DNA of 64,000 nt from a virus. Below, piece by piece: positions 1 to 64,000 of this stretch. Both the position numbers and the translations under genes were made by a program. Location of the stretch: the IMG/VR virus record IMGVR_UViG_3300032086_003519, positions 1 through 64,000 of that record; one strand, given 5' to 3'. How positions within the stretch are numbered: position 1 is the first letter of the stretch; each line of letters begins with the position of its first letter. The notes beneath the pieces were generated by a model. The model searched no databases. It was not told where the DNA came from and was given only the letters and a program-made list of their open reading frames with translations.

Positions 1-312
1 GGAGTGCAATACAGACAAAATGGTGGAGCGATTGGGGGAATGGGACAAAATATGATGGATGCGATTGCAAAATCTCTTTCTATCTTTGATAATTTAGCAG
101 GGATGTTAAACAACATCGCTGTTATGTTCTCGAACCTACAAATATCACATACAATACAAGTTGACGGAACCTTAAATATTCCCGGATTCTCACAACAAGC
201 AATTAATAATATTGTTAATACAATTGGCGAACAAGTTGTTTCGCAGACCGAAGACAAAATTAATGTTGCATTAGATGAGTTCAACAGAAAACTAGACCAG
301 CGAGCAGACTAA
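1..312 (+). CDS. C-terminal fragment of a probable tail tape-measure protein (5' truncated by the window)
   Basis: The frame is open from base 1. It has a 'YRQNGGAIGG' motif and a helical C-terminus, and lies directly upstream of giant tail-type genes. The call is mainly positional. Confidence 0.45.
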   Translation, partial: GVQYRQNGGAIGGMGQNMMDAIAKSLSIFDNLAGMLNNIAVMFSNLQISHTIQVDGTLNIPGFSQQAINNIVNTIGEQVVSQTEDKINVALDEFNRKLDQRAD

Positions 313-321
313 GGAAGAGAG

Positions 322-3300
322 ATGGCAAAGAAAAAATCATCGGCATTATCATTTTCGATTGAGAGTGGAGACCAATCCACTTTTGATCTTTTTATGAAGT
401 CGCCCGAAAATATAAGAGACTTTACCAACTGGCAAGATAGAACATCTTCTTTAGAAGTTGATAGAGCTCGCGCCTTTGAAAAGACACCTTTTGATGTTAA
501 CTCTGATTCTTTTTCTACCTATGATAATATAGAAATAGCAAATGATGTTGCAATTGCATCAGTCCCAGATATTGATATTTGTCAGGTCGGTTACAATATT
601 AATATTAGTGCTTTCTTTAGGGTCAAAGTTACTATCAGCGTAGTCGATGGTTACAATGATCTTCCCGGAGGTAATATCCAATACGGAATGCCGTTTTTTT
701 ATATAGGTACTAGAGCAAGAACCTCAGAGTTCCATTTCGCACGATGCCAAGAAAATCAAGGGAATCCCTTAGTGCCGATATCGGAAAAAAGAGAGCTGCA
801 GTTTTTTGTAGCTTCAAATGATTATCTGGATGGAAGTAGCAATTCTGGGTTTGCAATTACTAATGCTATAGATCTACAGCCTCTAGAAAGAAGGCTTAGT
901 GTTATTCAAGATGCTTTTGCAAAAGCTTCTTTAGAAGAAGGTGATTTACCACCTTATTATAGGGGACAAACTTACCGTTGTAATGGTGTAGATTCTGGGA
1001 TTCCACTCCCCGCTGATAACCCCGGAATTCATGTACTCGCCGAAGATCAGGGATCTTCTTTTCTTGCTTTTAATATGTCTGGCGCACGAGAATTTGGGGA
1101 AGATGAACTTGGTGACGGTATTGTTACTGCTACAAGCGAATTTACAAAAAGTAGTAGTCTAGGCAACACCGTTGCATATAAAGTTGAGCTTATGCGATAT
1201 GATTGCAAGGGCTTCTGTTACGATAAGATAAGACATGAAGGTGCGGGTAGAGTAGACTATTTTACTCGTAGATCAGGATACCTGACTTCCGCTGACACCG
1301 CAAACAACACAGTCACTCTTGATACTACAGAACTGCAAGATGGAGACCTGATAAAAATAACTTCCGTTTTGGAGCCAACACCTGTATCATCAATAAATTC
1401 TTTGAATGGCCTACATTACGTTAGAAAATCTGGTAGCTCTTATGAGCTTTACTCTCAAGCAAATCTAACAGAAAGGCTAACAGTCACAGACTTTAGGGGT
1501 ATAACTTCTTCTACTTGGACTTTGCTTAAATCTGTAGATAATGATTCGCCGACTTCAAACTGGGCATATTCTAAAAGCGATTGTGGTATTAATCGTTGTG
1601 GCACAAAAGTTACACAGGATCAGGTTTTACATACAGAGACTACATACGACCAGATAACTTCCACTCCCGGTACCAATCCAAATGAATTAATTATTAGAGA
1701 TAAAAACTTTAATCTTGGTAAATCTATAGCGATTAGTAACACTGGCGCTATGGCTATTTCTCAGCCAGCTAGCCATTTGACTGTTACATATGACGAAACT
1801 GGTGTCGGTCGAAATCGCATTCTATTTTCAACAGACTACGTTGTTCCTGCTTCACTAGGTTCACGTCCAGAATTTGGAAGAAATAATACGCATAGTCTTT
1901 CCGTGCTTCCAGCACTTTACCTTGATGTGTGCGAAGAAGAGGTTGATGAAGCAACTGCTCCAGACGATCCTACCGGCTCAACTTACGGAGGTGAAGGTGA
2001 TATATTTGACACCCCTATGAGTGAGCCTGTTGTTTCCACTGATGGTGATAATGTAGACTTCTATAATTATGGCGATACTGATGACGATTTTTCAGGTAGT
2101 CCTGATTCTTCGGTTCCCGCCGGTAATTTCTCTGGAGATTCATCTTTGGATAAAGTTTATTCAATCCAGACACCTTATTTATTTGACACTGGCGAAAAGA
2201 TAAACTATGGATGTGTTTTTATTAGAGATACACTAGACTCAGCGAGTAGAGTAATTACTGCCGCTACCGACAATCCATTTATTAGTTCGTCGCCATCTGT
2301 TGTTCCCACTTATGTTGATTTATATTGGCACAAAGTATATGCACAGAATAAGGGTATCTTTTCTGATTACAACTTAGTCACAAATACTATACCTCATACG
2401 TTTGGTTCACTTTCTTTGAGAGATAATGGCGAGGGTGAGTATGAAGTTTTTGATATTAGAATTCTGCCTGATATCAGTACAAAATGGAAGTTTCACGGAC
2501 ATCCCTTAAGTAGGTCAAAAGTGAGAGCCACTTATCTTGCCGATTTTAATAACACAGAAAAATATACTGACGGATTTGGTATTGCAATTGCATTTGGTGA
2601 AGATGGTGAACTTTACGCTGCAGACCAGACAGACCATTACGGCACAGCCTTTTCATTGTTTAGTGATACATTACTATTCGATTATGATCATCAGCAGCCT
2701 AGATCTTTCGATCCTGAATATCCATATTATTCTGAGGGCGCAGATTTTGGTTTAGCTCAGGGAGAATTAGTAACTACCAAGAAGCAAGAAAATTTAGCTT
2801 TACAAGATTTTGCAGATAACCACACAAAAACACGTAGGCAGATGCATGAATTTTCGGGTCAGCTATTTTCTGTTCACATCAAACTTAAAAACTCAACTCA
2901 GGTTATTCCGTATAATACTGCAGACAGTGTTTCAATTGCTTCTGATTCTGATAAGGTTTTTATATCTGATGGGGCGGATATAAAGGTTCTTACTAAAGAG
3001 TCCGAAATTTCTTTTGGGACAAAGACCGCAAATGTCATTAACGTTGCGAGATTTACGTCATTTTTTGATAATGGAAGATATCAAAGCGTTAGAGATGCGC
3101 TTGAAAATCCTAGAATATTTCCTGCTCCAGCAAGTATGTTCGATGGCCACACCTTGTTAAGTCAAGACAATTCTTTTGCACCTAGTTACGATACTTACAA
3201 TTCTGCGACTAGCCCTTTATATAAAGTCAGTCCGTTTTTTGGTGGTCTCATTCAAGGATCTTTTGAAACAAACTTACTAGCTTCCAATGCGGGCGGTGAA

Positions 3301-6300
3301 TTGCGTTGGATATTTGATTATTTTTACAAAGAAGGAGATCCTTACGATCCCTTCAACTATCAAAATGACGCAACGGTTGCAGCAATACAAAACGTACCTA
3401 CCTCTGATACATCTCAGGGTAGCACAAAAATTACCTATTACACATTCTCTGAAAGTTATATTCCTGACGCAGAACCTAAATTCAGGGTTAAGGATAATAT
3501 ACTCGGTTTTATAAAAACAACAAGTATTGACGAATTTGGTTTGTATGGAGGTATTGCTAAAAGATTAGTTCTTTATGATACTTCAAAGTCTAGACCAGAA
3601 TTTTTGCAAAGAATTACAGCTGCCGTGCCGGGTTATGGTAGCGTTCAGGATGCAAGATATGATTTAAACGAAGTCATCAACGGAGACAATTCAGCTCCTT
3701 TAGACTTTTCTGGGTTTGATATTGCGGGAGGCAAAATATTCACCTCAATTGTTGATAATGAAAATGACATTTCTACTAGTGGATTAACTGTTACAAGACT
3801 TCCAGAAGGAAGGGCTTATGCAATATTCACGGATACTGGAATGTCGCCACTTCCTAGATCCGTGCCTTTGGGAGAATCGACTGAATCAGTGCTGCCATTC
3901 TTCTCTTTTGCGGAGGATTTTTCCGACAGTTCACCTTATAATTTAAATGATATTTATCAATATAACCGCAATGAGGGTTCTTTTATTAGTGGTAGTTCTT
4001 TTGACATAAACAACTCTCATAGGGCTCCTGTTGTGGTCTTTAGTGTTAAAGAATTTACCAAGAATGGTCAGGCCATTGCTATTCCAATAGCTGTAAATTT
4101 CCAAGTCGATGTCGATTCAAATACTACTTTTCCTGATGGCAATGTTGTCTTACCAGCAATACGTCTCTACGCTGACGATCCTAGACTTACTATAGAACAG
4201 GCGGGAGAGGTTTCTGGATCAGATTTAGTTTTTGGTCAAGATAGTAGCGACTTTACGCCGCTTTATTTTGGGGGTGTTCAAAATGCAAAGAGGTTTATTA
4301 TCACACCTACATATAGATTTACAGGTGGAAGATATATAGGTACTGCTTCAATCGACCAATCTCAAAGGTCAGATGGGCTACAAGCCGGAGGTATTCTTAG
4401 TCACTACAGGCCGCTATCCGCTGCCGACAATAGGACTCTTAGATATAATGACGGAAATGGAAATGCTCTTACTGAAGAATTAGATGCCTATGGAAACAGG
4501 ATTCCTGCAAGCTATGTTTTGGAATTTGATGACGTAAATAAAGATAGCTATAATGCCTCGTTTAAAAAGGGTCAAAAATCTTTGATGGTTTCTTTATTGT
4601 CTTGGAGTGATGAGTACAGAGCTGAACGCCCTAGACAAGGCGGTTTTTATGATGAAGATGTTGAAGCCTATAGGAAAGCGTATACAAAGATGAATTACAA
4701 TGAGGAAAACCCTCATTCGTACATAAATAATGCAAGAGTTTCAGTTGATGTGACTTATAGAGAATACGATTTAGCTAGAGTCAGAAGGTTTGCTTGTAAT
4801 GGTAATTGGCATCTACTAGAAAATCCTAATCCAGATCTTTTGTTCAATGGTCCTGAAATTTCTACCTTAGATTTGGTAAGGGCTGGTGTCGGCAAATCAC
4901 AGCCTTACCTCAATGAATCTGTTGAGGTTTTGTTAGGAACAGAAAGTGATAGTATACAAGTTGTCTCGCCTCAGTTAGCTTTTGACACTCCTAAACCAGA
5001 CTTTTTGTCTCTGATGATCAGCAATGTAGCTACCGAAAATAATGATGCTGATTTGTTTACTAGAGGGCATATTGTATCTACTGGTAATGTTGATTTACAT
5101 ATTTCTGGTGTTCGTCTTGCTTACAATTTTGCAACCCTACACTTAGGCGAAGTCAAAGTTGATAATGATTTCGATATTAGTATTCCTGAAGTTATAGGAT
5201 TTGAGTGTGATGGCATTTCTCTTGCTCTTTTACCGCCTACAGGTACTCATGAGCAGGCAACAAGTTCTTTGGTATTTCCGGGTGCGACTGGGGTGAACGA
5301 AGGACTCTCGTTATCAGTTAACCCAACGTACACTAGTGGTGCCTTTGATTTCTATGTTCAGGGTGGTCTTGGTAGTGGAAATATGGACGTTGCAATTTCT
5401 GGAGTTCATGGTGTAAGTAATTCCATGCCTTGTGTTGAGGGGAATCTCTTTATTGGGGCAATGACAGGTCCGTCTAGTGGTATCATGCCTCTGCATATAA
5501 ATAGGTTTACAGAAAGCGGAGTAATGCCCTTGTTTATGGAACCCGGCAATTCTTCAGGTGTCATGCCGCTTTCTATCAACACGCAGCCAATTCATAGTAG
5601 CGGTACTCTTTTCTCTAGGGGCCATCAAAGTGATGACTCTGAAACAACTCTGTTTATTGGTAGACAGTTTGATGAAAAGCGTATGGACTTATCCGTTAGT
5701 GGCCCTGTTGAATTTAATGGAGATATGACGCTACACGCTTCAGGCGCTGTAATTCCAACCGCCAATTCGCTAACTAATAATTATTCTCATTCTTGCGAAC
5801 TGTTGAAAACTGAGAACAAATTTGATTTGAGTCCTAGCTCAGAAAAACTGATCCCTCTGACGAAGGCAAACTCAATATCTAGAAATACACACTTACCCGG
5901 AAGCTCCTTCAAGTATGGGTATTATTCACCTCTTAGCCCCGGAAATAGACTAAATAATTTTACTCAATCTTCAGCAAATATTTTTTATGACCAAGAGTTA
6001 TCTAGAGAGGCTGTTGCGTCAAACAGAAGTATATTAGCTGTTGGTTCAAATGTTTCTGCTTTGTCAAGCGACGTGCAGTCGTTGCAAATTTTTGAATACA
6101 TTGATGGAGACAGCTTAGATCTTAAATTTACTTATGACAATTTTTATGAAGATATGATTAACCTTCAGGTCATAGGCGACAATGACTCTGGAATGCTTAT
6201 AAGATATAAATCTGTAGATGTCTCTGAATATAATACAATTGCAGTTTCTATTAGATTTAGAACAGCTAATGGATTAAGAGATGCTGTGTGCATACTTCAA

Positions 6301-8295
6301 CCAGCAACATTAACCGCTACCCGATATGGCAAGCCAACATATGACCTGTGTGCAATAGAACCATCTTTTACAATCCCGTCTACAACTGAAAACATAGATG
6401 GTTGGATAATGACGTATGCAAAAGTTGGAGATTTTATAAACGAAGATGAAGCTGCACTAAAATCTAATAACTATCTAGGCAACACTGTACAGTGGAAAGA
6501 TCTAGATCTTTACTATGATAAACAAAGTAAAAACTACGGCTCAGTTTATTATTTACAGTATTCAGATAATTATGCAACAGAAAATTTGGCGTTTTCATTT
6601 AATTCGACCTCCGATGGACAGGGATACTATTCAAACAGATACAATATACCTGAAGGAACAAAAGTTGGCTTTGGTTCTAAATTCAAGATTGACGGCGATT
6701 ATGCTGTGGTATCAGCCCCTCTGTTTGATTCTTTCATTGCTAATAATAATCTTTCAGTTATGCATGCCCCTTCACCTGAAGGGTCCGCCTATGTCTACAG
6801 GTTTGATTCCGAGTGGATTTATGTTGACGCGATTTATTCTGGAGGATATACATCTTCTGATATTTCTGGAGTATCCGACTGCGCTTACAATTATGCTTTA
6901 TTTGGATATGATGTTGATCTTAACAAAGACAGCAAGTACATAGCCGTATCTGAGCCGGGAACTAATACCATATACAAATACATTATACATGACAATGATA
7001 CTGTTTCGTCTATTGATAGTTACACAGATGACACCTCCGCCAGATTTGGAAGCTCTTTGAATTTATGTTCAAATAGTATTCTAACTAATGACATTCAGTT
7101 TATTAAAGACCCAGTACACGATTACAGTTTTGCATTTACACCGCAAGAAAATGTGCAAGAAGTAGAGCAGTACAATCCTTCCTCTTCATCCACTATCTCG
7201 GTTTCTAGTCAATTCACATTTGTGAAAATGATTAAACCTTTTGGTGTGCCGAAACTTTTGGCAGGAAGAACATTCAGAGTTCGCTTTGCTGCTCAACCAG
7301 AACTTATCATAGAAAAAATTTCTATATTAGACATTAGACAAAATTCCGGTAATCTATTTATAAGTGGGCCGATACTTTCTAATAGTGAGCAAGACCTACT
7401 ATATTATAGACCATTTGAGAGTGGCACTAATGATATGTCACTTCAGTTCGCTTCAATTGGTGTGAATTCTGGAATACCACTTCATGTCCACGTTCCAGAT
7501 CCGGCTAGTGGAGATATGTCCTTACATTTGCGTCAAGCAGAGAAATTTGAAACTACACTATTTATAGGTGCTGAATTTACAGACACTACTTTTGCTTCAG
7601 ATCTGAGTATTAGTGGGCCAATAGCTAGTACATTAGAAAAAGACTTGTTCGCTGGTGGAGTAGAAGTAGAAGCTAATGATAGAGATCTTTATATACTCGG
7701 AGGTTTAGCTGCGCAGCGCGGACAAGATATGTTTATCAAGCAGGACGATTTGATTAGTGCGTCTGGCGCTAATGAATTATTCCTAGAAGGCATTTATGGA
7801 GGAACAGGCAATATAGTCAAGACCTCTACATTGTATCTTGGAGCAGGCAACTTTGGCCCTGCCAGTGGAATTTCTACACTAGCACTAAAGACAGACGAAT
7901 TTGGAAGAGCTAGTGGTATCACTACGTTAGCAATTGCCCAAGACCCTGCAAGCGGAGTATTTGACGGAACGTTTGCTGCTTCTGTTGGTGGCTCTGGAGT
8001 ATCTGATACAACTGGCTTCTTCAGAGAAAATGGAACTGCGAATTTAATAATTGCTGCTACAGCACCTGCATCTGGCATTAATACGCTTTATCTGCACCGA
8101 AAAGGTATTGGCGGCGGTGAAGAATTGGATGCAAACAGCAACCTAATTGTGTATAATCTTACAGAAGCTTCAAATGTTAATTTAGCTGTTTCAGGAGCCA
8201 ATATTGCTACGGCGGATATGAATATAGCAATATCAGGAGTTGTAGGATTGGGCACAGGAATTATGCCTGCATTTGTTAGAGGTTATCAAGACTAA
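322..8295 (+). CDS. 2657-aa virion structural protein (tail/baseplate or adhesin) with FG-GAP-like propeller repeats and Ser-Gly repeat tracts
   Basis: RBS AAGGAAGAG precedes the ATG. The protein is acidic and S/T/G/D-rich. It has FG-GAP-like motifs (GFGSKFKIDGDYAVVSAP..GSAYVY, FGYDVDL, FGSSLNL) and repeated 'SG-x-M-P-L-x-I' units. Confidence 0.6.
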   Translation: MAKKKSSALSFSIESGDQSTFDLFMKSPENIRDFTNWQDRTSSLEVDRARAFEKTPFDVNSDSFSTYDNIEIANDVAIASVPDIDICQVGYNINISAFFRVKVTISVVDGYNDLPGGNIQYGMPFFYIGTRARTSEFHFARCQENQGNPLVPISEKRELQFFVASNDYLDGSSNSGFAITNAIDLQPLERRLSVIQDAFAKASLEEGDLPPYYRGQTYRCNGVDSGIPLPADNPGIHVLAEDQGSSFLAFNMSGAREFGEDELGDGIVTATSEFTKSSSLGNTVAYKVELMRYDCKGFCYDKIRHEGAGRVDYFTRRSGYLTSADTANNTVTLDTTELQDGDLIKITSVLEPTPVSSINSLNGLHYVRKSGSSYELYSQANLTERLTVTDFRGITSSTWTLLKSVDNDSPTSNWAYSKSDCGINRCGTKVTQDQVLHTETTYDQITSTPGTNPNELIIRDKNFNLGKSIAISNTGAMAISQPASHLTVTYDETGVGRNRILFSTDYVVPASLGSRPEFGRNNTHSLSVLPALYLDVCEEEVDEATAPDDPTGSTYGGEGDIFDTPMSEPVVSTDGDNVDFYNYGDTDDDFSGSPDSSVPAGNFSGDSSLDKVYSIQTPYLFDTGEKINYGCVFIRDTLDSASRVITAATDNPFISSSPSVVPTYVDLYWHKVYAQNKGIFSDYNLVTNTIPHTFGSLSLRDNGEGEYEVFDIRILPDISTKWKFHGHPLSRSKVRATYLADFNNTEKYTDGFGIAIAFGEDGELYAADQTDHYGTAFSLFSDTLLFDYDHQQPRSFDPEYPYYSEGADFGLAQGELVTTKKQENLALQDFADNHTKTRRQMHEFSGQLFSVHIKLKNSTQVIPYNTADSVSIASDSDKVFISDGADIKVLTKESEISFGTKTANVINVARFTSFFDNGRYQSVRDALENPRIFPAPASMFDGHTLLSQDNSFAPSYDTYNSATSPLYKVSPFFGGLIQGSFETNLLASNAGGELRWIFDYFYKEGDPYDPFNYQNDATVAAIQNVPTSDTSQGSTKITYYTFSESYIPDAEPKFRVKDNILGFIKTTSIDEFGLYGGIAKRLVLYDTSKSRPEFLQRITAAVPGYGSVQDARYDLNEVINGDNSAPLDFSGFDIAGGKIFTSIVDNENDISTSGLTVTRLPEGRAYAIFTDTGMSPLPRSVPLGESTESVLPFFSFAEDFSDSSPYNLNDIYQYNRNEGSFISGSSFDINNSHRAPVVVFSVKEFTKNGQAIAIPIAVNFQVDVDSNTTFPDGNVVLPAIRLYADDPRLTIEQAGEVSGSDLVFGQDSSDFTPLYFGGVQNAKRFIITPTYRFTGGRYIGTASIDQSQRSDGLQAGGILSHYRPLSAADNRTLRYNDGNGNALTEELDAYGNRIPASYVLEFDDVNKDSYNASFKKGQKSLMVSLLSWSDEYRAERPRQGGFYDEDVEAYRKAYTKMNYNEENPHSYINNARVSVDVTYREYDLARVRRFACNGNWHLLENPNPDLLFNGPEISTLDLVRAGVGKSQPYLNESVEVLLGTESDSIQVVSPQLAFDTPKPDFLSLMISNVATENNDADLFTRGHIVSTGNVDLHISGVRLAYNFATLHLGEVKVDNDFDISIPEVIGFECDGISLALLPPTGTHEQATSSLVFPGATGVNEGLSLSVNPTYTSGAFDFYVQGGLGSGNMDVAISGVHGVSNSMPCVEGNLFIGAMTGPSSGIMPLHINRFTESGVMPLFMEPGNSSGVMPLSINTQPIHSSGTLFSRGHQSDDSETTLFIGRQFDEKRMDLSVSGPVEFNGDMTLHASGAVIPTANSLTNNYSHSCELLKTENKFDLSPSSEKLIPLTKANSISRNTHLPGSSFKYGYYSPLSPGNRLNNFTQSSANIFYDQELSREAVASNRSILAVGSNVSALSSDVQSLQIFEYIDGDSLDLKFTYDNFYEDMINLQVIGDNDSGMLIRYKSVDVSEYNTIAVSIRFRTANGLRDAVCILQPATLTATRYGKPTYDLCAIEPSFTIPSTTENIDGWIMTYAKVGDFINEDEAALKSNNYLGNTVQWKDLDLYYDKQSKNYGSVYYLQYSDNYATENLAFSFNSTSDGQGYYSNRYNIPEGTKVGFGSKFKIDGDYAVVSAPLFDSFIANNNLSVMHAPSPEGSAYVYRFDSEWIYVDAIYSGGYTSSDISGVSDCAYNYALFGYDVDLNKDSKYIAVSEPGTNTIYKYIIHDNDTVSSIDSYTDDTSARFGSSLNLCSNSILTNDIQFIKDPVHDYSFAFTPQENVQEVEQYNPSSSSTISVSSQFTFVKMIKPFGVPKLLAGRTFRVRFAAQPELIIEKISILDIRQNSGNLFISGPILSNSEQDLLYYRPFESGTNDMSLQFASIGVNSGIPLHVHVPDPASGDMSLHLRQAEKFETTLFIGAEFTDTTFASDLSISGPIASTLEKDLFAGGVEVEANDRDLYILGGLAAQRGQDMFIKQDDLISASGANELFLEGIYGGTGNIVKTSTLYLGAGNFGPASGISTLALKTDEFGRASGITTLAIAQDPASGVFDGTFAASVGGSGVSDTTGFFRENGTANLIIAATAPASGINTLYLHRKGIGGGEELDANSNLIVYNLTEASNVNLAVSGANIATADMNIAISGVVGLGTGIMPAFVRGYQD

Positions 8296-8306
8296 GGAGT
8301 TTATAA

Positions 8307-9782
8307 ATGGCAGTAACATTTAATCCCATTGGGGGATCGCAGATTACCATAGGAGGAACTAGCTCGACTGGCCCGTTTCCTAAGTATTCTATAAATACTG
8401 AGAGAGTCGAGACCGGCGACGGAACTTTAATTGACTTAATATATAATATTAGTGTCACTGGCCAAATCATTGCAGAGGGCGACATAACAACTCCCGGCGC
8501 TCGCCAAGATAATCTGATGAGCAAGATGATTTCCAGATTAGCCCTTATGGAAAATGAAGTTCCTGTTGGTAGGCTTGAAATAGTATCTTATGGTGGTCTT
8601 TCTAACGACTTAACATTTAGCGATGCTGTTCTTACTGGAGTTGAATACGGTGATCAGGATGATTCTGGTTCCGTACAGTTCCAAGACTACACATTCACTT
8701 TTGTTGCCCATAAAAGAGATGGCCAAAAAATAGGTAATACCTATTCTCTCGCTAGCGCCGAAGAAACTTGGGAGATAGCAGAAAACACTGAGAGAACTTT
8801 TAACGGTAATACCCTCACCGGAATTCCTCTAAAAACTTTTACAATTACACATACGGTAAATGCTACTGGGTATCATAGAACAAATGATTCCTCATACCTA
8901 GAATCTGCGTGGTCAGAAGCTAAAGACTGGGTTTTAAGTAGGCTTGTTGACAGCCCTGATGCTACTATTGGTCTTGATATGGCAGACAAGGCTAGGTTTA
9001 CGGATTTTATTCCTGTCTACATGGGGACTACTTCTGCGGATTTCATTAATCTTGGCTCAGAGGAATATTATAATCACAATCGTGTGGCTAATTCTGACTT
9101 GGCTGGCGGGTCTTATTCCGTAACTGAAACTTGGTTTGTCTCCAAAGAATCAGTCACACACGACGTGGAGATTAACTACGACCTAAGTGAAGAGCAGGTC
9201 GCCTCTGTTGTAGTTAATGGCACAATAGCAGGATTGAGCACTTCTAGTTTTGAAAGCAAAGAAGAAAACAAAGTAACTCAAGCAGAAGCTGTTTTGGATT
9301 CAGTTTTAGGTCAAGCCTACACTCTTGCTAGTGCTTTTTACGATACAGTTAAAGAGTCGGGAGCTAATGGTTTAACTAATAATGTGTTATCAAAAAGTGT
9401 TGCAAAAAGCCCTGTAGCTGGTACTATTACTTATACGGTTAACTTTAGTGATAAAGAAAAAGATAATGACGACACTATTACTGAGACTTTGACAGTTACA
9501 GATGACAATGAAAATAGAACAGTTAAAACTATAGCAGTTATAGCTGTTATTGGAAAGGCTGACGGTCCAATTTTTCAGGACATGTCAACAACTCCAGAGA
9601 GAAGGAGAAGCGTAGCCATAGATTGGACCATGAAAAAAGATAAAAGGGATGCCAAGCCTACGTCAGAAGCTGTCGCTGCTGCATATGCATACCAGCCAAC
9701 TGGAGCATTTGAAGTAGCTCGATCAGAATCTTGGACTCCATCAACTGGTGCTTATACATTAAATATAGATTGGACTTATTAA
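8307..9782 (+). CDS. putative tail structural protein (491 aa)
   Basis: RBS TAAGGAG. Thr/Ser-rich, beta-strand-like composition; ends in DWTY; sits in the structural operon. Confidence 0.5.
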   Translation: MAVTFNPIGGSQITIGGTSSTGPFPKYSINTERVETGDGTLIDLIYNISVTGQIIAEGDITTPGARQDNLMSKMISRLALMENEVPVGRLEIVSYGGLSNDLTFSDAVLTGVEYGDQDDSGSVQFQDYTFTFVAHKRDGQKIGNTYSLASAEETWEIAENTERTFNGNTLTGIPLKTFTITHTVNATGYHRTNDSSYLESAWSEAKDWVLSRLVDSPDATIGLDMADKARFTDFIPVYMGTTSADFINLGSEEYYNHNRVANSDLAGGSYSVTETWFVSKESVTHDVEINYDLSEEQVASVVVNGTIAGLSTSSFESKEENKVTQAEAVLDSVLGQAYTLASAFYDTVKESGANGLTNNVLSKSVAKSPVAGTITYTVNFSDKEKDNDDTITETLTVTDDNENRTVKTIAVIAVIGKADGPIFQDMSTTPERRRSVAIDWTMKKDKRDAKPTSEAVAAAYAYQPTGAFEVARSESWTPSTGAYTLNIDWTY

Positions 9783-9783
9783 T

Positions 9784-12700
9784 ATGGTACAGTTAACAGA
9801 GCCTCTAGAAATGTTCAACGCTTATGTCGTTGACTTTAGCTGTAGTGTGGGTTATGGCGCAGAGTCTAGCACTATGCAGATGACTCTTGCTGAAGACCCA
9901 GACCATGTAGACTCTAACGGCAATTCCGCACCGAAGATTATACAGCACAAAAAGCCTCGACTTGATGAAGATGGAAAACTTATCCCTGACAATAATGGCA
10001 GTGTTGAATATGATATTGTAAGCGGATTTCCAGAGGTTGGAACTTGCTGTCAGTTCAAGTTTGAAGGTTTTGAGTTTGTCGGAATTTTTCAAAGGTATAA
10101 TTATAATCAAAGTCTTAGTGGAAATACTTATGACATTACATTTGAATCCCCATCAAAAGCTCTTGACGGCACTCAAGTTATTCTTGACAAGTTTGAAGGT
10201 ACTGTATTTACTGAAGGCAACAGATATTTTCCATCAGAAGGAGAAAACTTTACCAGCCAAATAAACAATATTTATAATCCATTTGGTATAAAAGAAAATT
10301 ATGCTTTTGGAGGTTTGTTTGGTGGGTCTGGAAGAAACGAGTTCGGTTTTGATGCTAGAGAGCTTTTAGAAATTATAGAGGGTATTTCTAGATCTGAATA
10401 TACTTACGATAATCCCAGTGGCGCCTCTGTAGATGCATCTACTAACTCCGACGATGAAGAAATCATAGGAGGTCCAATTCACTTCGGCGAATCAAAGTTT
10501 GTTATTGATTTTGCTGAGCTTAAAACCTTAGTTCCTGACTTTCTTAGGATCAAGGGTGATTTCCAAAGCATCAATGCTATACTGCAAGAATGTACAGAAA
10601 TAATAGTTCATGATTATGTTTCTTACATCAAGCCAACTGAGACACAAGTGCTTGTTGGTTATGGCGGAGGAATTAATCCTCAGCCTATATATCGAACAGA
10701 AGTACAAAATGGAGTCACTCTCCCAACACTAGATGATGACGAAAATGTTACAGGACCAGTAATATCATTTAAGTATCTTAATAAAAGCGCACAACCAAAT
10801 CCCGGAGTTGTAGAAAGTTTAGTAAATGCCAAGAAGGGCACGACACTTATATCTGCTACTAATGGTAAAGAGCTTGCAGATGTTGTTACGCAAAAACTAA
10901 TTATCGGAGACAAGGCTACTAGAGTCTGGCATGCCGGTTTAGAATATATGATACCTGTTTACGGTAAAGACTTAGCTGGAGAATGGTTAGTTGGTGCTGG
11001 ATTTGGAGATACAGATATAGCTCCAGTATTAATGCCTAACGGCGCCACATATAATGCATATATAGCAGAGTTAAGAGCTGCCCTTTCTGGATTTGATGTT
11101 TGGTGTTGGTATCATACCGTTGGCGCTGCATACGGCTACACAAACGTGACTAACCCAACTTATAGTTCTTTCGCTAGAATTAGCCAGTCTAAGTTTAATA
11201 AAGTAATTCAAAATACAATGACACCATACGCTATAATGTCTTCTTTTAATGGAGACCACATGAGGGCAATGGCTCAAAACGAGGCTCAGATGGGGCTAAA
11301 CGGCAGTGTAGATGGTGATAATACAGAAGTCTTTCAGGCAGTATTAAATACGGCAACGAATTATTATGGTAAAACTTATTTTATTCTTTTGCCTGTTGAG
11401 CCCGGAGGAATTGACAATAACATTAGATTTGTAAAAGAGAAGTCTGAATCTGCTTGGCAAATATCTGAGTCTGGATGGGACCCTGATTTTACTATCAAGG
11501 ATATTGATGGTTATGATGACACGGGAAAGATGAAAGCAGCTGCTGGCTATTTTCCTAGTTTTTCGACCTCCACCAAGGAATTCAGTAGAGACTTTAGTGA
11601 AATAGAAAGACCGTTACCTTATGTGATTCCCAACCTTGCAACAGTTTTGGTGGGAGCAACTAATATTACGGTCGATAAAAAAATATACTGGAGACAGAAT
11701 CCGTATTTTCAGCAGAACAACAATCCGTATGATGATGTTTCGGCAATGGTTCACGTTACTGTTCCTGCAGTTTATGAACATGTTAATGGAGGTTTGATGC
11801 AATCAGTTGGCTTCGACAAGCAGCTAGTATCTGGTCCGAGAGCTGCAATGGATGGGATATTTGCGTTTGCAGCAGGTCTTGGTCCGGGATCGGCTTTAGG
11901 TTCAGCTACAGGTTTTAGTGGCTATGGCACCGAACCGTCAAATTTTCTTTCAATGGAAAACGCCGCACTAGCTTTGAAATATATGCCGAAAGCAGTAAGA
12001 CCTTATGAGATATCTATTCCACAAAGCAGTACAAGATATACTTGGGGACCTTGGTATAGATATAGTGCAAAAAGAGGTAAGGCAGAAATAGAACAAAACT
12101 CTCAACTCAATCCAGAAACATTCGGCAGTGTAAATGTTTTGGATCAAGCTGCTTTTGCTTTGGCTGGTAGTGCGGTTGCAGATATGTATCAATCTGAATC
12201 TGGCTCTATAGAAGTTGCAGAATTTCCAGAATATAACATTGCTGAAAGATTCACTGGTAGTGGACCATACGTAACTAAACTTTCTTGTAAAGTCGGAACT
12301 GGCGGAATAACTACAAGTTATGAGTTTTCTACTTGGACTAGAAATTTTGGTAAAATAGCAAAGTACAATGTTGATAGAATTGCGGCGATTAACAAGAATA
12401 AAATTAGGGCGCTCAGACAAGGCTCGAATGGCATACCAATGATGCCATTCCAAGGTTCAAGCACTATAGGTGCTGGAGCGCAAAATGCCCATGCATTGAA
12501 CCCTCAAGTCAATAATTTCTTCACCGGAATTCCAGTCCCAATGAATGTTGCTGGTGGTGCCGCTAATAATCCAGACGGACCACAAGTTTGGCTAATGTCT
12601 GGCAAAAATGGCGAAAGTGTAGCCGAAGATCTTGTCCGTAAGATTCAGTTTGGTAATAATATTCTACACGCTTATGACGTAACCTTTGGTTGTACTCAAG

Positions 12701-13470
12701 AACAAATATTGAGCCCTATTGGTGTTCCGTCTACTAGACAGAGAGTCGAGACTGGGCAGCATTATGGCGGCATAAAGGATTTTCTCCCATACATAAAAGA
12801 CCCCAAAGATGCTGAAGATAGCACTGGGGATAAATTTAGCTTTAACCTAGTTAATCCTTCTGCAGCAGATTTAGATCCGTATTTTGGACCAAAATCCTAC
12901 GACGGTTGGGGTAAAGTAGATTATGGAGTTACCGTTGTGGATGATTTTGCAACCGTGTCTCAAGGTCGCAATTTTATGGCATTTGAAGACAGAAATAACA
13001 CCTCGGAAAAATCTAACGAATATAGAACGTATGGACTAAGAGGGCCGATATTATTGTCTGGCTGGGGATATGATGTTGATGGACTTCCCGTGCCGAGAGG
13101 AGAGAGAGATTTACCTGACCAATTCAATGGCAGTTTTTCACAAAATAGATCTGGCTGGAAAACAGGGCCTGTAGACTTGAGGTGGGATGAAGAAAGACAA
13201 GTTTGGGCTGGTGGCTATCAGATAGTAGAAGGTTTCTTAACAACTCCAGTAAAACCTGCAATCGGACAGAACCCCGATGGAGAGTCAACAGTACAAATAT
13301 ATAAAAGAATTGACGGAACTCTTAAAGCTACTGGGGAAGAAATTAAAGTTAAGAATTTGGATAAACATCTTGAGATAACACAGAATCTACCTTTATATGT
13401 TAGTTGCATTAGAATTAATCGAGATTGGAGATTCTTATATATCGGCTGTGATGTTCCTGCAGTACAGTAA
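9784..13470 (+). CDS. putative tail/baseplate hub protein (1228 aa)
   Basis: Starts 1 nt after the previous stop. Large and acidic, with a 'GPVDLRWDEER.VW' motif near the C-terminus; structural context. Confidence 0.5.
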   Translation: MVQLTEPLEMFNAYVVDFSCSVGYGAESSTMQMTLAEDPDHVDSNGNSAPKIIQHKKPRLDEDGKLIPDNNGSVEYDIVSGFPEVGTCCQFKFEGFEFVGIFQRYNYNQSLSGNTYDITFESPSKALDGTQVILDKFEGTVFTEGNRYFPSEGENFTSQINNIYNPFGIKENYAFGGLFGGSGRNEFGFDARELLEIIEGISRSEYTYDNPSGASVDASTNSDDEEIIGGPIHFGESKFVIDFAELKTLVPDFLRIKGDFQSINAILQECTEIIVHDYVSYIKPTETQVLVGYGGGINPQPIYRTEVQNGVTLPTLDDDENVTGPVISFKYLNKSAQPNPGVVESLVNAKKGTTLISATNGKELADVVTQKLIIGDKATRVWHAGLEYMIPVYGKDLAGEWLVGAGFGDTDIAPVLMPNGATYNAYIAELRAALSGFDVWCWYHTVGAAYGYTNVTNPTYSSFARISQSKFNKVIQNTMTPYAIMSSFNGDHMRAMAQNEAQMGLNGSVDGDNTEVFQAVLNTATNYYGKTYFILLPVEPGGIDNNIRFVKEKSESAWQISESGWDPDFTIKDIDGYDDTGKMKAAAGYFPSFSTSTKEFSRDFSEIERPLPYVIPNLATVLVGATNITVDKKIYWRQNPYFQQNNNPYDDVSAMVHVTVPAVYEHVNGGLMQSVGFDKQLVSGPRAAMDGIFAFAAGLGPGSALGSATGFSGYGTEPSNFLSMENAALALKYMPKAVRPYEISIPQSSTRYTWGPWYRYSAKRGKAEIEQNSQLNPETFGSVNVLDQAAFALAGSAVADMYQSESGSIEVAEFPEYNIAERFTGSGPYVTKLSCKVGTGGITTSYEFSTWTRNFGKIAKYNVDRIAAINKNKIRALRQGSNGIPMMPFQGSSTIGAGAQNAHALNPQVNNFFTGIPVPMNVAGGAANNPDGPQVWLMSGKNGESVAEDLVRKIQFGNNILHAYDVTFGCTQEQILSPIGVPSTRQRVETGQHYGGIKDFLPYIKDPKDAEDSTGDKFSFNLVNPSAADLDPYFGPKSYDGWGKVDYGVTVVDDFATVSQGRNFMAFEDRNNTSEKSNEYRTYGLRGPILLSGWGYDVDGLPVPRGERDLPDQFNGSFSQNRSGWKTGPVDLRWDEERQVWAGGYQIVEGFLTTPVKPAIGQNPDGESTVQIYKRIDGTLKATGEEIKVKNLDKHLEITQNLPLYVSCIRINRDWRFLYIGCDVPAVQ

Positions 13471-13487
13471 TAAGGAGTTATCGTTTA

Positions 13488-15455
13488 ATGAATAGCCGCG
13501 CGTGTTGCTGTAGAGAGGGAGAGTCTTGTGCTGATTGCAAGCTGCAATGCCTATTCTACTGTGATGGAAATCCCGCAGGCCCAATGCCTCTAGATCAAGC
13601 TTGGGATTCAGGAGTCTATTTACCAACTCCGGGAGGAAATAATCCTCCTACTGGGTATTCTGATTTTGATAGAACGAAGCATCCTTGCAATGATAGTAAG
13701 TTTGATTATGCTCTTCTTTTGTGCAATATAAATGCAGCTAAAGATGATGAATTTATTGTATGTCTAAACGGCTATGAATTAGGTCCGATTGCGGAGTTAG
13801 GCGTAGATGCTTGTGGTGGTAGATTCTTTGCTACTTCTCAAGAGATAGTAGATGTAATAAAACGTGGACAGGATGACCCAGAGTGTCCTCAGTTTGAAGG
13901 TATTACAATTTGTTGTGTGAGAAATACTGACGCTGTAACAATAGTAGATAAAAAGCCTTTTATGGCTGATTCTAGAATTGTCGATGTAGACCCAAATGGA
14001 AACCCCGTTGTTACTAAAAACTTTTTCGATCTTTTTATGCGAAATACCAAGAATAATAATAATGGGAATTTTGGAGAGTTTGTAATATGGAGGCTGTCTA
14101 AATATAGAAGTGGAGGTAAAACTCTGGAATCCCTTTGTGAATTAGGGAGAGGTAATTACGCTGGAGTTAGTGGTGAAGACCTTGGGCCATATGATTTTGG
14201 CGACCAACCTCTATGTTGCGATCCTAAGCTTTACCCTTCTTATTGTTGTACAATTGACGGGATTGTTCAGTGTGTCCCAGAAAAAGGAACTCCTGCAGCA
14301 GAACCTGCCGATGAATGTTCTGATTATTACTATCCTCCAGAGCCACCGCCGGAGCCACCGCCAGAGCCGCCTCCAACACCAGCAATTTGTGCCGGCTACT
14401 GTTATTACACATGGAGTCAATCAGACTATAAATGGATTTTAGATGAGGCTATAAGCTATTGTTGTAAAGATCCTGATAATCCTCTGACTGGAACTGGTTG
14501 TGATCCGTATGACCCTAATGACATTGGCAGGGAGTGTAATTGTTGCCCTCCTGTGAATCCGGGTTTATTTGACGGAGCTGTAATGTTTGGTGTTTGTGAT
14601 GATATTAGTGTTGCATGTGCATTGCCACCAGAACCACCAGAGCCACCACCGGAGCCACCACCGGAGCCGCCGCCAGATCCACCATCAATCAACTGTTGGT
14701 TTGAATGGAGTGGCACTGTCTGGTATTTTCGTGACGACATTAGTTTTTGTGAACAAATTTGTTGCGAACCCACAGGCACAGGAAGTGAGGTAGGACAATT
14801 AGCGCTTGGTACTTGTCAAGAGTCTTGTCCAGAGCCGCCTTCAGAGCCACCGACACCTACGTGTGAAGGAGGTTGCGTATATAGGTGGGAACTTGATTCG
14901 AGTAATGCTAATGGTGGATATTGGGCGCTGGTTGATCTTGCTAGTGATTGCACTTGCACCTGTTGCCCTCCTGTGCATATTGGAAGTGATGGAGATATTT
15001 ATATTGGCACATGTCAAGATGATATTTGTCCAGATCCTCCATCCCCTCCGCCACCTAAAGATCCGCCTTCGCCTTGTGGCTGGTGTGCATATATATGGGA
15101 TGCATCTACATCTTCATGGGTTTTAGACACTAGTATTACTAACTGTCCTAGTCCGTGTGGGTGTTCAGAGCCACCATACGACGGAACGTTTGATGCTGAA
15201 ATGGCAAATGGGGCTTGTACTGGACCTGCTCCTGACGATCCTGATGATGATCCACCTGAAGCCGCTTGCGATAACGCCTCGTGCGCATGGATATTCAATA
15301 TGGACCCAGATGTCTGGAGCTGGGAGCTAATTTTTGGTTGTCCGGCGCATTGTCCGGGTTACTCTTGTAATCCACCTGCTCCGTTACCACTTGATGCCGA
15401 TGTAACTGATCCGGGATTTTTTGCTAGCGCAGATACCCCTTGTTTTCCACCTTAA
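13488..15455 (+). CDS. Cys/Pro-rich repeat protein (655 aa), probable virion fibre or decoration protein
   Basis: RBS TAAGGAG. About five Cys/Trp modules (C-x3-C-x-[YWF]-x-W...W...C..CC-PP..G..G...C) are separated by PEPP linkers. Confidence 0.6.
   Translation: MNSRACCCREGESCADCKLQCLFYCDGNPAGPMPLDQAWDSGVYLPTPGGNNPPTGYSDFDRTKHPCNDSKFDYALLLCNINAAKDDEFIVCLNGYELGPIAELGVDACGGRFFATSQEIVDVIKRGQDDPECPQFEGITICCVRNTDAVTIVDKKPFMADSRIVDVDPNGNPVVTKNFFDLFMRNTKNNNNGNFGEFVIWRLSKYRSGGKTLESLCELGRGNYAGVSGEDLGPYDFGDQPLCCDPKLYPSYCCTIDGIVQCVPEKGTPAAEPADECSDYYYPPEPPPEPPPEPPPTPAICAGYCYYTWSQSDYKWILDEAISYCCKDPDNPLTGTGCDPYDPNDIGRECNCCPPVNPGLFDGAVMFGVCDDISVACALPPEPPEPPPEPPPEPPPDPPSINCWFEWSGTVWYFRDDISFCEQICCEPTGTGSEVGQLALGTCQESCPEPPSEPPTPTCEGGCVYRWELDSSNANGGYWALVDLASDCTCTCCPPVHIGSDGDIYIGTCQDDICPDPPSPPPPKDPPSPCGWCAYIWDASTSSWVLDTSITNCPSPCGCSEPPYDGTFDAEMANGACTGPAPDDPDDDPPEAACDNASCAWIFNMDPDVWSWELIFGCPAHCPGYSCNPPAPLPLDADVTDPGFFASADTPCFPP
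14334..14375 (+). repeat. 12-bp tandem repeat encoding (PPEP)n
   Basis: cctccagagcca ccgccggagcca ccgccagagccg cctcca. Confidence 0.85.
14625..14684 (+). repeat. second 9/12-bp tandem repeat encoding PPEPPEPPPEPPPEPPPDPP
   Basis: ccaccagaaccaccagagccaccaccggagccaccaccggagccgccgccagatccacca. Confidence 0.85.
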
Positions 15456-15473
15456 TTTGAAAGATAGCAATAA

Positions 15474-15872
15474 ATGAAATGCGTAAAAGAAACTTGCAAT
15501 GGGAAATTGACTCTAATACAAGATACTGTTTGGCTTTGCGATGAGTGCAAAGGTATGTACAAAAAAGAGTCGATAGAGGAATTCAAAAAGTTTCAAGCGG
15601 AAAGAAAACCTTCGCTTGTGAAAAAGGCTGCAAACTTTACCAAAGCGGCAGTAAAACACGCTGCAAATGGTTTTAAAAATGTCCCTGAAACAGTGTATAA
15701 TAGTCGGATGGAGATATGTAACAGCTGTGAAAAGCTAGATAATGGGAATTGTTCGGAGTGCGGATGTGTAGTGAAATTAAAGACTGCTTGGGCTTCTGAA
15801 AAATGCCCTATAGATAAATGGTCTGAATATAAAGCTACTAGAGGAAAATGCGGAGGATGCGGTAGAAAATAA
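15474..15872 (+). CDS. small Cys-rich zinc-binding protein (DUF6171-like)
   Basis: Motif R-x-x-IC-x2-C...C-x2-CGC...K......CP-x2-KW, plus N- and C-terminal CxxC motifs. Confidence 0.55.
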   Translation: MKCVKETCNGKLTLIQDTVWLCDECKGMYKKESIEEFKKFQAERKPSLVKKAANFTKAAVKHAANGFKNVPETVYNSRMEICNSCEKLDNGNCSECGCVVKLKTAWASEKCPIDKWSEYKATRGKCGGCGRK

Positions 15873-15899
15873 CTTAAAATTATGTTTATAACTAGCATT

Positions 15900-15914
15900 T
15901 TTGTGTATTATAAT
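15900..15914 (+). promoter_or_regulatory. candidate phage (late) promoter motif TTTGTGTATTATAAT
   Basis: Lies in the intergenic gap upstream of 15953. A near-identical TTTGTGTAATATA occurs upstream of the 63901 gene on the minus strand. Confidence 0.35.
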
Positions 15915-15952
15915 ACATAGGTGCTTTTAGATACAATAAAGGAGACTTTAAA

Positions 15953-16882
15953 ATGGCAGAAATCACTTTTGGTATAGATAACCAAGAAAACATCGTAGGC
16001 TCAGGGTTGGGCTTTTACGGGGCTTCGTTCGGCTCCTCAGTACAAATCGGTGCTTTCCAAGACAGAACATTTGTAACAAACTCAGCAGGTACGTCACAAG
16101 GTCCTGCGGCTAATAACATCAAGTTTGAAGTTCCAGCTACAGGTAATACTCAGACAATTGGTTCTGGTATTCCAATCACGAAGATCAACTCTGGTAATAG
16201 AACTTTCCACATTAACTTCGACCATAGTACAGACGTTAATGTTCAGAACTGCCAGTTAAGAATTTATGATAGAACTAATATTAACTTCCCAGCTTCTGGT
16301 GTTGTGACAAAGGTTTGCGAATTAGTAAACTTTGACAATAAAACTACCAGTACTTGGATAAGTGGCAATGGAGAAGATAATGTTGCTCTTGGTAGTAACT
16401 TCTACGGTTCTGGTGACATGTTCTGGTGGGGTTCACCTTGGCCAGATTCAGGCCCAGTAAGAGCTGGACAGGACTTCTACGATAACTCTTCTGGCGTTAG
16501 ATTCCACAACTTTACTCAAACAGAAGCTACTGCTGGTAATGGTAATGGTGACTCAAGACTCGGAACTGTTACTGGTGATACCGAAACTGTTGGCGGTACT
16601 GGTGTTGTAGTTCCATTGTTTAACTCACCCGGAAGTGGTGGATACTTTGTAAACAGTAAGAATACTGACGTTTCTGCTGTTCAGCCTAAATGGTTGCAAT
16701 ATTATGATAATAGTAATAGACCTGATGATGCTCCTAACTTAGGAACAAAAACTACTACTAATACATTTGGTGGTACTGGTCTTGCTAAGCGTCATACTTG
16801 GTATGTCGGTATTTCAGCTTCACCGCTAAGTATCGGATCTAAGACACAATATGGACTGTATGTATCTCTAGAGTACCTATAA
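15953..16882 (+). CDS. putative virion structural protein (309 aa)
   Basis: Strong RBS AAAGGAG. Rich in G/S/T/N; ends in YGLYVSLEYL; followed by a terminator. Confidence 0.55.
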   Translation: MAEITFGIDNQENIVGSGLGFYGASFGSSVQIGAFQDRTFVTNSAGTSQGPAANNIKFEVPATGNTQTIGSGIPITKINSGNRTFHINFDHSTDVNVQNCQLRIYDRTNINFPASGVVTKVCELVNFDNKTTSTWISGNGEDNVALGSNFYGSGDMFWWGSPWPDSGPVRAGQDFYDNSSGVRFHNFTQTEATAGNGNGDSRLGTVTGDTETVGGTGVVVPLFNSPGSGGYFVNSKNTDVSAVQPKWLQYYDNSNRPDDAPNLGTKTTTNTFGGTGLAKRHTWYVGISASPLSIGSKTQYGLYVSLEYL

Positions 16883-16906
16883 AGCTTTGAGCCTTTTGGT
16901 CCATTG

Positions 16907-16940
16907 AAAAGCCCTGCTAGCGCGGGGCTTTTATTTTTTG
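16907..16940. terminator. intrinsic terminator at the convergence of the + and - gene blocks (possibly bidirectional)
   Basis: aaaa-gccctgc-tagc-gcggggc-ttttattttt. Confidence 0.8.
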
Positions 16941-17782
16941 GTAAAGAGAAAATTGCAGAAGAACTTATGACCGCCATTCTTGACTTCTTTTAGCATCCAA
17001 TCATAGTTTTTACGTTCACTGAACATCGTTGTTTCATGTACTCTTGATACATAATTGTGCACGAATTCTGGTGTTTCAAGCTCGGGCGATTCGTTTAGTA
17101 TAGTTTGCAATCTTATTTGCCAGTAATTATGATCTGACGCAGTATACTCAAAACCCTTGCTTTCTAGAAAGTCTCTAATCTGCTCTATAGTGCATCCACC
17201 ATTATAATAAGTCGCTTCGTGGGTCATGGTTGCTTCTAGCAGGATTCGTTCTACATCTGTGATTCTATCACCCAAACCTTCAAGAGCTATCAATTCGCTC
17301 TCCTGTAGATCCATAATTAAAGCATCCACACTTTCAATATTCCTTTCATTCATAAAGGTGTCCAGTCTTGTGGCATCGACTTCTATCTTAGTGACTGGCT
17401 CATTTATCTGCTCATTTTCAAGCAGTGAAGAAGCTCCTATGTTTGAGTTTTCATTTACCGCATCGACTGAATAAAACTCGATTTTTTGGTCTTTGTTGTA
17501 TACCGCTTTTTCTATCAATTCTATATTAGCATCGGAATATCTTAGATTTCTTTTGCATAGGTTTATTGCGTATGGATTACACTCAAACGCATAAGACTTA
17601 TCGACTCCATACATAGAACTAAATACCATTAGATCCACTATATCTCTTGAGCCACATTCAATTACGGTCTTGTAGTCAATACCAGACAGAAATCTGTTGA
17701 GCTTAACATTTACATAATCACAACCAACTTCAATATCTTTTTCGGTCGAGTTTCTAGCCAGTTCTTCTAAATCTATATACAT
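16931..17782 (-). CDS. FkbM-family SAM-dependent methyltransferase
   Basis: Motifs VIECGSR, YAFECNP, RLDTF..IESVDALIMDLQESE. Start moved to MYIDLEE (RBS AAAGGAAG) because the upstream extension overlaps a terminator. Confidence 0.8.
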   Translation of the reverse strand: MYIDLEELARNSTEKDIEVGCDYVNVKLNRFLSGIDYKTVIECGSRDIVDLMVFSSMYGVDKSYAFECNPYAINLCKRNLRYSDANIELIEKAVYNKDQKIEFYSVDAVNENSNIGASSLLENEQINEPVTKIEVDATRLDTFMNERNIESVDALIMDLQESELIALEGLGDRITDVERILLEATMTHEATYYNGGCTIEQIRDFLESKGFEYTASDHNYWQIRLQTILNESPELETPEFVHNYVSRVHETTMFSERKNYDWMLKEVKNGGHKFFCNFLFTKK

Positions 17783-17794
17783 CTTTCTTCCTTT

Positions 17795-17836
17795 AAAACA
17801 AAAATAAAACCTCACCCAAGTTTCCCTGAGTGAGGT
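17795..17836 (-). terminator. intrinsic terminator
   Basis: On the minus strand: acctcactcagg-gaaa-cttgggtgaggt followed by tttatttttgtttt. Confidence 0.8.
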
Positions 17837-17856
17837 CGCCCTAACCGGAGCACTCT

Positions 17857-18186
17857 TTATTCAAGAGTCTTAGTCTTAGGATTCCATTTCTGCCAACCAC
17901 CGTCAGGTAGCCAGTTTCCATCGGCATCCTTGCGTTTGGGGAATAATCCACCACCCTTCTTGTTTGCACCAAATGCTAGTTTAGCACCACAGTCCACACA
18001 ACGAAGTTCGTAGTATTCGTTACCATCATTCTCTCTCACGACAAATCTTAGGTTCTCAGAACCACATTTGCCACAAGATGTTTCACCAAATACTTCTTGA
18101 AAAGTAGCTAGTTGCTTCCAGATTTCACGAACGCTATCTGCTTCAAATTCTACGCTAAGTTTATTTACCTTGAAATTCGCTTTCAT
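17857..18186 (-). CDS. hypothetical zinc-ribbon protein
   Basis: CGKCG...CVDCG motifs. TGATG overlap with the upstream gene. Confidence 0.6.
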   Translation of the reverse strand: MKANFKVNKLSVEFEADSVREIWKQLATFQEVFGETSCGKCGSENLRFVVRENDGNEYYELRCVDCGAKLAFGANKKGGGLFPKRKDADGNWLPDGGWQKWNPKTKTLE

Positions 18187-18962
18187 CAGTTTCTCCAATT
18201 CTTGTCATAACCCATAATCGTCTCTGGTATTTCTGTTGCTTTAGTTTGGTATTTATTAAGGACTCCGAGCATCGCAGAGGCTTTCTTCTTTTCTACCTCA
18301 TTGATTGACCCATATTCGCCCTCACCAGAATTAATAAACCCAATAACGTTGATGTCCAATTGCCTACATTTATTGTCGATAAAGTTGATTTGAGAAGCAC
18401 TAATCTTAGAGTCCTCAGCCCACTCACCGTCTGTAGGGTTGTCCTTCTGTACGCTTTGCTGCACAATAGACACAATGTCTTTTCTTGCTAATTCCTCAGC
18501 AGCTAGACATCGTACACCTAAAGCCTTACGCAAAGCTCGTCCTTCCGCACGAGTGCTTGCGGTAGCTACTGGATGAGCACAAAATAGGTCATCAGTATTA
18601 CCGTGCCACACATCGGCAACTTCTTTAAAGACTCGGAGTTGTCCAGAGTTCATCCAATTGATTGCAACCTGATAAACAACTGTAGCTCTTCCGGGTCCAT
18701 TTCCATCGGTTGCGGGAAATACTTGATCTGGGCCAGATTCAATAACCTCACCTAGTAGTAGTCCTGCAACTCTTCTCAGTCCTGCACAAATGGGATTTCC
18801 ATCAATAAGTTCATCTTTGCGAAAATGTCCCATTACGTATTCATTCCATTCCTGTGAACCATACTCAGGAACGTCTGGATCTTTTGGTACTGCAATTACG
18901 TCTTGTTCCGTGACGGCTTCAAAGTCAAACATTTCTTCTTCAATTTCAACTGTTTTTGTCAT
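18186..18962 (-). CDS. putative ssDNA-annealing/recombination protein (Rad52/Erf/Sak-like)
   Basis: 'ATASTRAEGRALRKALG' helix motif and a C-terminal 'ISASQINFI' module typical of phage SSAPs. Start set at MTKTVE (TGATG overlap). Confidence 0.45.
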   Translation of the reverse strand: MTKTVEIEEEMFDFEAVTEQDVIAVPKDPDVPEYGSQEWNEYVMGHFRKDELIDGNPICAGLRRVAGLLLGEVIESGPDQVFPATDGNGPGRATVVYQVAINWMNSGQLRVFKEVADVWHGNTDDLFCAHPVATASTRAEGRALRKALGVRCLAAEELARKDIVSIVQQSVQKDNPTDGEWAEDSKISASQINFIDNKCRQLDINVIGFINSGEGEYGSINEVEKKKASAMLGVLNKYQTKATEIPETIMGYDKNWRN

Positions 18963-19732
18963 CAAGAAATCTCCAGTTCTATAAGTCTCTTTGACTTCGG
19001 AGGAAATTTGGTAGCCACTTGCTTTACTACTGGCTGGACCATTTCCCAAAGTCTATTCTCAACACCCCTAGTAAAGCTGGGGCACAAATACTTAACTCTA
19101 ATAACACAGTATCCATTTTTAATCATGATACCGTTCTTAATTGCATCGTGCTTGACATACTCTCGCAGATGCTTTTCACCAAATACGGGCATAAAATGTT
19201 GTGGCCCGTCTATCTCTATAATAGTATCAATATCAGGAAGATACAAGTCCATTTCATATTTTTCTCCACTTATCAAGCCTTTTTTATGTAGCTCAACAGT
19301 GTAACCTATGTTCTTCAGGTTTTCAAACAAACTTCTCTCCGCCTTAGACCCATCTCTAATTGTATCTCTCAGAGCCTCGCTGCCCTTTCTTTGTATCTCT
19401 TTTCTTTCAGCCTCACTCAGGCTTTCCCAGTGTTTCTTAGCCATTGCGCTACGTCGATTTCTTTCTTCTTCAGACATTGAGTCCCAATGCTTCTCTAAAG
19501 AGTTACTAATCTTGTCCTTGGCTTCTTCACTTCTTTTCTTGCCTTTTGTTGGATGCACAGCACTGCCATTCTCAAGAGCTTGTTTCTGTGCCTGACTTTT
19601 GCTACGTATCTCAACACCATTTGACAACAACACTCTCCTAATTTTATTAGGATAAGTATTATATCTTTCTGCAATAGCTTTGGTGCTCAGTTTTTCTTCC
19701 ACGTAAAGTTCTATGATTTTGCTGGCGTCCAT
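18962..19732 (-). CDS. free-standing putative homing endonuclease (HTH + NUMOD3-like repeats + Vsr/DUF559-like nuclease)
   Basis: N-terminal HTH, then 'KGKKRSEEAKDKIS', then 'DLYLPD..IIEIDGPQHF...D..K'. Confidence 0.65.
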   Translation of the reverse strand: MDASKIIELYVEEKLSTKAIAERYNTYPNKIRRVLLSNGVEIRSKSQAQKQALENGSAVHPTKGKKRSEEAKDKISNSLEKHWDSMSEEERNRRSAMAKKHWESLSEAERKEIQRKGSEALRDTIRDGSKAERSLFENLKNIGYTVELHKKGLISGEKYEMDLYLPDIDTIIEIDGPQHFMPVFGEKHLREYVKHDAIKNGIMIKNGYCVIRVKYLCPSFTRGVENRLWEMVQPVVKQVATKFPPKSKRLIELEIS

Positions 19733-20184
19733 ACTAACTCCTCTAACTGTTCCATGTTCCAATTATCTACAATACCCAAAACTTCTCGGTTAGCGTACTT
19801 CTCAATCAAGTCTTTATGGTATTGACTTCTTGCGATCAGTTGTATATTTTCATCTCTCATAATTTGTATAACGTCTGTAAATACGAGAGGGTTTCTTAGC
19901 CATTCTAAGTCCCAGACATAAAAGAATTTATCGGAACTGTTCTGTGTCTTTAACATCAGGTTCGCCGTTTCTACGCTGTTCGCTACTGTGACACCATAGT
20001 AATTAGCATAATAAGAAATGTTCATCACAGAGAAGAAAGGCTTCAGCACAGGTGGTGCTAGATTATTATAGAAGCAAACTGGCGAATATTCTACATCCTT
20101 TACCAGCTTGTTAAACTCTTTTATCAAATAAAAACTAGATTGTGTTGGCCCTAAATTATCGACAACCGCAGCAATTCTCTTCAT
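19711..20184 (-). CDS. hypothetical protein, glycosyltransferase-like fragment
   Basis: Rossmann-like start; FFYVWDLEW motif; last gene of the glycosylation island. Confidence 0.45.
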   Translation of the reverse strand: MKRIAAVVDNLGPTQSSFYLIKEFNKLVKDVEYSPVCFYNNLAPPVLKPFFSVMNISYYANYYGVTVANSVETANLMLKTQNSSDKFFYVWDLEWLRNPLVFTDVIQIMRDENIQLIARSQYHKDLIEKYANREVLGIVDNWNMEQLEELVWTPAKS

Positions 20185-20947
20185 CTTTTATCAAATTCTC
20201 CCAATACTTAAAAGACAGTTTTCGCTCATCATATATAATATTAGGAACTTCCTCAACAAATTGCACAAGTTTTTTATTAGTTATTTCTTGCCAATCATCA
20301 ACAAATAATATAGGTAATTCTGAAAGACATCCATGAGTGAGGTGTCTCTGCACTATAGGTATGCAGCCCATATAAAGAGCTTCCCATATTCTGTGAGTGT
20401 CTACACCATTTCCTCTGGGGCAAATACAAAATGCATAGTTTGATAGATTACGAATATATACATCAAAGCCTTGACCATTAATAGATGGAGCAAAGTCTGC
20501 GTCTACTTTGCCGCTCACTATGAGGTTCATCAAGTCTACTCTGGATTCATGTGTTGATGGATTAAATTGAGTAAAGGCTCGCAGTAATCTTTTCTTTGGT
20601 TTCTCCGATTTAATAATTATATCACGTTTAGCTGGGTGCCAATGTGAATTCTCTAAACCTATCGGTATTGGAAATGTTCTACTCGATGGCGTACACAAAT
20701 TTTGAGCATACCAACAGATTAGATTTTTAGGCAGTAGGTTACTCATTAATTGCACTTCTGTGTCACCGTTATGTGTCACAAGTTTGAACCCTACGTCTGG
20801 ATTTGCTTCTATAAACACTAAGGCTTGTAGATATTTATCTGAAGGAGCGTACATAATCAACTCCTTCTTGTTGGGCATCTCTTGACCAAGCTCAAAATCG
20901 CAGATAGACTTAAAGCTGTCGCCATCAACAAAATCTACAGTGTACAT
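20156..20947 (-). CDS. exostosin/GT47-like glycosyltransferase
   Basis: FCICPRGNGVDTHRIWEALYMGCIPIV. Confidence 0.75.
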   Translation of the reverse strand: MYTVDFVDGDSFKSICDFELGQEMPNKKELIMYAPSDKYLQALVFIEANPDVGFKLVTHNGDTEVQLMSNLLPKNLICWYAQNLCTPSSRTFPIPIGLENSHWHPAKRDIIIKSEKPKKRLLRAFTQFNPSTHESRVDLMNLIVSGKVDADFAPSINGQGFDVYIRNLSNYAFCICPRGNGVDTHRIWEALYMGCIPIVQRHLTHGCLSELPILFVDDWQEITNKKLVQFVEEVPNIIYDERKLSFKYWENLIKDEENCCGCR

Positions 20948-21618
20948 TCATAAACTCCAGCAGTGCTAAGTTGTCCAGCAGTGTAAGGAACAGTATGCCA
21001 TACCTTTAGATTGTTTACTTTGAAGTGATAGTTTAGTTCCCAATCTATTGATGTGCATATGGTAGTGAAGGTGGATAAAACTTTTTTCGCAGCTTCCTTT
21101 GTTATGATATAAGATGAAGTGCAGTTAGTCGCTGGGTGGTCAACTAATATAAAGTCTTTGTATTTCGCAGCCACTCTGCTGGCTACTAAGTTGTGGTCAA
21201 AACCTCCACCAAAGAATATAGCATCCCATTTGGCTCCCTTGATTTGTTTAGTATAATTTTCAATTCCTTTTTTGTCTATGTTGAGAACTACATCATCTTC
21301 TAGAAAAACTCCATAGTCAAAATCTGAAGCCACTAAGTCTTCCATGCACTTGATATGTTTGATACACAAGGAAATGCCACCCAAAGTCACTCCTTGATAA
21401 CCCTCGTAATCCACCTCTGGATACATCCCAGATGTCCTCTCCTTAAACTTAGATAAATCAGGGGTATAATACTGCCCCAAAATTTCATCATTTAATTCGT
21501 CCTTATCATAGTCAAGATACCAGACAGGATCAATGCCAGTTTGTTCTAGCAAAGGGATCAGATTAGCTTTTCGCTGCTCATTTTTCTTGTAGTGCATTAC
21601 ATAAAATTGTGTTTTCAT
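20935..21618 (-). CDS. GT25-like glycosyltransferase
   Basis: Motifs N..RK, SLCIKH, VFLEDDV, SYIITKEAAKK, IDW. Confidence 0.7.
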   Translation of the reverse strand: MKTQFYVMHYKKNEQRKANLIPLLEQTGIDPVWYLDYDKDELNDEILGQYYTPDLSKFKERTSGMYPEVDYEGYQGVTLGGISLCIKHIKCMEDLVASDFDYGVFLEDDVVLNIDKKGIENYTKQIKGAKWDAIFFGGGFDHNLVASRVAAKYKDFILVDHPATNCTSSYIITKEAAKKVLSTFTTICTSIDWELNYHFKVNNLKVWHTVPYTAGQLSTAGVYECTL

Positions 21619-22427
21619 TTTAACCTCTTCGCCATATAAGAAGCTAAGCCTTTAGGTGAACAGAAATGCTCATACCACATGCGGCTAGCTTTTGAATAAT
21701 ATTCCATCTCTTCTGGGCTCGCCAATATCTTATCTACAATATTTGTAAGATTTGACCATGAATTATCTACAATAATATTAGGGGCGACATTGTACATTGG
21801 CACAAAAGGCATCTGCTGACTAATTATGACACATCCAGCTTGAGCAGCTTCAAAAAATCTAAAGCTTTCATAACTTGCAGAGCCAGTCGGCACGAGCGCT
21901 ATTTTTGTATTGTTCATTACACTACAGTAGTCGTCAATTGGTTCGCCGTTATTCCAACCATTGTACCACAAAACTTTTGACTGATGTCCAGCACCCTCTA
22001 GTTCAGAGACAGAATTCTTAAAATGAACTCTGGAATATGGATCAAACTGACCCATCCATGACCAGTCATATTTTCTGTCACTTATGTTTATGTCTTGGTC
22101 TACAAAGCCTTCTAGCGAACACAGAGGCAGAGGGCTGACCTTTTCAGTCTTAAGCACCGATACTGGATTCTTCATATCTGCCATTGGTGCATATTGCTTG
22201 AATATATGAACATACGAATCATCATCCGCTTCTGCTGGCATTGCGTGTACTTCATCTGATGTTGATATGAATACCTTTGGGTATTTTGCCTCAATGGGTT
22301 TGTCATGGTTCCAAACTTGAATTATAAAAGAGTAGTCCTCTTCTAATTCTTCGTAAAGTATTTCGGCAGCCTTTTGGTATACGTAAGTGTCTGGGTTCTT
22401 GCTGGCATAGTTAATGATTTCCGACAT
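21615..22427 (-). CDS. exostosin-like/GT-B glycosyltransferase
   Basis: KIALVPTG...ESFRFFEAAQAGC. Confidence 0.65.
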   Translation of the reverse strand: MSEIINYASKNPDTYVYQKAAEILYEELEEDYSFIIQVWNHDKPIEAKYPKVFISTSDEVHAMPAEADDDSYVHIFKQYAPMADMKNPVSVLKTEKVSPLPLCSLEGFVDQDINISDRKYDWSWMGQFDPYSRVHFKNSVSELEGAGHQSKVLWYNGWNNGEPIDDYCSVMNNTKIALVPTGSASYESFRFFEAAQAGCVIISQQMPFVPMYNVAPNIIVDNSWSNLTNIVDKILASPEEMEYYSKASRMWYEHFCSPKGLASYMAKRLK

Positions 22428-23287
22428 TACACAAACCTTTCTAGGTTTTTGCTATGGACATGCAGATTGAATATTGGGAAACGTTCGCCATCCATTCTTA
22501 TCACATAGGGGCGATCAGTAAATTCCGCATTTATTTCTTCTGCCAGCATTGCAGAGCCAATCATATGTTTTTGGTCAATGAACCCTGAACCATGGCCATT
22601 ATTTGTGCCTCCTAAATACTGCCCATATGAACCCGGATCAAATATATAATGATGGTCTTCATTAAAGTTAGGGATTGTTGGTAGCGGGCAAAACATATTA
22701 TTTACATGTGCTACGTGCAGCAATGACATTTCACTCACATGGTCAAAACCGAAGTTTTGCATTAACCATTGCTCTCCCTTTTCTAGTAGTTGATTAAAGA
22801 AGAGACACATATGTCTTGTGTGTTGTGGTGTAGGAATATGAGCAAAGGCAAACGTCACCTGATCCACAGACATGGGAGTCAGGCTCAATAACGGATGCGT
22901 AGGGACATCTCTAAGATCGCCATAAACTAGAACATCGTTCTCAAAATGAAACGCATCATAGATTCGCTCTCTATTCAGATATTCATCTAGATAGTAAAGT
23001 CTTTCGCAAGTTCTGTGCCAGAAAAGTTCTGGACTAGGATACGAAGTGTTTGGCGTACCATGCCTACGAAAGTCACATACATTATTGAACTCTTTGAGGA
23101 CATCGCCGTCAGACAGCTCGTCTTGAGGAACCCAATTAACATCAAACTCCTCAAATATAGGTTGGTCATCTTTACAGATAAAATCCAGCTCAACATCTGG
23201 GTTGGTTTTTCTTGCTTTTTGAATTGAAAATCTAACGTAATCTGGTAAAGCTCCGCCGTCAGATATAAAAGTATTTACTATTTTCAT
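22427..23287 (-). CDS. putative GT-A-fold glycosyltransferase
   Basis: Motifs FW..T.ER, HFENDVLVY, FDPGSYGQYLGG, NLHVHSK; island context. Confidence 0.55.
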   Translation of the reverse strand: MKIVNTFISDGGALPDYVRFSIQKARKTNPDVELDFICKDDQPIFEEFDVNWVPQDELSDGDVLKEFNNVCDFRRHGTPNTSYPSPELFWHRTCERLYYLDEYLNRERIYDAFHFENDVLVYGDLRDVPTHPLLSLTPMSVDQVTFAFAHIPTPQHTRHMCLFFNQLLEKGEQWLMQNFGFDHVSEMSLLHVAHVNNMFCPLPTIPNFNEDHHYIFDPGSYGQYLGGTNNGHGSGFIDQKHMIGSAMLAEEINAEFTDRPYVIRMDGERFPIFNLHVHSKNLERFV

Positions 23288-23289
23288 AT

Positions 23290-24009
23290 TTAAGTCCAAG
23301 TGTGAATTGTGAACAGGTCTACATCAGTAGCACCTTCATACATGTTTATTGCAGCTCTAATTTCTTCATGTGACCATTGTTTGTATTGCCCATGAGTCTT
23401 TGTTTTAGTGTGAGTGTGATTGTACATTTGAGGATGTGTTTTTGCTACATAGTTCCCATAGGTTTCAAACTCAGAGAACAAATATTCTTCGTTCACCAAA
23501 ATTTCATTGAGATCATTTACAAACGTCTTCAGATCTGGTAGCATTTCTCGACACACATTTTTATCGAACAGCATAAAGTCATTTATGTAAGTATGATTGA
23601 CTTGTCTACCAAAGCCGAAGTAAATTTCCATTAAGCTAAAGTATGGGATATGGTGTTGATCCCTGTCGCTAATAAAGAAGTTTGGCTTACCTCCAGCAAA
23701 GACATCAATAGGGCGATTGAAAATTAGATCAGAATCTATGCACATGTAAAGATCATTTCTAGTTACATCCTGAAAAGTCTTTATAAGTTGCTGATAGATC
23801 CAGTTAGGTCTAGTGAATTTTACTTCGCTTATATCTAAGTCGATAACCTCTGAATCCGTTAGACATATAAAATCATCTGATACTGCATGGTCAGGCGTTA
23901 CCAAAAATATGTCGTGAGGCATTGGATTTAACCACTTCATTGACTCAAGACAGTAGTTGATTTTAGTATAATCTTTTGGGTGTGATAATATAATTGCGTC
24001 GTATTTCAT
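23290..24009 (-). CDS. DUF6492-like nucleotide-diphospho-sugar transferase
   Basis: Motifs HPKD, WIYQQLIK, IDSD (DxD), FSEFETYGNY. Confidence 0.65.
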   Translation of the reverse strand: MKYDAIILSHPKDYTKINYCLESMKWLNPMPHDIFLVTPDHAVSDDFICLTDSEVIDLDISEVKFTRPNWIYQQLIKTFQDVTRNDLYMCIDSDLIFNRPIDVFAGGKPNFFISDRDQHHIPYFSLMEIYFGFGRQVNHTYINDFMLFDKNVCREMLPDLKTFVNDLNEILVNEEYLFSEFETYGNYVAKTHPQMYNHTHTKTKTHGQYKQWSHEEIRAAINMYEGATDVDLFTIHTWT

Positions 24010-24903
24010 TTATATTCCTTGTAATATATCAAGCTCTTGATGCGGACAAACAATCTGTTCAAAGTCTATACTCTCAAGAGAAAGGCGTTTACCTTCCTCA
24101 TATTCATCTCTTAAGTCCAGCGCTACATAACTGTAGTTATCTCCATTCCTATTCTTTATTTGGTTTTGAACCCTATTGTTCGGAGAATTGACAACACAGC
24201 TATATTCAGGGCAAGCCATTAAAGCTGGAAGATCAAAGAAATACATTTGTAGCTTAGTCTCAAACTCATTCGGTGTTTGCTTCCACGCATATTTTGCTCT
24301 AGGTACTCCTATGTTAGAGTAGTGTTTCTCCAATACGCAAAGTTCGGTGCAAAATCTTAATAGCCTGTCCTTCTGGAATATATGCGCATCAACAGAAAGT
24401 GGATATGCCCAGTATCCTCCTACAGGAATGGATGTTCTATTCCAGACTAACAGGTTCCCTAAAGATCCTACCTGCTCCGGCAAAGCATCTTGTCTCAAAA
24501 CACCATCGCCATAATCCCTCATGACCGTGTTTTTGCCTAACCTTAAAGATATGCAGGAAACTTGGCTTTCAAATGCCAGATCAATATCTTCTTCTGTCAG
24601 AGATAGTTCTCTGTAAACAATGTCATCATCGGTGAAAAAACAAACGTACTCGTCTAGCGAAGTATCAACAAGCTTTTTTATGTCGCTGAATATACTCGCA
24701 GACTGTCTAACAAAGTTGACATCCTGATGCTCTTTAATTAGAGTTTCATATGAATTTTCATGCTCCTTAGATGTAGTATACAAAACATCAATACGATGAA
24801 TTGGATATCCGTACTGTGTGCATGGTATGCGAGATTTTATACTATTTAGAGTTAGATCTAACTGAAGCGCTCTATCTTTGCTAAATACGATTGAGGTAAA
24901 CAT
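24010..24903 (-). CDS. GT2-like glycosyltransferase
   Basis: Motifs VFSKDRALQL, FFTDDD, SLRLG, YPLSVDAHIF. Confidence 0.6.
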   Translation of the reverse strand: MFTSIVFSKDRALQLDLTLNSIKSRIPCTQYGYPIHRIDVLYTTSKEHENSYETLIKEHQDVNFVRQSASIFSDIKKLVDTSLDEYVCFFTDDDIVYRELSLTEEDIDLAFESQVSCISLRLGKNTVMRDYGDGVLRQDALPEQVGSLGNLLVWNRTSIPVGGYWAYPLSVDAHIFQKDRLLRFCTELCVLEKHYSNIGVPRAKYAWKQTPNEFETKLQMYFFDLPALMACPEYSCVVNSPNNRVQNQIKNRNGDNYSYVALDLRDEYEEGKRLSLESIDFEQIVCPHQELDILQGI

Positions 24904-25837
24904 CAAACTGCTCCCTGTTTTCATTGAACCAGTTTACCGTCATTTCTAGACCGTCTAGCAGATCGTACTTAGGCTCATAACCAAGTCTTTCTCTAGCTCG
25001 ACCGATGTCTAGTTGTCTTCTAGGTTGTCCGTCTGGATAGTCTGAATTAAAGTATATAGCTCCATTGTACCCCATAACTTCTGCGATTGAATGAGCCAAG
25101 TATTTAATCTTTATTTCTCCGCCTGTTCCAATATTGATCGGCTCTGGAGATACATCTGTTTCCAGTGCTAACCTAAACGCATCCGCACAATCATATACAT
25201 GTAGGAACTCTCTACTAGCTTCTCCTGTGCCCCAAACCTCTACAGCGTCTAAGTCAAACTTCATTGCCTTGTAAAACTTAAGGATAAGCGCCGGTATGAC
25301 ATGACTAATAGCAGGGTCGAAGTTGTCTTCAGGCCCATACATGTTTACGGGAACCAAGTTGACAGCATTAAAATCATACTGTTGATTATAAGCTACCAAC
25401 AGCTGAGATAAAGTCTTTTTTGCGATTCCATACGGTGCGTTGGTTTCTTCGGGAAATCCTTTCCAGATGTCTTCTTCTTTGAATGGGACTTCTGTGAATT
25501 TGGGGTACGCACAAACAGTTCCAGCCATTACAAACTTGGAGACTTTGCTTAACCTTGATTGCTCGATAGTATTTAATCCCATTGCAAGATTATTATAAAA
25601 GAACAATCCGGGATTTTGTCTGTTCGCTTCAATTCCTCCAACAGTAGCTGCGAGGTGGATCACCGCCTTCGGTTCAAACTTATCGAAGGCTAACTTTGTG
25701 TCTTCTGCGCTCGTCAGGTCGAAGGAACTTCCGATAGCATGGACATTCTCGTAGCCATTATCTTTAAGATTAGCGACAACCGCTTTACCAAGAAAGCCAG
25801 TACCGCCTGTGACTAAAACCGATTCGTTTTTATACAT
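24881..25837 (-). CDS. fcl: GDP-L-fucose synthase family epimerase/reductase (Fcl/WcaG/ColC)
   Basis: Motifs VTGGTGFLG, HLAATVGGI, CAYPK, YGIAK, NMYGP.DNF, VWGTG...REFLHV, DGQPRR. Confidence 0.9.
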   Translation of the reverse strand: MYKNESVLVTGGTGFLGKAVVANLKDNGYENVHAIGSSFDLTSAEDTKLAFDKFEPKAVIHLAATVGGIEANRQNPGLFFYNNLAMGLNTIEQSRLSKVSKFVMAGTVCAYPKFTEVPFKEEDIWKGFPEETNAPYGIAKKTLSQLLVAYNQQYDFNAVNLVPVNMYGPEDNFDPAISHVIPALILKFYKAMKFDLDAVEVWGTGEASREFLHVYDCADAFRLALETDVSPEPINIGTGGEIKIKYLAHSIAEVMGYNGAIYFNSDYPDGQPRRQLDIGRARERLGYEPKYDLLDGLEMTVNWFNENREQFDVYLNRI

Positions 25838-26873
25838 TTATTTGACTCCTAGTTTTATTCCAACCAGTTATTATATTCTCTGCTTCTTGTTCACATCCGA
25901 AGTATCTAAGTATGTCAGCAATTCTATGGAAGTTAGTGTGTGTACTCAACAAAAACTCTTGACCCTGCTTTGCTAGCTGAGTTCTTTCGTCTTCGTTATT
26001 TAGATAATAGTCTATCTTGTCTCTAAAGTCTTGTGGGCTATCCGCAAAGACTACACCATTTCCATTGAATATTTTTGCAATAGATGTTACATTATCGGAG
26101 ATACAAAAGCCTCCTGCACACAAAATCTTAAAACATCTCTCATTTATGTCGAAGCCATAATGGTGAGCATGAGGTTCACTAAGGTTCGGACAAACCTTCG
26201 CGGAGACAAAAAGGTCTTTTACTTTCGCATCTTGTATAACTCCACAATATTGATTAATGTGCCAAGGTTGATTCCCAAACACTTTAATATTATAATTATG
26301 AACAGGGAAACACATCGGTGTTAGATATTGATCTATCACAACACCTTTATATGGCCAGTAGCCACCAACAAATCCAATATCACAGGCCAATGACTCATCA
26401 TACTTGCCTCCAAGATATTCTTGCACATCACCGCACATAATTAGAGACTTAGCATCTATGCCTATCTCTGCATACTTTGAATGTGTTTGGTCAACAGCTT
26501 CTTGGTCGTAGTGAATATGCACAAAATCTGGTTTGCCAGTCTCTTCTTTTAGCTTGGCTAATAATTGTATTTCTTGTTCAGTAGCATAAAGAACATTGAA
26601 CCTTTGGTCTTGTTCAAAGTCTCCCCAATCTCCAGCACGAAGACCTACCTTTAGGTGCGGTCTTTCATAAATGCACTTGATCAGATCTGACGTAAGATTA
26701 TATGCTTGCCCTAAGAACATATCTGGCTCAAACAAATCGAACGCATCGAAAGCTGACATATTCTTGCAGTCCCAAAATTGTGCCCTGATACCTACAGCAT
26801 TAAATGCTTTTAACCAAGACATTCTTTGAAAATAGTGGGCGTGCATGCCATCACTAGATATTAAAATTTTCAT
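25830..26873 (-). CDS. CgeB-like/GT-B glycosyltransferase
   Basis: Motifs DIGFVG, NERCFKILCAGGF, ER..LA..G...HT..HR. Confidence 0.7.
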   Translation of the reverse strand: MKILISSDGMHAHYFQRMSWLKAFNAVGIRAQFWDCKNMSAFDAFDLFEPDMFLGQAYNLTSDLIKCIYERPHLKVGLRAGDWGDFEQDQRFNVLYATEQEIQLLAKLKEETGKPDFVHIHYDQEAVDQTHSKYAEIGIDAKSLIMCGDVQEYLGGKYDESLACDIGFVGGYWPYKGVVIDQYLTPMCFPVHNYNIKVFGNQPWHINQYCGVIQDAKVKDLFVSAKVCPNLSEPHAHHYGFDINERCFKILCAGGFCISDNVTSIAKIFNGNGVVFADSPQDFRDKIDYYLNNEDERTQLAKQGQEFLLSTHTNFHRIADILRYFGCEQEAENIITGWNKTRSQINV

Positions 26874-27561
26874 TCTTTAAGTCTTTCATACAATCTATTT
26901 CTAATACTGAAATTTTATCTGGCTCAATAACTTTGATATTGCCGCCTTTACTTATTATAAGATTAAGCACCTCAAAAGTCAACATATTTCTTGTTTCTTC
27001 TGAATGTTTTAGGAATATCTGCCTCAATAATTTTAACTCTTTTCCGCACAAGTATACTATTTGACACCACTTTAAGTTCAAACCATGAGAGAAGATCGTC
27101 GCTTTATTTTTTACTTGGGTGATTCCAACTTCTCTATCTTGCATCGTGCTTTGTGAAGCCAAAGCAAAAGATCTGCTGTAGTCTAAGTCTCTTATTGCTT
27201 CTTGTCCAAAATACAAATCTCCATGAAAGAAGAGTATGCTGTCAGAGTCTGAGTTATTTGTGATGAGTCGCATTGTTTCTGCAGAGCCTGTAGTTTCGTA
27301 CAACTGGTTCTCGACATATCTCACACCAGAACTTAGTCTTTTGATAACCTTGTTCGCATCTACTCCAAGGCCAACCACAATCTCTGGTTCTGAGAAGACA
27401 TTCCTAGCCGTAGAAATCTGATGTTCAAGCAGCATTTTATTGCCGATCTTCAGTAAAGATCGTGGCTCATTAGATTTAATTCTATTTCCTACGCCAGCAG
27501 AAAGTATGCCAACAGTTGTAGTGATAGAATCTTTCCTAATTTTTTGAGTAAATCTGTTCAT
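26854..27561 (-). CDS. NTP transferase (LicC/sugar-phosphate nucleotidyltransferase-like)
   Basis: Motifs ILSAGVGNR...PRSLLKI, FFHGDL, EID. Confidence 0.7.
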   Translation of the reverse strand: MNRFTQKIRKDSITTTVGILSAGVGNRIKSNEPRSLLKIGNKMLLEHQISTARNVFSEPEIVVGLGVDANKVIKRLSSGVRYVENQLYETTGSAETMRLITNNSDSDSILFFHGDLYFGQEAIRDLDYSRSFALASQSTMQDREVGITQVKNKATIFSHGLNLKWCQIVYLCGKELKLLRQIFLKHSEETRNMLTFEVLNLIISKGGNIKVIEPDKISVLEIDCMKDLKNENFNI

Positions 27562-28372
27562 TACGCTTTCTTATCTTCTCGGCATTATTTTGAAATATCT
27601 CTGCTGTCATCTTCATTGATTGGTTCAGTCCTGTTTCTCTCACATAAGATAGAGGTTCTGGCAGATGAGAAATCATACAAACGTTTGATAATCTTAGCCA
27701 TAGATCATAATCTTCTGTACAGCCTATGAAGCCTTGACTTCCGGGCCCATGAAGATCACTATCATAGAACTCTCTGTTCTCCAACATGATTTTCGACAGG
27801 TAGGATTTTTTAATCAGTCCTGCGCTATGAACTATGCACTGCCGTTCTAGCTCAAACTTAGAGTATGGATACTTGTACTCGTATGTTTCATAATCGTTAT
27901 AGCCATAAGACTTGTGAATCACATAATCTGAATATGTGACACCAATTTCTTCATGCTCCATTAGCTTTTCTACCTGCTTACTAACTTTACTAGGATGGTA
28001 AAGGTCATCGGCATCAAGAATAGCAAAAACATCAGCCCAGTTCCAAGCTTCCCAAATCGCTACGTTTCTAGCGGTACTGGCACCTGAGTTAGTAATGTGA
28101 TAGCACCACAACCCCAAGTCGCTGCATTGGAACAACTTCATATCTCCAGTATAATATGCCTCACTAACAGGATGCGTATCGGTAATAGAAGATATGTCTT
28201 CCGATGCGTAATTTAGAAGTTTATCATAAGAGCCATCAGGTGAGCCATCATCAACCACGTAAACACGTAGCTGACCTTTGTAGTCTTGCTCTAAAGCGCT
28301 CGCTATAGCATCTAAAACATAATCGCCATAATTATAGTTAGTAATTATAACAGCTACATTAGGCAGATTCAT
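27536..28372 (-). CDS. GT2 glycosyltransferase
   Basis: Motifs VIITNYNY..Y...AI.SAL.Q, VVDDGS, ARN, LDADD, EDYDLWLR. Confidence 0.9.
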   Translation of the reverse strand: MNLPNVAVIITNYNYGDYVLDAIASALEQDYKGQLRVYVVDDGSPDGSYDKLLNYASEDISSITDTHPVSEAYYTGDMKLFQCSDLGLWCYHITNSGASTARNVAIWEAWNWADVFAILDADDLYHPSKVSKQVEKLMEHEEIGVTYSDYVIHKSYGYNDYETYEYKYPYSKFELERQCIVHSAGLIKKSYLSKIMLENREFYDSDLHGPGSQGFIGCTEDYDLWLRLSNVCMISHLPEPLSYVRETGLNQSMKMTAEIFQNNAEKIRKRNEQIYSKN

Positions 28373-29198
28373 CTATAAAGTCCTCCCAAGAAATAATTGT
28401 ATCTGGGTCTGACGTATTCATACCTTCAACTTTTTCAACAAAGCTAAGAGTCATGTCTTCTCCTGTCTCTTTGTGTTGCAGCTTTCTACTGCCATCTAGA
28501 AACTTATATATAGCCGTTTGGAATATCATGCCATTCAAATCATCATACGGCTTGACTAATACAAGTCTCTTCATGTCTATGTTTATTCTGTCATTGATTT
28601 TCTCTAGAAGATCACGTCTCACATTTTCTCCGCTAGTCGTAACATACGCCCAACCATTCTTAGCATGTCTAAAGGCTTCGTCCAATAGGAAGTCATTTTT
28701 ACTATCAACTAATGTCTGTACGATGTGGAATTCTGTTTTAATAAACCTGTTCAGTCGTATATCTTCTGCTGTGGTATTATTAAAAGTATTCCTTAACATC
28801 TCGTGTAACTGCTCATTATATTCAACTCTAGAATTAATCAGTGCCACATATCGAGCTTGACCGAAGGTCTGCTCTCTAATGTCTTTCAATGTTGCGCTAA
28901 GTCGATCAAGCATGCCTTCCTCATTATCCAAGAAGACAAAAAAGCCAACTCTTGGAGAGACTTCGTGCATAACAGACTTTATCATATCTTGCCGTTCTTC
29001 ATCAGATAAAATGATCTCCCATTCTTTAGGTCTGTATGTATTGCAAAATCTATTAAAAGTATAGTGATGCTTATCTCCATCCAAAAGTAAATCATTTTTA
29101 GGGTTTAGCTTTTCAGCCCTATTTAACTTACATCCGGTCTGTGTGTTCTTTGTGTATTCTGCAAATACGCAGCCTTTACAACTAGTTTGAACTTGCAT
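28359..29198 (-). CDS. hypothetical protein with N-terminal Cys cluster
   Basis: TSCKGCVFA...GC...FC; overlaps both neighbours. Confidence 0.55.
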   Translation of the reverse strand: MQVQTSCKGCVFAEYTKNTQTGCKLNRAEKLNPKNDLLLDGDKHHYTFNRFCNTYRPKEWEIILSDEERQDMIKSVMHEVSPRVGFFVFLDNEEGMLDRLSATLKDIREQTFGQARYVALINSRVEYNEQLHEMLRNTFNNTTAEDIRLNRFIKTEFHIVQTLVDSKNDFLLDEAFRHAKNGWAYVTTSGENVRRDLLEKINDRINIDMKRLVLVKPYDDLNGMIFQTAIYKFLDGSRKLQHKETGEDMTLSFVEKVEGMNTSDPDTIISWEDFIDESA

Positions 29199-29625
29199 TT
29201 GCGATCCTCCTTGATGTTATAATACTTTGCATTGTTTCATTGTCCAAAGTCTTCTCTTCTATTTTTAGATTGCTCTTCTTAATAATCTCGCTAATAGTTT
29301 CTGTGTTTAGTACACAGCCAATTGAGGGAGAGTCTTCAAATAACAAAGAGTTCATATCAGACAAAGCCATTCCTGTTTTATTATATCTATACGCGAGCAA
29401 GTCGATGTCCTTCTGGTAGATGACTAGCTTCGAGTTTAATCTCATCTTTGAAACTATCTTGTCTAAGATGTAGCCTAGACTTTCAAAATTAAAAGCAGAA
29501 AGAAAGCTATCGACAATTATTTCTGTAGCTTCGTTGTTATCTACAACAGCGTCTAAAGTAGAAAAGTCTTTTACCCATACGTGGCTTTTGCTTTGTGGGT
29601 CTGTGTGTGAAAGTATAATCTTCAT
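29182..29625 (-). CDS. hypothetical protein (possibly a degenerate methyltransferase fold)
   Basis: ORF is translationally coupled to its neighbours; resemblance is weak. Confidence 0.45.
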   Translation of the reverse strand: MKIILSHTDPQSKSHVWVKDFSTLDAVVDNNEATEIIVDSFLSAFNFESLGYILDKIVSKMRLNSKLVIYQKDIDLLAYRYNKTGMALSDMNSLLFEDSPSIGCVLNTETISEIIKKSNLKIEEKTLDNETMQSIITSRRIANASSN

Positions 29626-30644
29626 TACTTTTTATAATTCCTTATAACTTTGAAAAACAAGTCATTCCAGTTTTTAGTAAACCTGTCAAGACTATAATTA
29701 TCTTTGATTGTATTCCGTGCATTTTCTCCAAGCCTTCTAGCTTCTTGAGGATTGTCAAGAAGAAATTGACAAGATGCGCGTAGCTCATCTGCGGTATCCG
29801 CAAGTAACCCGTTCTCACCGTGCTGGATTATTTCTGGAATCATACAGTTATTAGTGCTGACGATTGCGCAGCCACAAGCCATTGCTTCCATCAACACTGT
29901 TGGTACAGGTGAATGTATAGATGTGTTTAGAAATATTGACGAGCTTTTGTAGGCATCTCTCAAATCTTCTATACTATCAGCAGGTTCGGAGAAGCCGGGA
30001 CTATTTCCTAAAACCTTAACTGGTAAAGTGCCTTCGTTAGTCTTAATTATTTCATTCCACAAGTTCCAGCCACAACACCAATCTCTGTTAGGCCATTCAT
30101 TTACAACTGAGAGCAAAACGTTTTCACGTTCTAACTCTTCGCCTGTTTGCCAGAAGTCGTAGTCCATACCATGCTCGATAAAGCCGGTAGTTCTTTCTTG
30201 CTTTTTGCCCCAAGCTTTCATATTGTAATCAGAAATAAAACTGTCGTGATCGACAGTAATAGAATTGAAACCCTCAACCTGTTGCTGAACATCAAATCTA
30301 ATGTCCGGCAGTACATGCGTATGCCTAATGATTGGGATGTTATACATTGCTTGTAAGTTCTTGGCAAATTGCAGTCTTTCGCAACTCGTGTGAGAAAGTA
30401 TCAAGTCGAATTGTATGTGCCAAGGTATAATCTTTATCTCTTGGTAGTTTTCTGGTATTTCACCGTAGTCTTCATTCCATAACTTACCTTGAGCTATGGA
30501 ATAAAAGTTGTGACCAGTGCGACACAAATTCTGCTCGTATCTTTCGTGAGTACAAAAGGTTAATATATTTAATTTATCTGTATCTTTCATAGTGGCACGG
30601 CGCACTATGGATTTTATAGAAACTTGATTTGGCTGACTAGCCAT
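29625..30644 (-). CDS. GT4 (GT-B) glycosyltransferase
   Basis: FLNTS..SPVPTVLMEAMACGCAIVST...EII.HGENGLL. Confidence 0.85.
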   Translation of the reverse strand: MASQPNQVSIKSIVRRATMKDTDKLNILTFCTHERYEQNLCRTGHNFYSIAQGKLWNEDYGEIPENYQEIKIIPWHIQFDLILSHTSCERLQFAKNLQAMYNIPIIRHTHVLPDIRFDVQQQVEGFNSITVDHDSFISDYNMKAWGKKQERTTGFIEHGMDYDFWQTGEELERENVLLSVVNEWPNRDWCCGWNLWNEIIKTNEGTLPVKVLGNSPGFSEPADSIEDLRDAYKSSSIFLNTSIHSPVPTVLMEAMACGCAIVSTNNCMIPEIIQHGENGLLADTADELRASCQFLLDNPQEARRLGENARNTIKDNYSLDRFTKNWNDLFFKVIRNYKK

Positions 30645-31743
30645 AAAGCAACTCCTTTAATTGTACTCCAACGTTTGCATTACTATAATTCTGTGCCTTT
30701 AGTTGCGCATCTGCACAAATTAAATCATATTTTTTTCTATCATTTTTGTATGTTTCATATGCAACCCTCATTGCAGATGCCAGATGTTCTATGTTTGGCT
30801 CCATCCATTTGGTATGGGAAGTATACATATAATCCAAAGAATCAGTGGCATTGTAGCAGTTCTTAGCTTCGGAATCCACTTTCCATCCATGACAGAAATC
30901 ATCCATTCCTGTATTGCCAGTGTAGATGACAGGCATACCAATCGCCATAGATTCGAGTGCCGGTATGCACCAAGCCTCACCAAAGCTAGGCATTACAAAA
31001 CAGTGACACTTCGCCATTAAAGACAATAAGTGTCTATCTTCTAGATGTCCAGCAATAGCAATTTCTTTCCTGTAATTGGAGCGTATCTTTAGTCTAGACT
31101 TGACAGAATCAGACAGATTCTTAAATGCTTCAAGTGTAGCGTCGTTAGAAAATCCAGACTTGTTTATTTTCAACATTAAGTTCACGGGTTCTGAAGGATG
31201 AAACTCTGTATGGAAGGCTCTGAGCAAACCTTCAATATTTTTTCTGTTTATCATCTCTCCAACAAAACAGAAGTTAAAGCAACCCTCAAACTCAGTTGCA
31301 TCAGCACAGTCTTCTATATTGCTATACTTTGTCAAGTCAAGTGAGTGAGGAGCAATCTTGATAGGTGCTTTAACACCGCTTTTGTGACAGGCTTCGACCA
31401 TTTGTTGGTTTGGAACCCACACTTCATCCATCATGTTGATATGCTTCTGCCACATTGTCTCTGTAAAAGTCACAGTTTCGGTGACGAAGAATCCAATGTT
31501 TTTGATTTTAGCATTATAACTATAAAGAGGCGGTAATGTGTGATAAATGCAGGCATCACAATCTGATTCGCTCTTAGCTTCTAACTTTGTAATCGTAGGG
31601 TGGATGTCGGCATGAGAGTTGTTGAATGTTATAGCTCTTGGCACTACATCTACTCCAGCAGAGTGCAAGGCTAAAATATTATTTAGTGAAGCGTAACCCC
31701 AGCCAGTTCTATCTTTATAATTACCTATGTAGAGTGTTTTCAT
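30637..31743 (-). CDS. GT4 (GT-B) glycosyltransferase
   Basis: Motifs TGWG.A, RKNIEGLLRAF, FVMPSFGEAWCIPALESMAIG. Confidence 0.85.
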   Translation of the reverse strand: MKTLYIGNYKDRTGWGYASLNNILALHSAGVDVVPRAITFNNSHADIHPTITKLEAKSESDCDACIYHTLPPLYSYNAKIKNIGFFVTETVTFTETMWQKHINMMDEVWVPNQQMVEACHKSGVKAPIKIAPHSLDLTKYSNIEDCADATEFEGCFNFCFVGEMINRKNIEGLLRAFHTEFHPSEPVNLMLKINKSGFSNDATLEAFKNLSDSVKSRLKIRSNYRKEIAIAGHLEDRHLLSLMAKCHCFVMPSFGEAWCIPALESMAIGMPVIYTGNTGMDDFCHGWKVDSEAKNCYNATDSLDYMYTSHTKWMEPNIEHLASAMRVAYETYKNDRKKYDLICADAQLKAQNYSNANVGVQLKELLYG

Positions 31744-33376
31744 TTTGCAACCTTTGTATTCTAATGTTTTCCCATTGGTTATGAATATTCCTCATCTTTG
31801 CCATGTAGTCATACGCCTGTTTTATGTCAAATGGAGTCCAAGATCTAATATCTCCATCAGTGTGTGACTCATTGAAGTAGAAATCTACGTTAGTATTCGC
31901 GACAGTACACTTATACATTAAATCTTTTAGTGTTCTCTTCCACTGGTGGTTTCCTATCCAGTCAGGCTTTCTTAAAACAGAGTCAAATAAGAAATTAACT
32001 TGGTCTTTAACTGTCAACCCGTCTGGTATCTCAGGAGCAGGCTCAAAGAGTCTTGGAGGCGAGTACCAAGTTTCTGACGGGTCTTTTACTGGTGTTGCGT
32101 CAAAGTAGTTCGCCCAGATTTCAGCCGTCTTATCCCAGTTGTATCTGCTTAAAGTTTTTTGCCTCATGCCAAAACCTAGCTGCTTTAGTTGCTCTCTGCG
32201 CATACTGTAAAGTTCAACAAACTTCAAGAAGGCAAAATTGACATCAGGAACTGCTCTTTTGCATCCTGTCTCACATTCAGTCTGTAGTGTTAGAACAGGT
32301 ATCTTAATTGCTCCGATATTGTCACCCACAGAATCCATAGCAGAATACGATACTGTCATGACAGGAAGACCAGATTGGCTCGCTTCTAGCTGAGGCATGC
32401 CAAAACCTTCACTGTTTGCATACTGCACATAAACATCAAAAAGATTGTATATCTTAGCTAGGTCTTCTTCTTCGATTTTATTGTTGACTCCTACTAGCTC
32501 GCTCTTAAACGAGTTGCAAGCTCGACAATGGTTGAAAGTATCCTTATAGAACGAAGGTTCGATGTGACCGCATTGCTTACATTTGTAGGTAAACAAAACC
32601 CTGTTTGTTAGGTCGTATTCCTGTAGCAGATCTGGAATCTCCCATCCAACATCAGGATAATATGTATGGCAATACAGGAAGGCGTTGCTAGCTTTAGTAG
32701 TATCTAAGAATTCTCTAAATGCACGAAATAGGTCTGGGTAAAGTTTGCGCCTTTGGTTACGCATCACAGTCCCAATTATGAATGAGTCTGCTGTCAGTCC
32801 AGCACTTTCTTTATGCCTTTCTTTATTTTGTACAGGTGCAAAACTATTACTAGCACAGGGAGAAGCTACATCTACGAAGTTGAGATTCTTACACTGACCC
32901 AGCAAAACATCTCGACCAAACTCAGAATATGCAAACACTGCGTCTGCGGAAGCGAACGTATCCATCCACTGTTTGTTCTGAGGAAACGCATCTACAGTTG
33001 GCATGATAGCCCAGTTGTAGAACTCTCTATAGGTCGATCTTTGTTGAAACTCAAACATCCACCAATCACGAATATCCATAACAAAGTCAGGCTTGAAGTC
33101 TAGTAACACATGATTGAATGTGTATTCTCCAAATTCGTAAGTCGGTGAAGACTTATACTCACTCCACTCAGGAGAGTTTTTCTCTGGCTGGTTTCCATAG
33201 ATCTTCCAACCTTTGGCATTTTGCTTTACTGAATTGTCAGTAGCATAGCAAGCTAGCTCAGCCACTTCAAAGCGAGGATCTAAGTGCAATCTAGATAGTA
33301 GCTCTTTTGTGTAAACAGAATATCCTGTTGGTAGGTAATGAGCTTCGGTACAAAAAAGTATTTTCTTAGGTCTCAT
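31721..33376 (-). CDS. GT4 (GT-B) glycosyltransferase with a zinc-ribbon insertion
   Basis: Motifs TGY, RNQRRK, EGFGMPQLEA; internal CKQC...CRAC. Confidence 0.85.
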   Translation of the reverse strand: MRPKKILFCTEAHYLPTGYSVYTKELLSRLHLDPRFEVAELACYATDNSVKQNAKGWKIYGNQPEKNSPEWSEYKSSPTYEFGEYTFNHVLLDFKPDFVMDIRDWWMFEFQQRSTYREFYNWAIMPTVDAFPQNKQWMDTFASADAVFAYSEFGRDVLLGQCKNLNFVDVASPCASNSFAPVQNKERHKESAGLTADSFIIGTVMRNQRRKLYPDLFRAFREFLDTTKASNAFLYCHTYYPDVGWEIPDLLQEYDLTNRVLFTYKCKQCGHIEPSFYKDTFNHCRACNSFKSELVGVNNKIEEEDLAKIYNLFDVYVQYANSEGFGMPQLEASQSGLPVMTVSYSAMDSVGDNIGAIKIPVLTLQTECETGCKRAVPDVNFAFLKFVELYSMRREQLKQLGFGMRQKTLSRYNWDKTAEIWANYFDATPVKDPSETWYSPPRLFEPAPEIPDGLTVKDQVNFLFDSVLRKPDWIGNHQWKRTLKDLMYKCTVANTNVDFYFNESHTDGDIRSWTPFDIKQAYDYMAKMRNIHNQWENIRIQRLQNENTLHR

Positions 33377-33848
33377 ATCTTTGTATTTTTCCAACTCCAG
33401 AATAGAATAGATTATAATATTCTTTTTTACTTAAGGTTAACATGTCGCAGATTTCTTTCCTATTGAAACCTTGTGACTTCATTTCTAGAATAAAAGATTC
33501 AGCGGGCAAAAGTCTATTCGCACAAGATACTAGTATATTCTTGAAGTCATTGACATACGACTTATCATCATAACTAACAGTCACCGTAGAGTTGGTAACA
33601 TTGTTGTTTTGCCATCTCAATTCTTTTCTCAAGAATCTATTAAGATGATTCTTTACGCAAGAAAAGACATAAGGTCTCAGAGGTCCGATGTCAGGATCAA
33701 AGCTACTAACGGCTTTGAAATACCCAACAAAAGCTACCTGCAATAAATCTTCAAACTCAAAAGATTTGGCATGACCTCCAAATTGAACTACTAACGAAAT
33801 TATAATATCAAAGTTTTCGTCTATAGCTGGAGGGTCACTGTGTGTCAT
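33366..33848 (-). CDS. phage-encoded sigma-70-family (ECF-sized) sigma factor
   Basis: Region 2 (EDLLQVAFVGYFKAVSSFDP) and a region 4-like HTH (GFNRKEICDML). Start set at MTHSD. Confidence 0.75.
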   Translation of the reverse strand: MTHSDPPAIDENFDIIISLVVQFGGHAKSFEFEDLLQVAFVGYFKAVSSFDPDIGPLRPYVFSCVKNHLNRFLRKELRWQNNNVTNSTVTVSYDDKSYVNDFKNILVSCANRLLPAESFILEMKSQGFNRKEICDMLTLSKKEYYNLFYSGVGKIQRYET

Positions 33849-34173
33849 TAGGTTCTCTGTCCTTAAAGACTCTAAAATTTTGAACTCTGAAGGCAACCTT
33901 CTGTTTTGGTTGACCGTTTGAATCATTCCATTTTTCCTGTCTAGCTACAGCATTTACGGCGATCATATCACCTTTGCTGCATAATTTATGTATAGTAAGA
34001 GCTCCACTATCCCAAGCGGAAAAGTCAAAAAAGTCAACACGCTTTACTTTGTTTCCGTTCTTATCTTTTCTATGCTCCTCGATTGCTAGCGAAAATGTTG
34101 CTAGCTTTGTGGTGCCAACATCTTTTATAATAGGGTCTGCTGTTAGCCTGCCCACGAATGTACAATTATTCAT
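33835..34173 (-). CDS. ssb: single-stranded DNA-binding protein
   Basis: MNN..FVGRLTADP...FSLA...DFF...AW...KGD. Lacks the acidic DDIPF tail. Confidence 0.9.
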   Translation of the reverse strand: MNNCTFVGRLTADPIIKDVGTTKLATFSLAIEEHRKDKNGNKVKRVDFFDFSAWDSGALTIHKLCSKGDMIAVNAVARQEKWNDSNGQPKQKVAFRVQNFRVFKDREPNDTQ

Positions 34174-34209
34174 TATAATACTCCAAATATATTATATTTT
34201 AACTATAAA

Positions 34210-35772
34210 CTAAGCTTGAGACACTTTGTTTATAATCAAACTTGTATCTTTTTTCTTAGAAACCTGTGCCATAACGATCACTGTGTTGCCTTCGTACAGC
34301 AACTGTTTGTTTTCTTCATACGCATCTGGAAAAACTATCGCTGAATCCAAGCACGCTGTAGAATCTTCAACGGATAAAAATGCCATGATCTGTCCGGGAT
34401 TTTTACCGTTCTTAGTTTTGTATTCACGTAAAGCATTTATATGAACAGCAAGGTTAACATTTCCAGTCTTGCCCTGAGCTATCTCTTTGCAGGTCGTATT
34501 GACCAAAGAGCTTTGGACCGCATCCGTCTTTGAGTAGCTTAGCGACGTACCTAAGTATTTAATTTCTAAGTCTGCAATCTGCTCTGGATGATCTACAAGT
34601 TCAAACGGTGGTGATTCTACCACATTTCTAAGATCAAAAACTTTTACGAGCCTACGAGAGGTAATCTTGAGATTATTTATCATATTATCTAAAGACTGGA
34701 CAAAGTTGTGACTTGAGTCGTAGTTTTCTTGAAGCCAAGTTCTCTCTCTGGCAGACAGGTCTTTGTAGCTTTTATATTCGTAGAGCATCTGGTTTCTATG
34801 CATACGGTTCTTAGTTCCATTAAAAGCACCAACATTTATCAGAGACTCCATTGATGTCTTATTGATTCTTGCACCTAAGTTAAACAATACGTCAGACCAA
34901 GTAAATTCAGTAAATGGTTTTTCGAGACTTTCTTCAAGCTCGGGTATTGCATCCAACAATTTGACAGTTTCAGAACTACCAACACCCTTCACGTTGTTGA
35001 CACCAAAATATATCTTGTCTTCAGATATAGTGAAGTTGTTAAAGAACTTGCCCAGTCTTGGCGGCATTACTTCAATATCGTAAAGTTTGGCATCTGATAC
35101 TAGTTCTCGAACTTCTGTTTGAGGGTCAGGCTTTCTGTCTGCGTGTCCGAGATAAGCCTCAAAGAACTCAATCTTGCGATGCACTTTACAATACGCACTT
35201 CTGTAAGCATTAACGGCATATGATACGGCATGAGACTTATTGAAAGCATACCTGTTTGACTTCTCAATCCAGCTAAAGATTTCCTCCGCAGTCTCTTTCT
35301 CTAGACCTCCAACAGAAATAGCACCGTCAATAAAAGATCCTTTGATCTGATTCATAAGGTCAGCTTTTTTCTTTCCGATAGCTTTACGAAGACTGTCCGC
35401 CTCTTTGAGGTCAAAGCCCGCCAGTTGCTGAGCAATCTTCATAGACTGCTCCTGATAAACAAGAACTCCGTAAGTTTCTTTTAGAATCGGCTCAAGACTG
35501 TCATGTAAATACTTAACCTCATCAATGCCAGCCTTACGGTCAACGTAGTGCTGGGTCATTGACTTACCTTCAGTAAAAGCTTTCAAACATCCGGGCCTAA
35601 TTAGAGAGATTAGCGCAGCCAACTCTTCTATACTTCGAGGACGAACTCTTTTCGCCCAAGATCTGCCTAGCTGTGACTCTAGCTGAAAGACACCCTTTGT
35701 CTGCCCTTCGCAAATTAAATCCCAAACACCAGAGTCATTATAGTTGTCAATATTAAACGTAGAATTCTCCAT
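34210..35772 (-). CDS. dnaE: DNA polymerase III alpha subunit, C-terminal half (fingers/HhH/OB)
   Basis: Motifs GVFQLES, LIRPG, ETYGVLVYQEQ, LRKAIGKK, YAFNKSHA, VKGVG, and the OB fold TKNG..MAF..ED. Confidence 0.9.
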   Translation of the reverse strand: MENSTFNIDNYNDSGVWDLICEGQTKGVFQLESQLGRSWAKRVRPRSIEELAALISLIRPGCLKAFTEGKSMTQHYVDRKAGIDEVKYLHDSLEPILKETYGVLVYQEQSMKIAQQLAGFDLKEADSLRKAIGKKKADLMNQIKGSFIDGAISVGGLEKETAEEIFSWIEKSNRYAFNKSHAVSYAVNAYRSAYCKVHRKIEFFEAYLGHADRKPDPQTEVRELVSDAKLYDIEVMPPRLGKFFNNFTISEDKIYFGVNNVKGVGSSETVKLLDAIPELEESLEKPFTEFTWSDVLFNLGARINKTSMESLINVGAFNGTKNRMHRNQMLYEYKSYKDLSARERTWLQENYDSSHNFVQSLDNMINNLKITSRRLVKVFDLRNVVESPPFELVDHPEQIADLEIKYLGTSLSYSKTDAVQSSLVNTTCKEIAQGKTGNVNLAVHINALREYKTKNGKNPGQIMAFLSVEDSTACLDSAIVFPDAYEENKQLLYEGNTVIVMAQVSKKKDTSLIINKVSQA

Positions 35773-36442
35773 TCGCAAACGCCTTTTCAAATTTAGTCTT
35801 CTGTGAAATGTTCCGCTGGAACTTCAAAAATTTAATCAATATATTAGCTGTGTCCTTCACATCCTGCAAGGCATCGTGAGCGTTTTGTTTGCTCTCTTCT
35901 GGAAAGCCCATATACTCACGCAAGAAGTCCATACTAAGACTCTTAAAGTCTTTGTTGTTCTCAGTCCAAGAGAAAACGATGTCCATCAAGTCTAACTTAA
36001 AGATAGGATTGAATACAGTCTGACGACCTCTAGCATCGGTTGTGCCGTGCATATCACACATACGCTGAACAATCGGAAGGTCAAACCCAATGATGTTGTA
36101 GCCAGCTGCGATAGGGGCAGTATAAGAGCTTTTCTTAAAGTTAAATTGCATACAGAAATCTTCAAACTTCTTCCATACAGTCTTTGGTAGCGGAGCTTTT
36201 GCTAGCGCTTCTCTGGTCTTGCCGGTAATCTTCAGCGCCTCTTCTTCGACTGGATCAAAGCCAGCCTCAATCGCTTTCTTATCATCAAGAATAGGGCGAA
36301 TCTCACTATTGAAAATACCATTAGGTTGGATGGTTAGTTTTCTCCCATGCAAAGCAATAGCCGCAATTTGTGTCGGCTGTGTCTTGTGAGGATTCCTAGA
36401 TCCTGTTTCAAAGTCAAATACAATTATGTCTCTATAATTCAT
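35753..36442 (-). CDS. DnaQ-like DEDDh 3'-5' exonuclease
   Basis: ExoI DFETG, ExoII GYN..GFD, ExoIII HDALQD. Confidence 0.85.
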   Translation of the reverse strand: MNYRDIIVFDFETGSRNPHKTQPTQIAAIALHGRKLTIQPNGIFNSEIRPILDDKKAIEAGFDPVEEEALKITGKTREALAKAPLPKTVWKKFEDFCMQFNFKKSSYTAPIAAGYNIIGFDLPIVQRMCDMHGTTDARGRQTVFNPIFKLDLMDIVFSWTENNKDFKSLSMDFLREYMGFPEESKQNAHDALQDVKDTANILIKFLKFQRNISQKTKFEKAFANGEFYV

Positions 36443-36666
36443 CTAACAACACCTTTCAGTTCAAGAAATTTATCAACTGCATCATCAATACTATAAAATA
36501 ATTTACTGTACATCTTCTTTTTATTATCCGAGTGTACTTGGTAAACTCCGTTAGCTCTTCCACGATACTGAGGCAGAAAGTGTCTCAAGTCGCAAAGACT
36601 AACATTTCTATACTCAATAGCGCAACCAGAAAAAACAACAGACTTGTAATCTTCTTTAGTGCTCAT
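36439..36666 (-). CDS. hypothetical protein (75 aa)
   Basis: Overlaps both neighbours; lies between the two dnaE halves. Confidence 0.6.
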   Translation of the reverse strand: MSTKEDYKSVVFSGCAIEYRNVSLCDLRHFLPQYRGRANGVYQVHSDNKKKMYSKLFYSIDDAVDKFLELKGVVR

Positions 36667-38236
36667 CTTTAATCTCCATAATTTTACTTAATAGGTCAAT
36701 GCCTAGAATATCAAACTTAACGTGACCTTGATCCTCAAGATCTCCCATTTCAAAACCAGCGACAAGATTCTTGTTTCTGTCTTGAACCATCGGGCAAACC
36801 TCTCTCAGTTTATTAGCAGAAATAATGACTCCTGCGGCATGCTTGCCCTGTGACTTAATTGTACCTTCAATGTCAATAGCTTGCTCAAAGATTTCCGCTA
36901 AAGGTCCGATTAAATCTCCTTCTTGATTTACCTTGCACCACTTAACTAAGTCGCTAGGTTGGTAGAGTAGTGTCCATCTAATGAGAGACTTTTCTCCACT
37001 TTCTTCAATCAAGTCAGACACATCTGCTTCATTAGGAATATTCTTTGTTATATCATTCATCTCGGCAAAGGACACGGCGTTCGTGATGCGCATGATTTCT
37101 TTCAGCGCAGCTCGCCCTTGCAGTTTGTTAAATGTTAGCATCTGGGAGACATTATCCTCGCCGTATTTCGACTTAATATATGCGATAACATCATCTCGCT
37201 TTTCCGCTGGAACATCAACATCAATATCAGGCAAAGATACGTGATCTTCAGTATTACGTCCTGCATTGTAGAATCTTTCAAAGATCAAGTCATACTCAAT
37301 AGGATCAATCTCTGTGATACCGATTAAATATGAGATCAAACATCCGGCAGCAGACCCTCGTCCGGGTCCCGGCAACCAGCCTTGTTCTCTAACATAGTTT
37401 ACAATATCTTGAACAATCAAGAAATAACCAGACAGATCTGCTTCAAAAATAACATCCATCTCGTTCTTGATTCTATCGAGATATTCCTGCTTTACATCCT
37501 CATCGTCAACCTTGCCCGTCTCGGCAAGCAAAGTTCGCCAGCCATCTCTACATAACTGTTTCAGGTATTCATCTTCATCATACCCTTCTGGACAATCGAA
37601 TTTAGGCAGCATTGGTTTACCAAGAACATTATATTCTTCGCATTGTGCTGCAATGTCAGCAACTTTATCTATCAGATCACTATCATAGGCTGATTGAACT
37701 TCATTTGGCGACAACATATAATACTTGTCAGAGTCAAAGAAGCCTTTGAGTTTTTTGAACCCATCCTGTTTTAGCCTCTCTTTTGACTTAGCCATTGTAG
37801 TCTTCATTGCAGAACACAGGAGTATTCTATGCAGCTCCGCATCTTTTGTTTCAGCATAATAACTAGGCTGTTGCTTTAGCTCATCAATGCAAATCAAATT
37901 TTCACTGTGAGATTTTAGTAGCTTGTAAACAACGTCATCACTATACGAGTTTTTCTTAGAAACTAAGTCGATCAGGTCAAACCAACCAGCTTTGTTTTTA
38001 GCCAAGAGAGTAGTTGGCTTATGGCTTTCAAATTCAAATGTACAGCCAATGATAGGCTTAATGTTATTCTTCTTGCAAGTTTTGTAAAAGGCTACAGCGC
38101 CAGAGATAGTATTTATATCAGTGATAGCGCAAGATTTGTAGCCAAACTCTTTGCATTTAGCTACGAGCTGTTCTGGTTTAGAATAACCTCTCTGTAAGCT
38201 AAAGTGCGTCTTATTGTTCAGCGGAATCCAATTCAT
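36656..38236 (-). CDS. dnaE: DNA polymerase III alpha subunit, N-terminal half (degenerate PHP + palm/thumb)
   Basis: Motifs THFSL, AITD, KPIIG, YFLIV.D, GPGRGSAAG, FERF, PDIDVD, HAAGV, KFDILG. Confidence 0.9.
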   Translation of the reverse strand: MNWIPLNNKTHFSLQRGYSKPEQLVAKCKEFGYKSCAITDINTISGAVAFYKTCKKNNIKPIIGCTFEFESHKPTTLLAKNKAGWFDLIDLVSKKNSYSDDVVYKLLKSHSENLICIDELKQQPSYYAETKDAELHRILLCSAMKTTMAKSKERLKQDGFKKLKGFFDSDKYYMLSPNEVQSAYDSDLIDKVADIAAQCEEYNVLGKPMLPKFDCPEGYDEDEYLKQLCRDGWRTLLAETGKVDDEDVKQEYLDRIKNEMDVIFEADLSGYFLIVQDIVNYVREQGWLPGPGRGSAAGCLISYLIGITEIDPIEYDLIFERFYNAGRNTEDHVSLPDIDVDVPAEKRDDVIAYIKSKYGEDNVSQMLTFNKLQGRAALKEIMRITNAVSFAEMNDITKNIPNEADVSDLIEESGEKSLIRWTLLYQPSDLVKWCKVNQEGDLIGPLAEIFEQAIDIEGTIKSQGKHAAGVIISANKLREVCPMVQDRNKNLVAGFEMGDLEDQGHVKFDILGIDLLSKIMEIKDEH

Positions 38237-38726
38237 TACAGTCCTCAAATTTATTCAATTCTGAAATAGCAACATTATGACAATCTGCTCGAACTATAAA
38301 GCCATTAGATGGATCTTTCTGGCCTTTTGTAAGTTTGCGAGCTTTCTTAAAGTAATCATCGTGAGTCAACCAACCTAAGACCCACGCCCTTCCCCATCTT
38401 CTATTTTTATTTTCAATTCTAACAAAAACATATCTATCACACTTCTGCTTTGTGTTAAAGTTAGCAACTGAACAATCATAGTAAGGTTTAGGTGGAGAAG
38501 TACACCGTTTTGTTTTTACGTCGTACTTGATTCCGTCCTGTGAAACCAAGTCGTAATCGTAGGTGTTATTAATTGTACCACCTATAACAACATTTGCAAC
38601 CTCTTCTCCTAAAAACCCAGCAATATTTCCATCGCCCTTCATGATGGAGTTCTTGATGACTCCCATCTCTCTGGACTTTGCCCATGCTCGCTTCTTCATA
38701 TCTTCTGTAATTTTTACTTCAATCAT
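38211..38726 (-). CDS. hypothetical protein, possible PD-(D/E)XK nuclease fold
   Basis: G.LGE...YDYD...YDVKTK. Confidence 0.45.
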   Translation of the reverse strand: MIEVKITEDMKKRAWAKSREMGVIKNSIMKGDGNIAGFLGEEVANVVIGGTINNTYDYDLVSQDGIKYDVKTKRCTSPPKPYYDCSVANFNTKQKCDRYVFVRIENKNRRWGRAWVLGWLTHDDYFKKARKLTKGQKDPSNGFIVRADCHNVAISELNKFEDCNELDSAEQ

Positions 38727-39739
38727 TATCCGGGAGCCTCATAATATCCAACATCGAAACCTTCTCTTGTGCAATTTTGTATTGTATCTAGCATACCAAA
38801 TTGGTCTAGGTGATTACTGACATGACGACACATACTTTCATCAGTTCCCGGCCAATCTTTCTTACAGAAGTCACAGAGTTTTTGACACTTCCAGTGAGAT
38901 TGATTTCTTGACAACATTCTTGGTCTAGTCGTCTTTTTGATTTCTTGAAATCTATCTTTTAACATGCCAAGAAACTTTTGCCTATCAGACTCCTCAAAGC
39001 AAATACTGAACGGGCCTCCATCTCTAATAAAGTATATCGACATAATCGCGTCATCATATTCAGGGAAAATCTTAGAAATAGCATAATGATAAAGCATTAG
39101 TTGCGGATCTTTGCAGAGCTTCTCGTATGTTTTCTCTTCTCCTGTAGCCCAGTTTAATCTGCGACCAGTCTTCCAGTCAATCACTTCGATGACTCTATCT
39201 GACACTTCTGTTACTAAGTCAATAGTGCCCTTGATGGCAAGCCTACCTTCGACCTTACTGCCGTCAGGCATGTCATATTCGTACTTTCCCCAGTCTTCTT
39301 CGATAGGAATGTCAAACTGCGGTTCCGCCGCAACAATATTTCTCTTGCGAGGATCAAAGTTGCCGTCATCATAAGTCAGTGCGTCCCAAGTAAGTTTATC
39401 ACAAAACTTGTAGTCGGCATTTGTATAATGATGTGTACACGGAACAGTGTAGTGATCGTAGCTACGCTTAAGGATTTCGTTTACAAATTTCTTTGTTCCG
39501 AGTCTACGCTTGGTAAACTCGACCTCTCCGATAGCGTCATCCTCAAGCAATAGCTCGTCACCATCTTGTAGCAATTTTTTGCATCCAGCTAAAACCTCCA
39601 TGACCTTGTGTACAACTGTACCAAGTTGAGCTTTTTTGCCCGATACAGTCTGATGACCCAAAACATAGGTCATAAAGTATTGCATCTGACAGTATTCAAA
39701 ATTATTATAACTAGAACTTCTTATGTACGTTACTAACAT
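38726..39739 (-). CDS. Cas4/RecB-like PD-(D/E)XK exonuclease
   Basis: N-terminal Cys (EYC), GTVVH, GTIDL, IDWKTG, QLMLY, and C-terminal C-x3-C-x2-C (putative Fe-S ligands). Confidence 0.8.
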   Translation of the reverse strand: MLVTYIRSSSYNNFEYCQMQYFMTYVLGHQTVSGKKAQLGTVVHKVMEVLAGCKKLLQDGDELLLEDDAIGEVEFTKRRLGTKKFVNEILKRSYDHYTVPCTHHYTNADYKFCDKLTWDALTYDDGNFDPRKRNIVAAEPQFDIPIEEDWGKYEYDMPDGSKVEGRLAIKGTIDLVTEVSDRVIEVIDWKTGRRLNWATGEEKTYEKLCKDPQLMLYHYAISKIFPEYDDAIMSIYFIRDGGPFSICFEESDRQKFLGMLKDRFQEIKKTTRPRMLSRNQSHWKCQKLCDFCKKDWPGTDESMCRHVSNHLDQFGMLDTIQNCTREGFDVGYYEAPG

Positions 39740-39740
39740 G

Positions 39741-40574
39741 TTATTCCTTAATCTTATGGATTCCACCTACCAACTCTGGCTTATCCGCATCTGGAATTGA
39801 TTCAGTAGGTGCTTCAATTTCACTACCAAGCCAACCCCACTTCTCAAGAAGCGAGATGATTTCCACGTTGGTTTCATGTAGTGTAAGTTCTTTATTGTCT
39901 ATTGTTGCATCGTAGTTTTGTATCTTTTCACTTTCTACTTCGCTGCTATGTGTATCAGCATCAACACCTCTAGTCAATCGGACGACTTTGCCTCCTGCTC
40001 TTTGAACTGCATCTACTTCATTTTGAAACCGACAGTCAGAAATTACAGCAACTAAAGGCTCCTCAGTGCGAATACTCTTGAGTGTGTGTTCAGTCCAAAT
40101 CTCTGGATGGATTTTACGACAAATGTCTGTACCAAAAAACTGCATGAACTCTCTAGCCGTCATACGACCTTCTTCATCACCCTCATATCCGGGCATATCT
40201 TGCCAACGAAACCAAGTTAAAGTATTCTTTTCTTGGTCAGTTCCATAGCATTGTGCATTATCAAGGTCAAATAAGCCGTTGCAAATTTCTTTGAGTGCAC
40301 CAGCAAAGGAATAGTGCTTAATGAAAGGCCATAAGTTTTCTGCGGCCCACAACCCAAAGTCAAGATCTGTCCTAGTTACATCAAGAACTCCTTGAGTAGT
40401 TTCTTCTACGCCATTTGCGTTAGTCGAAGTTGTATCTACAATCAACCTGCCCTTATCATCAATATTGAAACCTTTAATCAGATGATGACATCTCATTTGA
40501 TAACCATGTAGAAACGCGCAAGCTGAATTTTTGCCTGACTGTTTTCTGCCAGCGAAAGCCAAAATTCTTGTCAT
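39741..40574 (-). CDS. deoxynucleoside monophosphate kinase (T4 gp1-like)
   Basis: Motifs AGRKQSGK, SFA..LKE, REFMQFFGTD, ISDCRFQNE. Confidence 0.85.
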   Translation of the reverse strand: MTRILAFAGRKQSGKNSACAFLHGYQMRCHHLIKGFNIDDKGRLIVDTTSTNANGVEETTQGVLDVTRTDLDFGLWAAENLWPFIKHYSFAGALKEICNGLFDLDNAQCYGTDQEKNTLTWFRWQDMPGYEGDEEGRMTAREFMQFFGTDICRKIHPEIWTEHTLKSIRTEEPLVAVISDCRFQNEVDAVQRAGGKVVRLTRGVDADTHSSEVESEKIQNYDATIDNKELTLHETNVEIISLLEKWGWLGSEIEAPTESIPDADKPELVGGIHKIKE

Positions 40575-41630
40575 TTATAGAACTCCTTCTAATTTATTTA
40601 TAATTTGATCTTGTATTTGTTCGACTGTCATATCGCCAACATCTTTTTGGTCAATTTGAGGTCGATAGTAATTGAATCTTCTGCCACATCGTTTGAGGAT
40701 TTGTTGTGCGGCTTTCTCGCCAGCTTCATCATAGTCGGTAAGTATTACAACATTTCTTGCACCACTTCTTTCTATTAGTATTAGTTGGTCTTCACTGAGA
40801 CTCGCACCAAATATTCCAACAGTGTTTGTAATCCCAGCCTCGTGCATACGCCAAACATCACCTTGTCCTTCTACTAAAACAATAGTGCCTTTTCTCATTA
40901 TATCATCTTTGGCAACATTATACCCGTATAAATAAGAACTTTTTTTGAAACCTTTACTATGCAGCCATTTTGGTTGCATGTTCTGATAGACGGCTCTACC
41001 AATACAAGCAACGTAATTATTATTCTCATCATAGATAGGTACAACTACTCGGCCTGACATTGGTTTGCCTTTACCGATGCACATACCTATATCAAACTTC
41101 TCAAGAGTTTCTGGTTTATATCCACGATTGATGTAGTATTGTGATGGTATATCAAGCTTGCTCACGACAGCATCTCTATCAATAACTTGCTCATGCCTCA
41201 TAGGTTCTCTCTGAAAAACCTCAAGTATCTTTACCACGCTGTAGTTCTCAACTGGTTGCTCAAACTCAATTGTCTCTGGATCTAAACCCAAAAATTTACT
41301 ACAAAAATAAAAGGTCTCTAATACTCCGACCTCTTTAGCTTTTCTGTTTGACAAGACACCACGAACAAAACCAAAAGTGTTCTTACCAAAGTCTTCGTGA
41401 CAGTTGGCAGTCCAACAGTTCCAGTTCCCTTTGGAGCTCACTCCATCTGTAAAAATAGAACAGCCCTCTGGATTGTCTCCGCCGTGAATAGGGCAAGCAC
41501 ATGCAAGTCTATTCGGGTACTCAATGTATTCAATATCGAAATATTTAAGCAAATCTTCAACCCTATTGGAGAGCTGATTAGACACCGCTAATATCTGCTG
41601 ATTCGTTAGTCGTTTGTTCAAAACCATCAT
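40575..41630 (-). CDS. dnaG: DNA primase (CHC2 zinc finger + TOPRIM)
   Basis: Motifs CPIHGGDN...WNCWTANC, LYG, VEGQGD, TDYDEAG, KDVGD. Confidence 0.85.
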   Translation of the reverse strand: MMVLNKRLTNQQILAVSNQLSNRVEDLLKYFDIEYIEYPNRLACACPIHGGDNPEGCSIFTDGVSSKGNWNCWTANCHEDFGKNTFGFVRGVLSNRKAKEVGVLETFYFCSKFLGLDPETIEFEQPVENYSVVKILEVFQREPMRHEQVIDRDAVVSKLDIPSQYYINRGYKPETLEKFDIGMCIGKGKPMSGRVVVPIYDENNNYVACIGRAVYQNMQPKWLHSKGFKKSSYLYGYNVAKDDIMRKGTIVLVEGQGDVWRMHEAGITNTVGIFGASLSEDQLILIERSGARNVVILTDYDEAGEKAAQQILKRCGRRFNYYRPQIDQKDVGDMTVEQIQDQIINKLEGVL

Positions 41631-43047
41631 CCTTAATTTTGCTTGACTTATGGGCTTCATTTCTTGTCTTGCCCTCGACAAGCTTACCAAATTTACCAAA
41701 CATATTCATATTGATGTAGTCACCGTCATCAAGTCCGGCTCCGTGACGAGCAACAATTGGAACAAGTTTTCTGTTACCATGCTCCTCTCCGTCATCAGCC
41801 ATTTCTTCATCTGACTTCATCTTAAAAATAGTAAAGCTGGTACACAACCAAATCAATCTATCAGAACCACTGACAACATCTGTTGATTCCTTTGTGATAC
41901 CATCTCTGTTTAGCTGTACAAAGCTCAGACAAGGAACATCATGTTTTACGCAGAAGTTATGTAACTGCGTGATTTGAAATCCTAGCACTTGAAACTCCTG
42001 CATGGAGTTGGAGATGCTGTCCGAGTTCATCAATTTTAAATAGTCATAAATTATAATACAATCGTTTGTTCTACCATTTTCATCAAAGCCAACTTCTTGA
42101 TGAATCCATTTACGCATAATTGCAAGAATGTTTTCAAATGGTTGGCCAGCAATACTAACGTAGTGATATGGGATATTCTGTAGTTCTTCAGCTGCTTTTT
42201 CTACTTTCTCAATGTCCAAATCATTATTAGCAAATTTACCACTAGCTAACTTGTTAATCTCCACACCACTAAGGTTCGCTAGCATACGGTTGAGATGGTC
42301 TTCTTTCGACATTTCAGTGTCTAACATCAACACTGGAATATTTAAGTTTCTAGATACGTGCATAGCTACAGCATCGCCAAACATGGACTTACCAACTTTA
42401 GGGCGAGCAGCAACTAGATCTACGCATTTCCTGCGTATACCTCCACCAATCGCCTCATCAAAGCGAGGAAAGCCAGTGCTGATACCCAACATCTCATTTT
42501 GGTTCTCTTTCAAGAACTCAACGTATTCGCCTACATCCTCACCAATGATTTTTGGTTTGTTATCTGAGCCTTGATATATCTTTGAAGTAGCATCGAGAAT
42601 AGGTGTTTCAATCAAAGAGATGATCTCTGCAATATCTTCGTCACCATTAATCTTGTCTACTTCCAGAGAGCATTTGGCCAAAGTCTTCTTTACGTCACGA
42701 GCTATCTTGAGCTTAGCTAACTTGGCTCCATTAACAGGAATGTTGTCTTCCAGAATCGGAGTATCAAACAAGTATCTTAGATAACCAGCTTCTTCCTTAA
42801 TAATATCATAATGATTGAGCTGATTAGCAGCGGAAAGCAATGACGAAAGCTCCGCTTTTTGAGTGGATTCAAGAGACTTTTTTATGCAGTCAAAGATAAC
42901 CTGATTTGTTTGGTCTACAAAATACTCGGTGCTGATATACTCAACCTCAAGCATTGCATCAATTCCGTATTGACACAAGCCAGCGAGAACCGCAGACTCA
43001 GCTGCGGCATCTTCTAGCTTATTTTCATTTTGTTTAATTCGTACCAT
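41578..43047 (-). CDS. dnaB: replicative DnaB-like helicase
   Basis: Motifs AESAVLA, GISTGF, AARPKVGKS, DTEM, IYDYLKL, QLNR. Start set at MVRIKQ. Confidence 0.9.
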   Translation of the reverse strand: MVRIKQNENKLEDAAAESAVLAGLCQYGIDAMLEVEYISTEYFVDQTNQVIFDCIKKSLESTQKAELSSLLSAANQLNHYDIIKEEAGYLRYLFDTPILEDNIPVNGAKLAKLKIARDVKKTLAKCSLEVDKINGDEDIAEIISLIETPILDATSKIYQGSDNKPKIIGEDVGEYVEFLKENQNEMLGISTGFPRFDEAIGGGIRRKCVDLVAARPKVGKSMFGDAVAMHVSRNLNIPVLMLDTEMSKEDHLNRMLANLSGVEINKLASGKFANNDLDIEKVEKAAEELQNIPYHYVSIAGQPFENILAIMRKWIHQEVGFDENGRTNDCIIIYDYLKLMNSDSISNSMQEFQVLGFQITQLHNFCVKHDVPCLSFVQLNRDGITKESTDVVSGSDRLIWLCTSFTIFKMKSDEEMADDGEEHGNRKLVPIVARHGAGLDDGDYINMNMFGKFGKLVEGKTRNEAHKSSKIKDDGFEQTTNESADISGV

Positions 43048-43181
43048 AATAACCCCACATTGGCCATTGCATAAGAAAACCACATGAGGGCATGTGGATA
43101 ATCTTTTTGTTTCATACAAGAAACACAGACAGCTAAGTACATTACCGAAGCTGTTGCGATTGCAAGTATCCCTAAATTCAT
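43014..43181 (-). CDS. small membrane protein, 55 aa (not in the ORF track)
   Basis: Translated by hand: MNLGILAIATASVMYLAVCVSCMKQKDYPHALMWFSYAMANVGLLWYELNKMKIS*. Two hydrophobic segments; starts immediately after the upstream stop. Confidence 0.6.
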   Translation of the reverse strand: MNLGILAIATASVMYLAVCVSCMKQKDYPHALMWFSYAMANVGLLWYELNKMKIS

Positions 43182-43280
43182 TTACATTCCTCTAAAAATA
43201 TAGAACCCCATACAAATGCTGGCGCTTAAAAATACGCCGAGCAGAAAATCTTTCCATTCCAAATTAATTGATTTCTTCAT
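43182..43280 (-). CDS. small membrane peptide, 32 aa (not in the ORF track)
   Basis: Translated by hand: MKKSINLEWKDFLLGVFLSASICMGFYIFRGM*. TAATG overlap with the upstream gene; fills the gap exactly. Confidence 0.55.
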   Translation of the reverse strand: MKKSINLEWKDFLLGVFLSASICMGFYIFRGM

Positions 43281-43675
43281 TATCCAAAAAACCCTTTGAT
43301 CTTAGTTAAGATGTCCCCACCTCCAAAACCACCTTTGAAGATTACTAGGTATGCTACTATAGCACCAACTATGATAAAAAACAACCACTTTCTCTTAGAA
43401 GCGACCGCATAAAACTTTTCTTTTATTGCGGCAATCTTCTCTAATCGGTAGTTTCGTCTTTCTTCAACCTTCTCTTTGCGTTCTTCTCTACGTTCTTCTT
43501 TTGCCTCTTTCCTGATTTCACCTCTAGTTCTAGTAGTCTCTGGCAATTCTTCAGCCTCCGACTCTTCACTGATAACGGAATCAAGAGTAGATACTATCTC
43601 ATCTACTTGAGAAGTGTCATAGGTTTTATTGGGAAAAATTTTATCTTTTATACTTTGTAATATATTCTTAAACAT
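43280..43675 (-). CDS. hypothetical membrane protein
   Basis: Charged coiled-coil followed by a C-terminal TM segment (WLFFIIVGAIVAYLVIF). Confidence 0.6.
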   Translation of the reverse strand: MFKNILQSIKDKIFPNKTYDTSQVDEIVSTLDSVISEESEAEELPETTRTRGEIRKEAKEERREERKEKVEERRNYRLEKIAAIKEKFYAVASKRKWLFFIIVGAIVAYLVIFKGGFGGGDILTKIKGFFG

Positions 43676-44292
43676 TATAAACCTTTTACATAATCTAAGT
43701 TAAGATCCAAATCTTGCTTGACAAACCAGCGATGCCAAATGTATTTTCCGCAAGGACTTTTGGATGTGTAGAAATTATCATAACCGAGAGACTCCATGTA
43801 GCCGTAATCTAAATAGTTAGGCACATCGTGATTCTCTGCGCAAATTAATTTTATGTTCGTCTTTGAAAAGTCTATTCCAGAAATAGCTTCGTGCTCAAAG
43901 CCTTCTAAATCTAGTGACAAAAAGTCTATCTCAGTGATAGAATTCTCATCAAATATATCTTGCAACATCCTAGCTGGAGATTGAAAAGAATTGTCACCAG
44001 AAGCTCCTTCTGCGCAACTTGCTACCATGCCTGCACCATGAAATATTATTGTGTCTTGGTTGTACTCATTGCCTACAATAGCAGAGTGAATAAACTTGGT
44101 GTTTGGTCTATTGACAAGATACCCTGCCTGATAAGAACTATGTGCATCAATCGCTATGCCTTGCCACCCACTCTGCTCCAACTTGTATGTATTGTTTTGT
44201 TCTACGTAACTGTTACATCCCGCATCAACAAAAAATCCAGACGAGCCGAGAATTGATAGAACAATGTCATCTACGTTGTCTTGTGCTGCCAT
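43675..44292 (-). CDS. FkbM-family methyltransferase
   Basis: Motifs GFFVDAGC, NNTY.LE..GW.GI.ID, IDFLSLDLEGFE. Confidence 0.85.
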   Translation of the reverse strand: MAAQDNVDDIVLSILGSSGFFVDAGCNSYVEQNNTYKLEQSGWQGIAIDAHSSYQAGYLVNRPNTKFIHSAIVGNEYNQDTIIFHGAGMVASCAEGASGDNSFQSPARMLQDIFDENSITEIDFLSLDLEGFEHEAISGIDFSKTNIKLICAENHDVPNYLDYGYMESLGYDNFYTSKSPCGKYIWHRWFVKQDLDLNLDYVKGL

Positions 44293-44714
44293 TACTTTCC
44301 ACTGCTCCCAAAGCCGCCCTCTCCACGATCAGTATCGTCTAGACTTTCGACTTCTAAAAATTCAACATCTTCAACTTTTTGTATAATTAACTGCGCTATT
44401 CTATCGCCCGGCTGAACGTGTACCATTTGGTCAGAAGTATTCAGTAGGCATACTTTTATTTCACCTCTATATCCAGAGTCAATAACGCCTGCAAGCACAT
44501 CAATCCCACTTTTAACTGACAAGCCAGATCTTGGCCAGATAAGACCGCAATAACCATCAGGAATCGCTATAGATATATCTGTGGAGATTAACCTTCTTTT
44601 ATGTGGAAAAATTGGCTGTGCTAAATCTGAAGCATATATATCCCAACCAGCGTCAGAACTGTGTGCCTTAGTTGGAACTTTAGCATCTTTACTTAGTAAC
44701 TTGACTTTTATCAT
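44292..44714 (-). CDS. dut: trimeric dUTPase
   Basis: Motifs AGWD, RSG, GVIDSGYRGE, RIAQ, RGEGGFGSSG. Confidence 0.95.
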   Translation of the reverse strand: MIKVKLLSKDAKVPTKAHSSDAGWDIYASDLAQPIFPHKRRLISTDISIAIPDGYCGLIWPRSGLSVKSGIDVLAGVIDSGYRGEIKVCLLNTSDQMVHVQPGDRIAQLIIQKVEDVEFLEVESLDDTDRGEGGFGSSGK

Positions 44715-45157
44715 TATCTTCTCCTGTTAGATAAGCAGCCGTCACAGACAAACCATTCTCTACGGTGTGTCTCAGCTACTTCAAAAGTTTTTGAGCAACT
44801 TTGACAGGTCTGATTAACCTTTCTAGGTGCTTTCCTTCTTTCTGTTGGTGTTACTGATGGAGTTTCTATATCCATATGCTCAGTTCTGTCATCAAAGAAC
44901 TTGTTCTCTCTTTGTCTAATATCATTGACAGGAGTTCTTGAGCTAGATCTAGATTCTCTACTCACAACAAACTCATCAGCAGTGACTCTCTGAGGTGAAG
45001 CTTCTTCCTTCTTTACGACCTGTTTTACTTCAGGTTGAGCAGGCGTTTCGGTTTCAACTTGCACCTCTAGTAGAGAGTTTGCCATATTTATTAAATCTTC
45101 ATCATTTAGAGCGATACCTTTCTTGAGTAGCTCTTTTGCTGTATCAATTATTGACAT
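44714..45157 (-). CDS. hypothetical protein with C-terminal zinc ribbon
   Basis: CQSC...CDGC. Confidence 0.6.
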   Translation of the reverse strand: MSIIDTAKELLKKGIALNDEDLINMANSLLEVQVETETPAQPEVKQVVKKEEASPQRVTADEFVVSRESRSSSRTPVNDIRQRENKFFDDRTEHMDIETPSVTPTERRKAPRKVNQTCQSCSKTFEVAETHRREWFVCDGCLSNRRR

Positions 45158-45624
45158 TAGTAACCTCTTCTTTTACCTAAGTCTTGCAATAGCGCAGCCA
45201 TTCTTTTAGCGTTGTCAACTTTACCAGAAAGCCGATTGAGTCTAGCCTGCGACATAATCTTTAATCTATTTAATTCTGTAGCCATTGGATTTTCTTTTAT
45301 TGCGGAGTAATATTTTTCCTGCCATTTGGAATATTGTCCTCCGTAGTTCTGTAGTTTGTCTCCGACCATAAACCAGATACTGTCATCACAAAACTCAACG
45401 ACTGTCTTCTCTTTATTATAAACACCTTGAAGATATTCTGCATGAGCAAAAAGAACAAAAGAATAGGACAGTGCCTTCTCTTGGCTCAGTGATCTAACCT
45501 CATCAGAACTGAGCGCCATGATTGGCTCGACTTCCTCGTTTTCTTTTGCGAGATCTGCGTTTCTATCTTCAATCCAGTCATCCACCTTTGAGAGGAATTC
45601 TGTTACTTTTTGTTCGTTAGTCAA
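45157..45624 (-). CDS. hypothetical helical protein (possibly a UvsY-like recombination mediator)
   Basis: All-helical, about 155 aa, two genes downstream of recA. The function is a positional guess. Confidence 0.4.
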   Translation of the reverse strand: MTNEQKVTEFLSKVDDWIEDRNADLAKENEEVEPIMALSSDEVRSLSQEKALSYSFVLFAHAEYLQGVYNKEKTVVEFCDDSIWFMVGDKLQNYGGQYSKWQEKYYSAIKENPMATELNRLKIMSQARLNRLSGKVDNAKRMAALLQDLGKRRGY

Positions 45625-46030
45625 ATTTTTCTCTCCATTGTTCTTCAGACTCGTCGTAATTTAATTCAATCAAAGTCATATGATTCAGTTCGCACCAAGC
45701 TCTTTTATCTTTATCTCTTGCTTGAGCTTTGAAAAACGCCATCTTATCTTTGTGAAAAAATGAATTGAACTTAAAGTGTTGTTCGCCATGCACTTCTACG
45801 ACCAGTTCTCTATTTGGCACATAAAGGTCAGCATAAAGTAATGTTTTTCTAGAGCCAGTTTTAGTGCCGGGAAGCGTGACTTCTTCTAAGATTCTATCAT
45901 ATGGATAAATGTCTTTCAATAACTTTCTAGCTTTTTTGTGCAAAGAAGACCTATTTTTTTCACTCACCGAAGCCTGACTTCTGGAAGGATTCCACTTCCA
46001 GACTTTACCATCAAGACCGTGTATTTCCAT
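45617..46030 (-). CDS. Vsr/DUF559-like endonuclease
   Basis: ADLYVP...VVEVHGEQHF...RD..K..WC. Confidence 0.7.
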   Translation of the reverse strand: MEIHGLDGKVWKWNPSRSQASVSEKNRSSLHKKARKLLKDIYPYDRILEEVTLPGTKTGSRKTLLYADLYVPNRELVVEVHGEQHFKFNSFFHKDKMAFFKAQARDKDKRAWCELNHMTLIELNYDESEEQWREKFD

Positions 46031-47094
46031 TAGAGCATACCCTTAATTTCTTTCTCTAAGATATCAAACACTTCTTCGTTCGCCAGCAAGAAGTTGTAAA
46101 GTCTTTCTTGCCCTTGGAACTTTACTGCCTTTAAGACCGCCTCAGTATCTTCTATATTTGTTTCTGGTTTTATCTTCTTTACTACGTCTGTAAACCCAAC
46201 CATAAACTCACATGTAAACCAAGCGCCAGCTTTGCCAATTAAACCCAAATCCAACCCAAGCATAATAAGTTCTTGAATCTTGTCTACGCCATGACCATAT
46301 TTGATCCAGCTTTGACATTCTGTGCCGGGAGACCCCATTGAGGAACACACAATCTTCCAATTCACAGCTTGGCCTATCTGTGTGTCGCTTTGAACCCAAG
46401 GAGTGATAGATTTGACCTCCATGCGTGTATCAGCCTGATATTGAATCTTGCGCCCACAGTCTGGCATCCTTGAAGCACCATAGCCTGAAGTATTAGCAAT
46501 AAAGTGTGTAATAATAATTAAAGTGGCTCGTTGATTAGGAACGATTTGTCCCATCTTCTTACAGAAGACTGAAAGAATCTTTGGAAGACCTGCTCGTCCG
46601 GGAGTCATATCTCCATCCAGTTCTTTCTCGGGCATTAGCGATGAAGTGGAATCAATAATACAGACACACCCTTCATTCTCTTTTGCGCTAACAAGCTTGA
46701 CTGCAATATCCAGAAACGCTTCTGCACTAAGTGGCTCGTCTTCAGAATGGATGATTTGCATCTTTTCTTTATCTAAACCATCAACACCAAGAAGGTTCAT
46801 CTCTTTTAATCGACCTTCAGCGTCAAGATAGATAATTGGACGACCTTCTTTCTGGCAGTTGGCGGCAATCTGCAAAGCTGTGGTTGTTTTGCCGCACTTC
46901 GGATCTCCGGTTAAGATAACCCAAGAGCCTTCCTTGATTCCGCCACCCAATGCCAAGTCAATCGAAGGACTGACGGTGACAACCTTGTAATCTTTCCTTC
47001 TCTCTAGAATTTGATTCCCAGTAGAAATCACATTGCCATACTTCTTAACAATTTCTTTTACAAATGCTGGATCAGCCTTCTTTGTTTTTGCCAT
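46030..47094 (-). CDS. recA: RecA/UvsX-like recombinase
   Basis: Motifs SIDLALGGG, Walker A GDPKCGKTT, YLDAEG, IIDS, KAGAWF. Confidence 0.9.
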   Translation of the reverse strand: MAKTKKADPAFVKEIVKKYGNVISTGNQILERRKDYKVVTVSPSIDLALGGGIKEGSWVILTGDPKCGKTTTALQIAANCQKEGRPIIYLDAEGRLKEMNLLGVDGLDKEKMQIIHSEDEPLSAEAFLDIAVKLVSAKENEGCVCIIDSTSSLMPEKELDGDMTPGRAGLPKILSVFCKKMGQIVPNQRATLIIITHFIANTSGYGASRMPDCGRKIQYQADTRMEVKSITPWVQSDTQIGQAVNWKIVCSSMGSPGTECQSWIKYGHGVDKIQELIMLGLDLGLIGKAGAWFTCEFMVGFTDVVKKIKPETNIEDTEAVLKAVKFQGQERLYNFLLANEEVFDILEKEIKGML

Positions 47095-47527
47095 TTGAAT
47101 TCCTCAATTTAGAAAAGAGCGATTTGTTACCAAAGCTCTTCATTGGTTTTACATTTACATTATCTTCTTCTACTTCAATAATATCAACCTCTTTGGGTTT
47201 TGGCCTTGAATCTAGAAGTTTTTTGTGTTTTTTGACTTCATCTTTTACCCACTTGGGCAATGCAGAGTAAACTCGTTTGTTTTTATTTATGATATAGTCA
47301 TAGACAGCATCTTCGCCAAATTCAGAAATCATTTTATAGACTTCTTGAACCTGACGTTGATACTGTTTTTTACGAGTTTTATTCCAGAACTTGTAGGGCA
47401 AAGAGCCTTTGTTTTCTCTCTCTGATCTACGTTGCACCAATATCTCAGCTATGTATTGGCCTGTAGTACAGTAATCACCCGTTGAGGGTGACTTGAACCT
47501 GCTCGTTTTGCTTCTTCGTTTCGCCAT
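47072..47527 (-). CDS. hypothetical basic protein
   Basis: ORF overlaps its neighbours in the operon. Confidence 0.6.
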   Translation of the reverse strand: MAKRRSKTSRFKSPSTGDYCTTGQYIAEILVQRRSERENKGSLPYKFWNKTRKKQYQRQVQEVYKMISEFGEDAVYDYIINKNKRVYSALPKWVKDEVKKHKKLLDSRPKPKEVDIIEVEEDNVNVKPMKSFGNKSLFSKLRNSNGKNKEG

Positions 47528-47981
47528 CTTTCCAAATCATCCAAGAGAGATTTTCTTGAGTAATCATTCTCTTCTGTGTAAATTCCATAAAGTCGCACTC
47601 TGGCCAACTATACTTCTTCACTTCTACTTCAAGATCATCATTTAATAAACCAAATGTCATGTGCTGGTAGGACGGGCCATCTCCAGTCACCATATCAATA
47701 TCTTTTGAAAAGCCTCTAGCAATGAAAAAACCATCAAGGCCATCTTCGTTTTCAAAAACAACTTCTTCTGGCGCGCCCATCACAATTACTTGCGCCTTAG
47801 CTACACATCTACCATTTTCTTCACAGTATCTCTGCAATCTAAGCCAAGGGCTTTCAGGTACTCCGGGACGCTCATAGTCGCCCCATACAATTGTACCATC
47901 ATCTAACGTGCACTTCCAAGTCATGGAAACATCTTCCATAATCAGTTTACGGATATGTTCATCTCTGACAGTACAAATCAT
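47475..47981 (-). CDS. hypothetical protein
   Basis: Start set at MICTVR (RBS AAGGGAG). Confidence 0.6.
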   Translation of the reverse strand: MICTVRDEHIRKLIMEDVSMTWKCTLDDGTIVWGDYERPGVPESPWLRLQRYCEENGRCVAKAQVIVMGAPEEVVFENEDGLDGFFIARGFSKDIDMVTGDGPSYQHMTFGLLNDDLEVEVKKYSWPECDFMEFTQKRMITQENLSWMIWKDGETKKQNEQVQVTLNG

Positions 47982-47982
47982 G

Positions 47983-48375
47983 TTAGTCTCCCTTAATCTT
48001 ATGGATAGCACCTCTGTGGCGACGAGCGACATTAATCTTGTCAGGAAGTCTTTCTTCCTTAGTTCCGTCTCCAGCCATAGAAGCCTGTTCAGTCATGATA
48101 ACTGTTCCGTAGCGATTGTTTCTAGCCATTAGTTCACCAGCTTTAGGCATCTCAGGCTCTTCTTCTTCGGGCTCACTACCTGTAATAGTAGCAGAAACTG
48201 CTGGCTTTTCTTCTGCTGAATCGTGCAGTAGTTCTTCTTCGCCTAATTTTGTAAGATACTTGTCTACAGATTTCTCAGACCTGTCAAGCTCTTCTGCAAT
48301 TTCACCCACAGGCAACTCTCGATTGTCCTCAATATACTGTTTTTCGCTTTTTGAAAGCGGGCCTTTCTTAGTCAT
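47983..48375 (-). CDS. hypothetical protein with N-terminal HTH
   Basis: EIAEELDRSEKSV. Confidence 0.6.
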   Translation of the reverse strand: MTKKGPLSKSEKQYIEDNRELPVGEIAEELDRSEKSVDKYLTKLGEEELLHDSAEEKPAVSATITGSEPEEEEPEMPKAGELMARNNRYGTVIMTEQASMAGDGTKEERLPDKINVARRHRGAIHKIKGD

Positions 48376-48376
48376 T

Positions 48377-48709
48377 TTAAACCTCCATAAGTGATCTTCT
48401 TGCTCGTGTCAAAAAGATTCTATCTCTATTTGTTAAATATTCTATATAGTAATTGTATACGTTTTCTTTAACTTTCCTGAAGTCAAAGTATGGTCTGTTA
48501 TGCATGTTTCTATCTGCACCAAAAGGGTCGAACAAATCACCTCTACCATATTTGATATAATGAGTTTTGTATTCGCCATTCACGACAATTTTAGCAAATG
48601 CATCTTTTTCTTTAACTTCTTCGCCTTTGGCTCCAATAAAGGTTGTAACCTTAGTCGGAACTTCTGGTAAATTCAGATGAGAAATATCATCATTTTCGCC
48701 TCTAGCCAT
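48377..48709 (-). CDS. hypothetical protein
   Basis: ORF in the operon. Confidence 0.6.
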   Translation of the reverse strand: MARGENDDISHLNLPEVPTKVTTFIGAKGEEVKEKDAFAKIVVNGEYKTHYIKYGRGDLFDPFGADRNMHNRPYFDFRKVKENVYNYYIEYLTNRDRIFLTRARRSLMEV

Positions 48710-48920
48710 CTAATTTCTCCAATAACTCTTTGATCTTTTTAATACAATCTGCTCTGTCAAAGCCGTCTATAGCTATCTTAGCTTGACGACCAATATCATA
48801 TCTTGCAAGTTCTTCTTCACTAGCTGGAATAGGATCTAGATCTCCATTCCTAAGAACTTCATGCACAGCAATACCGATATGTATAATTGCTTTGTGCGGT
48901 AAGTTAGCTCTATCAACCAT
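48702..48920 (-). CDS. hypothetical protein
   Basis: ORF in the operon; TAATG overlap. Confidence 0.55.
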   Translation of the reverse strand: MVDRANLPHKAIIHIGIAVHEVLRNGDLDPIPASEEELARYDIGRQAKIAIDGFDRADCIKKIKELLEKLDG

Positions 48921-49261
48921 TACTCACCTTTCTCTATGTATTTCATTTTTTCAGCAGTAGACATCTTGTTGATTTTGTTTCTGCGTTGATTAACCTCTCG
49001 GTCTTTCTTAACCTTGTCCATATTATCAGCCTGCATCTTATCTTGCAGTTCATAGCTTCCCATCTTCTGTGTATTCCTATCGGCTAGGTGTCTTACTGTT
49101 GTAGGCTCACCCTTTACAGACACATGAGGAGCATCTAGTATAACTCTTCTAAATTTATGTTTCTTGCATGACGGACATCTTACCAAAGGTTTCTCCGAGA
49201 ATCTTTGGAACACTTCTTTATAATGTCCACACTCACTACACTCATAATCGTAGGTTGGCAT
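48920..49261 (-). CDS. FmdB-family zinc-ribbon protein
   Basis: MPTYDYECSECGH...CPSC. Confidence 0.8.
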   Translation of the reverse strand: MPTYDYECSECGHYKEVFQRFSEKPLVRCPSCKKHKFRRVILDAPHVSVKGEPTTVRHLADRNTQKMGSYELQDKMQADNMDKVKKDREVNQRRNKINKMSTAEKMKYIEKGE

Positions 49262-49270
49262 TTTGAATCC

Positions 49271-50422
49271 TTAATACAGATTGTTTATAACTTGACAAAC
49301 TTTTTCTATATCTTTTATATCCATGTCGTGGTGATTTGGCACATACATTCCGTTAGAATCTACTAAACAAGAGTTTTTATGACCAACTTTGCCAAATAAT
49401 TTTTGCCAAACTGGTTGCATACCAATGCTCCCAGCTATGAGAGGTCTACATTCAATATTGTTGTCATTAAGAGATTCTGCAAGCTTTTCTCTATCTCTAA
49501 CAATTATTGGATAGCCCATGTTTGATACGAGATTTTGGCACGAAGAAGGCTGTGGTTTCCAGATTGTGTCTTTGATTAGTTCGTCATAAATCAAGAAATT
49601 TTCATGACGTTTACTTGCAATATTATCTATCTTATCGACCTGTCTCAGGCCAATAAATGCTTGCAAATCTGTAGACCTTAAGTTAAATCCAGCAAAGTAA
49701 AATTTATAAAGAGCATTGAACTCGTCTACATTATACTGGTTTCTATACTTTTTCTTAGAATCTTCAGATATGTCTCTATCCCACCCATGACTACGAATCA
49801 TGCGAAGAATTTCTGCAAGATCATCATCATCGGTGCAAATCATACCGCCTTCGATGGTAGATATGTGATGTCCAAAATAAAATGAGAACGAACTCATGTC
49901 GCCAAAAGTTCCTAGCTTCTTGCCATGCACTTCTGATCCAAGACTTTCGCAAGTGTCTTCTATTAGCAGAACAGAGTATTTGTCACAAAGGGCTTTGACT
50001 TCTTGTATATTGCAGTCGAACCCTAGCACATGTACCAATATAAGGGCGGCAGGATTTTCAGTTTGAAATATATTCTCAAGATGACCGAGATCCAGTCCTA
50101 GATTTTGCATATTGCAGTCACAAAGTATAGGCTGAAGCCCGAACTGTATGATAGGAAATACGGTAGTAGACCAAGAGACTTGAGGAGCTACCACTTTATT
50201 GTTTTTCATTTTCCCCGATTGAGCTAAGGCAGAAAAAGCTAGTAGATTTGCCGAAGATCCAGAGTTACAAAAGACTGAGTGCTTCACTCCTAGTTTTGCA
50301 GAGAATTTCTCTTCAAACTCTACAGTTAGCTTGTTCTTCGTTAAGATAGGTTTTGTTTTCAACCACTCAATCAAAGAGTCAATATCTGCATCATCTATGA
50401 TTTCTGCACAAAGTTTTATCAT
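49271..50422 (-). CDS. DegT/DnrJ/EryC1/StrS-family PLP enzyme, ColD-type (GDP-4-keto-6-deoxymannose 3-dehydratase-like)
   Basis: Motifs NSGSSANL, EDTCES, SFYFGHHISTIEGG (His at the usual Schiff-base Lys), RSHGW.R, GFNLR, RPLIAG. Confidence 0.8.
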   Translation of the reverse strand: MIKLCAEIIDDADIDSLIEWLKTKPILTKNKLTVEFEEKFSAKLGVKHSVFCNSGSSANLLAFSALAQSGKMKNNKVVAPQVSWSTTVFPIIQFGLQPILCDCNMQNLGLDLGHLENIFQTENPAALILVHVLGFDCNIQEVKALCDKYSVLLIEDTCESLGSEVHGKKLGTFGDMSSFSFYFGHHISTIEGGMICTDDDDLAEILRMIRSHGWDRDISEDSKKKYRNQYNVDEFNALYKFYFAGFNLRSTDLQAFIGLRQVDKIDNIASKRHENFLIYDELIKDTIWKPQPSSCQNLVSNMGYPIIVRDREKLAESLNDNNIECRPLIAGSIGMQPVWQKLFGKVGHKNSCLVDSNGMYVPNHHDMDIKDIEKVCQVINNLY

Positions 50423-51351
50423 GCTTCTACAATTCCTTTAAGCTGTTCCAGCAAAAATTCTTGATTTACACATTCCGGTATTTTATTGTCAGGGAAACAG
50501 GGTAATGTTTGTATTTTTTTATATTCAATAGTATTATAACAAAGCTCAAGAACTTTTTCATGTAGATGTTCTAAATTTTCAAAGTTTCTGACATGTAGAA
50601 ATGCTTCTTCGTTGAACTCTTCTGCAACATCTTTGCATCCCCAATAAATAGGTATTGATCCTACATACTTGGGATGAATTATTTTTTCTGTGATCCAGCC
50701 ATCTGATTCTCCGTTATCAAAACAAAGATTAAACTTGAAATCAGATAGATATTCCAGCTTGTGTTTTTCATCTCCGCCAATCGACGGCATATTAGTAAAT
50801 GCTCTCCCTCTACTCTCTACAAGAAGTCCATTATCAATACCAAAGTTTATAAATTTAGGATACGCTTCTTTTCTGTAGCCCATATCATTGTTAGTTAATA
50901 TAGAACAGAATTTACTCTTTTGTGAAACATTAACTTGATTCGTTAACTTTTTTGCTGACAAGAGAAACGCTTGATTTCTGCCCTCTACATAGCTTTCTTG
51001 CTGATCGCCAAACCAGTTTACATACATAGCCCACAGAGGTATTCTGACATTTCTATCATCTTCAAATTTACAAGACGAAATAGAAAAGTCACACTTGCTA
51101 TAGTCGGGATCTCCTGTTCTGTCTATGGATTCTACTAACCAATGAACTATCTTGGAGCTGGTAAATCCTGATGTAAACCTTTCGGGAGGTGGAGCTTGAT
51201 GACTAGCCGGTGAAACCTGACAGATTACAATGTCTGGATTACTATCTGTTATTGTAACGTCGTACTCTTTTCTAAGAGTGTTTGTTATAATGTTGTCGTA
51301 CTCAAAGAAGCCGCCCCACATATTATAAAATTTTAAAGATATGTTTTTCAT
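50419..51351 (-). CDS. GT10 alpha-1,3-fucosyltransferase-like glycosyltransferase
   Basis: KFC, then K...L..FKFNLCFDN....GWITEKI....IPIYWG. Confidence 0.8.
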   Translation of the reverse strand: MKNISLKFYNMWGGFFEYDNIITNTLRKEYDVTITDSNPDIVICQVSPASHQAPPPERFTSGFTSSKIVHWLVESIDRTGDPDYSKCDFSISSCKFEDDRNVRIPLWAMYVNWFGDQQESYVEGRNQAFLLSAKKLTNQVNVSQKSKFCSILTNNDMGYRKEAYPKFINFGIDNGLLVESRGRAFTNMPSIGGDEKHKLEYLSDFKFNLCFDNGESDGWITEKIIHPKYVGSIPIYWGCKDVAEEFNEEAFLHVRNFENLEHLHEKVLELCYNTIEYKKIQTLPCFPDNKIPECVNQEFLLEQLKGIVEA

Positions 51352-51387
51352 TTGTACCTCATATAAATAGTCTAATACATTATAGAG

Positions 51388-51723
51388 CTACTTATCGAGT
51401 TGTACATCTATTTTCTTTAAATTTTCTGAGAATTGTTTTAGCGTGCTTACTGTTGTTTCTCTGGCAACTCTTTCTGCGGTCTCAGCGGCATAAGCTTGGA
51501 CTTCTGTTGGGAGTTCATTAGAAAGCGCCTGAAGAAACGTCTCAAACTTCATGGCTGTATCAGTTTGTATTGTGTGACTATAAGAAGCACCTTCCTCTAA
51601 AATGTCTAATCTTTTGTCTAAATATCGGTTGTTATATTCAGCTCTAGCGCCTATAAAAATAACGGCAGCTAGAAAGATGCCTCTAAAAATACTTGACTGG
51701 TTCACCTTCATGTTCATTCTCAT
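51388..51723 (-). CDS. hypothetical membrane-anchored protein
   Basis: N-terminal hydrophobic segment followed by a coiled coil. Confidence 0.55.
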   Translation of the reverse strand: MRMNMKVNQSSIFRGIFLAAVIFIGARAEYNNRYLDKRLDILEEGASYSHTIQTDTAMKFETFLQALSNELPTEVQAYAAETAERVARETTVSTLKQFSENLKKIDVQLDK

Positions 51724-52393
51724 CTTCTTCTTTATTGAGTGTCATTAATATTTTGGACACGATACCACTACGAACAATATCGCTATAATCCAGTTTGCAA
51801 ACACCAACACCAGAAACTTCGGAAAGTTTATCCATACAAGTCTTAAGACCACCTTGATGTTTACCTAAGTCGGACTGTCTTAGATCTCCGTTTATCACAG
51901 CCTTAGAATCTTTTCCAATTCTAGTAATAAACATTTTGATTTGTTCAAACGTAGCGTTCTGCGCTTCGTCTAAGATCATAAAACAATTATGAAAGTTTCG
52001 CCCTCTCATATATTCCAGTGGGCATAACTCAATAATATCTCTACTCCTATAAGTTTCTACCGTATTCTTTGTGAGATATTGGTTCATCTCTTCTAGAATA
52101 GGTATTAAATAAGGATTAATTTTTTCTACTAATGTGCCGGGCAAGTGACCCAAACCACGACCCGACTCTACAACAGGTCGAGTAATAATAATTTTGTCTA
52201 CTTTCTTTTCGATCAAGTATTCACACGCCATTCCGACAGAGACGCTAGTCTTTCCCGACCCAGCAGGCCCAGAGCAGAAAGTAACATCAGACCTGTTTAT
52301 ACTCTGCATGTAAGTTTCTTGATTGCGTGTTTTAGGCCGTAATATTTTTCTTCTCTGTCTTGTTGTCTTTGGTTTTTTTGCTTGTCTTGCCAT
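51683..52393 (-). CDS. phoH: PhoH-family ATPase
   Basis: Motifs GPAGSGKT, TRP.V, LPG, YMRGRNF, ILDEAQN, GD..QSD, DIVR. Confidence 0.95.
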   Translation of the reverse strand: MARQAKKPKTTRQRRKILRPKTRNQETYMQSINRSDVTFCSGPAGSGKTSVSVGMACEYLIEKKVDKIIITRPVVESGRGLGHLPGTLVEKINPYLIPILEEMNQYLTKNTVETYRSRDIIELCPLEYMRGRNFHNCFMILDEAQNATFEQIKMFITRIGKDSKAVINGDLRQSDLGKHQGGLKTCMDKLSEVSGVGVCKLDYSDIVRSGIVSKILMTLNKEEDENEHEGEPVKYF

Positions 52394-52689
52394 TAATTAT
52401 TCTCTACTGTTATAGTTTTAATTGCTGAATCCTGACACATTGGACATATCGGCTGAGAGCCGGGCTTATGTATACCAAGTTGGTGATGGGTCATAAGGAT
52501 TGCTTGAATTATCTGTGATTCTCTAAGCCTTGAATGTAAGGGTAATTCTCTGAGTTCTTTTTCTATGGGAATTTTAAGTTCTATTGCTGGCTCCTTATTC
52601 ATTATATGTTTGAACATATAGAAAGAGCCCGCTAAATTCAGTAAAGATAGTGAAAAAAGTACATAAACTGCGTTCTTAAAAAATTTCAT
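52393..52689 (-). CDS. hypothetical membrane-anchored protein
   Basis: N-terminal TM; HH..H..CPMC potential metal site. Confidence 0.55.
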   Translation of the reverse strand: MKFFKNAVYVLFSLSLLNLAGSFYMFKHIMNKEPAIELKIPIEKELRELPLHSRLRESQIIQAILMTHHQLGIHKPGSQPICPMCQDSAIKTITVENN

Positions 52690-53900
52690 TAGAATAATTC
52701 TTTTATAATCTTACCAGAGTTGGCAATCTTCATAGGTCTGCCGTTATTACTGGTAAATGTGGTTGTTAGTGAAATGTCAAGAGCTTTGCATACTGAAGCC
52801 ATCACATCTTGAGAAGTGTAAGGTTCTGTATCAACGCGCGTGCCATCTGAATTAGTAGCACCGACAGCAATACCTCCATTCATTCCACCTCCACCAACGA
52901 CAACGCTCCAACTTCGTGCCCAATGGTCACGACCTGCGTTCTGGTTGATTCGAGGAGTTCTACTAAACTCTCCCATCCAAATAATTACTGTGTCTTGTAG
53001 AAGTTCTCTCTGTTCTAGATCTTCAAATAGCGCACTCATACCTTGATCTAACATAGGAAGTTTGTTATCTCTTAATGTAGCATGAATATTCTGATGATTG
53101 TCCCATCCGCCAAGATTAACCTCTATAAACGGCACACCAGCTTCTACTAGCCGTCTAGCCATCAGACAACCTTTACCAAAGTTGTTGTTGCCGTATCTTT
53201 CTTTTACATTTTCTGGTTCGCCTGCAACTTTCAAAGCATCCATCTGTGAGCTTGTCAGTACATTAAATGCTTCCTTTAGAACTGATTGATGTTCTTTTGC
53301 TAGTGAGCCTCGTCTTTGGTTTATAAAATTACTTTCAATTGCATCCAAAGCGTAAGCTCTCTGATAAAATCTCTGATCTACTTTTACATCTAGATTTCTA
53401 ATTCTACCATCGCTATTCACGCTAAATGGAGCATATTTAGAACCAAGAAAACCGGCGCCTATACTTCCTCCACCCACAGAAATAAACTTGGGTATAGAAA
53501 GATCTGGTCTTGGCGACTGATGTGAGATTACTGAACCATAACTAGGATGATCTATGCTTGGGTTCGGAACATATCCAGTATGCATATAATAGCGACCACG
53601 CATATGGTCAGCTTCACGAGTACTCATACTTCTAATAATAGCAGCGTTATGCATCTGTTTTGCCATGAGAGGCATATGTTCACATATTTGCACATCTCCA
53701 GAGGTATTGATGGGACGGAAAGGGCCTCCTGTAGGCGCTCCGGGTTTTAAATCCCAGATGTCCATAGTTGAAGGGCCACCGCCCATCCATAGAAGAATGG
53801 CGGACTTCCCTTTCTTTTTAAGTTCATCTTCGTTAGCTTTAACAGTTTCCGCTAATGATAGCGCACTAAAAACCGATGTTAGAAAGGTACGTCTTTGCAT
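52689..53900 (-). CDS. DUF1501-family protein with Tat signal (copy 1)
   Basis: MQRRTFL; WMGGGPSTMDIWDLKP; ARRLVEAGV; WDNH; GEFSRTP..GRDHW. Confidence 0.9.
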   Translation of the reverse strand: MQRRTFLTSVFSALSLAETVKANEDELKKKGKSAILLWMGGGPSTMDIWDLKPGAPTGGPFRPINTSGDVQICEHMPLMAKQMHNAAIIRSMSTREADHMRGRYYMHTGYVPNPSIDHPSYGSVISHQSPRPDLSIPKFISVGGGSIGAGFLGSKYAPFSVNSDGRIRNLDVKVDQRFYQRAYALDAIESNFINQRRGSLAKEHQSVLKEAFNVLTSSQMDALKVAGEPENVKERYGNNNFGKGCLMARRLVEAGVPFIEVNLGGWDNHQNIHATLRDNKLPMLDQGMSALFEDLEQRELLQDTVIIWMGEFSRTPRINQNAGRDHWARSWSVVVGGGGMNGGIAVGATNSDGTRVDTEPYTSQDVMASVCKALDISLTTTFTSNNGRPMKIANSGKIIKELF

Positions 53901-53911
53901 GTCTTCACCTC

Positions 53912-54100
53912 TTAAATTATAGCATGTTGATCTGAATCAGAGTTTTGAAACTTAGCATAATTTCTATGCCAATCATATTGATGATCTTGGTACGGTGTAG
54001 GCTCATCATTATTATCATTGTAGGCATAACCGAAATCTTGCTTGAGTGAAGCAGAGCTTCCGCTACCTATGCCCATTGTTAATAAGTCTCCCATAAACAT
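53912..54100 (-). CDS. small acidic hypothetical peptide (62 aa)
   Basis: RBS AAGGAA; fills the gap before DUF1501 copy 1. Confidence 0.45.
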   Translation of the reverse strand: MFMGDLLTMGIGSGSSASLKQDFGYAYNDNNDEPTPYQDHQYDWHRNYAKFQNSDSDQHAII

Positions 54101-54104
54101 AATA

Positions 54105-54137
54105 TTATTTCCTTGTTAAAGCTGGTAAATATTTCAT
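54105..54137 (-). CDS. putative 10-aa leader peptide MKYLPALTRK
   Basis: Strong RBS AAAGGAG 7 nt upstream of the ATG. Its 3' end contains the RBS of the next ORF. Confidence 0.4.
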   Translation of the reverse strand: MKYLPALTRK

Positions 54138-54154
54138 TTTTAACTCCTTTAGTA

Positions 54155-54238
54155 AAGCTTGAGCGCCCGATAAATTCCTTTTTAGCGAACGCCCAAACTG
54201 ATTCCGATGGCGCCTCTCGCCGTTGGGTCGAGATCGAA
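54155..54238 (-). ncRNA. candidate structured cis-regulatory RNA
   Basis: GC-rich intergenic stretch. It forms two hairpins on the minus strand, one of 13 bp with 4 G-U pairs, and allows a possible cccaa/uuggg pseudoknot. Confidence 0.4.
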
Positions 54239-54239
54239 A

Positions 54240-54434
54240 TTAACTAATGCATTTGGGGCATTTACATACCTCTGCCTTACAAATGCAGTTTGTTTCTGGA
54301 CACGGACACTCATCTACACAAATTTCACAAATTGTTGGTTGGTCGCTATTAAACATCTCCTTTATCTCCTCTTTGTTAATTAAGCATAACGCTGCAACTA
54401 TAATAATTGCTACTAGCGGAAGTTTGATCTTCAT
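54240..54434 (-). CDS. small secreted or membrane-anchored Cys-rich (metallothionein-like) protein
   Basis: Signal-like N-terminus; 9 Cys in the C-terminal stretch CEICVDECPCPETNCICKAEVCKCPKC; RBS GGGGGTGAT. Confidence 0.6.
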   Translation of the reverse strand: MKIKLPLVAIIIVAALCLINKEEIKEMFNSDQPTICEICVDECPCPETNCICKAEVCKCPKCIS

Positions 54435-54452
54435 ATGACGATCACCCCCTCT

Positions 54453-55751
54453 CTAAATAATAAGGTCTTGTCGAACTGTACCACCGTCCACAATTTCTAT
54501 AGGACGATCTCCCGGAGCCATAAGCTCCTTATCGGAAACGATTCCGATTCTATTGTATATTGTTGCTGCCCAATCTTCTACTGTCATTGGGTTATCTTCT
54601 GGTTCACTCGCTGTAGCATTAGAGCTACCATAAACCATTCCGTTTTTAATACCGCCTCCAGCCATAACTACACTGAAAACCTTTGGCCAGTGGTCACGAC
54701 CAGCGGTAGCATTAATCTTTGGTGTACGACCAAACTCGGAAGCCAAACAAACCAGCGTGGAGTCAAGCATACCTCTATCACTAAGATCTTCAATAAGGGC
54801 CGCAAGTCCTTGATCTAGTGCTGGCACTTGTCCACGAATACCATTTTCTATATTGTCGTGCATATCCCATCCACCATAGGTGAGTGTGACGAAGCGAGTT
54901 CCAGCTTCTACTAAACGGCGAGCTAATAACATGCGAGCGCCAGCAGTATTTCTGCCATACTTGTCTCGCATCGCATCGCTTTCTTTGTTAATATCAAAAG
55001 CATCTCTGGCTTTTTCACTGCTAATCAAACTATAAGCACGATCATAAAAGCTATCTACGGCATCCAGAGAGTCTGACTTTTCTTTGGTAGCAAAGTAATC
55101 GTTGACTGCACTAAGCATTTTTCTTCTTGTTCCAAACCTATTATCATTCACACTGTCGGGCAGTCTGAGATCTCGAACCTGAAATCCATCACTAGCAGGG
55201 TCTGAACCTAAGCTGAAACCTGAGAATGAGCTACTTAAATATCCAGTACCTGCATATTCATTAGGTTGGTTTGGGATGCAGACGTATGGAGGAAGGTTTT
55301 GACGAGGCCCAAACTCATGTGCCACCACTGAACCCATTGATGGGTATTGAAGGGCTGGGCTAGGTCTATAGCCAGTAAACATATTATGTGTGCCTCGTTC
55401 ATGAGCTGCTTCTCCATGTGTCATACTGCGAATAATCGTCATCTTGTCTGTAACTTTGGACGTTTTGACCATCATCTCATTTAATCTAGTTCCGGGAACT
55501 ACGGTTTCAATGCTAGACATTGGCCCCCTGTATTCAAGAGGAGCAAAAGGTTTAGGATCAAATGTCTCTTGATGAGCTGAACCTCCCGGCAAATAGATAT
55601 AAATAACAGACTTTGCTGGCCCCTCAATGCTTTCATAAAACTTCTGGTCAGCTTGAGCTTGCTCCATGCGGAAATAATCCGATAGACTCAAACCCAAGCC
55701 ACCCAAAAAACCAACTTGCAGAAAAGATCTGCGATTACTTTTGCAATTCAT
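54453..55751 (-). CDS. DUF1501-family protein with Tat signal (copy 2)
   Basis: Start MNCKSNRRSFLQVG (RBS AAGGAA); AKSVIYIYLPGG..HQETFDPKP; WDMH; SEFGRTP..GRDHW. Confidence 0.9.
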   Translation of the reverse strand: MNCKSNRRSFLQVGFLGGLGLSLSDYFRMEQAQADQKFYESIEGPAKSVIYIYLPGGSAHQETFDPKPFAPLEYRGPMSSIETVVPGTRLNEMMVKTSKVTDKMTIIRSMTHGEAAHERGTHNMFTGYRPSPALQYPSMGSVVAHEFGPRQNLPPYVCIPNQPNEYAGTGYLSSSFSGFSLGSDPASDGFQVRDLRLPDSVNDNRFGTRRKMLSAVNDYFATKEKSDSLDAVDSFYDRAYSLISSEKARDAFDINKESDAMRDKYGRNTAGARMLLARRLVEAGTRFVTLTYGGWDMHDNIENGIRGQVPALDQGLAALIEDLSDRGMLDSTLVCLASEFGRTPKINATAGRDHWPKVFSVVMAGGGIKNGMVYGSSNATASEPEDNPMTVEDWAATIYNRIGIVSDKELMAPGDRPIEIVDGGTVRQDLII

Positions 55752-55761
55752 AAAATTTCCT

Positions 55762-56673
55762 TTACCACATTCTGCAAGACCAGTACCGAGCTTTCCATTT
55801 TGGGCCCGGAGCTGTATCACATTTGTGTCTTGCTCTAAAACTTCTTCTTCTTTCAGGGTTATCCCTTTTAATTTCCATATTAGGATCGCCAAATCTAACA
55901 ATAACAACTTTACCAGATCCATTCTTAGTATAAACTGCAAATTTCTTTGGCCCATCAGGGGTTCTAAAAGGCTTATTTAAAGTGACTTTTCTACCTTGAT
56001 ATTCTGCCGCTTTGGACTTTCTTGGATGTCCTTTTGGAAGAAGGTCATTATCCTGCGTGTATCCAGAATTAGAAGGTTTACCAGTTCTGAGTAATGTCAA
56101 AAAGGCATTTACTCTAGCCATAGCCCATCCATCTCTAGACATTTTTGGCGCATGACTTGTTGAGTAGGCTCCAGCCCCTCTACGATACACAGCTTTAAGC
56201 ATACCAAGAGTTGCTTTTGATCCTTTGCCTTTAGCATTATGCTCTTTCACTTTCTTAGACAGTCTTTCGGTGGTCTTTTTACTAAAAGTGATTTTACCAC
56301 TTGGGTTCTTTGCACTATCAGGCTTGTTTCTTTTTGAGCCTCTCTTCTGATCTTTTTTTGGTGCGGGAGTTCTACGGGGATCTCTAGGGCCCGGTTTGTC
56401 AGACTGAGCTTTCTTAAGCTCCTCTTGACTAGGACGACCTTCTTTTTCAGTGCGAGCAGGACGGTAGCTATCTCCTTCTCTCTGCTTTTTCCTCCTAATA
56501 TTTTCCCAAAGTCCGGGCTTAGCTTGTGAAACATCCCATTCTTCAGTATCTTCACCAAAATCTACATACTCAGCTTCAGCAGGAATATAAAAGTTTTCCT
56601 CTGTAAGATCTTCTGTATATCCAGTTTCATTTAAGTACTCATTAAATGCGCTTGCGTAATCTTCTTTTTTCAT
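55762..56673 (-). CDS. basic multi-module hypothetical phage protein
   Basis: Acidic N-terminus, then Lys/Arg-rich modules (PGLWENIRRK; VYRRGAGAYSTSH..WAMARVNAF; VRFGDPNM..RRRSFRARHKC..YWSC). Confidence 0.65.
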   Translation of the reverse strand: MKKEDYASAFNEYLNETGYTEDLTEENFYIPAEAEYVDFGEDTEEWDVSQAKPGLWENIRRKKQREGDSYRPARTEKEGRPSQEELKKAQSDKPGPRDPRRTPAPKKDQKRGSKRNKPDSAKNPSGKITFSKKTTERLSKKVKEHNAKGKGSKATLGMLKAVYRRGAGAYSTSHAPKMSRDGWAMARVNAFLTLLRTGKPSNSGYTQDNDLLPKGHPRKSKAAEYQGRKVTLNKPFRTPDGPKKFAVYTKNGSGKVVIVRFGDPNMEIKRDNPERRRSFRARHKCDTAPGPKWKARYWSCRMW

Positions 56674-57929
56674 TATAATATTACCTTTCCTTCACCTTCT
56701 AGCAGGTATCTTGGTCTGCCAGAGTTATCAACTCTCTGTGTGCCTTTATCTATTCCAAAATGATCAAATAGGGTTGCCTGTAAATCCAAAGGCCCAACAG
56801 GTCTTTCTGTAGGACTGTAAGATCTATCAGCCTCTCCGATGGTTCTTCCTGCTGCATACTCTCCACCGAACATAAACATCGGCGTGATTGATGGCCAGTG
56901 GTCACGACCGGCATTTGCATTAATTTTAGTTCTTCCAAATTCGCCAGTTACTACCAATAATACTTTATCACCTAAACCTCTATCGGACACATCCTGTATA
57001 AAGCCTGCAATAGCTTTATCGACAGGAGGCACTCTTGTCTTTAGGGCATTTGATACATTGCTATGCATGTCCCATCCGCCATAATGAAGCGTAACAAATC
57101 TTGTTCCGTATTCTACAAGACGACGAGCAAGAAGAAGTTGTTCACCAATATCTTTTGCTTTAGTTGACCCATAGAGAGCTTTTGTTTTTTCATTCTCTTT
57201 TTCTACTGCAAATGCGTCTTTTGCAGATCCTAATATTACATCGTATGCTTGCCCCTTGTAAAAGTCTACTGAGTTGGCGCTTCTGCTTGCGACTGCGGCG
57301 GCATCAAGTCCTTTGAGCAGGTCTTTTCTTGTAGAGAATCTATCAAGTTCGACTCTTGGGGTAAGGTTGTCTTTATTGGATGGATCGAAAGGTTTATATG
57401 CTCCACCGAGCCAAGCACCTTCATCACCTTCGATTTTACCTTGCTTAACATATGTTGGTACTCCATTTTCTTGGTTGTTAGCTCCATAACATGCAGATAC
57501 AATAGATCCGAATGAGGGGTACTTTGCCATAGAAGTGGTGGTTCTTTCTGGATTATACTGTCCGGTCATCATAAAATGAGTCCCTTGTCTATGAGAGGAA
57601 TCTCTGTGACTAAAGGAATTTACCACATTCATTTTGCCGGTATGTTTAGCTAGTTCTGTCCAGTCAGCACCTAAATTTATGTTCGTTTTAACATCATAAA
57701 TAGAACCGTTTACTGCTTGCCATTCGGTAGGCACAGTGTCTGTAGGAGCGTGAAATGTTTCAAACTGTGTTGGCCCTCCTCCAAGCCATAACCAAACAAC
57801 TGCCTTATCTTCATATGCATCAAAACCTTCTTGAGAAAACGCTTTGTCGGAAAGTCCGATAGAACTCATAGCTGCGCTGATGCCACCTACCCTTAAAAAG
57901 TTTCTTCGATTGAAAATAAAGTCTAACAT
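56673..57929 (-). CDS. DUF1501-family protein with Tat signal (copy 3)
   Basis: NRRNFLRVG; WLGGGPTQFETF; ARRLVEYG; WDMH; GEFGRT..GRDHW; RBS AAGGAG. Confidence 0.9.
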   Translation of the reverse strand: MLDFIFNRRNFLRVGGISAAMSSIGLSDKAFSQEGFDAYEDKAVVWLWLGGGPTQFETFHAPTDTVPTEWQAVNGSIYDVKTNINLGADWTELAKHTGKMNVVNSFSHRDSSHRQGTHFMMTGQYNPERTTTSMAKYPSFGSIVSACYGANNQENGVPTYVKQGKIEGDEGAWLGGAYKPFDPSNKDNLTPRVELDRFSTRKDLLKGLDAAAVASRSANSVDFYKGQAYDVILGSAKDAFAVEKENEKTKALYGSTKAKDIGEQLLLARRLVEYGTRFVTLHYGGWDMHSNVSNALKTRVPPVDKAIAGFIQDVSDRGLGDKVLLVVTGEFGRTKINANAGRDHWPSITPMFMFGGEYAAGRTIGEADRSYSPTERPVGPLDLQATLFDHFGIDKGTQRVDNSGRPRYLLEGEGKVIL

Positions 57930-57939
57930 TTTGGTCTCC

Positions 57940-58965
57940 TTAATAAGTTGTTGATTGTGTTTTTGTGACTATTGATCCATTTGTGTATGGCATGTAGTCA
58001 TTGTTGTCATTTGTATAAGAGAAAGACATTTCTACATTGCCTCCTCCTGTATCTCCACCCGAAAATCCAACGCCTGTACAATAATTCTTTGACCCCAAAT
58101 CAAAAATTATATTATCAAATTTCAGGACTATTTGCCGATCAGGAGTTGGAAATGTGCCCATAAAAATATTGTTGTTGTCTGATATTAGTATATCTTGTTG
58201 GACTGACTTTCTAGCTATTGCGCTGATTTCACAAGTAACTTCAACAGGCGTTTCTACGTACTTATATTTGTTTTGCTCGCTTGGATTGGTGCCCTGATTT
58301 GAACCTCTCCAAAAACCCGTATCGGCAAGTTCAGAGTAGCTGACCGAAAGACTAATTCCTATTGATTGTATAACCCTAACTTTTATATTATCATCTACTG
58401 TTAGTATGGCTGCGTCAACCTCAGTTGGAAATATACTGTTTTCTGTGTCGAAGTTTTGCTTTCTCATAAGAGTTCCAGACTCTCCAAGAGCCGGAATAGA
58501 ACCGGCAGACTGCTTCGTCAGGTTATTGGTAACGAGGGTAATACTTTCAGTAAATATACCATCAACAGAGAAGTTATACGAAATCTCTGTAACCAAACAA
58601 TATTCAAACTTTACTGAATCGACAGAACCACTTATGGTCGTATCATCACCATAAGTCAAACCAATTTCATATTCTTTTAATCCAGTCCAGCCAGCTATAC
58701 CTAGATTGGAATTTTTTAGAAGATAAGAGTCTTCATAATTGCCAGTTCCTATAGTATAGAAAGGCGTATCACCAGATCTTAGATGTCGTTCTATTGTTAT
58801 TGTCACTTCTGGCTTGTTGTATCTATCTCCAAAAGCCTGAGATCTTCCGGTATCAAGTATAGCTTCAGCGTCAGCGCTATAGTCAACGCCAACGCTTTGG
58901 ACGTTCTTTAAGTACGTGCCATCAACGAAGACCGCCTGACACGCATAAAAAACTCTGTTACCCAT
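57940..58965 (-). CDS. putative tail-tube-like structural protein
   Basis: N-terminal 'NRVFYACQAV..VQSVG', beta-rich, SYNFSVDG.FTESITL. Resembles tail tube proteins; not confirmed. Confidence 0.4.
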   Translation of the reverse strand: MGNRVFYACQAVFVDGTYLKNVQSVGVDYSADAEAILDTGRSQAFGDRYNKPEVTITIERHLRSGDTPFYTIGTGNYEDSYLLKNSNLGIAGWTGLKEYEIGLTYGDDTTISGSVDSVKFEYCLVTEISYNFSVDGIFTESITLVTNNLTKQSAGSIPALGESGTLMRKQNFDTENSIFPTEVDAAILTVDDNIKVRVIQSIGISLSVSYSELADTGFWRGSNQGTNPSEQNKYKYVETPVEVTCEISAIARKSVQQDILISDNNNIFMGTFPTPDRQIVLKFDNIIFDLGSKNYCTGVGFSGGDTGGGNVEMSFSYTNDNNDYMPYTNGSIVTKTQSTTY

Positions 58966-58979
58966 AGTAAGTACCTTTA

Positions 58980-59987
58980 TTAAAAGTCGTCAACTAAATT
59001 TCCTACAGAATACTCAGTGACTCTAGTCTCGAAAAAGTTCTTGCATTTTTCCAGATCAATGATCTCGCTCATCCAAGGAAATGGGTTCTGTGCATTTCCA
59101 TAAGGTGATGGTAAATTTAAATTGGTTAATCTTCTGTCAGCAATAAACTGAACATAATCAATAAACATATCTGCGTTTAATCCTAAGATACCATTTGGTA
59201 GAACATCTCTAGCATATGCTAACTCTAGCTCCATAGCTGTATCAATATGCTCGATGGTTTCTTTTTCCATTGCTTTTGTCCAGATCTTAGGATTGTCTTC
59301 TCTCAATCTATTAATAAGAGTTGTCCCAAAGTTGATGTGGATACTCTCATCACGAAGTGTGTATTGAATTTGCTCTCCAATTCCCGGCAGTTTGTTTTGC
59401 CTATTAAATGAAAGGAGCATAGCAAAGCCAGAGAAGAAGAAAATCCCTTCACAGATAACATAATAAGTAATAATATTACGAAGGAATTCCCTTTTCCCCT
59501 CCAGCGTATTTATATTAAAATCAGGGCGATTGATGTCAGTTGTAATGTTCATCAAGAACTCGTCTTTGGCCTTGATACTCGGAATTGAATTATATGCCTG
59601 ATAAACTTCATCAATATCTAAGTTCAAAGAGTCACAAACATAAACCACAGTAAGGTTGTGGAGGCTTTCCTCATATGCTTGACGCAGAATATATTGGCGA
59701 CATTCTGGATCTGTTACAAACTTGAATACACTGAGAAGCAAGTTATTGGCAACCAAAGATTCTGATCCAGCAAAGAACCCTAAGCATCTCTTCACAACTA
59801 ATCTTTCATCTTCGGATAGAGAGTTAGATTTCCACTGTTCAATGTCTTTTGCCATAGAGACCTCTGTAGGCATCCAATTGTTAGCGGCTCCGTCGATGAA
59901 TAAATCCCATGCCCATTTGTTTGTATGCGGCAAGATTTGATTCACAGTGGCTACTTTATCTGATATAATTTCTTTGCTTTTTTTCAT
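58980..59987 (-). CDS. nrdB: ribonucleotide reductase beta subunit with class Ic (R2c) signature
   Basis: Motifs NNWMPTEV, FFAGSESLV, EESLH, EGIFFFSGF, RDESIH, NFFE.RV.EY. Start at MKKSKE (TAATG overlap). Confidence 0.92.
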   Translation of the reverse strand: MKKSKEIISDKVATVNQILPHTNKWAWDLFIDGAANNWMPTEVSMAKDIEQWKSNSLSEDERLVVKRCLGFFAGSESLVANNLLLSVFKFVTDPECRQYILRQAYEESLHNLTVVYVCDSLNLDIDEVYQAYNSIPSIKAKDEFLMNITTDINRPDFNINTLEGKREFLRNIITYYVICEGIFFFSGFAMLLSFNRQNKLPGIGEQIQYTLRDESIHINFGTTLINRLREDNPKIWTKAMEKETIEHIDTAMELELAYARDVLPNGILGLNADMFIDYVQFIADRRLTNLNLPSPYGNAQNPFPWMSEIIDLEKCKNFFETRVTEYSVGNLVDDF

Positions 59988-62437
59988 TATTGACAACTCT
60001 CACATCCGGGATCTAAAATAGAACATGCCTTAATTTCTTCTGCTTGTGGCTCTTCGGTTGACTTAAAACTAACAGTTGATTTCTCAACGCGAGTGGCGGC
60101 TTTGCCTCTCAAGTAATATGTAGTTTTTAATCCGTTTTCCCAAGCACAAAAATATAAGTCATTCAAAAACTTAAGACTGTCATGTTTGTTGTAAAGATTA
60201 AGCGATTGTCCCATATCAATCCACTTCTGTCTTTCAGCCGCAGCCTTAATTAAAATTTCTGGTTCAATATCAAAAGCAGTAATAAACTCTCTCTGAATAT
60301 CTTCATCCAGATCAACCGCCATAACGTCTCCGTCAGCAGTTTTTAGAGCATCTACTAGCTCTTGACACCAAATACCCTTCTTCTTAGCCATTGCAACAAA
60401 ATGTTCATTGACCATAGTAAACTCTCCACTAAGTGTTGAGTACACATAAAGAACCGAGTAATCTGGCTCAATAGACTGCGAACAACCCTGAATATATGAG
60501 ATGGTTGCGGTAGGAGCGATTGCCATGACATTACTATTACGCATACCATGTTTTCTCACTAATTCCCTAACCTCATCCCATTCTTCTACAAAGTTCTCGA
60601 AGTCCTCTTTCTTATACACATTATCTGACCTGTGAGTCTCTCTCTGATTCATTAAATCACAATAAGTATCTATAGGAAAATTACCTTTATCCCATTCGGA
60701 ACCCTCAAAAGAGGGGTATGCGCCTTTTTCCTTAGCTAATAATGCTGACGTTTTGATCGCATGTAAAGAAATAAATTCTTGTATTTTCCCGCACAGTATG
60801 ACTGCATCTTGAGAATTATACGGTATTCCTAGCTTGTGTAACACATCATGAGTACCCATAATACCAAGCCCTACAGGTCTGTGTTTCAGGTTTGACTTTT
60901 TGGCTTCTTTTGTAGGGTAGAAGTTTAGATTTACAACATTGTCTAAGCCTCTAACTGCCACCTCTACGGTTTTCTGTAGCTTTTTCCAATCAATAGTTCT
61001 AACTTTTAAGTGCGATGATAGATTGATACTGGCGAGATTACAGACTGCTGTTTCACCTACCTCGACAATTTCACCTTCTTCATAAACTGTAGGTTTGGTG
61101 TGCAGTAAAATCTCAGTACACAGATTAGAAGAATGGACTACACCCTCATGTTTATTAGAATATCTTATATTAGATGGGTCTTTAAAGGTGATCCAAGGAT
61201 GTCCAGTTTCATAAAGCGCAGTAAGAACTTTCTTCCAAAGGTCTTTAGCATTAATAGTTCTATAATTATTTATTTCTCCATTGTCTGCGGCTTTCTTATA
61301 TTTTCTATAAACCTTAGTAAACTCTTTGCCGTAGGTATCGTGTAACTCTGGACATTCTGCTGGATCAAACAAATACCAATCTTGGTTTTTTGTGACAGCT
61401 ACCATAAAGTCATCTGGAATCCATAAGGCAGTATTCATGTCGTGACAACGACGGCGATCATCTCCAGTATTTTTTCTAAGGTCTAAGAAGTCTTCAATGT
61501 CTAAATGCCAAGGTTCAATATAAGAACATCCAGCACCTTTTCTTTTTCCTCCTTGATTGACCGCCACTAATAAGTCATTGAATATTTTTAACCAAGGAAC
61601 AAGGCCTGTAGACTTTCCATTTGTGCCTTTTATGTAGCCGCCTGTAGCTCTTACGCTAGACCAATCAACACCAAGCCCTCCAGCATATTTCGACAATCTA
61701 GACTGTCCATGTAACGTACCAAAGATGCCATCAATTGAATCTCCCACTGTACTCAAATAGCAAGAAGAAAGCTGAGACCGTTTTGTCCCACTGTTAAACA
61801 GTGTAGGAGTAGATGGAGAATATCTAAACTCTGACATCATATTATATATTTCGAGAGCCTTCTCTTCTTTATTATCCCCCTCTGCAAGACATAGACCCAT
61901 AGCTACTCGCATATAAAATGCTTGAGGGGTTTCCATTCTCTGTTCATTTAGGTGGATAAAATAGCGATCATAGAGGGTTTGGATGCCCAAGTATTTGAAT
62001 AGTTTGTCCCTTGATGGAACCATATTCTCAGCTAGGTAATCAAGATCATAAGAAAGGAGTCTATCACTGAGCCTCTCTTCTTTTACTAACCTTTTGATGT
62101 TTTTCACAAAAGCTTTTTTGTACTGCTCTTCAAAATTTTCACTACCTACGTCTTCGCCAAACACCTCTTTATAAAGATTGTTAAGTAGCATCCTCGCAGC
62201 TACATAAGCATAGTTTGGTTCTTTTTCTATCTTAGAGCGAGCAGATAATATCAGCGCCTTGTTTATTTCTGATGTTGGTATCTTATTGTAGAGTTGCAAA
62301 CTAGCATCAAGAACTACTTCGCTCACAGAAACATCTTCAAGTTCATTACAAGCCCTTTCAACGCACTCATTTATCTTGTCTAAACAAACATCTTCTAGTC
62401 TACCGTTGCGTTTTTTAATTTTTATATCTTGGCTCAT
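59987..62437 (-). CDS. nrdA: ribonucleotide reductase class I alpha subunit with ATP-cone
   Basis: ATP-cone (IKKRNG), TPTLFN, SSCY, QGGKRKG, SNLCTEI, VCNL, APTATIS, KTTYY, C-terminal CESCQ. No intein seen. Confidence 0.95.
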   Translation of the reverse strand: MSQDIKIKKRNGRLEDVCLDKINECVERACNELEDVSVSEVVLDASLQLYNKIPTSEINKALILSARSKIEKEPNYAYVAARMLLNNLYKEVFGEDVGSENFEEQYKKAFVKNIKRLVKEERLSDRLLSYDLDYLAENMVPSRDKLFKYLGIQTLYDRYFIHLNEQRMETPQAFYMRVAMGLCLAEGDNKEEKALEIYNMMSEFRYSPSTPTLFNSGTKRSQLSSCYLSTVGDSIDGIFGTLHGQSRLSKYAGGLGVDWSSVRATGGYIKGTNGKSTGLVPWLKIFNDLLVAVNQGGKRKGAGCSYIEPWHLDIEDFLDLRKNTGDDRRRCHDMNTALWIPDDFMVAVTKNQDWYLFDPAECPELHDTYGKEFTKVYRKYKKAADNGEINNYRTINAKDLWKKVLTALYETGHPWITFKDPSNIRYSNKHEGVVHSSNLCTEILLHTKPTVYEEGEIVEVGETAVCNLASINLSSHLKVRTIDWKKLQKTVEVAVRGLDNVVNLNFYPTKEAKKSNLKHRPVGLGIMGTHDVLHKLGIPYNSQDAVILCGKIQEFISLHAIKTSALLAKEKGAYPSFEGSEWDKGNFPIDTYCDLMNQRETHRSDNVYKKEDFENFVEEWDEVRELVRKHGMRNSNVMAIAPTATISYIQGCSQSIEPDYSVLYVYSTLSGEFTMVNEHFVAMAKKKGIWCQELVDALKTADGDVMAVDLDEDIQREFITAFDIEPEILIKAAAERQKWIDMGQSLNLYNKHDSLKFLNDLYFCAWENGLKTTYYLRGKAATRVEKSTVSFKSTEEPQAEEIKACSILDPGCESCQ

Positions 62438-62471
62438 AAGTCTCACTGGAATCAAAGGTTAGTGTAAGTGT

Positions 62472-62607
62472 ATAAAAAAAACGACACTTATAACATACAG
62501 AGATAGGAACTTGTCTACTCTAAGTTTATCCCTGTGCCTTTCGGCTTGTCGGGGTAAGTGTCGTTTAGCCTGTTTTCCAAAACTGGCTTTTTATTCCCCA
62601 ACGACTG
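62472..62607 (-). ncRNA. candidate structured 5' leader (attenuator/riboswitch-like) of nrdA
   Basis: A 12-bp stem (aaacgacactta/taagtgtcgttt) followed by a U tract encloses a GAAA tetraloop hairpin and a long bulged hairpin. A competing 5' gtcgtt segment is present. Confidence 0.5.
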
Positions 62608-62611
62608 TTAA

Positions 62612-62640
62612 ATTATAGTGTTCGTTGAGCGGATTTGCAA
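62612..62640 (-). promoter_or_regulatory. sigma70-type promoter for nrdAB
   Basis: TTGCAA (62640-62635), 17-bp spacer, TATAAT (62617-62612). Confidence 0.8.
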
Positions 62641-62654
62641 GATCTAATTAATGA

Positions 62655-62858
62655 CTAACCGCCAAAAAATGATCTTTTTTCGTCGTCACCATCTTCGTCT
62701 TCCGAGACTGGCTCTGGAGCCGGAGCTGGTGCTGGTACTGGGTCTTTTTTAACACCCAAAGCTTCCGCCATAGCGGTAAATACTTCAACAAGCTGTTCAT
62801 GGTTCTGAGTGCCAAGAATAACCTTATCTAACATATCTTTGATTACAACTTTGTCCAT
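62655..62858 (-). CDS. hypothetical protein (67 aa) with PAPAP and acidic tail
   Basis: RBS GGAG; ORF. Confidence 0.55.
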   Translation of the reverse strand: MDKVVIKDMLDKVILGTQNHEQLVEVFTAMAEALGVKKDPVPAPAPAPEPVSEDEDGDDEKRSFFGG

Positions 62859-62870
62859 TTCTAAAATCTC

Positions 62871-63170
62871 CTATTTACAATTATGAATGGCTTCTATTAT
62901 CTTTTCTGTTACAGACAACTGTGTCTGATGAATAGATTCTTCTAACTTGTCCATCTTATTATCAATCTTAGTCTCCAATCCGTCAACCTTATTCTCTAAA
63001 GAATCCAATCTTCTTGATATAGAATCATTGACTTTTTCTTCTAACATTGCTAACTTACCCCCATGCTTGACTATAGTTCTAAGAACCCAAGCAATAAGAG
63101 GTAATGCGACCATGCCGAAAAACTGCGTAATTTCTTTTACTAACTCCCATGTATCTTCCATAGCGATCAC
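62871..63170 (-). CDS. single-TM coiled-coil protein (possible holin-like)
   Basis: TM segment FFGMVALPLIAWVL followed by a coiled coil. The holin call is speculative. Confidence 0.45.
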   Translation of the reverse strand: MIAMEDTWELVKEITQFFGMVALPLIAWVLRTIVKHGGKLAMLEEKVNDSISRRLDSLENKVDGLETKIDNKMDKLEESIHQTQLSVTEKIIEAIHNCK

Positions 63171-63174
63171 CCCT

Positions 63175-63207
63175 AAAAAAAATAAGGGGAGGGAAACCCC
63201 TCCCCTT
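63175..63207 (-). terminator. intrinsic terminator
   Basis: Perfect 10-bp stem aaggggaggg/ccctcccctt followed on the minus strand by a T8 tract. Confidence 0.85.
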
Positions 63208-63226
63208 GTAAAACTCTAAATTGTTA

Positions 63227-63901
63227 TTACATACCAGTGATGGCTTTGTAATCGAAGAAGTCTCCGCCACTGCTTACGCTTAGTGTTACGAAGTCTACCT
63301 TCAATACTAGTTCACCCGGAATTGCGCGAGTTGGGTTACCAGCATTGTCTGCTGTTCCCTGTACATCGCTTCCTGTTGTTGCGCCAGCCATAGCAGTACC
63401 ATCTAGCTCTGCTGGAGATGCTGCTGCGGTGCCGGAAGAATTCAACCAGTTAATACGCATGTTGGTGATCGTAGCGCCACTGTCAAGAGTACCAGTCCAG
63501 CTGAACTGATTTTGTCTCCAGCCAGTAAGTAGCTTGGCTCCGTAATCGCCTTGGAATGTAGCAATAGACTTTCTGTTGTCCCCTCTGCCCATAGTGAGTA
63601 GCTGAGTTTTAGATACGCCAGAGAGAGTTGAAGAAGATCTAGCAATAACGTATTTGCCCTCTTCGCTGTAACCAAAAGTACCAGCAGATAGAGCTTTTTG
63701 TACGTTGTAAATACCGCTAGCTGTGACGCTTGGTAGCATGTTGCTATCTGGGGCTACTGCTACACCGTCTAAAAGAGTAAGACTTTTTGTTATAACGTCA
63801 CCAGTAGTGTCGTTACCTAGAATTGTACCACCCTGTGTTTGCGAAACAAAAGTCCCGCCAGTTGTGTTCTTTAGGTGGCTGTTGTTGCTTGGAACTGCCA
63901 T
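63227..63901 (-). CDS. putative structural protein (224 aa, S/T/G-rich)
   Basis: RBS AGGAG; 'PTRAIPGELV' motif; own terminator. Confidence 0.5.
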   Translation of the reverse strand: MAVPSNNSHLKNTTGGTFVSQTQGGTILGNDTTGDVITKSLTLLDGVAVAPDSNMLPSVTASGIYNVQKALSAGTFGYSEEGKYVIARSSSTLSGVSKTQLLTMGRGDNRKSIATFQGDYGAKLLTGWRQNQFSWTGTLDSGATITNMRINWLNSSGTAAASPAELDGTAMAGATTGSDVQGTADNAGNPTRAIPGELVLKVDFVTLSVSSGGDFFDYKAITGM

Positions 63902-63974
63902 TATACATGACTCCTATAAAAAATAAAGATATTTTATTCCCACATTTGTCCGTATAATAATCCAAGTCCTACTA

Positions 63975-63994
63975 TATATTACACAAATTGTCAA
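63975..63994 (-). promoter_or_regulatory. candidate promoter: TTGACA followed by TTTGTGTAATATA
   Basis: Shares a motif with 15900-15914. TTGACA is present, but there is no good -10 at 17-bp spacing. Confidence 0.3.
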
Positions 63995-64000
63995 GTATTT

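Follow-up and report, generated by a model that had tools for sequence, protein, structure and literature searches.

A conserved phage cassette of DUF1501 paralogues related to genes of marine Pirellulaceae

A family of phages, best explained as large, marine, uncultured and of lytic type, carries a row of divergent DUF1501 genes whose products bear twin-arginine leaders. By their sequences, three of the four paralogues (A, B and D) go back to at least three separate captures, each from its own host locus, and the remaining one, C, seems to be an older lineage confined to phages. Each capture kept the Tat-signal enzyme gene and never the large PSCyt2/PSD1 partner. The reading that we favor, with slightly better than even confidence, is that these are auxiliary enzymes of host origin, which would leave the cytoplasm through the host Tat system and stand in for host DUF1501 subunits. 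Our starting point was the window, by which we mean the whole stretch of 64,000 nucleotides analyzed, taken from an 87 kb IMG/VR virus record that is 57% complete.

The cassette and the phages that carry it

An initial annotation had described three complete, Tat-exported DUF1501 proteins lying in the same orientation as phoH, a nine-cysteine peptide, a membrane peptide with His and Cys residues, and a structured RNA. The protein-coding genes were all recovered, on the minus strand, and the region reads as follows.

51683-52393, minus strand: phoH, a PhoH-like ATPase (PF02562, 236 bits, profile positions 2-202 of 205)
52393-52689, minus strand: p98, 98 aa, membrane-anchored, with a TM segment and His/Cys residues; invariant HH-x2-G-x-H-x7-C-x2-C
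52689-53900, minus strand: DUF1501-A, 403 aa, leader RRTFL (PF07394, 344.5 bits)
53912-54100, minus strand: 62-aa ORF, common only to the window and its nearest relative, L004
54105-54137, minus strand: remnant of p127, 10 codons (MKYLPALTRK and stop), by alignment with L004
about 54141-54239, minus strand: two-hairpin, GC-rich, RNA-like element (fold -32.7 kcal/mol, z -2.5)
54240-54434, minus strand: cys64, 64 aa, exported or membrane-anchored, with nine conserved Cys
54453-55751, minus strand: DUF1501-B, 432 aa, leader RRSFL (PF07394, 380.8 bits)
55762-56673, minus strand: 303-aa basic protein, weak DUF5824/DUF5754 match; phrog_7595
56673-57929, minus strand: DUF1501-C, 418 aa, leader RRNFL (PF07394, 228.6 bits)

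In an HMM search A, B and C matched PF07394 (gathering cut-off 27 bits) end to end, from profile position 1-2 to 386-390 of 390. All three starts have a Shine-Dalgarno site, AAGGAG for C and AAAGGA upstream of the ATG at 55751 for B; an alternative start for B at 55955, giving a 500-aa ORF, was rejected as it overlaps the upstream gene. With mutual identities of 28-35% the three are old, divergent paralogues and not recent duplicates, as had been proposed. Each begins with an RRxFL motif followed by a hydrophobic stretch, a leader that predicts export via Tat, and the RR pair is kept in all 123 phage copies compared (26 A, 42 B, 39 C and 16 D). The same 123 copies retain every family-invariant residue, in B numbering GG55-56, H116, R278, W294-D295-x-H297, D312, E338-F-G/S-R341 and G350-R-D-H353, which bears out the earlier description of the motifs as intact. 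TatC is present in the candidate hosts and absent from the phages.

The order C-B-cys64-(D-p127)-A-p98 is common to 46 viral loci, and the cassette occurs on more than 40 IMG/VR phage contigs, near-complete genomes of 145 kb and 167 kb among them; phage genomes that are 88-100% complete hold three to four DUF1501 copies each. Conservation of the cluster in related phages is thus established, and its description as a three-gene set has to be revised. Most relatives carry a fourth paralogue, D, together with p127, a secreted, Pro/Gln-rich protein of 127 aa found at full length in 26 phage loci. Set against L004, to which it is otherwise 98-100% identical, the window lacks D and all but 10 codons of p127. 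The ancestral cassette had four paralogues, and in the window D was lost secondarily, along with p127.

This loss also bears on the structured RNA. Its fold stands, and its identity changes: in L008 and L153 the two-hairpin element separates the stop of cys64 from the p127 start (the L153 copy is 81% identical, the L008 copy occupies the same place), and one compensatory change, C-G to U-A, occurs in stem 2 among the relatives compared. The element can be identified as the leader, conserved among relatives, of the p127 gene lost here; it has no match in Rfam. The position of the 62-aa ORF (53912-54100) is an insertion hot spot among relatives. The 303-aa gene lies between C and B in the window, whereas elsewhere it follows A/p98 or B, and it is probably a passenger phage gene. 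The adjacency of phoH to the cluster is real, its start overlapping the p98 stop here; the two genes adjoin in only 10 of 20 loci, however, and their linkage looks incidental and does not hold throughout the phage family.

The proteins are very similar to those of Pirellulaceae and some public MAGs hold the cassette, so that a misassembled host fragment, a host genomic island or a prophage has to be considered. We regard such an artefact as extremely improbable. The same gene order recurs in viral contigs that include genomes 94-100% complete, and phage genes border the cassette and interleave with it; the record encodes rIIA (428 bits), rIIB, DnaB, primase, a UvsX-like protein and RNR. One 40.5-kb DNA contig spans positions 50400-59000 with zero differences. 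As to its presence in nature, near-identical sequence was found in sequencing runs of seven studies; RNA libraries of two studies also yielded short contigs that map to A, B and C, and these may be contaminating DNA. The cassette-bearing contigs assigned to 'SAR202' MAGs (L096 and L124) are phage-sized, and their B is identical to that of phage loci L044 and L039. Composition points the same way: GC at third codon positions is 0.29-0.33 in the phage DUF1501 genes and 0.44-0.59 in host genes, in line with the phage-like codon usage noted at first, and nucleotide identity between the two is only 68-74%. With dS saturated, dN at 0.07-0.27 and dN/dS at or below 0.1, the phage genes are under strong purifying selection and have been recoded to phage composition.

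Separate origins of the paralogues

DUF1501 genes in Planctomycetes, Verrucomicrobia and Lentisphaerae occur in modules with PSCyt1, PSCyt2 and PSD1 (DUF1549/DUF1553) genes, the 'most complex' cluster having four genes, namely DUF1501, a PPC protein, PSCyt-PSD1 and PSCyt1-WD40 (Kamneva et al. 2012, PMC3542564). The phage A, B and C are full PF07394 members, and they share their Tat leader and their motifs with the planctomycete proteins. The phages differ in having three to four different paralogues in a row, with small Cys/His-rich, phage-only proteins of predicted export beside them and no PSCyt/PSD1 or PPC gene.

Candidate host genomes of Pirellulaceae hold 66-140 DUF1501 paralogues each. 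A picks out a single gene in each of four marine Pirellulaceae genomes, at 80-81% identity, and no other paralogue there exceeds 42%. In the tree the phage A sequences form a clade (support 100) that is sister (96) to these orthologues, and the host gene is bordered by two PSCyt2/PSD1 genes and by a gene for an ECF sigma factor. B is 85-86% identical to single genes of marine Pirellulaceae MAGs and 70-78% identical to those of other Planctomycetia, and one clade (99) unites 36 phage and 6 Pirellulaceae rows; its host orthologue, the counterpart of the DUF1501 gene in the published four-gene cluster, sits in an intact module of DUF1501, PPC protein, PSCyt2-PSD1 and PSCyt1-WD40. D is 57-60% identical to a host gene that also adjoins PSCyt2/PSD1. 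The planctomycete origin suggested by the initial annotation thus stands for these genes, and by their gene trees the most likely host is a lineage of marine Pirellulaceae.

C has a different history. Its best match in five Pirellulaceae genomes reaches 37-38% and is a DUF1501 gene that has no partner gene, and among the contigs that carry its best 120 homologues (57-88% identity) none exceeds 154 kb. It departs from the family at four near-invariant positions only, all near the putative active site and all shared by 39 of 39 phage copies (in B numbering D64 to H, K66 to N/T, P67 to D/E and R107 to N). The view of the cluster as a domesticated set holds as far as host-derived genes are concerned, with A, B and D taken from separate loci and C confined to phages.

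The partner genes were left behind consistently. No PSCyt2 (PF07583) or PSD1 (PF07587) neighbor was found beside the phage DUF1501 genes, and PSD1 gave zero matches in the 87-kb record and in the records of four related phages, including two that are 94-100% complete, whereas a host control gave 94; the reported absence of DUF1549/DUF1553 from the window thus extends well beyond it. A, B and D are phage auxiliary genes by a cellular phylogeny (the A and B trees), their location in phages and purifying selection. Between the phage and cellular sets of B, 213 of 431 columns are at least 90% identical in both and a single difference from 78 cellular orthologues is fixed, so phage B has hardly left cellular sequence space. 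A has six fixed differences, a count based on only six cellular orthologues and too few to judge closeness.

Predicted fold and putative chemistry

The initial annotation had placed DUF1501 near the alkaline-phosphatase/sulfatase fold, and structural comparison of an AF2 model of B (pLDDT 92.3) agrees. VIA-align gave Z scores of 15-19.9 over 240-280 aligned residues to NPPs, PafA, sulfatases, LtaS, EptA and iPGM. The best matches were ENPP6, PafA, ENPP7 and Xac NPP (Z 19.5-19.9), with ENPP4 within 19.1-19.9, followed by many sulfatases (Z 16-18) and by LtaS, EptA/MCR-1 and PbgA (Z 15-16.4). The model thus assigns B to the alkaline-phosphatase superfamily, nearest to the NPP/PafA phosphoesterases and then to the sulfatases.

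In the model DUF1501-B shares the alpha/beta core of NPP/ENPP, PafA and type I sulfatases at a sequence identity of only 8-15%, with no above-threshold Pfam match to those families and with a distinct conserved set of H116, R278, WDxH, EFGR and GRDHW. PF00884 (type I sulfatases) gave no match at E <= 0.01, and PF01663 (NPP) matched only C, locally and at 16.7 bits, under the cut-off of 23. A weak local profile match (E 0.015-2) pairs the strand that closes with GEFGR with the metal-ligand strand of sulfatases that closes with GDHG. Conserved candidate metal ligands are E61/D64, D295, H297, E338, D352 and H353 (B numbering). The superfamily's Ser, Thr or formylglycine nucleophile was not located in the sequence or the AF2 model of B, where helix 116-125, after strand 104-110, begins with the invariant His116 and not with Ser, Thr or Cys; nor does A, B, C or D have a C/S-x-P-x-R formylglycine motif where one would be expected.

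The superfamily includes enzymes that modify the envelope, LtaS, EptA/MCR-1 and PbgA among them, and the phage proteins could in principle remove or transfer phospho- or sulfo-groups on polymers of the host surface or periplasm, against superinfection, for release or within a phage glycan pathway, instead of feeding metabolism. We consider such remodelling distinctly unlikely: structurally, soluble phosphodiesterases and phosphatases match best, followed by sulfatases, and A and B have stayed almost identical to host genes of housekeeping type, a pattern that suits replacement better than a novel activity against the host. Nor is the cassette linked to glycosylation genes in any conserved way. 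Even less can be said for non-catalytic decoys that bind or block host PSCyt2/PSD1 or their substrates and so stop host uptake or signalling. The abandoned partner genes would suit decoys, and the ECF sigma factor in the host A-type module makes a signalling role conceivable, but all 123 phage copies keep every putative catalytic or metal residue, and their dN/dS is no higher than that among cellular orthologues, so that this explanation appears very improbable.

Small phage-only proteins and the role of the cassette

Three small proteins accompany the enzymes, each directly behind one of them: cys64 behind B, p98 behind A and p127 behind D. cys64 has the pattern CxxC-x3-CPC-x4-CxC-x4-CxC-xx-C, with a lipoprotein-type LGC signal replacing its leader in some relatives; present in 25 phage loci and absent from the cellular loci examined, it matches no Pfam, PHROG or NCBIfam family. 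The invariant residues of p98 are H68, H69, G72, H74, C82 and C85, and its 77 homologues all lie on contigs of at most 143 kb.

These proteins raise the possibility of a self-contained system, in which the DUF1501 enzymes would work with cys64, p98 and p127 as metal, redox or targeting subunits that replace the giant PSCyt2/PSD1. All three are conserved, exported by prediction and confined to phages, with no homologue in five host genomes; the stop of A overlaps the start of p98, which follows A immediately in 21 of 28 loci; and C is without a partner-linked host orthologue. We nonetheless hold this to be rather unlikely. Of 39 loci only 18 have cys64 immediately behind B, the small genes are missing from some loci, and the window keeps A, B and C intact despite the loss of p127. 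The small proteins have no CxxCH heme motif and no detectable similarity to PSCyt/PSD1, and their fold models are of low confidence (pLDDT 69). A stronger version, a minimal self-sufficient DUF1501 system with the small proteins in place of PSCyt2/PSD1 of 600-1000 aa and with C, changed near its active site, catalyzing a reaction absent from the host, seems slightly less likely still. At least one paralogue may still work alone, since the nearest host relative of C lacks a partner.

Under the favored reading of host-derived stand-ins, the phage DUF1501 proteins would fold and take up metal in the cytoplasm during infection and be moved to the periplasm by the host Tat system. There, as orthology and sequence constraint suggest, they would replace or top up host subunits, using the host PSCyt2/PSD1 partners, and keep an ester-cleaving step, of phospho- or sulfo-ester type judging by the fold, running as host expression fails. 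cys64 and p98 would probably be metal- or redox-handling helpers.

Classical auxiliary metabolic genes that phages took from their hosts are psbA, pstS and phoA of cyanophages. Similarly, the phage DUF1501 genes are host-derived, recoded and under purifying selection with the protein nearly unchanged, and they lie amid phage replication and nucleotide-metabolism genes. In contrast to those examples, they belong to a family without known function, they include several paralogues that the phages acquired in independent events, and of a host module of two or more parts they supply just one subunit. The literature searched reports no function for DUF1501 (PMC3542564; bioRxiv 10.1101/150078), and we found no paper there describing it as a phage auxiliary gene; the family has no PHROG entry, and GenBank phage records contain no copy of full length.

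Few gene families of Planctomycetes and Verrucomicrobia are as large as DUF1501 and its PSCyt/PSD1 partners. Repeated capture, near-unchanged and stripped of partners, points to the paralogues that matter most in an infected cell, and the phage genes, short, expressible and suited to biochemistry, offer this unexplained family in a compact, testable form. Marine Planctomycetes are hosts whose phage biology is nearly blank, and few if any auxiliary genes would have been linked to their phages before these. If the minimal-system version were true, it would reveal the chemistry of an orphan family together with a new kind of phage-built periplasmic pathway.

Architecture of the DUF1501 cassette

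Three intact DUF1501 (PF07394) open reading frames (ORFs) with twin-arginine leaders and family motifs had been described in the initial annotation, and all checkable particulars of that description were borne out by Pfam matches and a family alignment. The three paralogues, A, B and C, share 28-35% pairwise identity, and each begins with [N/Q/S]RRxFL followed by a hydrophobic stretch. They lie on the minus strand with several small phage genes, and the order of transcription runs from C to phoH.

Features of the cassette in order of transcription
56673-57929, minus: DUF1501-C, 418 aa; full-length PF07394 match, 229 bits
55762-56673, minus: basic phage protein, 303 aa
54453-55751, minus: DUF1501-B, 432 aa; full-length PF07394 match, 381 bits
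54240-54434, minus: cys64, 64 aa with nine Cys
~54141-54239, minus: GC-rich hairpin segment
54105-54137, minus: 10-codon ORF, MKYLPALTRK
53912-54100, minus: ORF of 62 aa
52689-53900, minus: DUF1501-A, 403 aa; full-length PF07394 match, 344 bits
52393-52689, minus: p98, 98 aa with a transmembrane (TM) helix and His/Cys motif
51683-52393, minus: phoH; PhoH Pfam match, 236 bits

A 500-aa ORF was rejected as the extent of B, as it overlaps the upstream gene; the true start is the ATG at 55751, which has AAAGGA ahead of it, and the Shine-Dalgarno sites of C and A are good as well. A promoter and terminator scan found no convincing site within the cassette, with terminators at shuffle level, and the tight gene spacing suggests co-transcription from upstream. 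Two further observations concern this region. Between nrdB and DUF1501-C lies a 341-aa ORF (57940-58965, minus) with no Pfam, PHROG or NCBIfam family, which is missing in some otherwise close relatives and shows 34-96% identity among the others. Within the gene for the 303-aa protein, 35-45-nt pieces of 55816-56049 match many short unrelated contigs of one DNA metagenome at 90-95% identity and high depth (up to 266x); this motif may be common to other abundant organisms or phages.

The nearest relative, locus L004, has flanking genes 98-100% identical to those of the window. In it, cys64 is separated from the 62-aa ORF by genes for a fourth DUF1501 paralogue, the 427-aa D (leader RRSFL, ~34% identical to B), and p127, a secreted, Pro/Gln-rich protein of 127 aa with the C-terminus FFFQFRW. 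In their place the window holds ~100 nt of GC-rich sequence and the first p127 codons, which accounts for MKYLPALTRK as the retained, truncated start of p127. Judged from this comparison, D and p127 itself have both been lost from the window genome. The GC-rich segment folds as two hairpins (-32.7 kcal/mol, z -2.5), and Rfam returned no match in 51300-58100 at E <= 1. The element (54105-54239, minus) recurs in two other loci, L008:11695-11835 and L153:1860-2015, in both of them separating the cys64 stop from an intact p127 start, and its stem 2 carries one compensatory change, C-G to U-A. This position makes it the p127 leader in D-less phages, and a deletion scar was rejected since the same element precedes an intact gene in both loci. 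The structured RNA initially proposed is this conserved p127 leader, and the '10-aa uORF' behind it in the window is the truncated start of p127. In a close relative, L005:13217-16110 holds three extra genes between p127 and DUF1501-A, encoding proteins of 218 aa (with a Gly run), 272 aa and 465 aa. The 62-aa ORF of the window begins like the first of these (MGDLL), and the insert and the shared start together mark the spot as an insertion and deletion hot spot.

Recurrence of the cassette in phage genomes

The window covers the opening 64 kb of an IMG/VR virus record of 87 kb (CheckV completeness 57%), which encodes rIIA (428 bits), rIIB, a DnaB-type helicase, a primase, a UvsX-like recombinase and a class I RNR. 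A scan of IMG/VR with B as query yielded 46 loci. When all window genes were mapped across the loci, C, B, cys64, (D, p127), A, p98 emerged as the repeated arrangement, and fourteen of the mapped loci carry all four paralogues. The cassette is preceded by nrdAB and followed by phoH in the closest relatives, and three or four DUF1501 genes are found in related records that are 88-100% complete (139, 145 and 167 kb). Sequencing runs from seven studies contain near-identical sequence, and the record can derive from no more than one of these studies; a single 40.5-kb DNA contig spans 50400-59000 with zero differences. Codon usage also separates the phage genes (GC3 0.29-0.33) from their host orthologues (0.44-0.59). 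Recurrence, GC3 and the difference-free contig place the cassette in the phage, as first proposed, which for practical purposes rules out misassembly and host contamination. Short RNA-library contigs from two studies fall on all three DUF1501 genes, phoH and cys64; they cover the genes partially, give no strand or level, carry no meaning where bins are uncovered, and are compatible with transcription without proving it. The suggestion that DUF1501-phoH linkage is a conserved synteny did not hold, as phoH adjoins p98 in just 10 of 20 loci, and phoH was dropped as a functional partner on the same count.

The cassette also appears in two contigs (VFHP01000007.1, 152,655 b; VFHP01000013.1, 64,029 b) of the MAG 'SAR202 cluster bacterium OSU_TB57'. 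Their B proteins are identical to those of the viral loci L044 and L039, and the contigs look like misbinned phage genomes. A homologue of C labelled 'Candidatus Pacearchaeota archaeon' (P0199) probably arose through a similar error.

Origin of the paralogues and selection

Five Pirellulaceae genomes with 66-140 DUF1501 copies each were searched for the host counterparts. A has one orthologue per genome at 80-81% identity (68% in the fifth), the next paralogue reaching at most 42%, and D has one orthologue at 57-60%. B is 85-86% identical to marine Pirellulaceae MAG proteins on contigs of up to 2.2 Mb and 70-78% identical to Planctomycetia orthologues such as those of Gimesia and Fuerstiella. 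Each of these host genes stands beside the large partner genes of the PSCyt/PSD1 type (PSCyt2/PSD1 being DUF1549/DUF1553). The B orthologue is the sole DUF1501 at its locus and is followed by a PPC-domain protein (~846 aa), PSCyt2/PSD1 and PSCyt1/WD40, an order shared by one Pirellulaceae and one Gimesia genome that corresponds to the 'most complex' conserved four-gene cluster of Kamneva et al. 2012 (PMC3542564). In the Pirellulaceae locus L055 the PPC and PSCyt2/PSD1 genes occupy 11346-13886 and 13904-16384. The A orthologue is flanked by two PSCyt2/PSD1 genes and an ECF sigma factor gene; in the host genome G001 (contig 1, ~615-621 kb; L148:6271-12135) the order is PSCyt2/PSD1, DUF1501, ECF sigma factor, PSCyt2/PSD1, with the two partner genes at 6271-8019 and 10033-12135 of L148. 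In a microarray study of Rhodopirellula baltica, the ECF sigma factor RB10049, which adjoins PSD1/PSC2 RB10051, was up-regulated in heat, cold and salt stress (PMC2754498). The D orthologue is located ahead of a PSCyt1/PSCyt2/PSD1 gene. The three loci are far apart in G001, at 195 kb and 617 kb of contig 1 and on contig 2. Phylum-wide, A-type orthologues occur in at least 6 and B-type in at least 17 of 121 genomes, which are lower bounds as only 14-15 candidates were scored per genome.

In the trees, phage A (26 rows) forms one clade (support 100) whose sister group (96) comprises genes from four of the five genomes, the fifth falling outside. Phage D likewise forms a clade (100), which pairs with the host D-type clade (93). 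The main B clade of the phages falls within a clade (99) that includes six marine Pirellulaceae sequences and is nested inside cellular diversity, and a few phage B lineages outside it (L043, L035/36/41 and L048) branch deeper.

The C lineage is different. Its best match in the five Pirellulaceae genomes reaches only 37-38%, and its best 120 database relatives (57-88% identity) all lie on contigs of at most 154 kb, with no planctomycete name among them, which makes C an old phage-resident lineage. The closest host relative, on contig 8 of G001 (L150:8310-9584), is a DUF1501 gene that lacks any PSCyt/PSD1 neighbour; a GFO/IDH/MocA oxidoreductase and an FGGY sugar kinase flank it on one side, an S41 peptidase on the opposite side.

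Phage genes and host orthologues are only 68-74% identical in nucleotides versus 79-86% in protein. Synonymous sites are saturated and dN is 0.07-0.27, which puts dN/dS among phage copies at or below ~0.1. The 123-sequence family alignment (B numbering) has invariant columns at G55, H116, R278, D295, H297, R351, H353, G364 and G374, and near-invariant ones including R6, R7, G56, D64, K66, W294, D312, E338, F339, G340, R341, G350 and D352. Every one of the 123 phage copies retains the RR motif and the putative catalytic residues. A, B and C keep the invariant and near-invariant residues apart from exceptions in C, where D64 has become H and K66, P67 and R107 are changed; these lineage-wide changes adjoin the putative active site, and on that basis C may differ in function from the host enzymes. 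For B, 36 phage and 78 cellular sequences agree on one residue, each set at 90% or more, in 213 of 431 columns, and the sole fixed difference is residue 106 (window ~55434-55436), C in cells and I in phages, in the strand leading to the conserved RS..H116 segment. A shows six fixed differences, all conservative. For A and B, this near-identity and the retained catalytic residues point to replacement of host enzymes rather than a new function. The phages have separately captured specific host paralogues, lost the partner genes and recoded the coding sequences, and purifying selection has accompanied the preservation of leader and active-site residues.

Fold, companions and a model for the infected cell

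An AlphaFold2 model of B built on the 123-sequence alignment is of high confidence (pLDDT 92.3, pTM 0.89). Foldseek returned sulfatases, LtaS-type enzymes and alkaline phosphatases at low TM-scores, and an exhaustive structural search ranked ENPP6 (Z 19.9), PafA and ENPP7 (both Z 19.6), Xac NPP (Z 19.5) and ENPP4 (Z 19.1) ahead of many sulfatases (Z 16-18). These matches assign the cassette proteins to the alkaline-phosphatase superfamily by fold. Searching PDB sequences with B by itself retrieved no relative, and the family profile gave only weak local sulfatase matches; it aligns the strand ending in GEFGR to the sulfatase strand that terminates in the GDHG metal ligands. No formylglycine motif was found, and the helix after strand 104-110 starts at the invariant His116, not at Ser or Thr. 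The cassette proteins fall outside both the sulfatase and the NPP families.

The small companions have a distribution of their own. Cys64 has a signal or anchor segment, which in some relatives is a lipoprotein-type LGC, and after it nine conserved Cys; 25 phage loci carry the gene, and it directly follows B in 18 of 39. In p98 a TM helix precedes an invariant HH-x2-G-x-H-x7-C-x2-C motif; the gene is present in 21 loci, directly after A in 21 of 28, and its 77 database homologues all reside on phage-sized contigs. The AF2 model of p98 is poor (pLDDT 69, pTM 0.32), and the ESM Atlas holds no usable look-alike. p127 is found in 26 loci, directly after D in 10 of 15. None of the three was found in the fetched cell loci, nor p98 and p127 in the five host genomes. 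They have no Pfam family, and together with A, B, C and D no PHROG or NCBIfam family. Their chemistry suggests that they may handle metal or thiols.

Among described systems the nearest is the DUF1501 + PSCyt/PSD1 module of PVC bacteria; in concept, the cassette comes nearest to phage auxiliary genes of host origin. It differs from both in combining several paralogues of an uncharacterised family, in supplying enzyme subunits only, and in its phage-only small companions. Among 12 papers that a full-text search found to mention DUF1501, none deals with phage auxiliary genes; the one phage paper reports a weak CDD match in a 61-aa Pseudomonas phage ORF, and GenBank phage records contain no full-length copy.

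PSD1 (PF07587) gave no hit in the window record or in four records of related phages, of which two are 94-100% complete, against 94 hits in a host control. A self-contained arrangement, with the small phage proteins taking the place of the PSCyt2/PSD1 partners, is the main rival to the model below; it accords with the companions being phage-only, and we regard it as unlikely. That the captured genes encode functional, exported, host-derived auxiliary enzymes is very probable. In the model that we favour, the proteins would be made during infection, probably within a gene string from nrdAB to phoH, which is proposed because the genes overlap or abut and internal signals are lacking. TatC is present in candidate hosts and absent from the phages, and the host Tat system would export A, B and C already folded. 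Once exported, they would replace or supplement host DUF1501 subunits beside the host PSCyt2/PSD1 proteins. Taken as a whole, including the use of host partners, this model is somewhat better than an even bet, and its outcome would be that a periplasmic ester-cleaving step is kept going.
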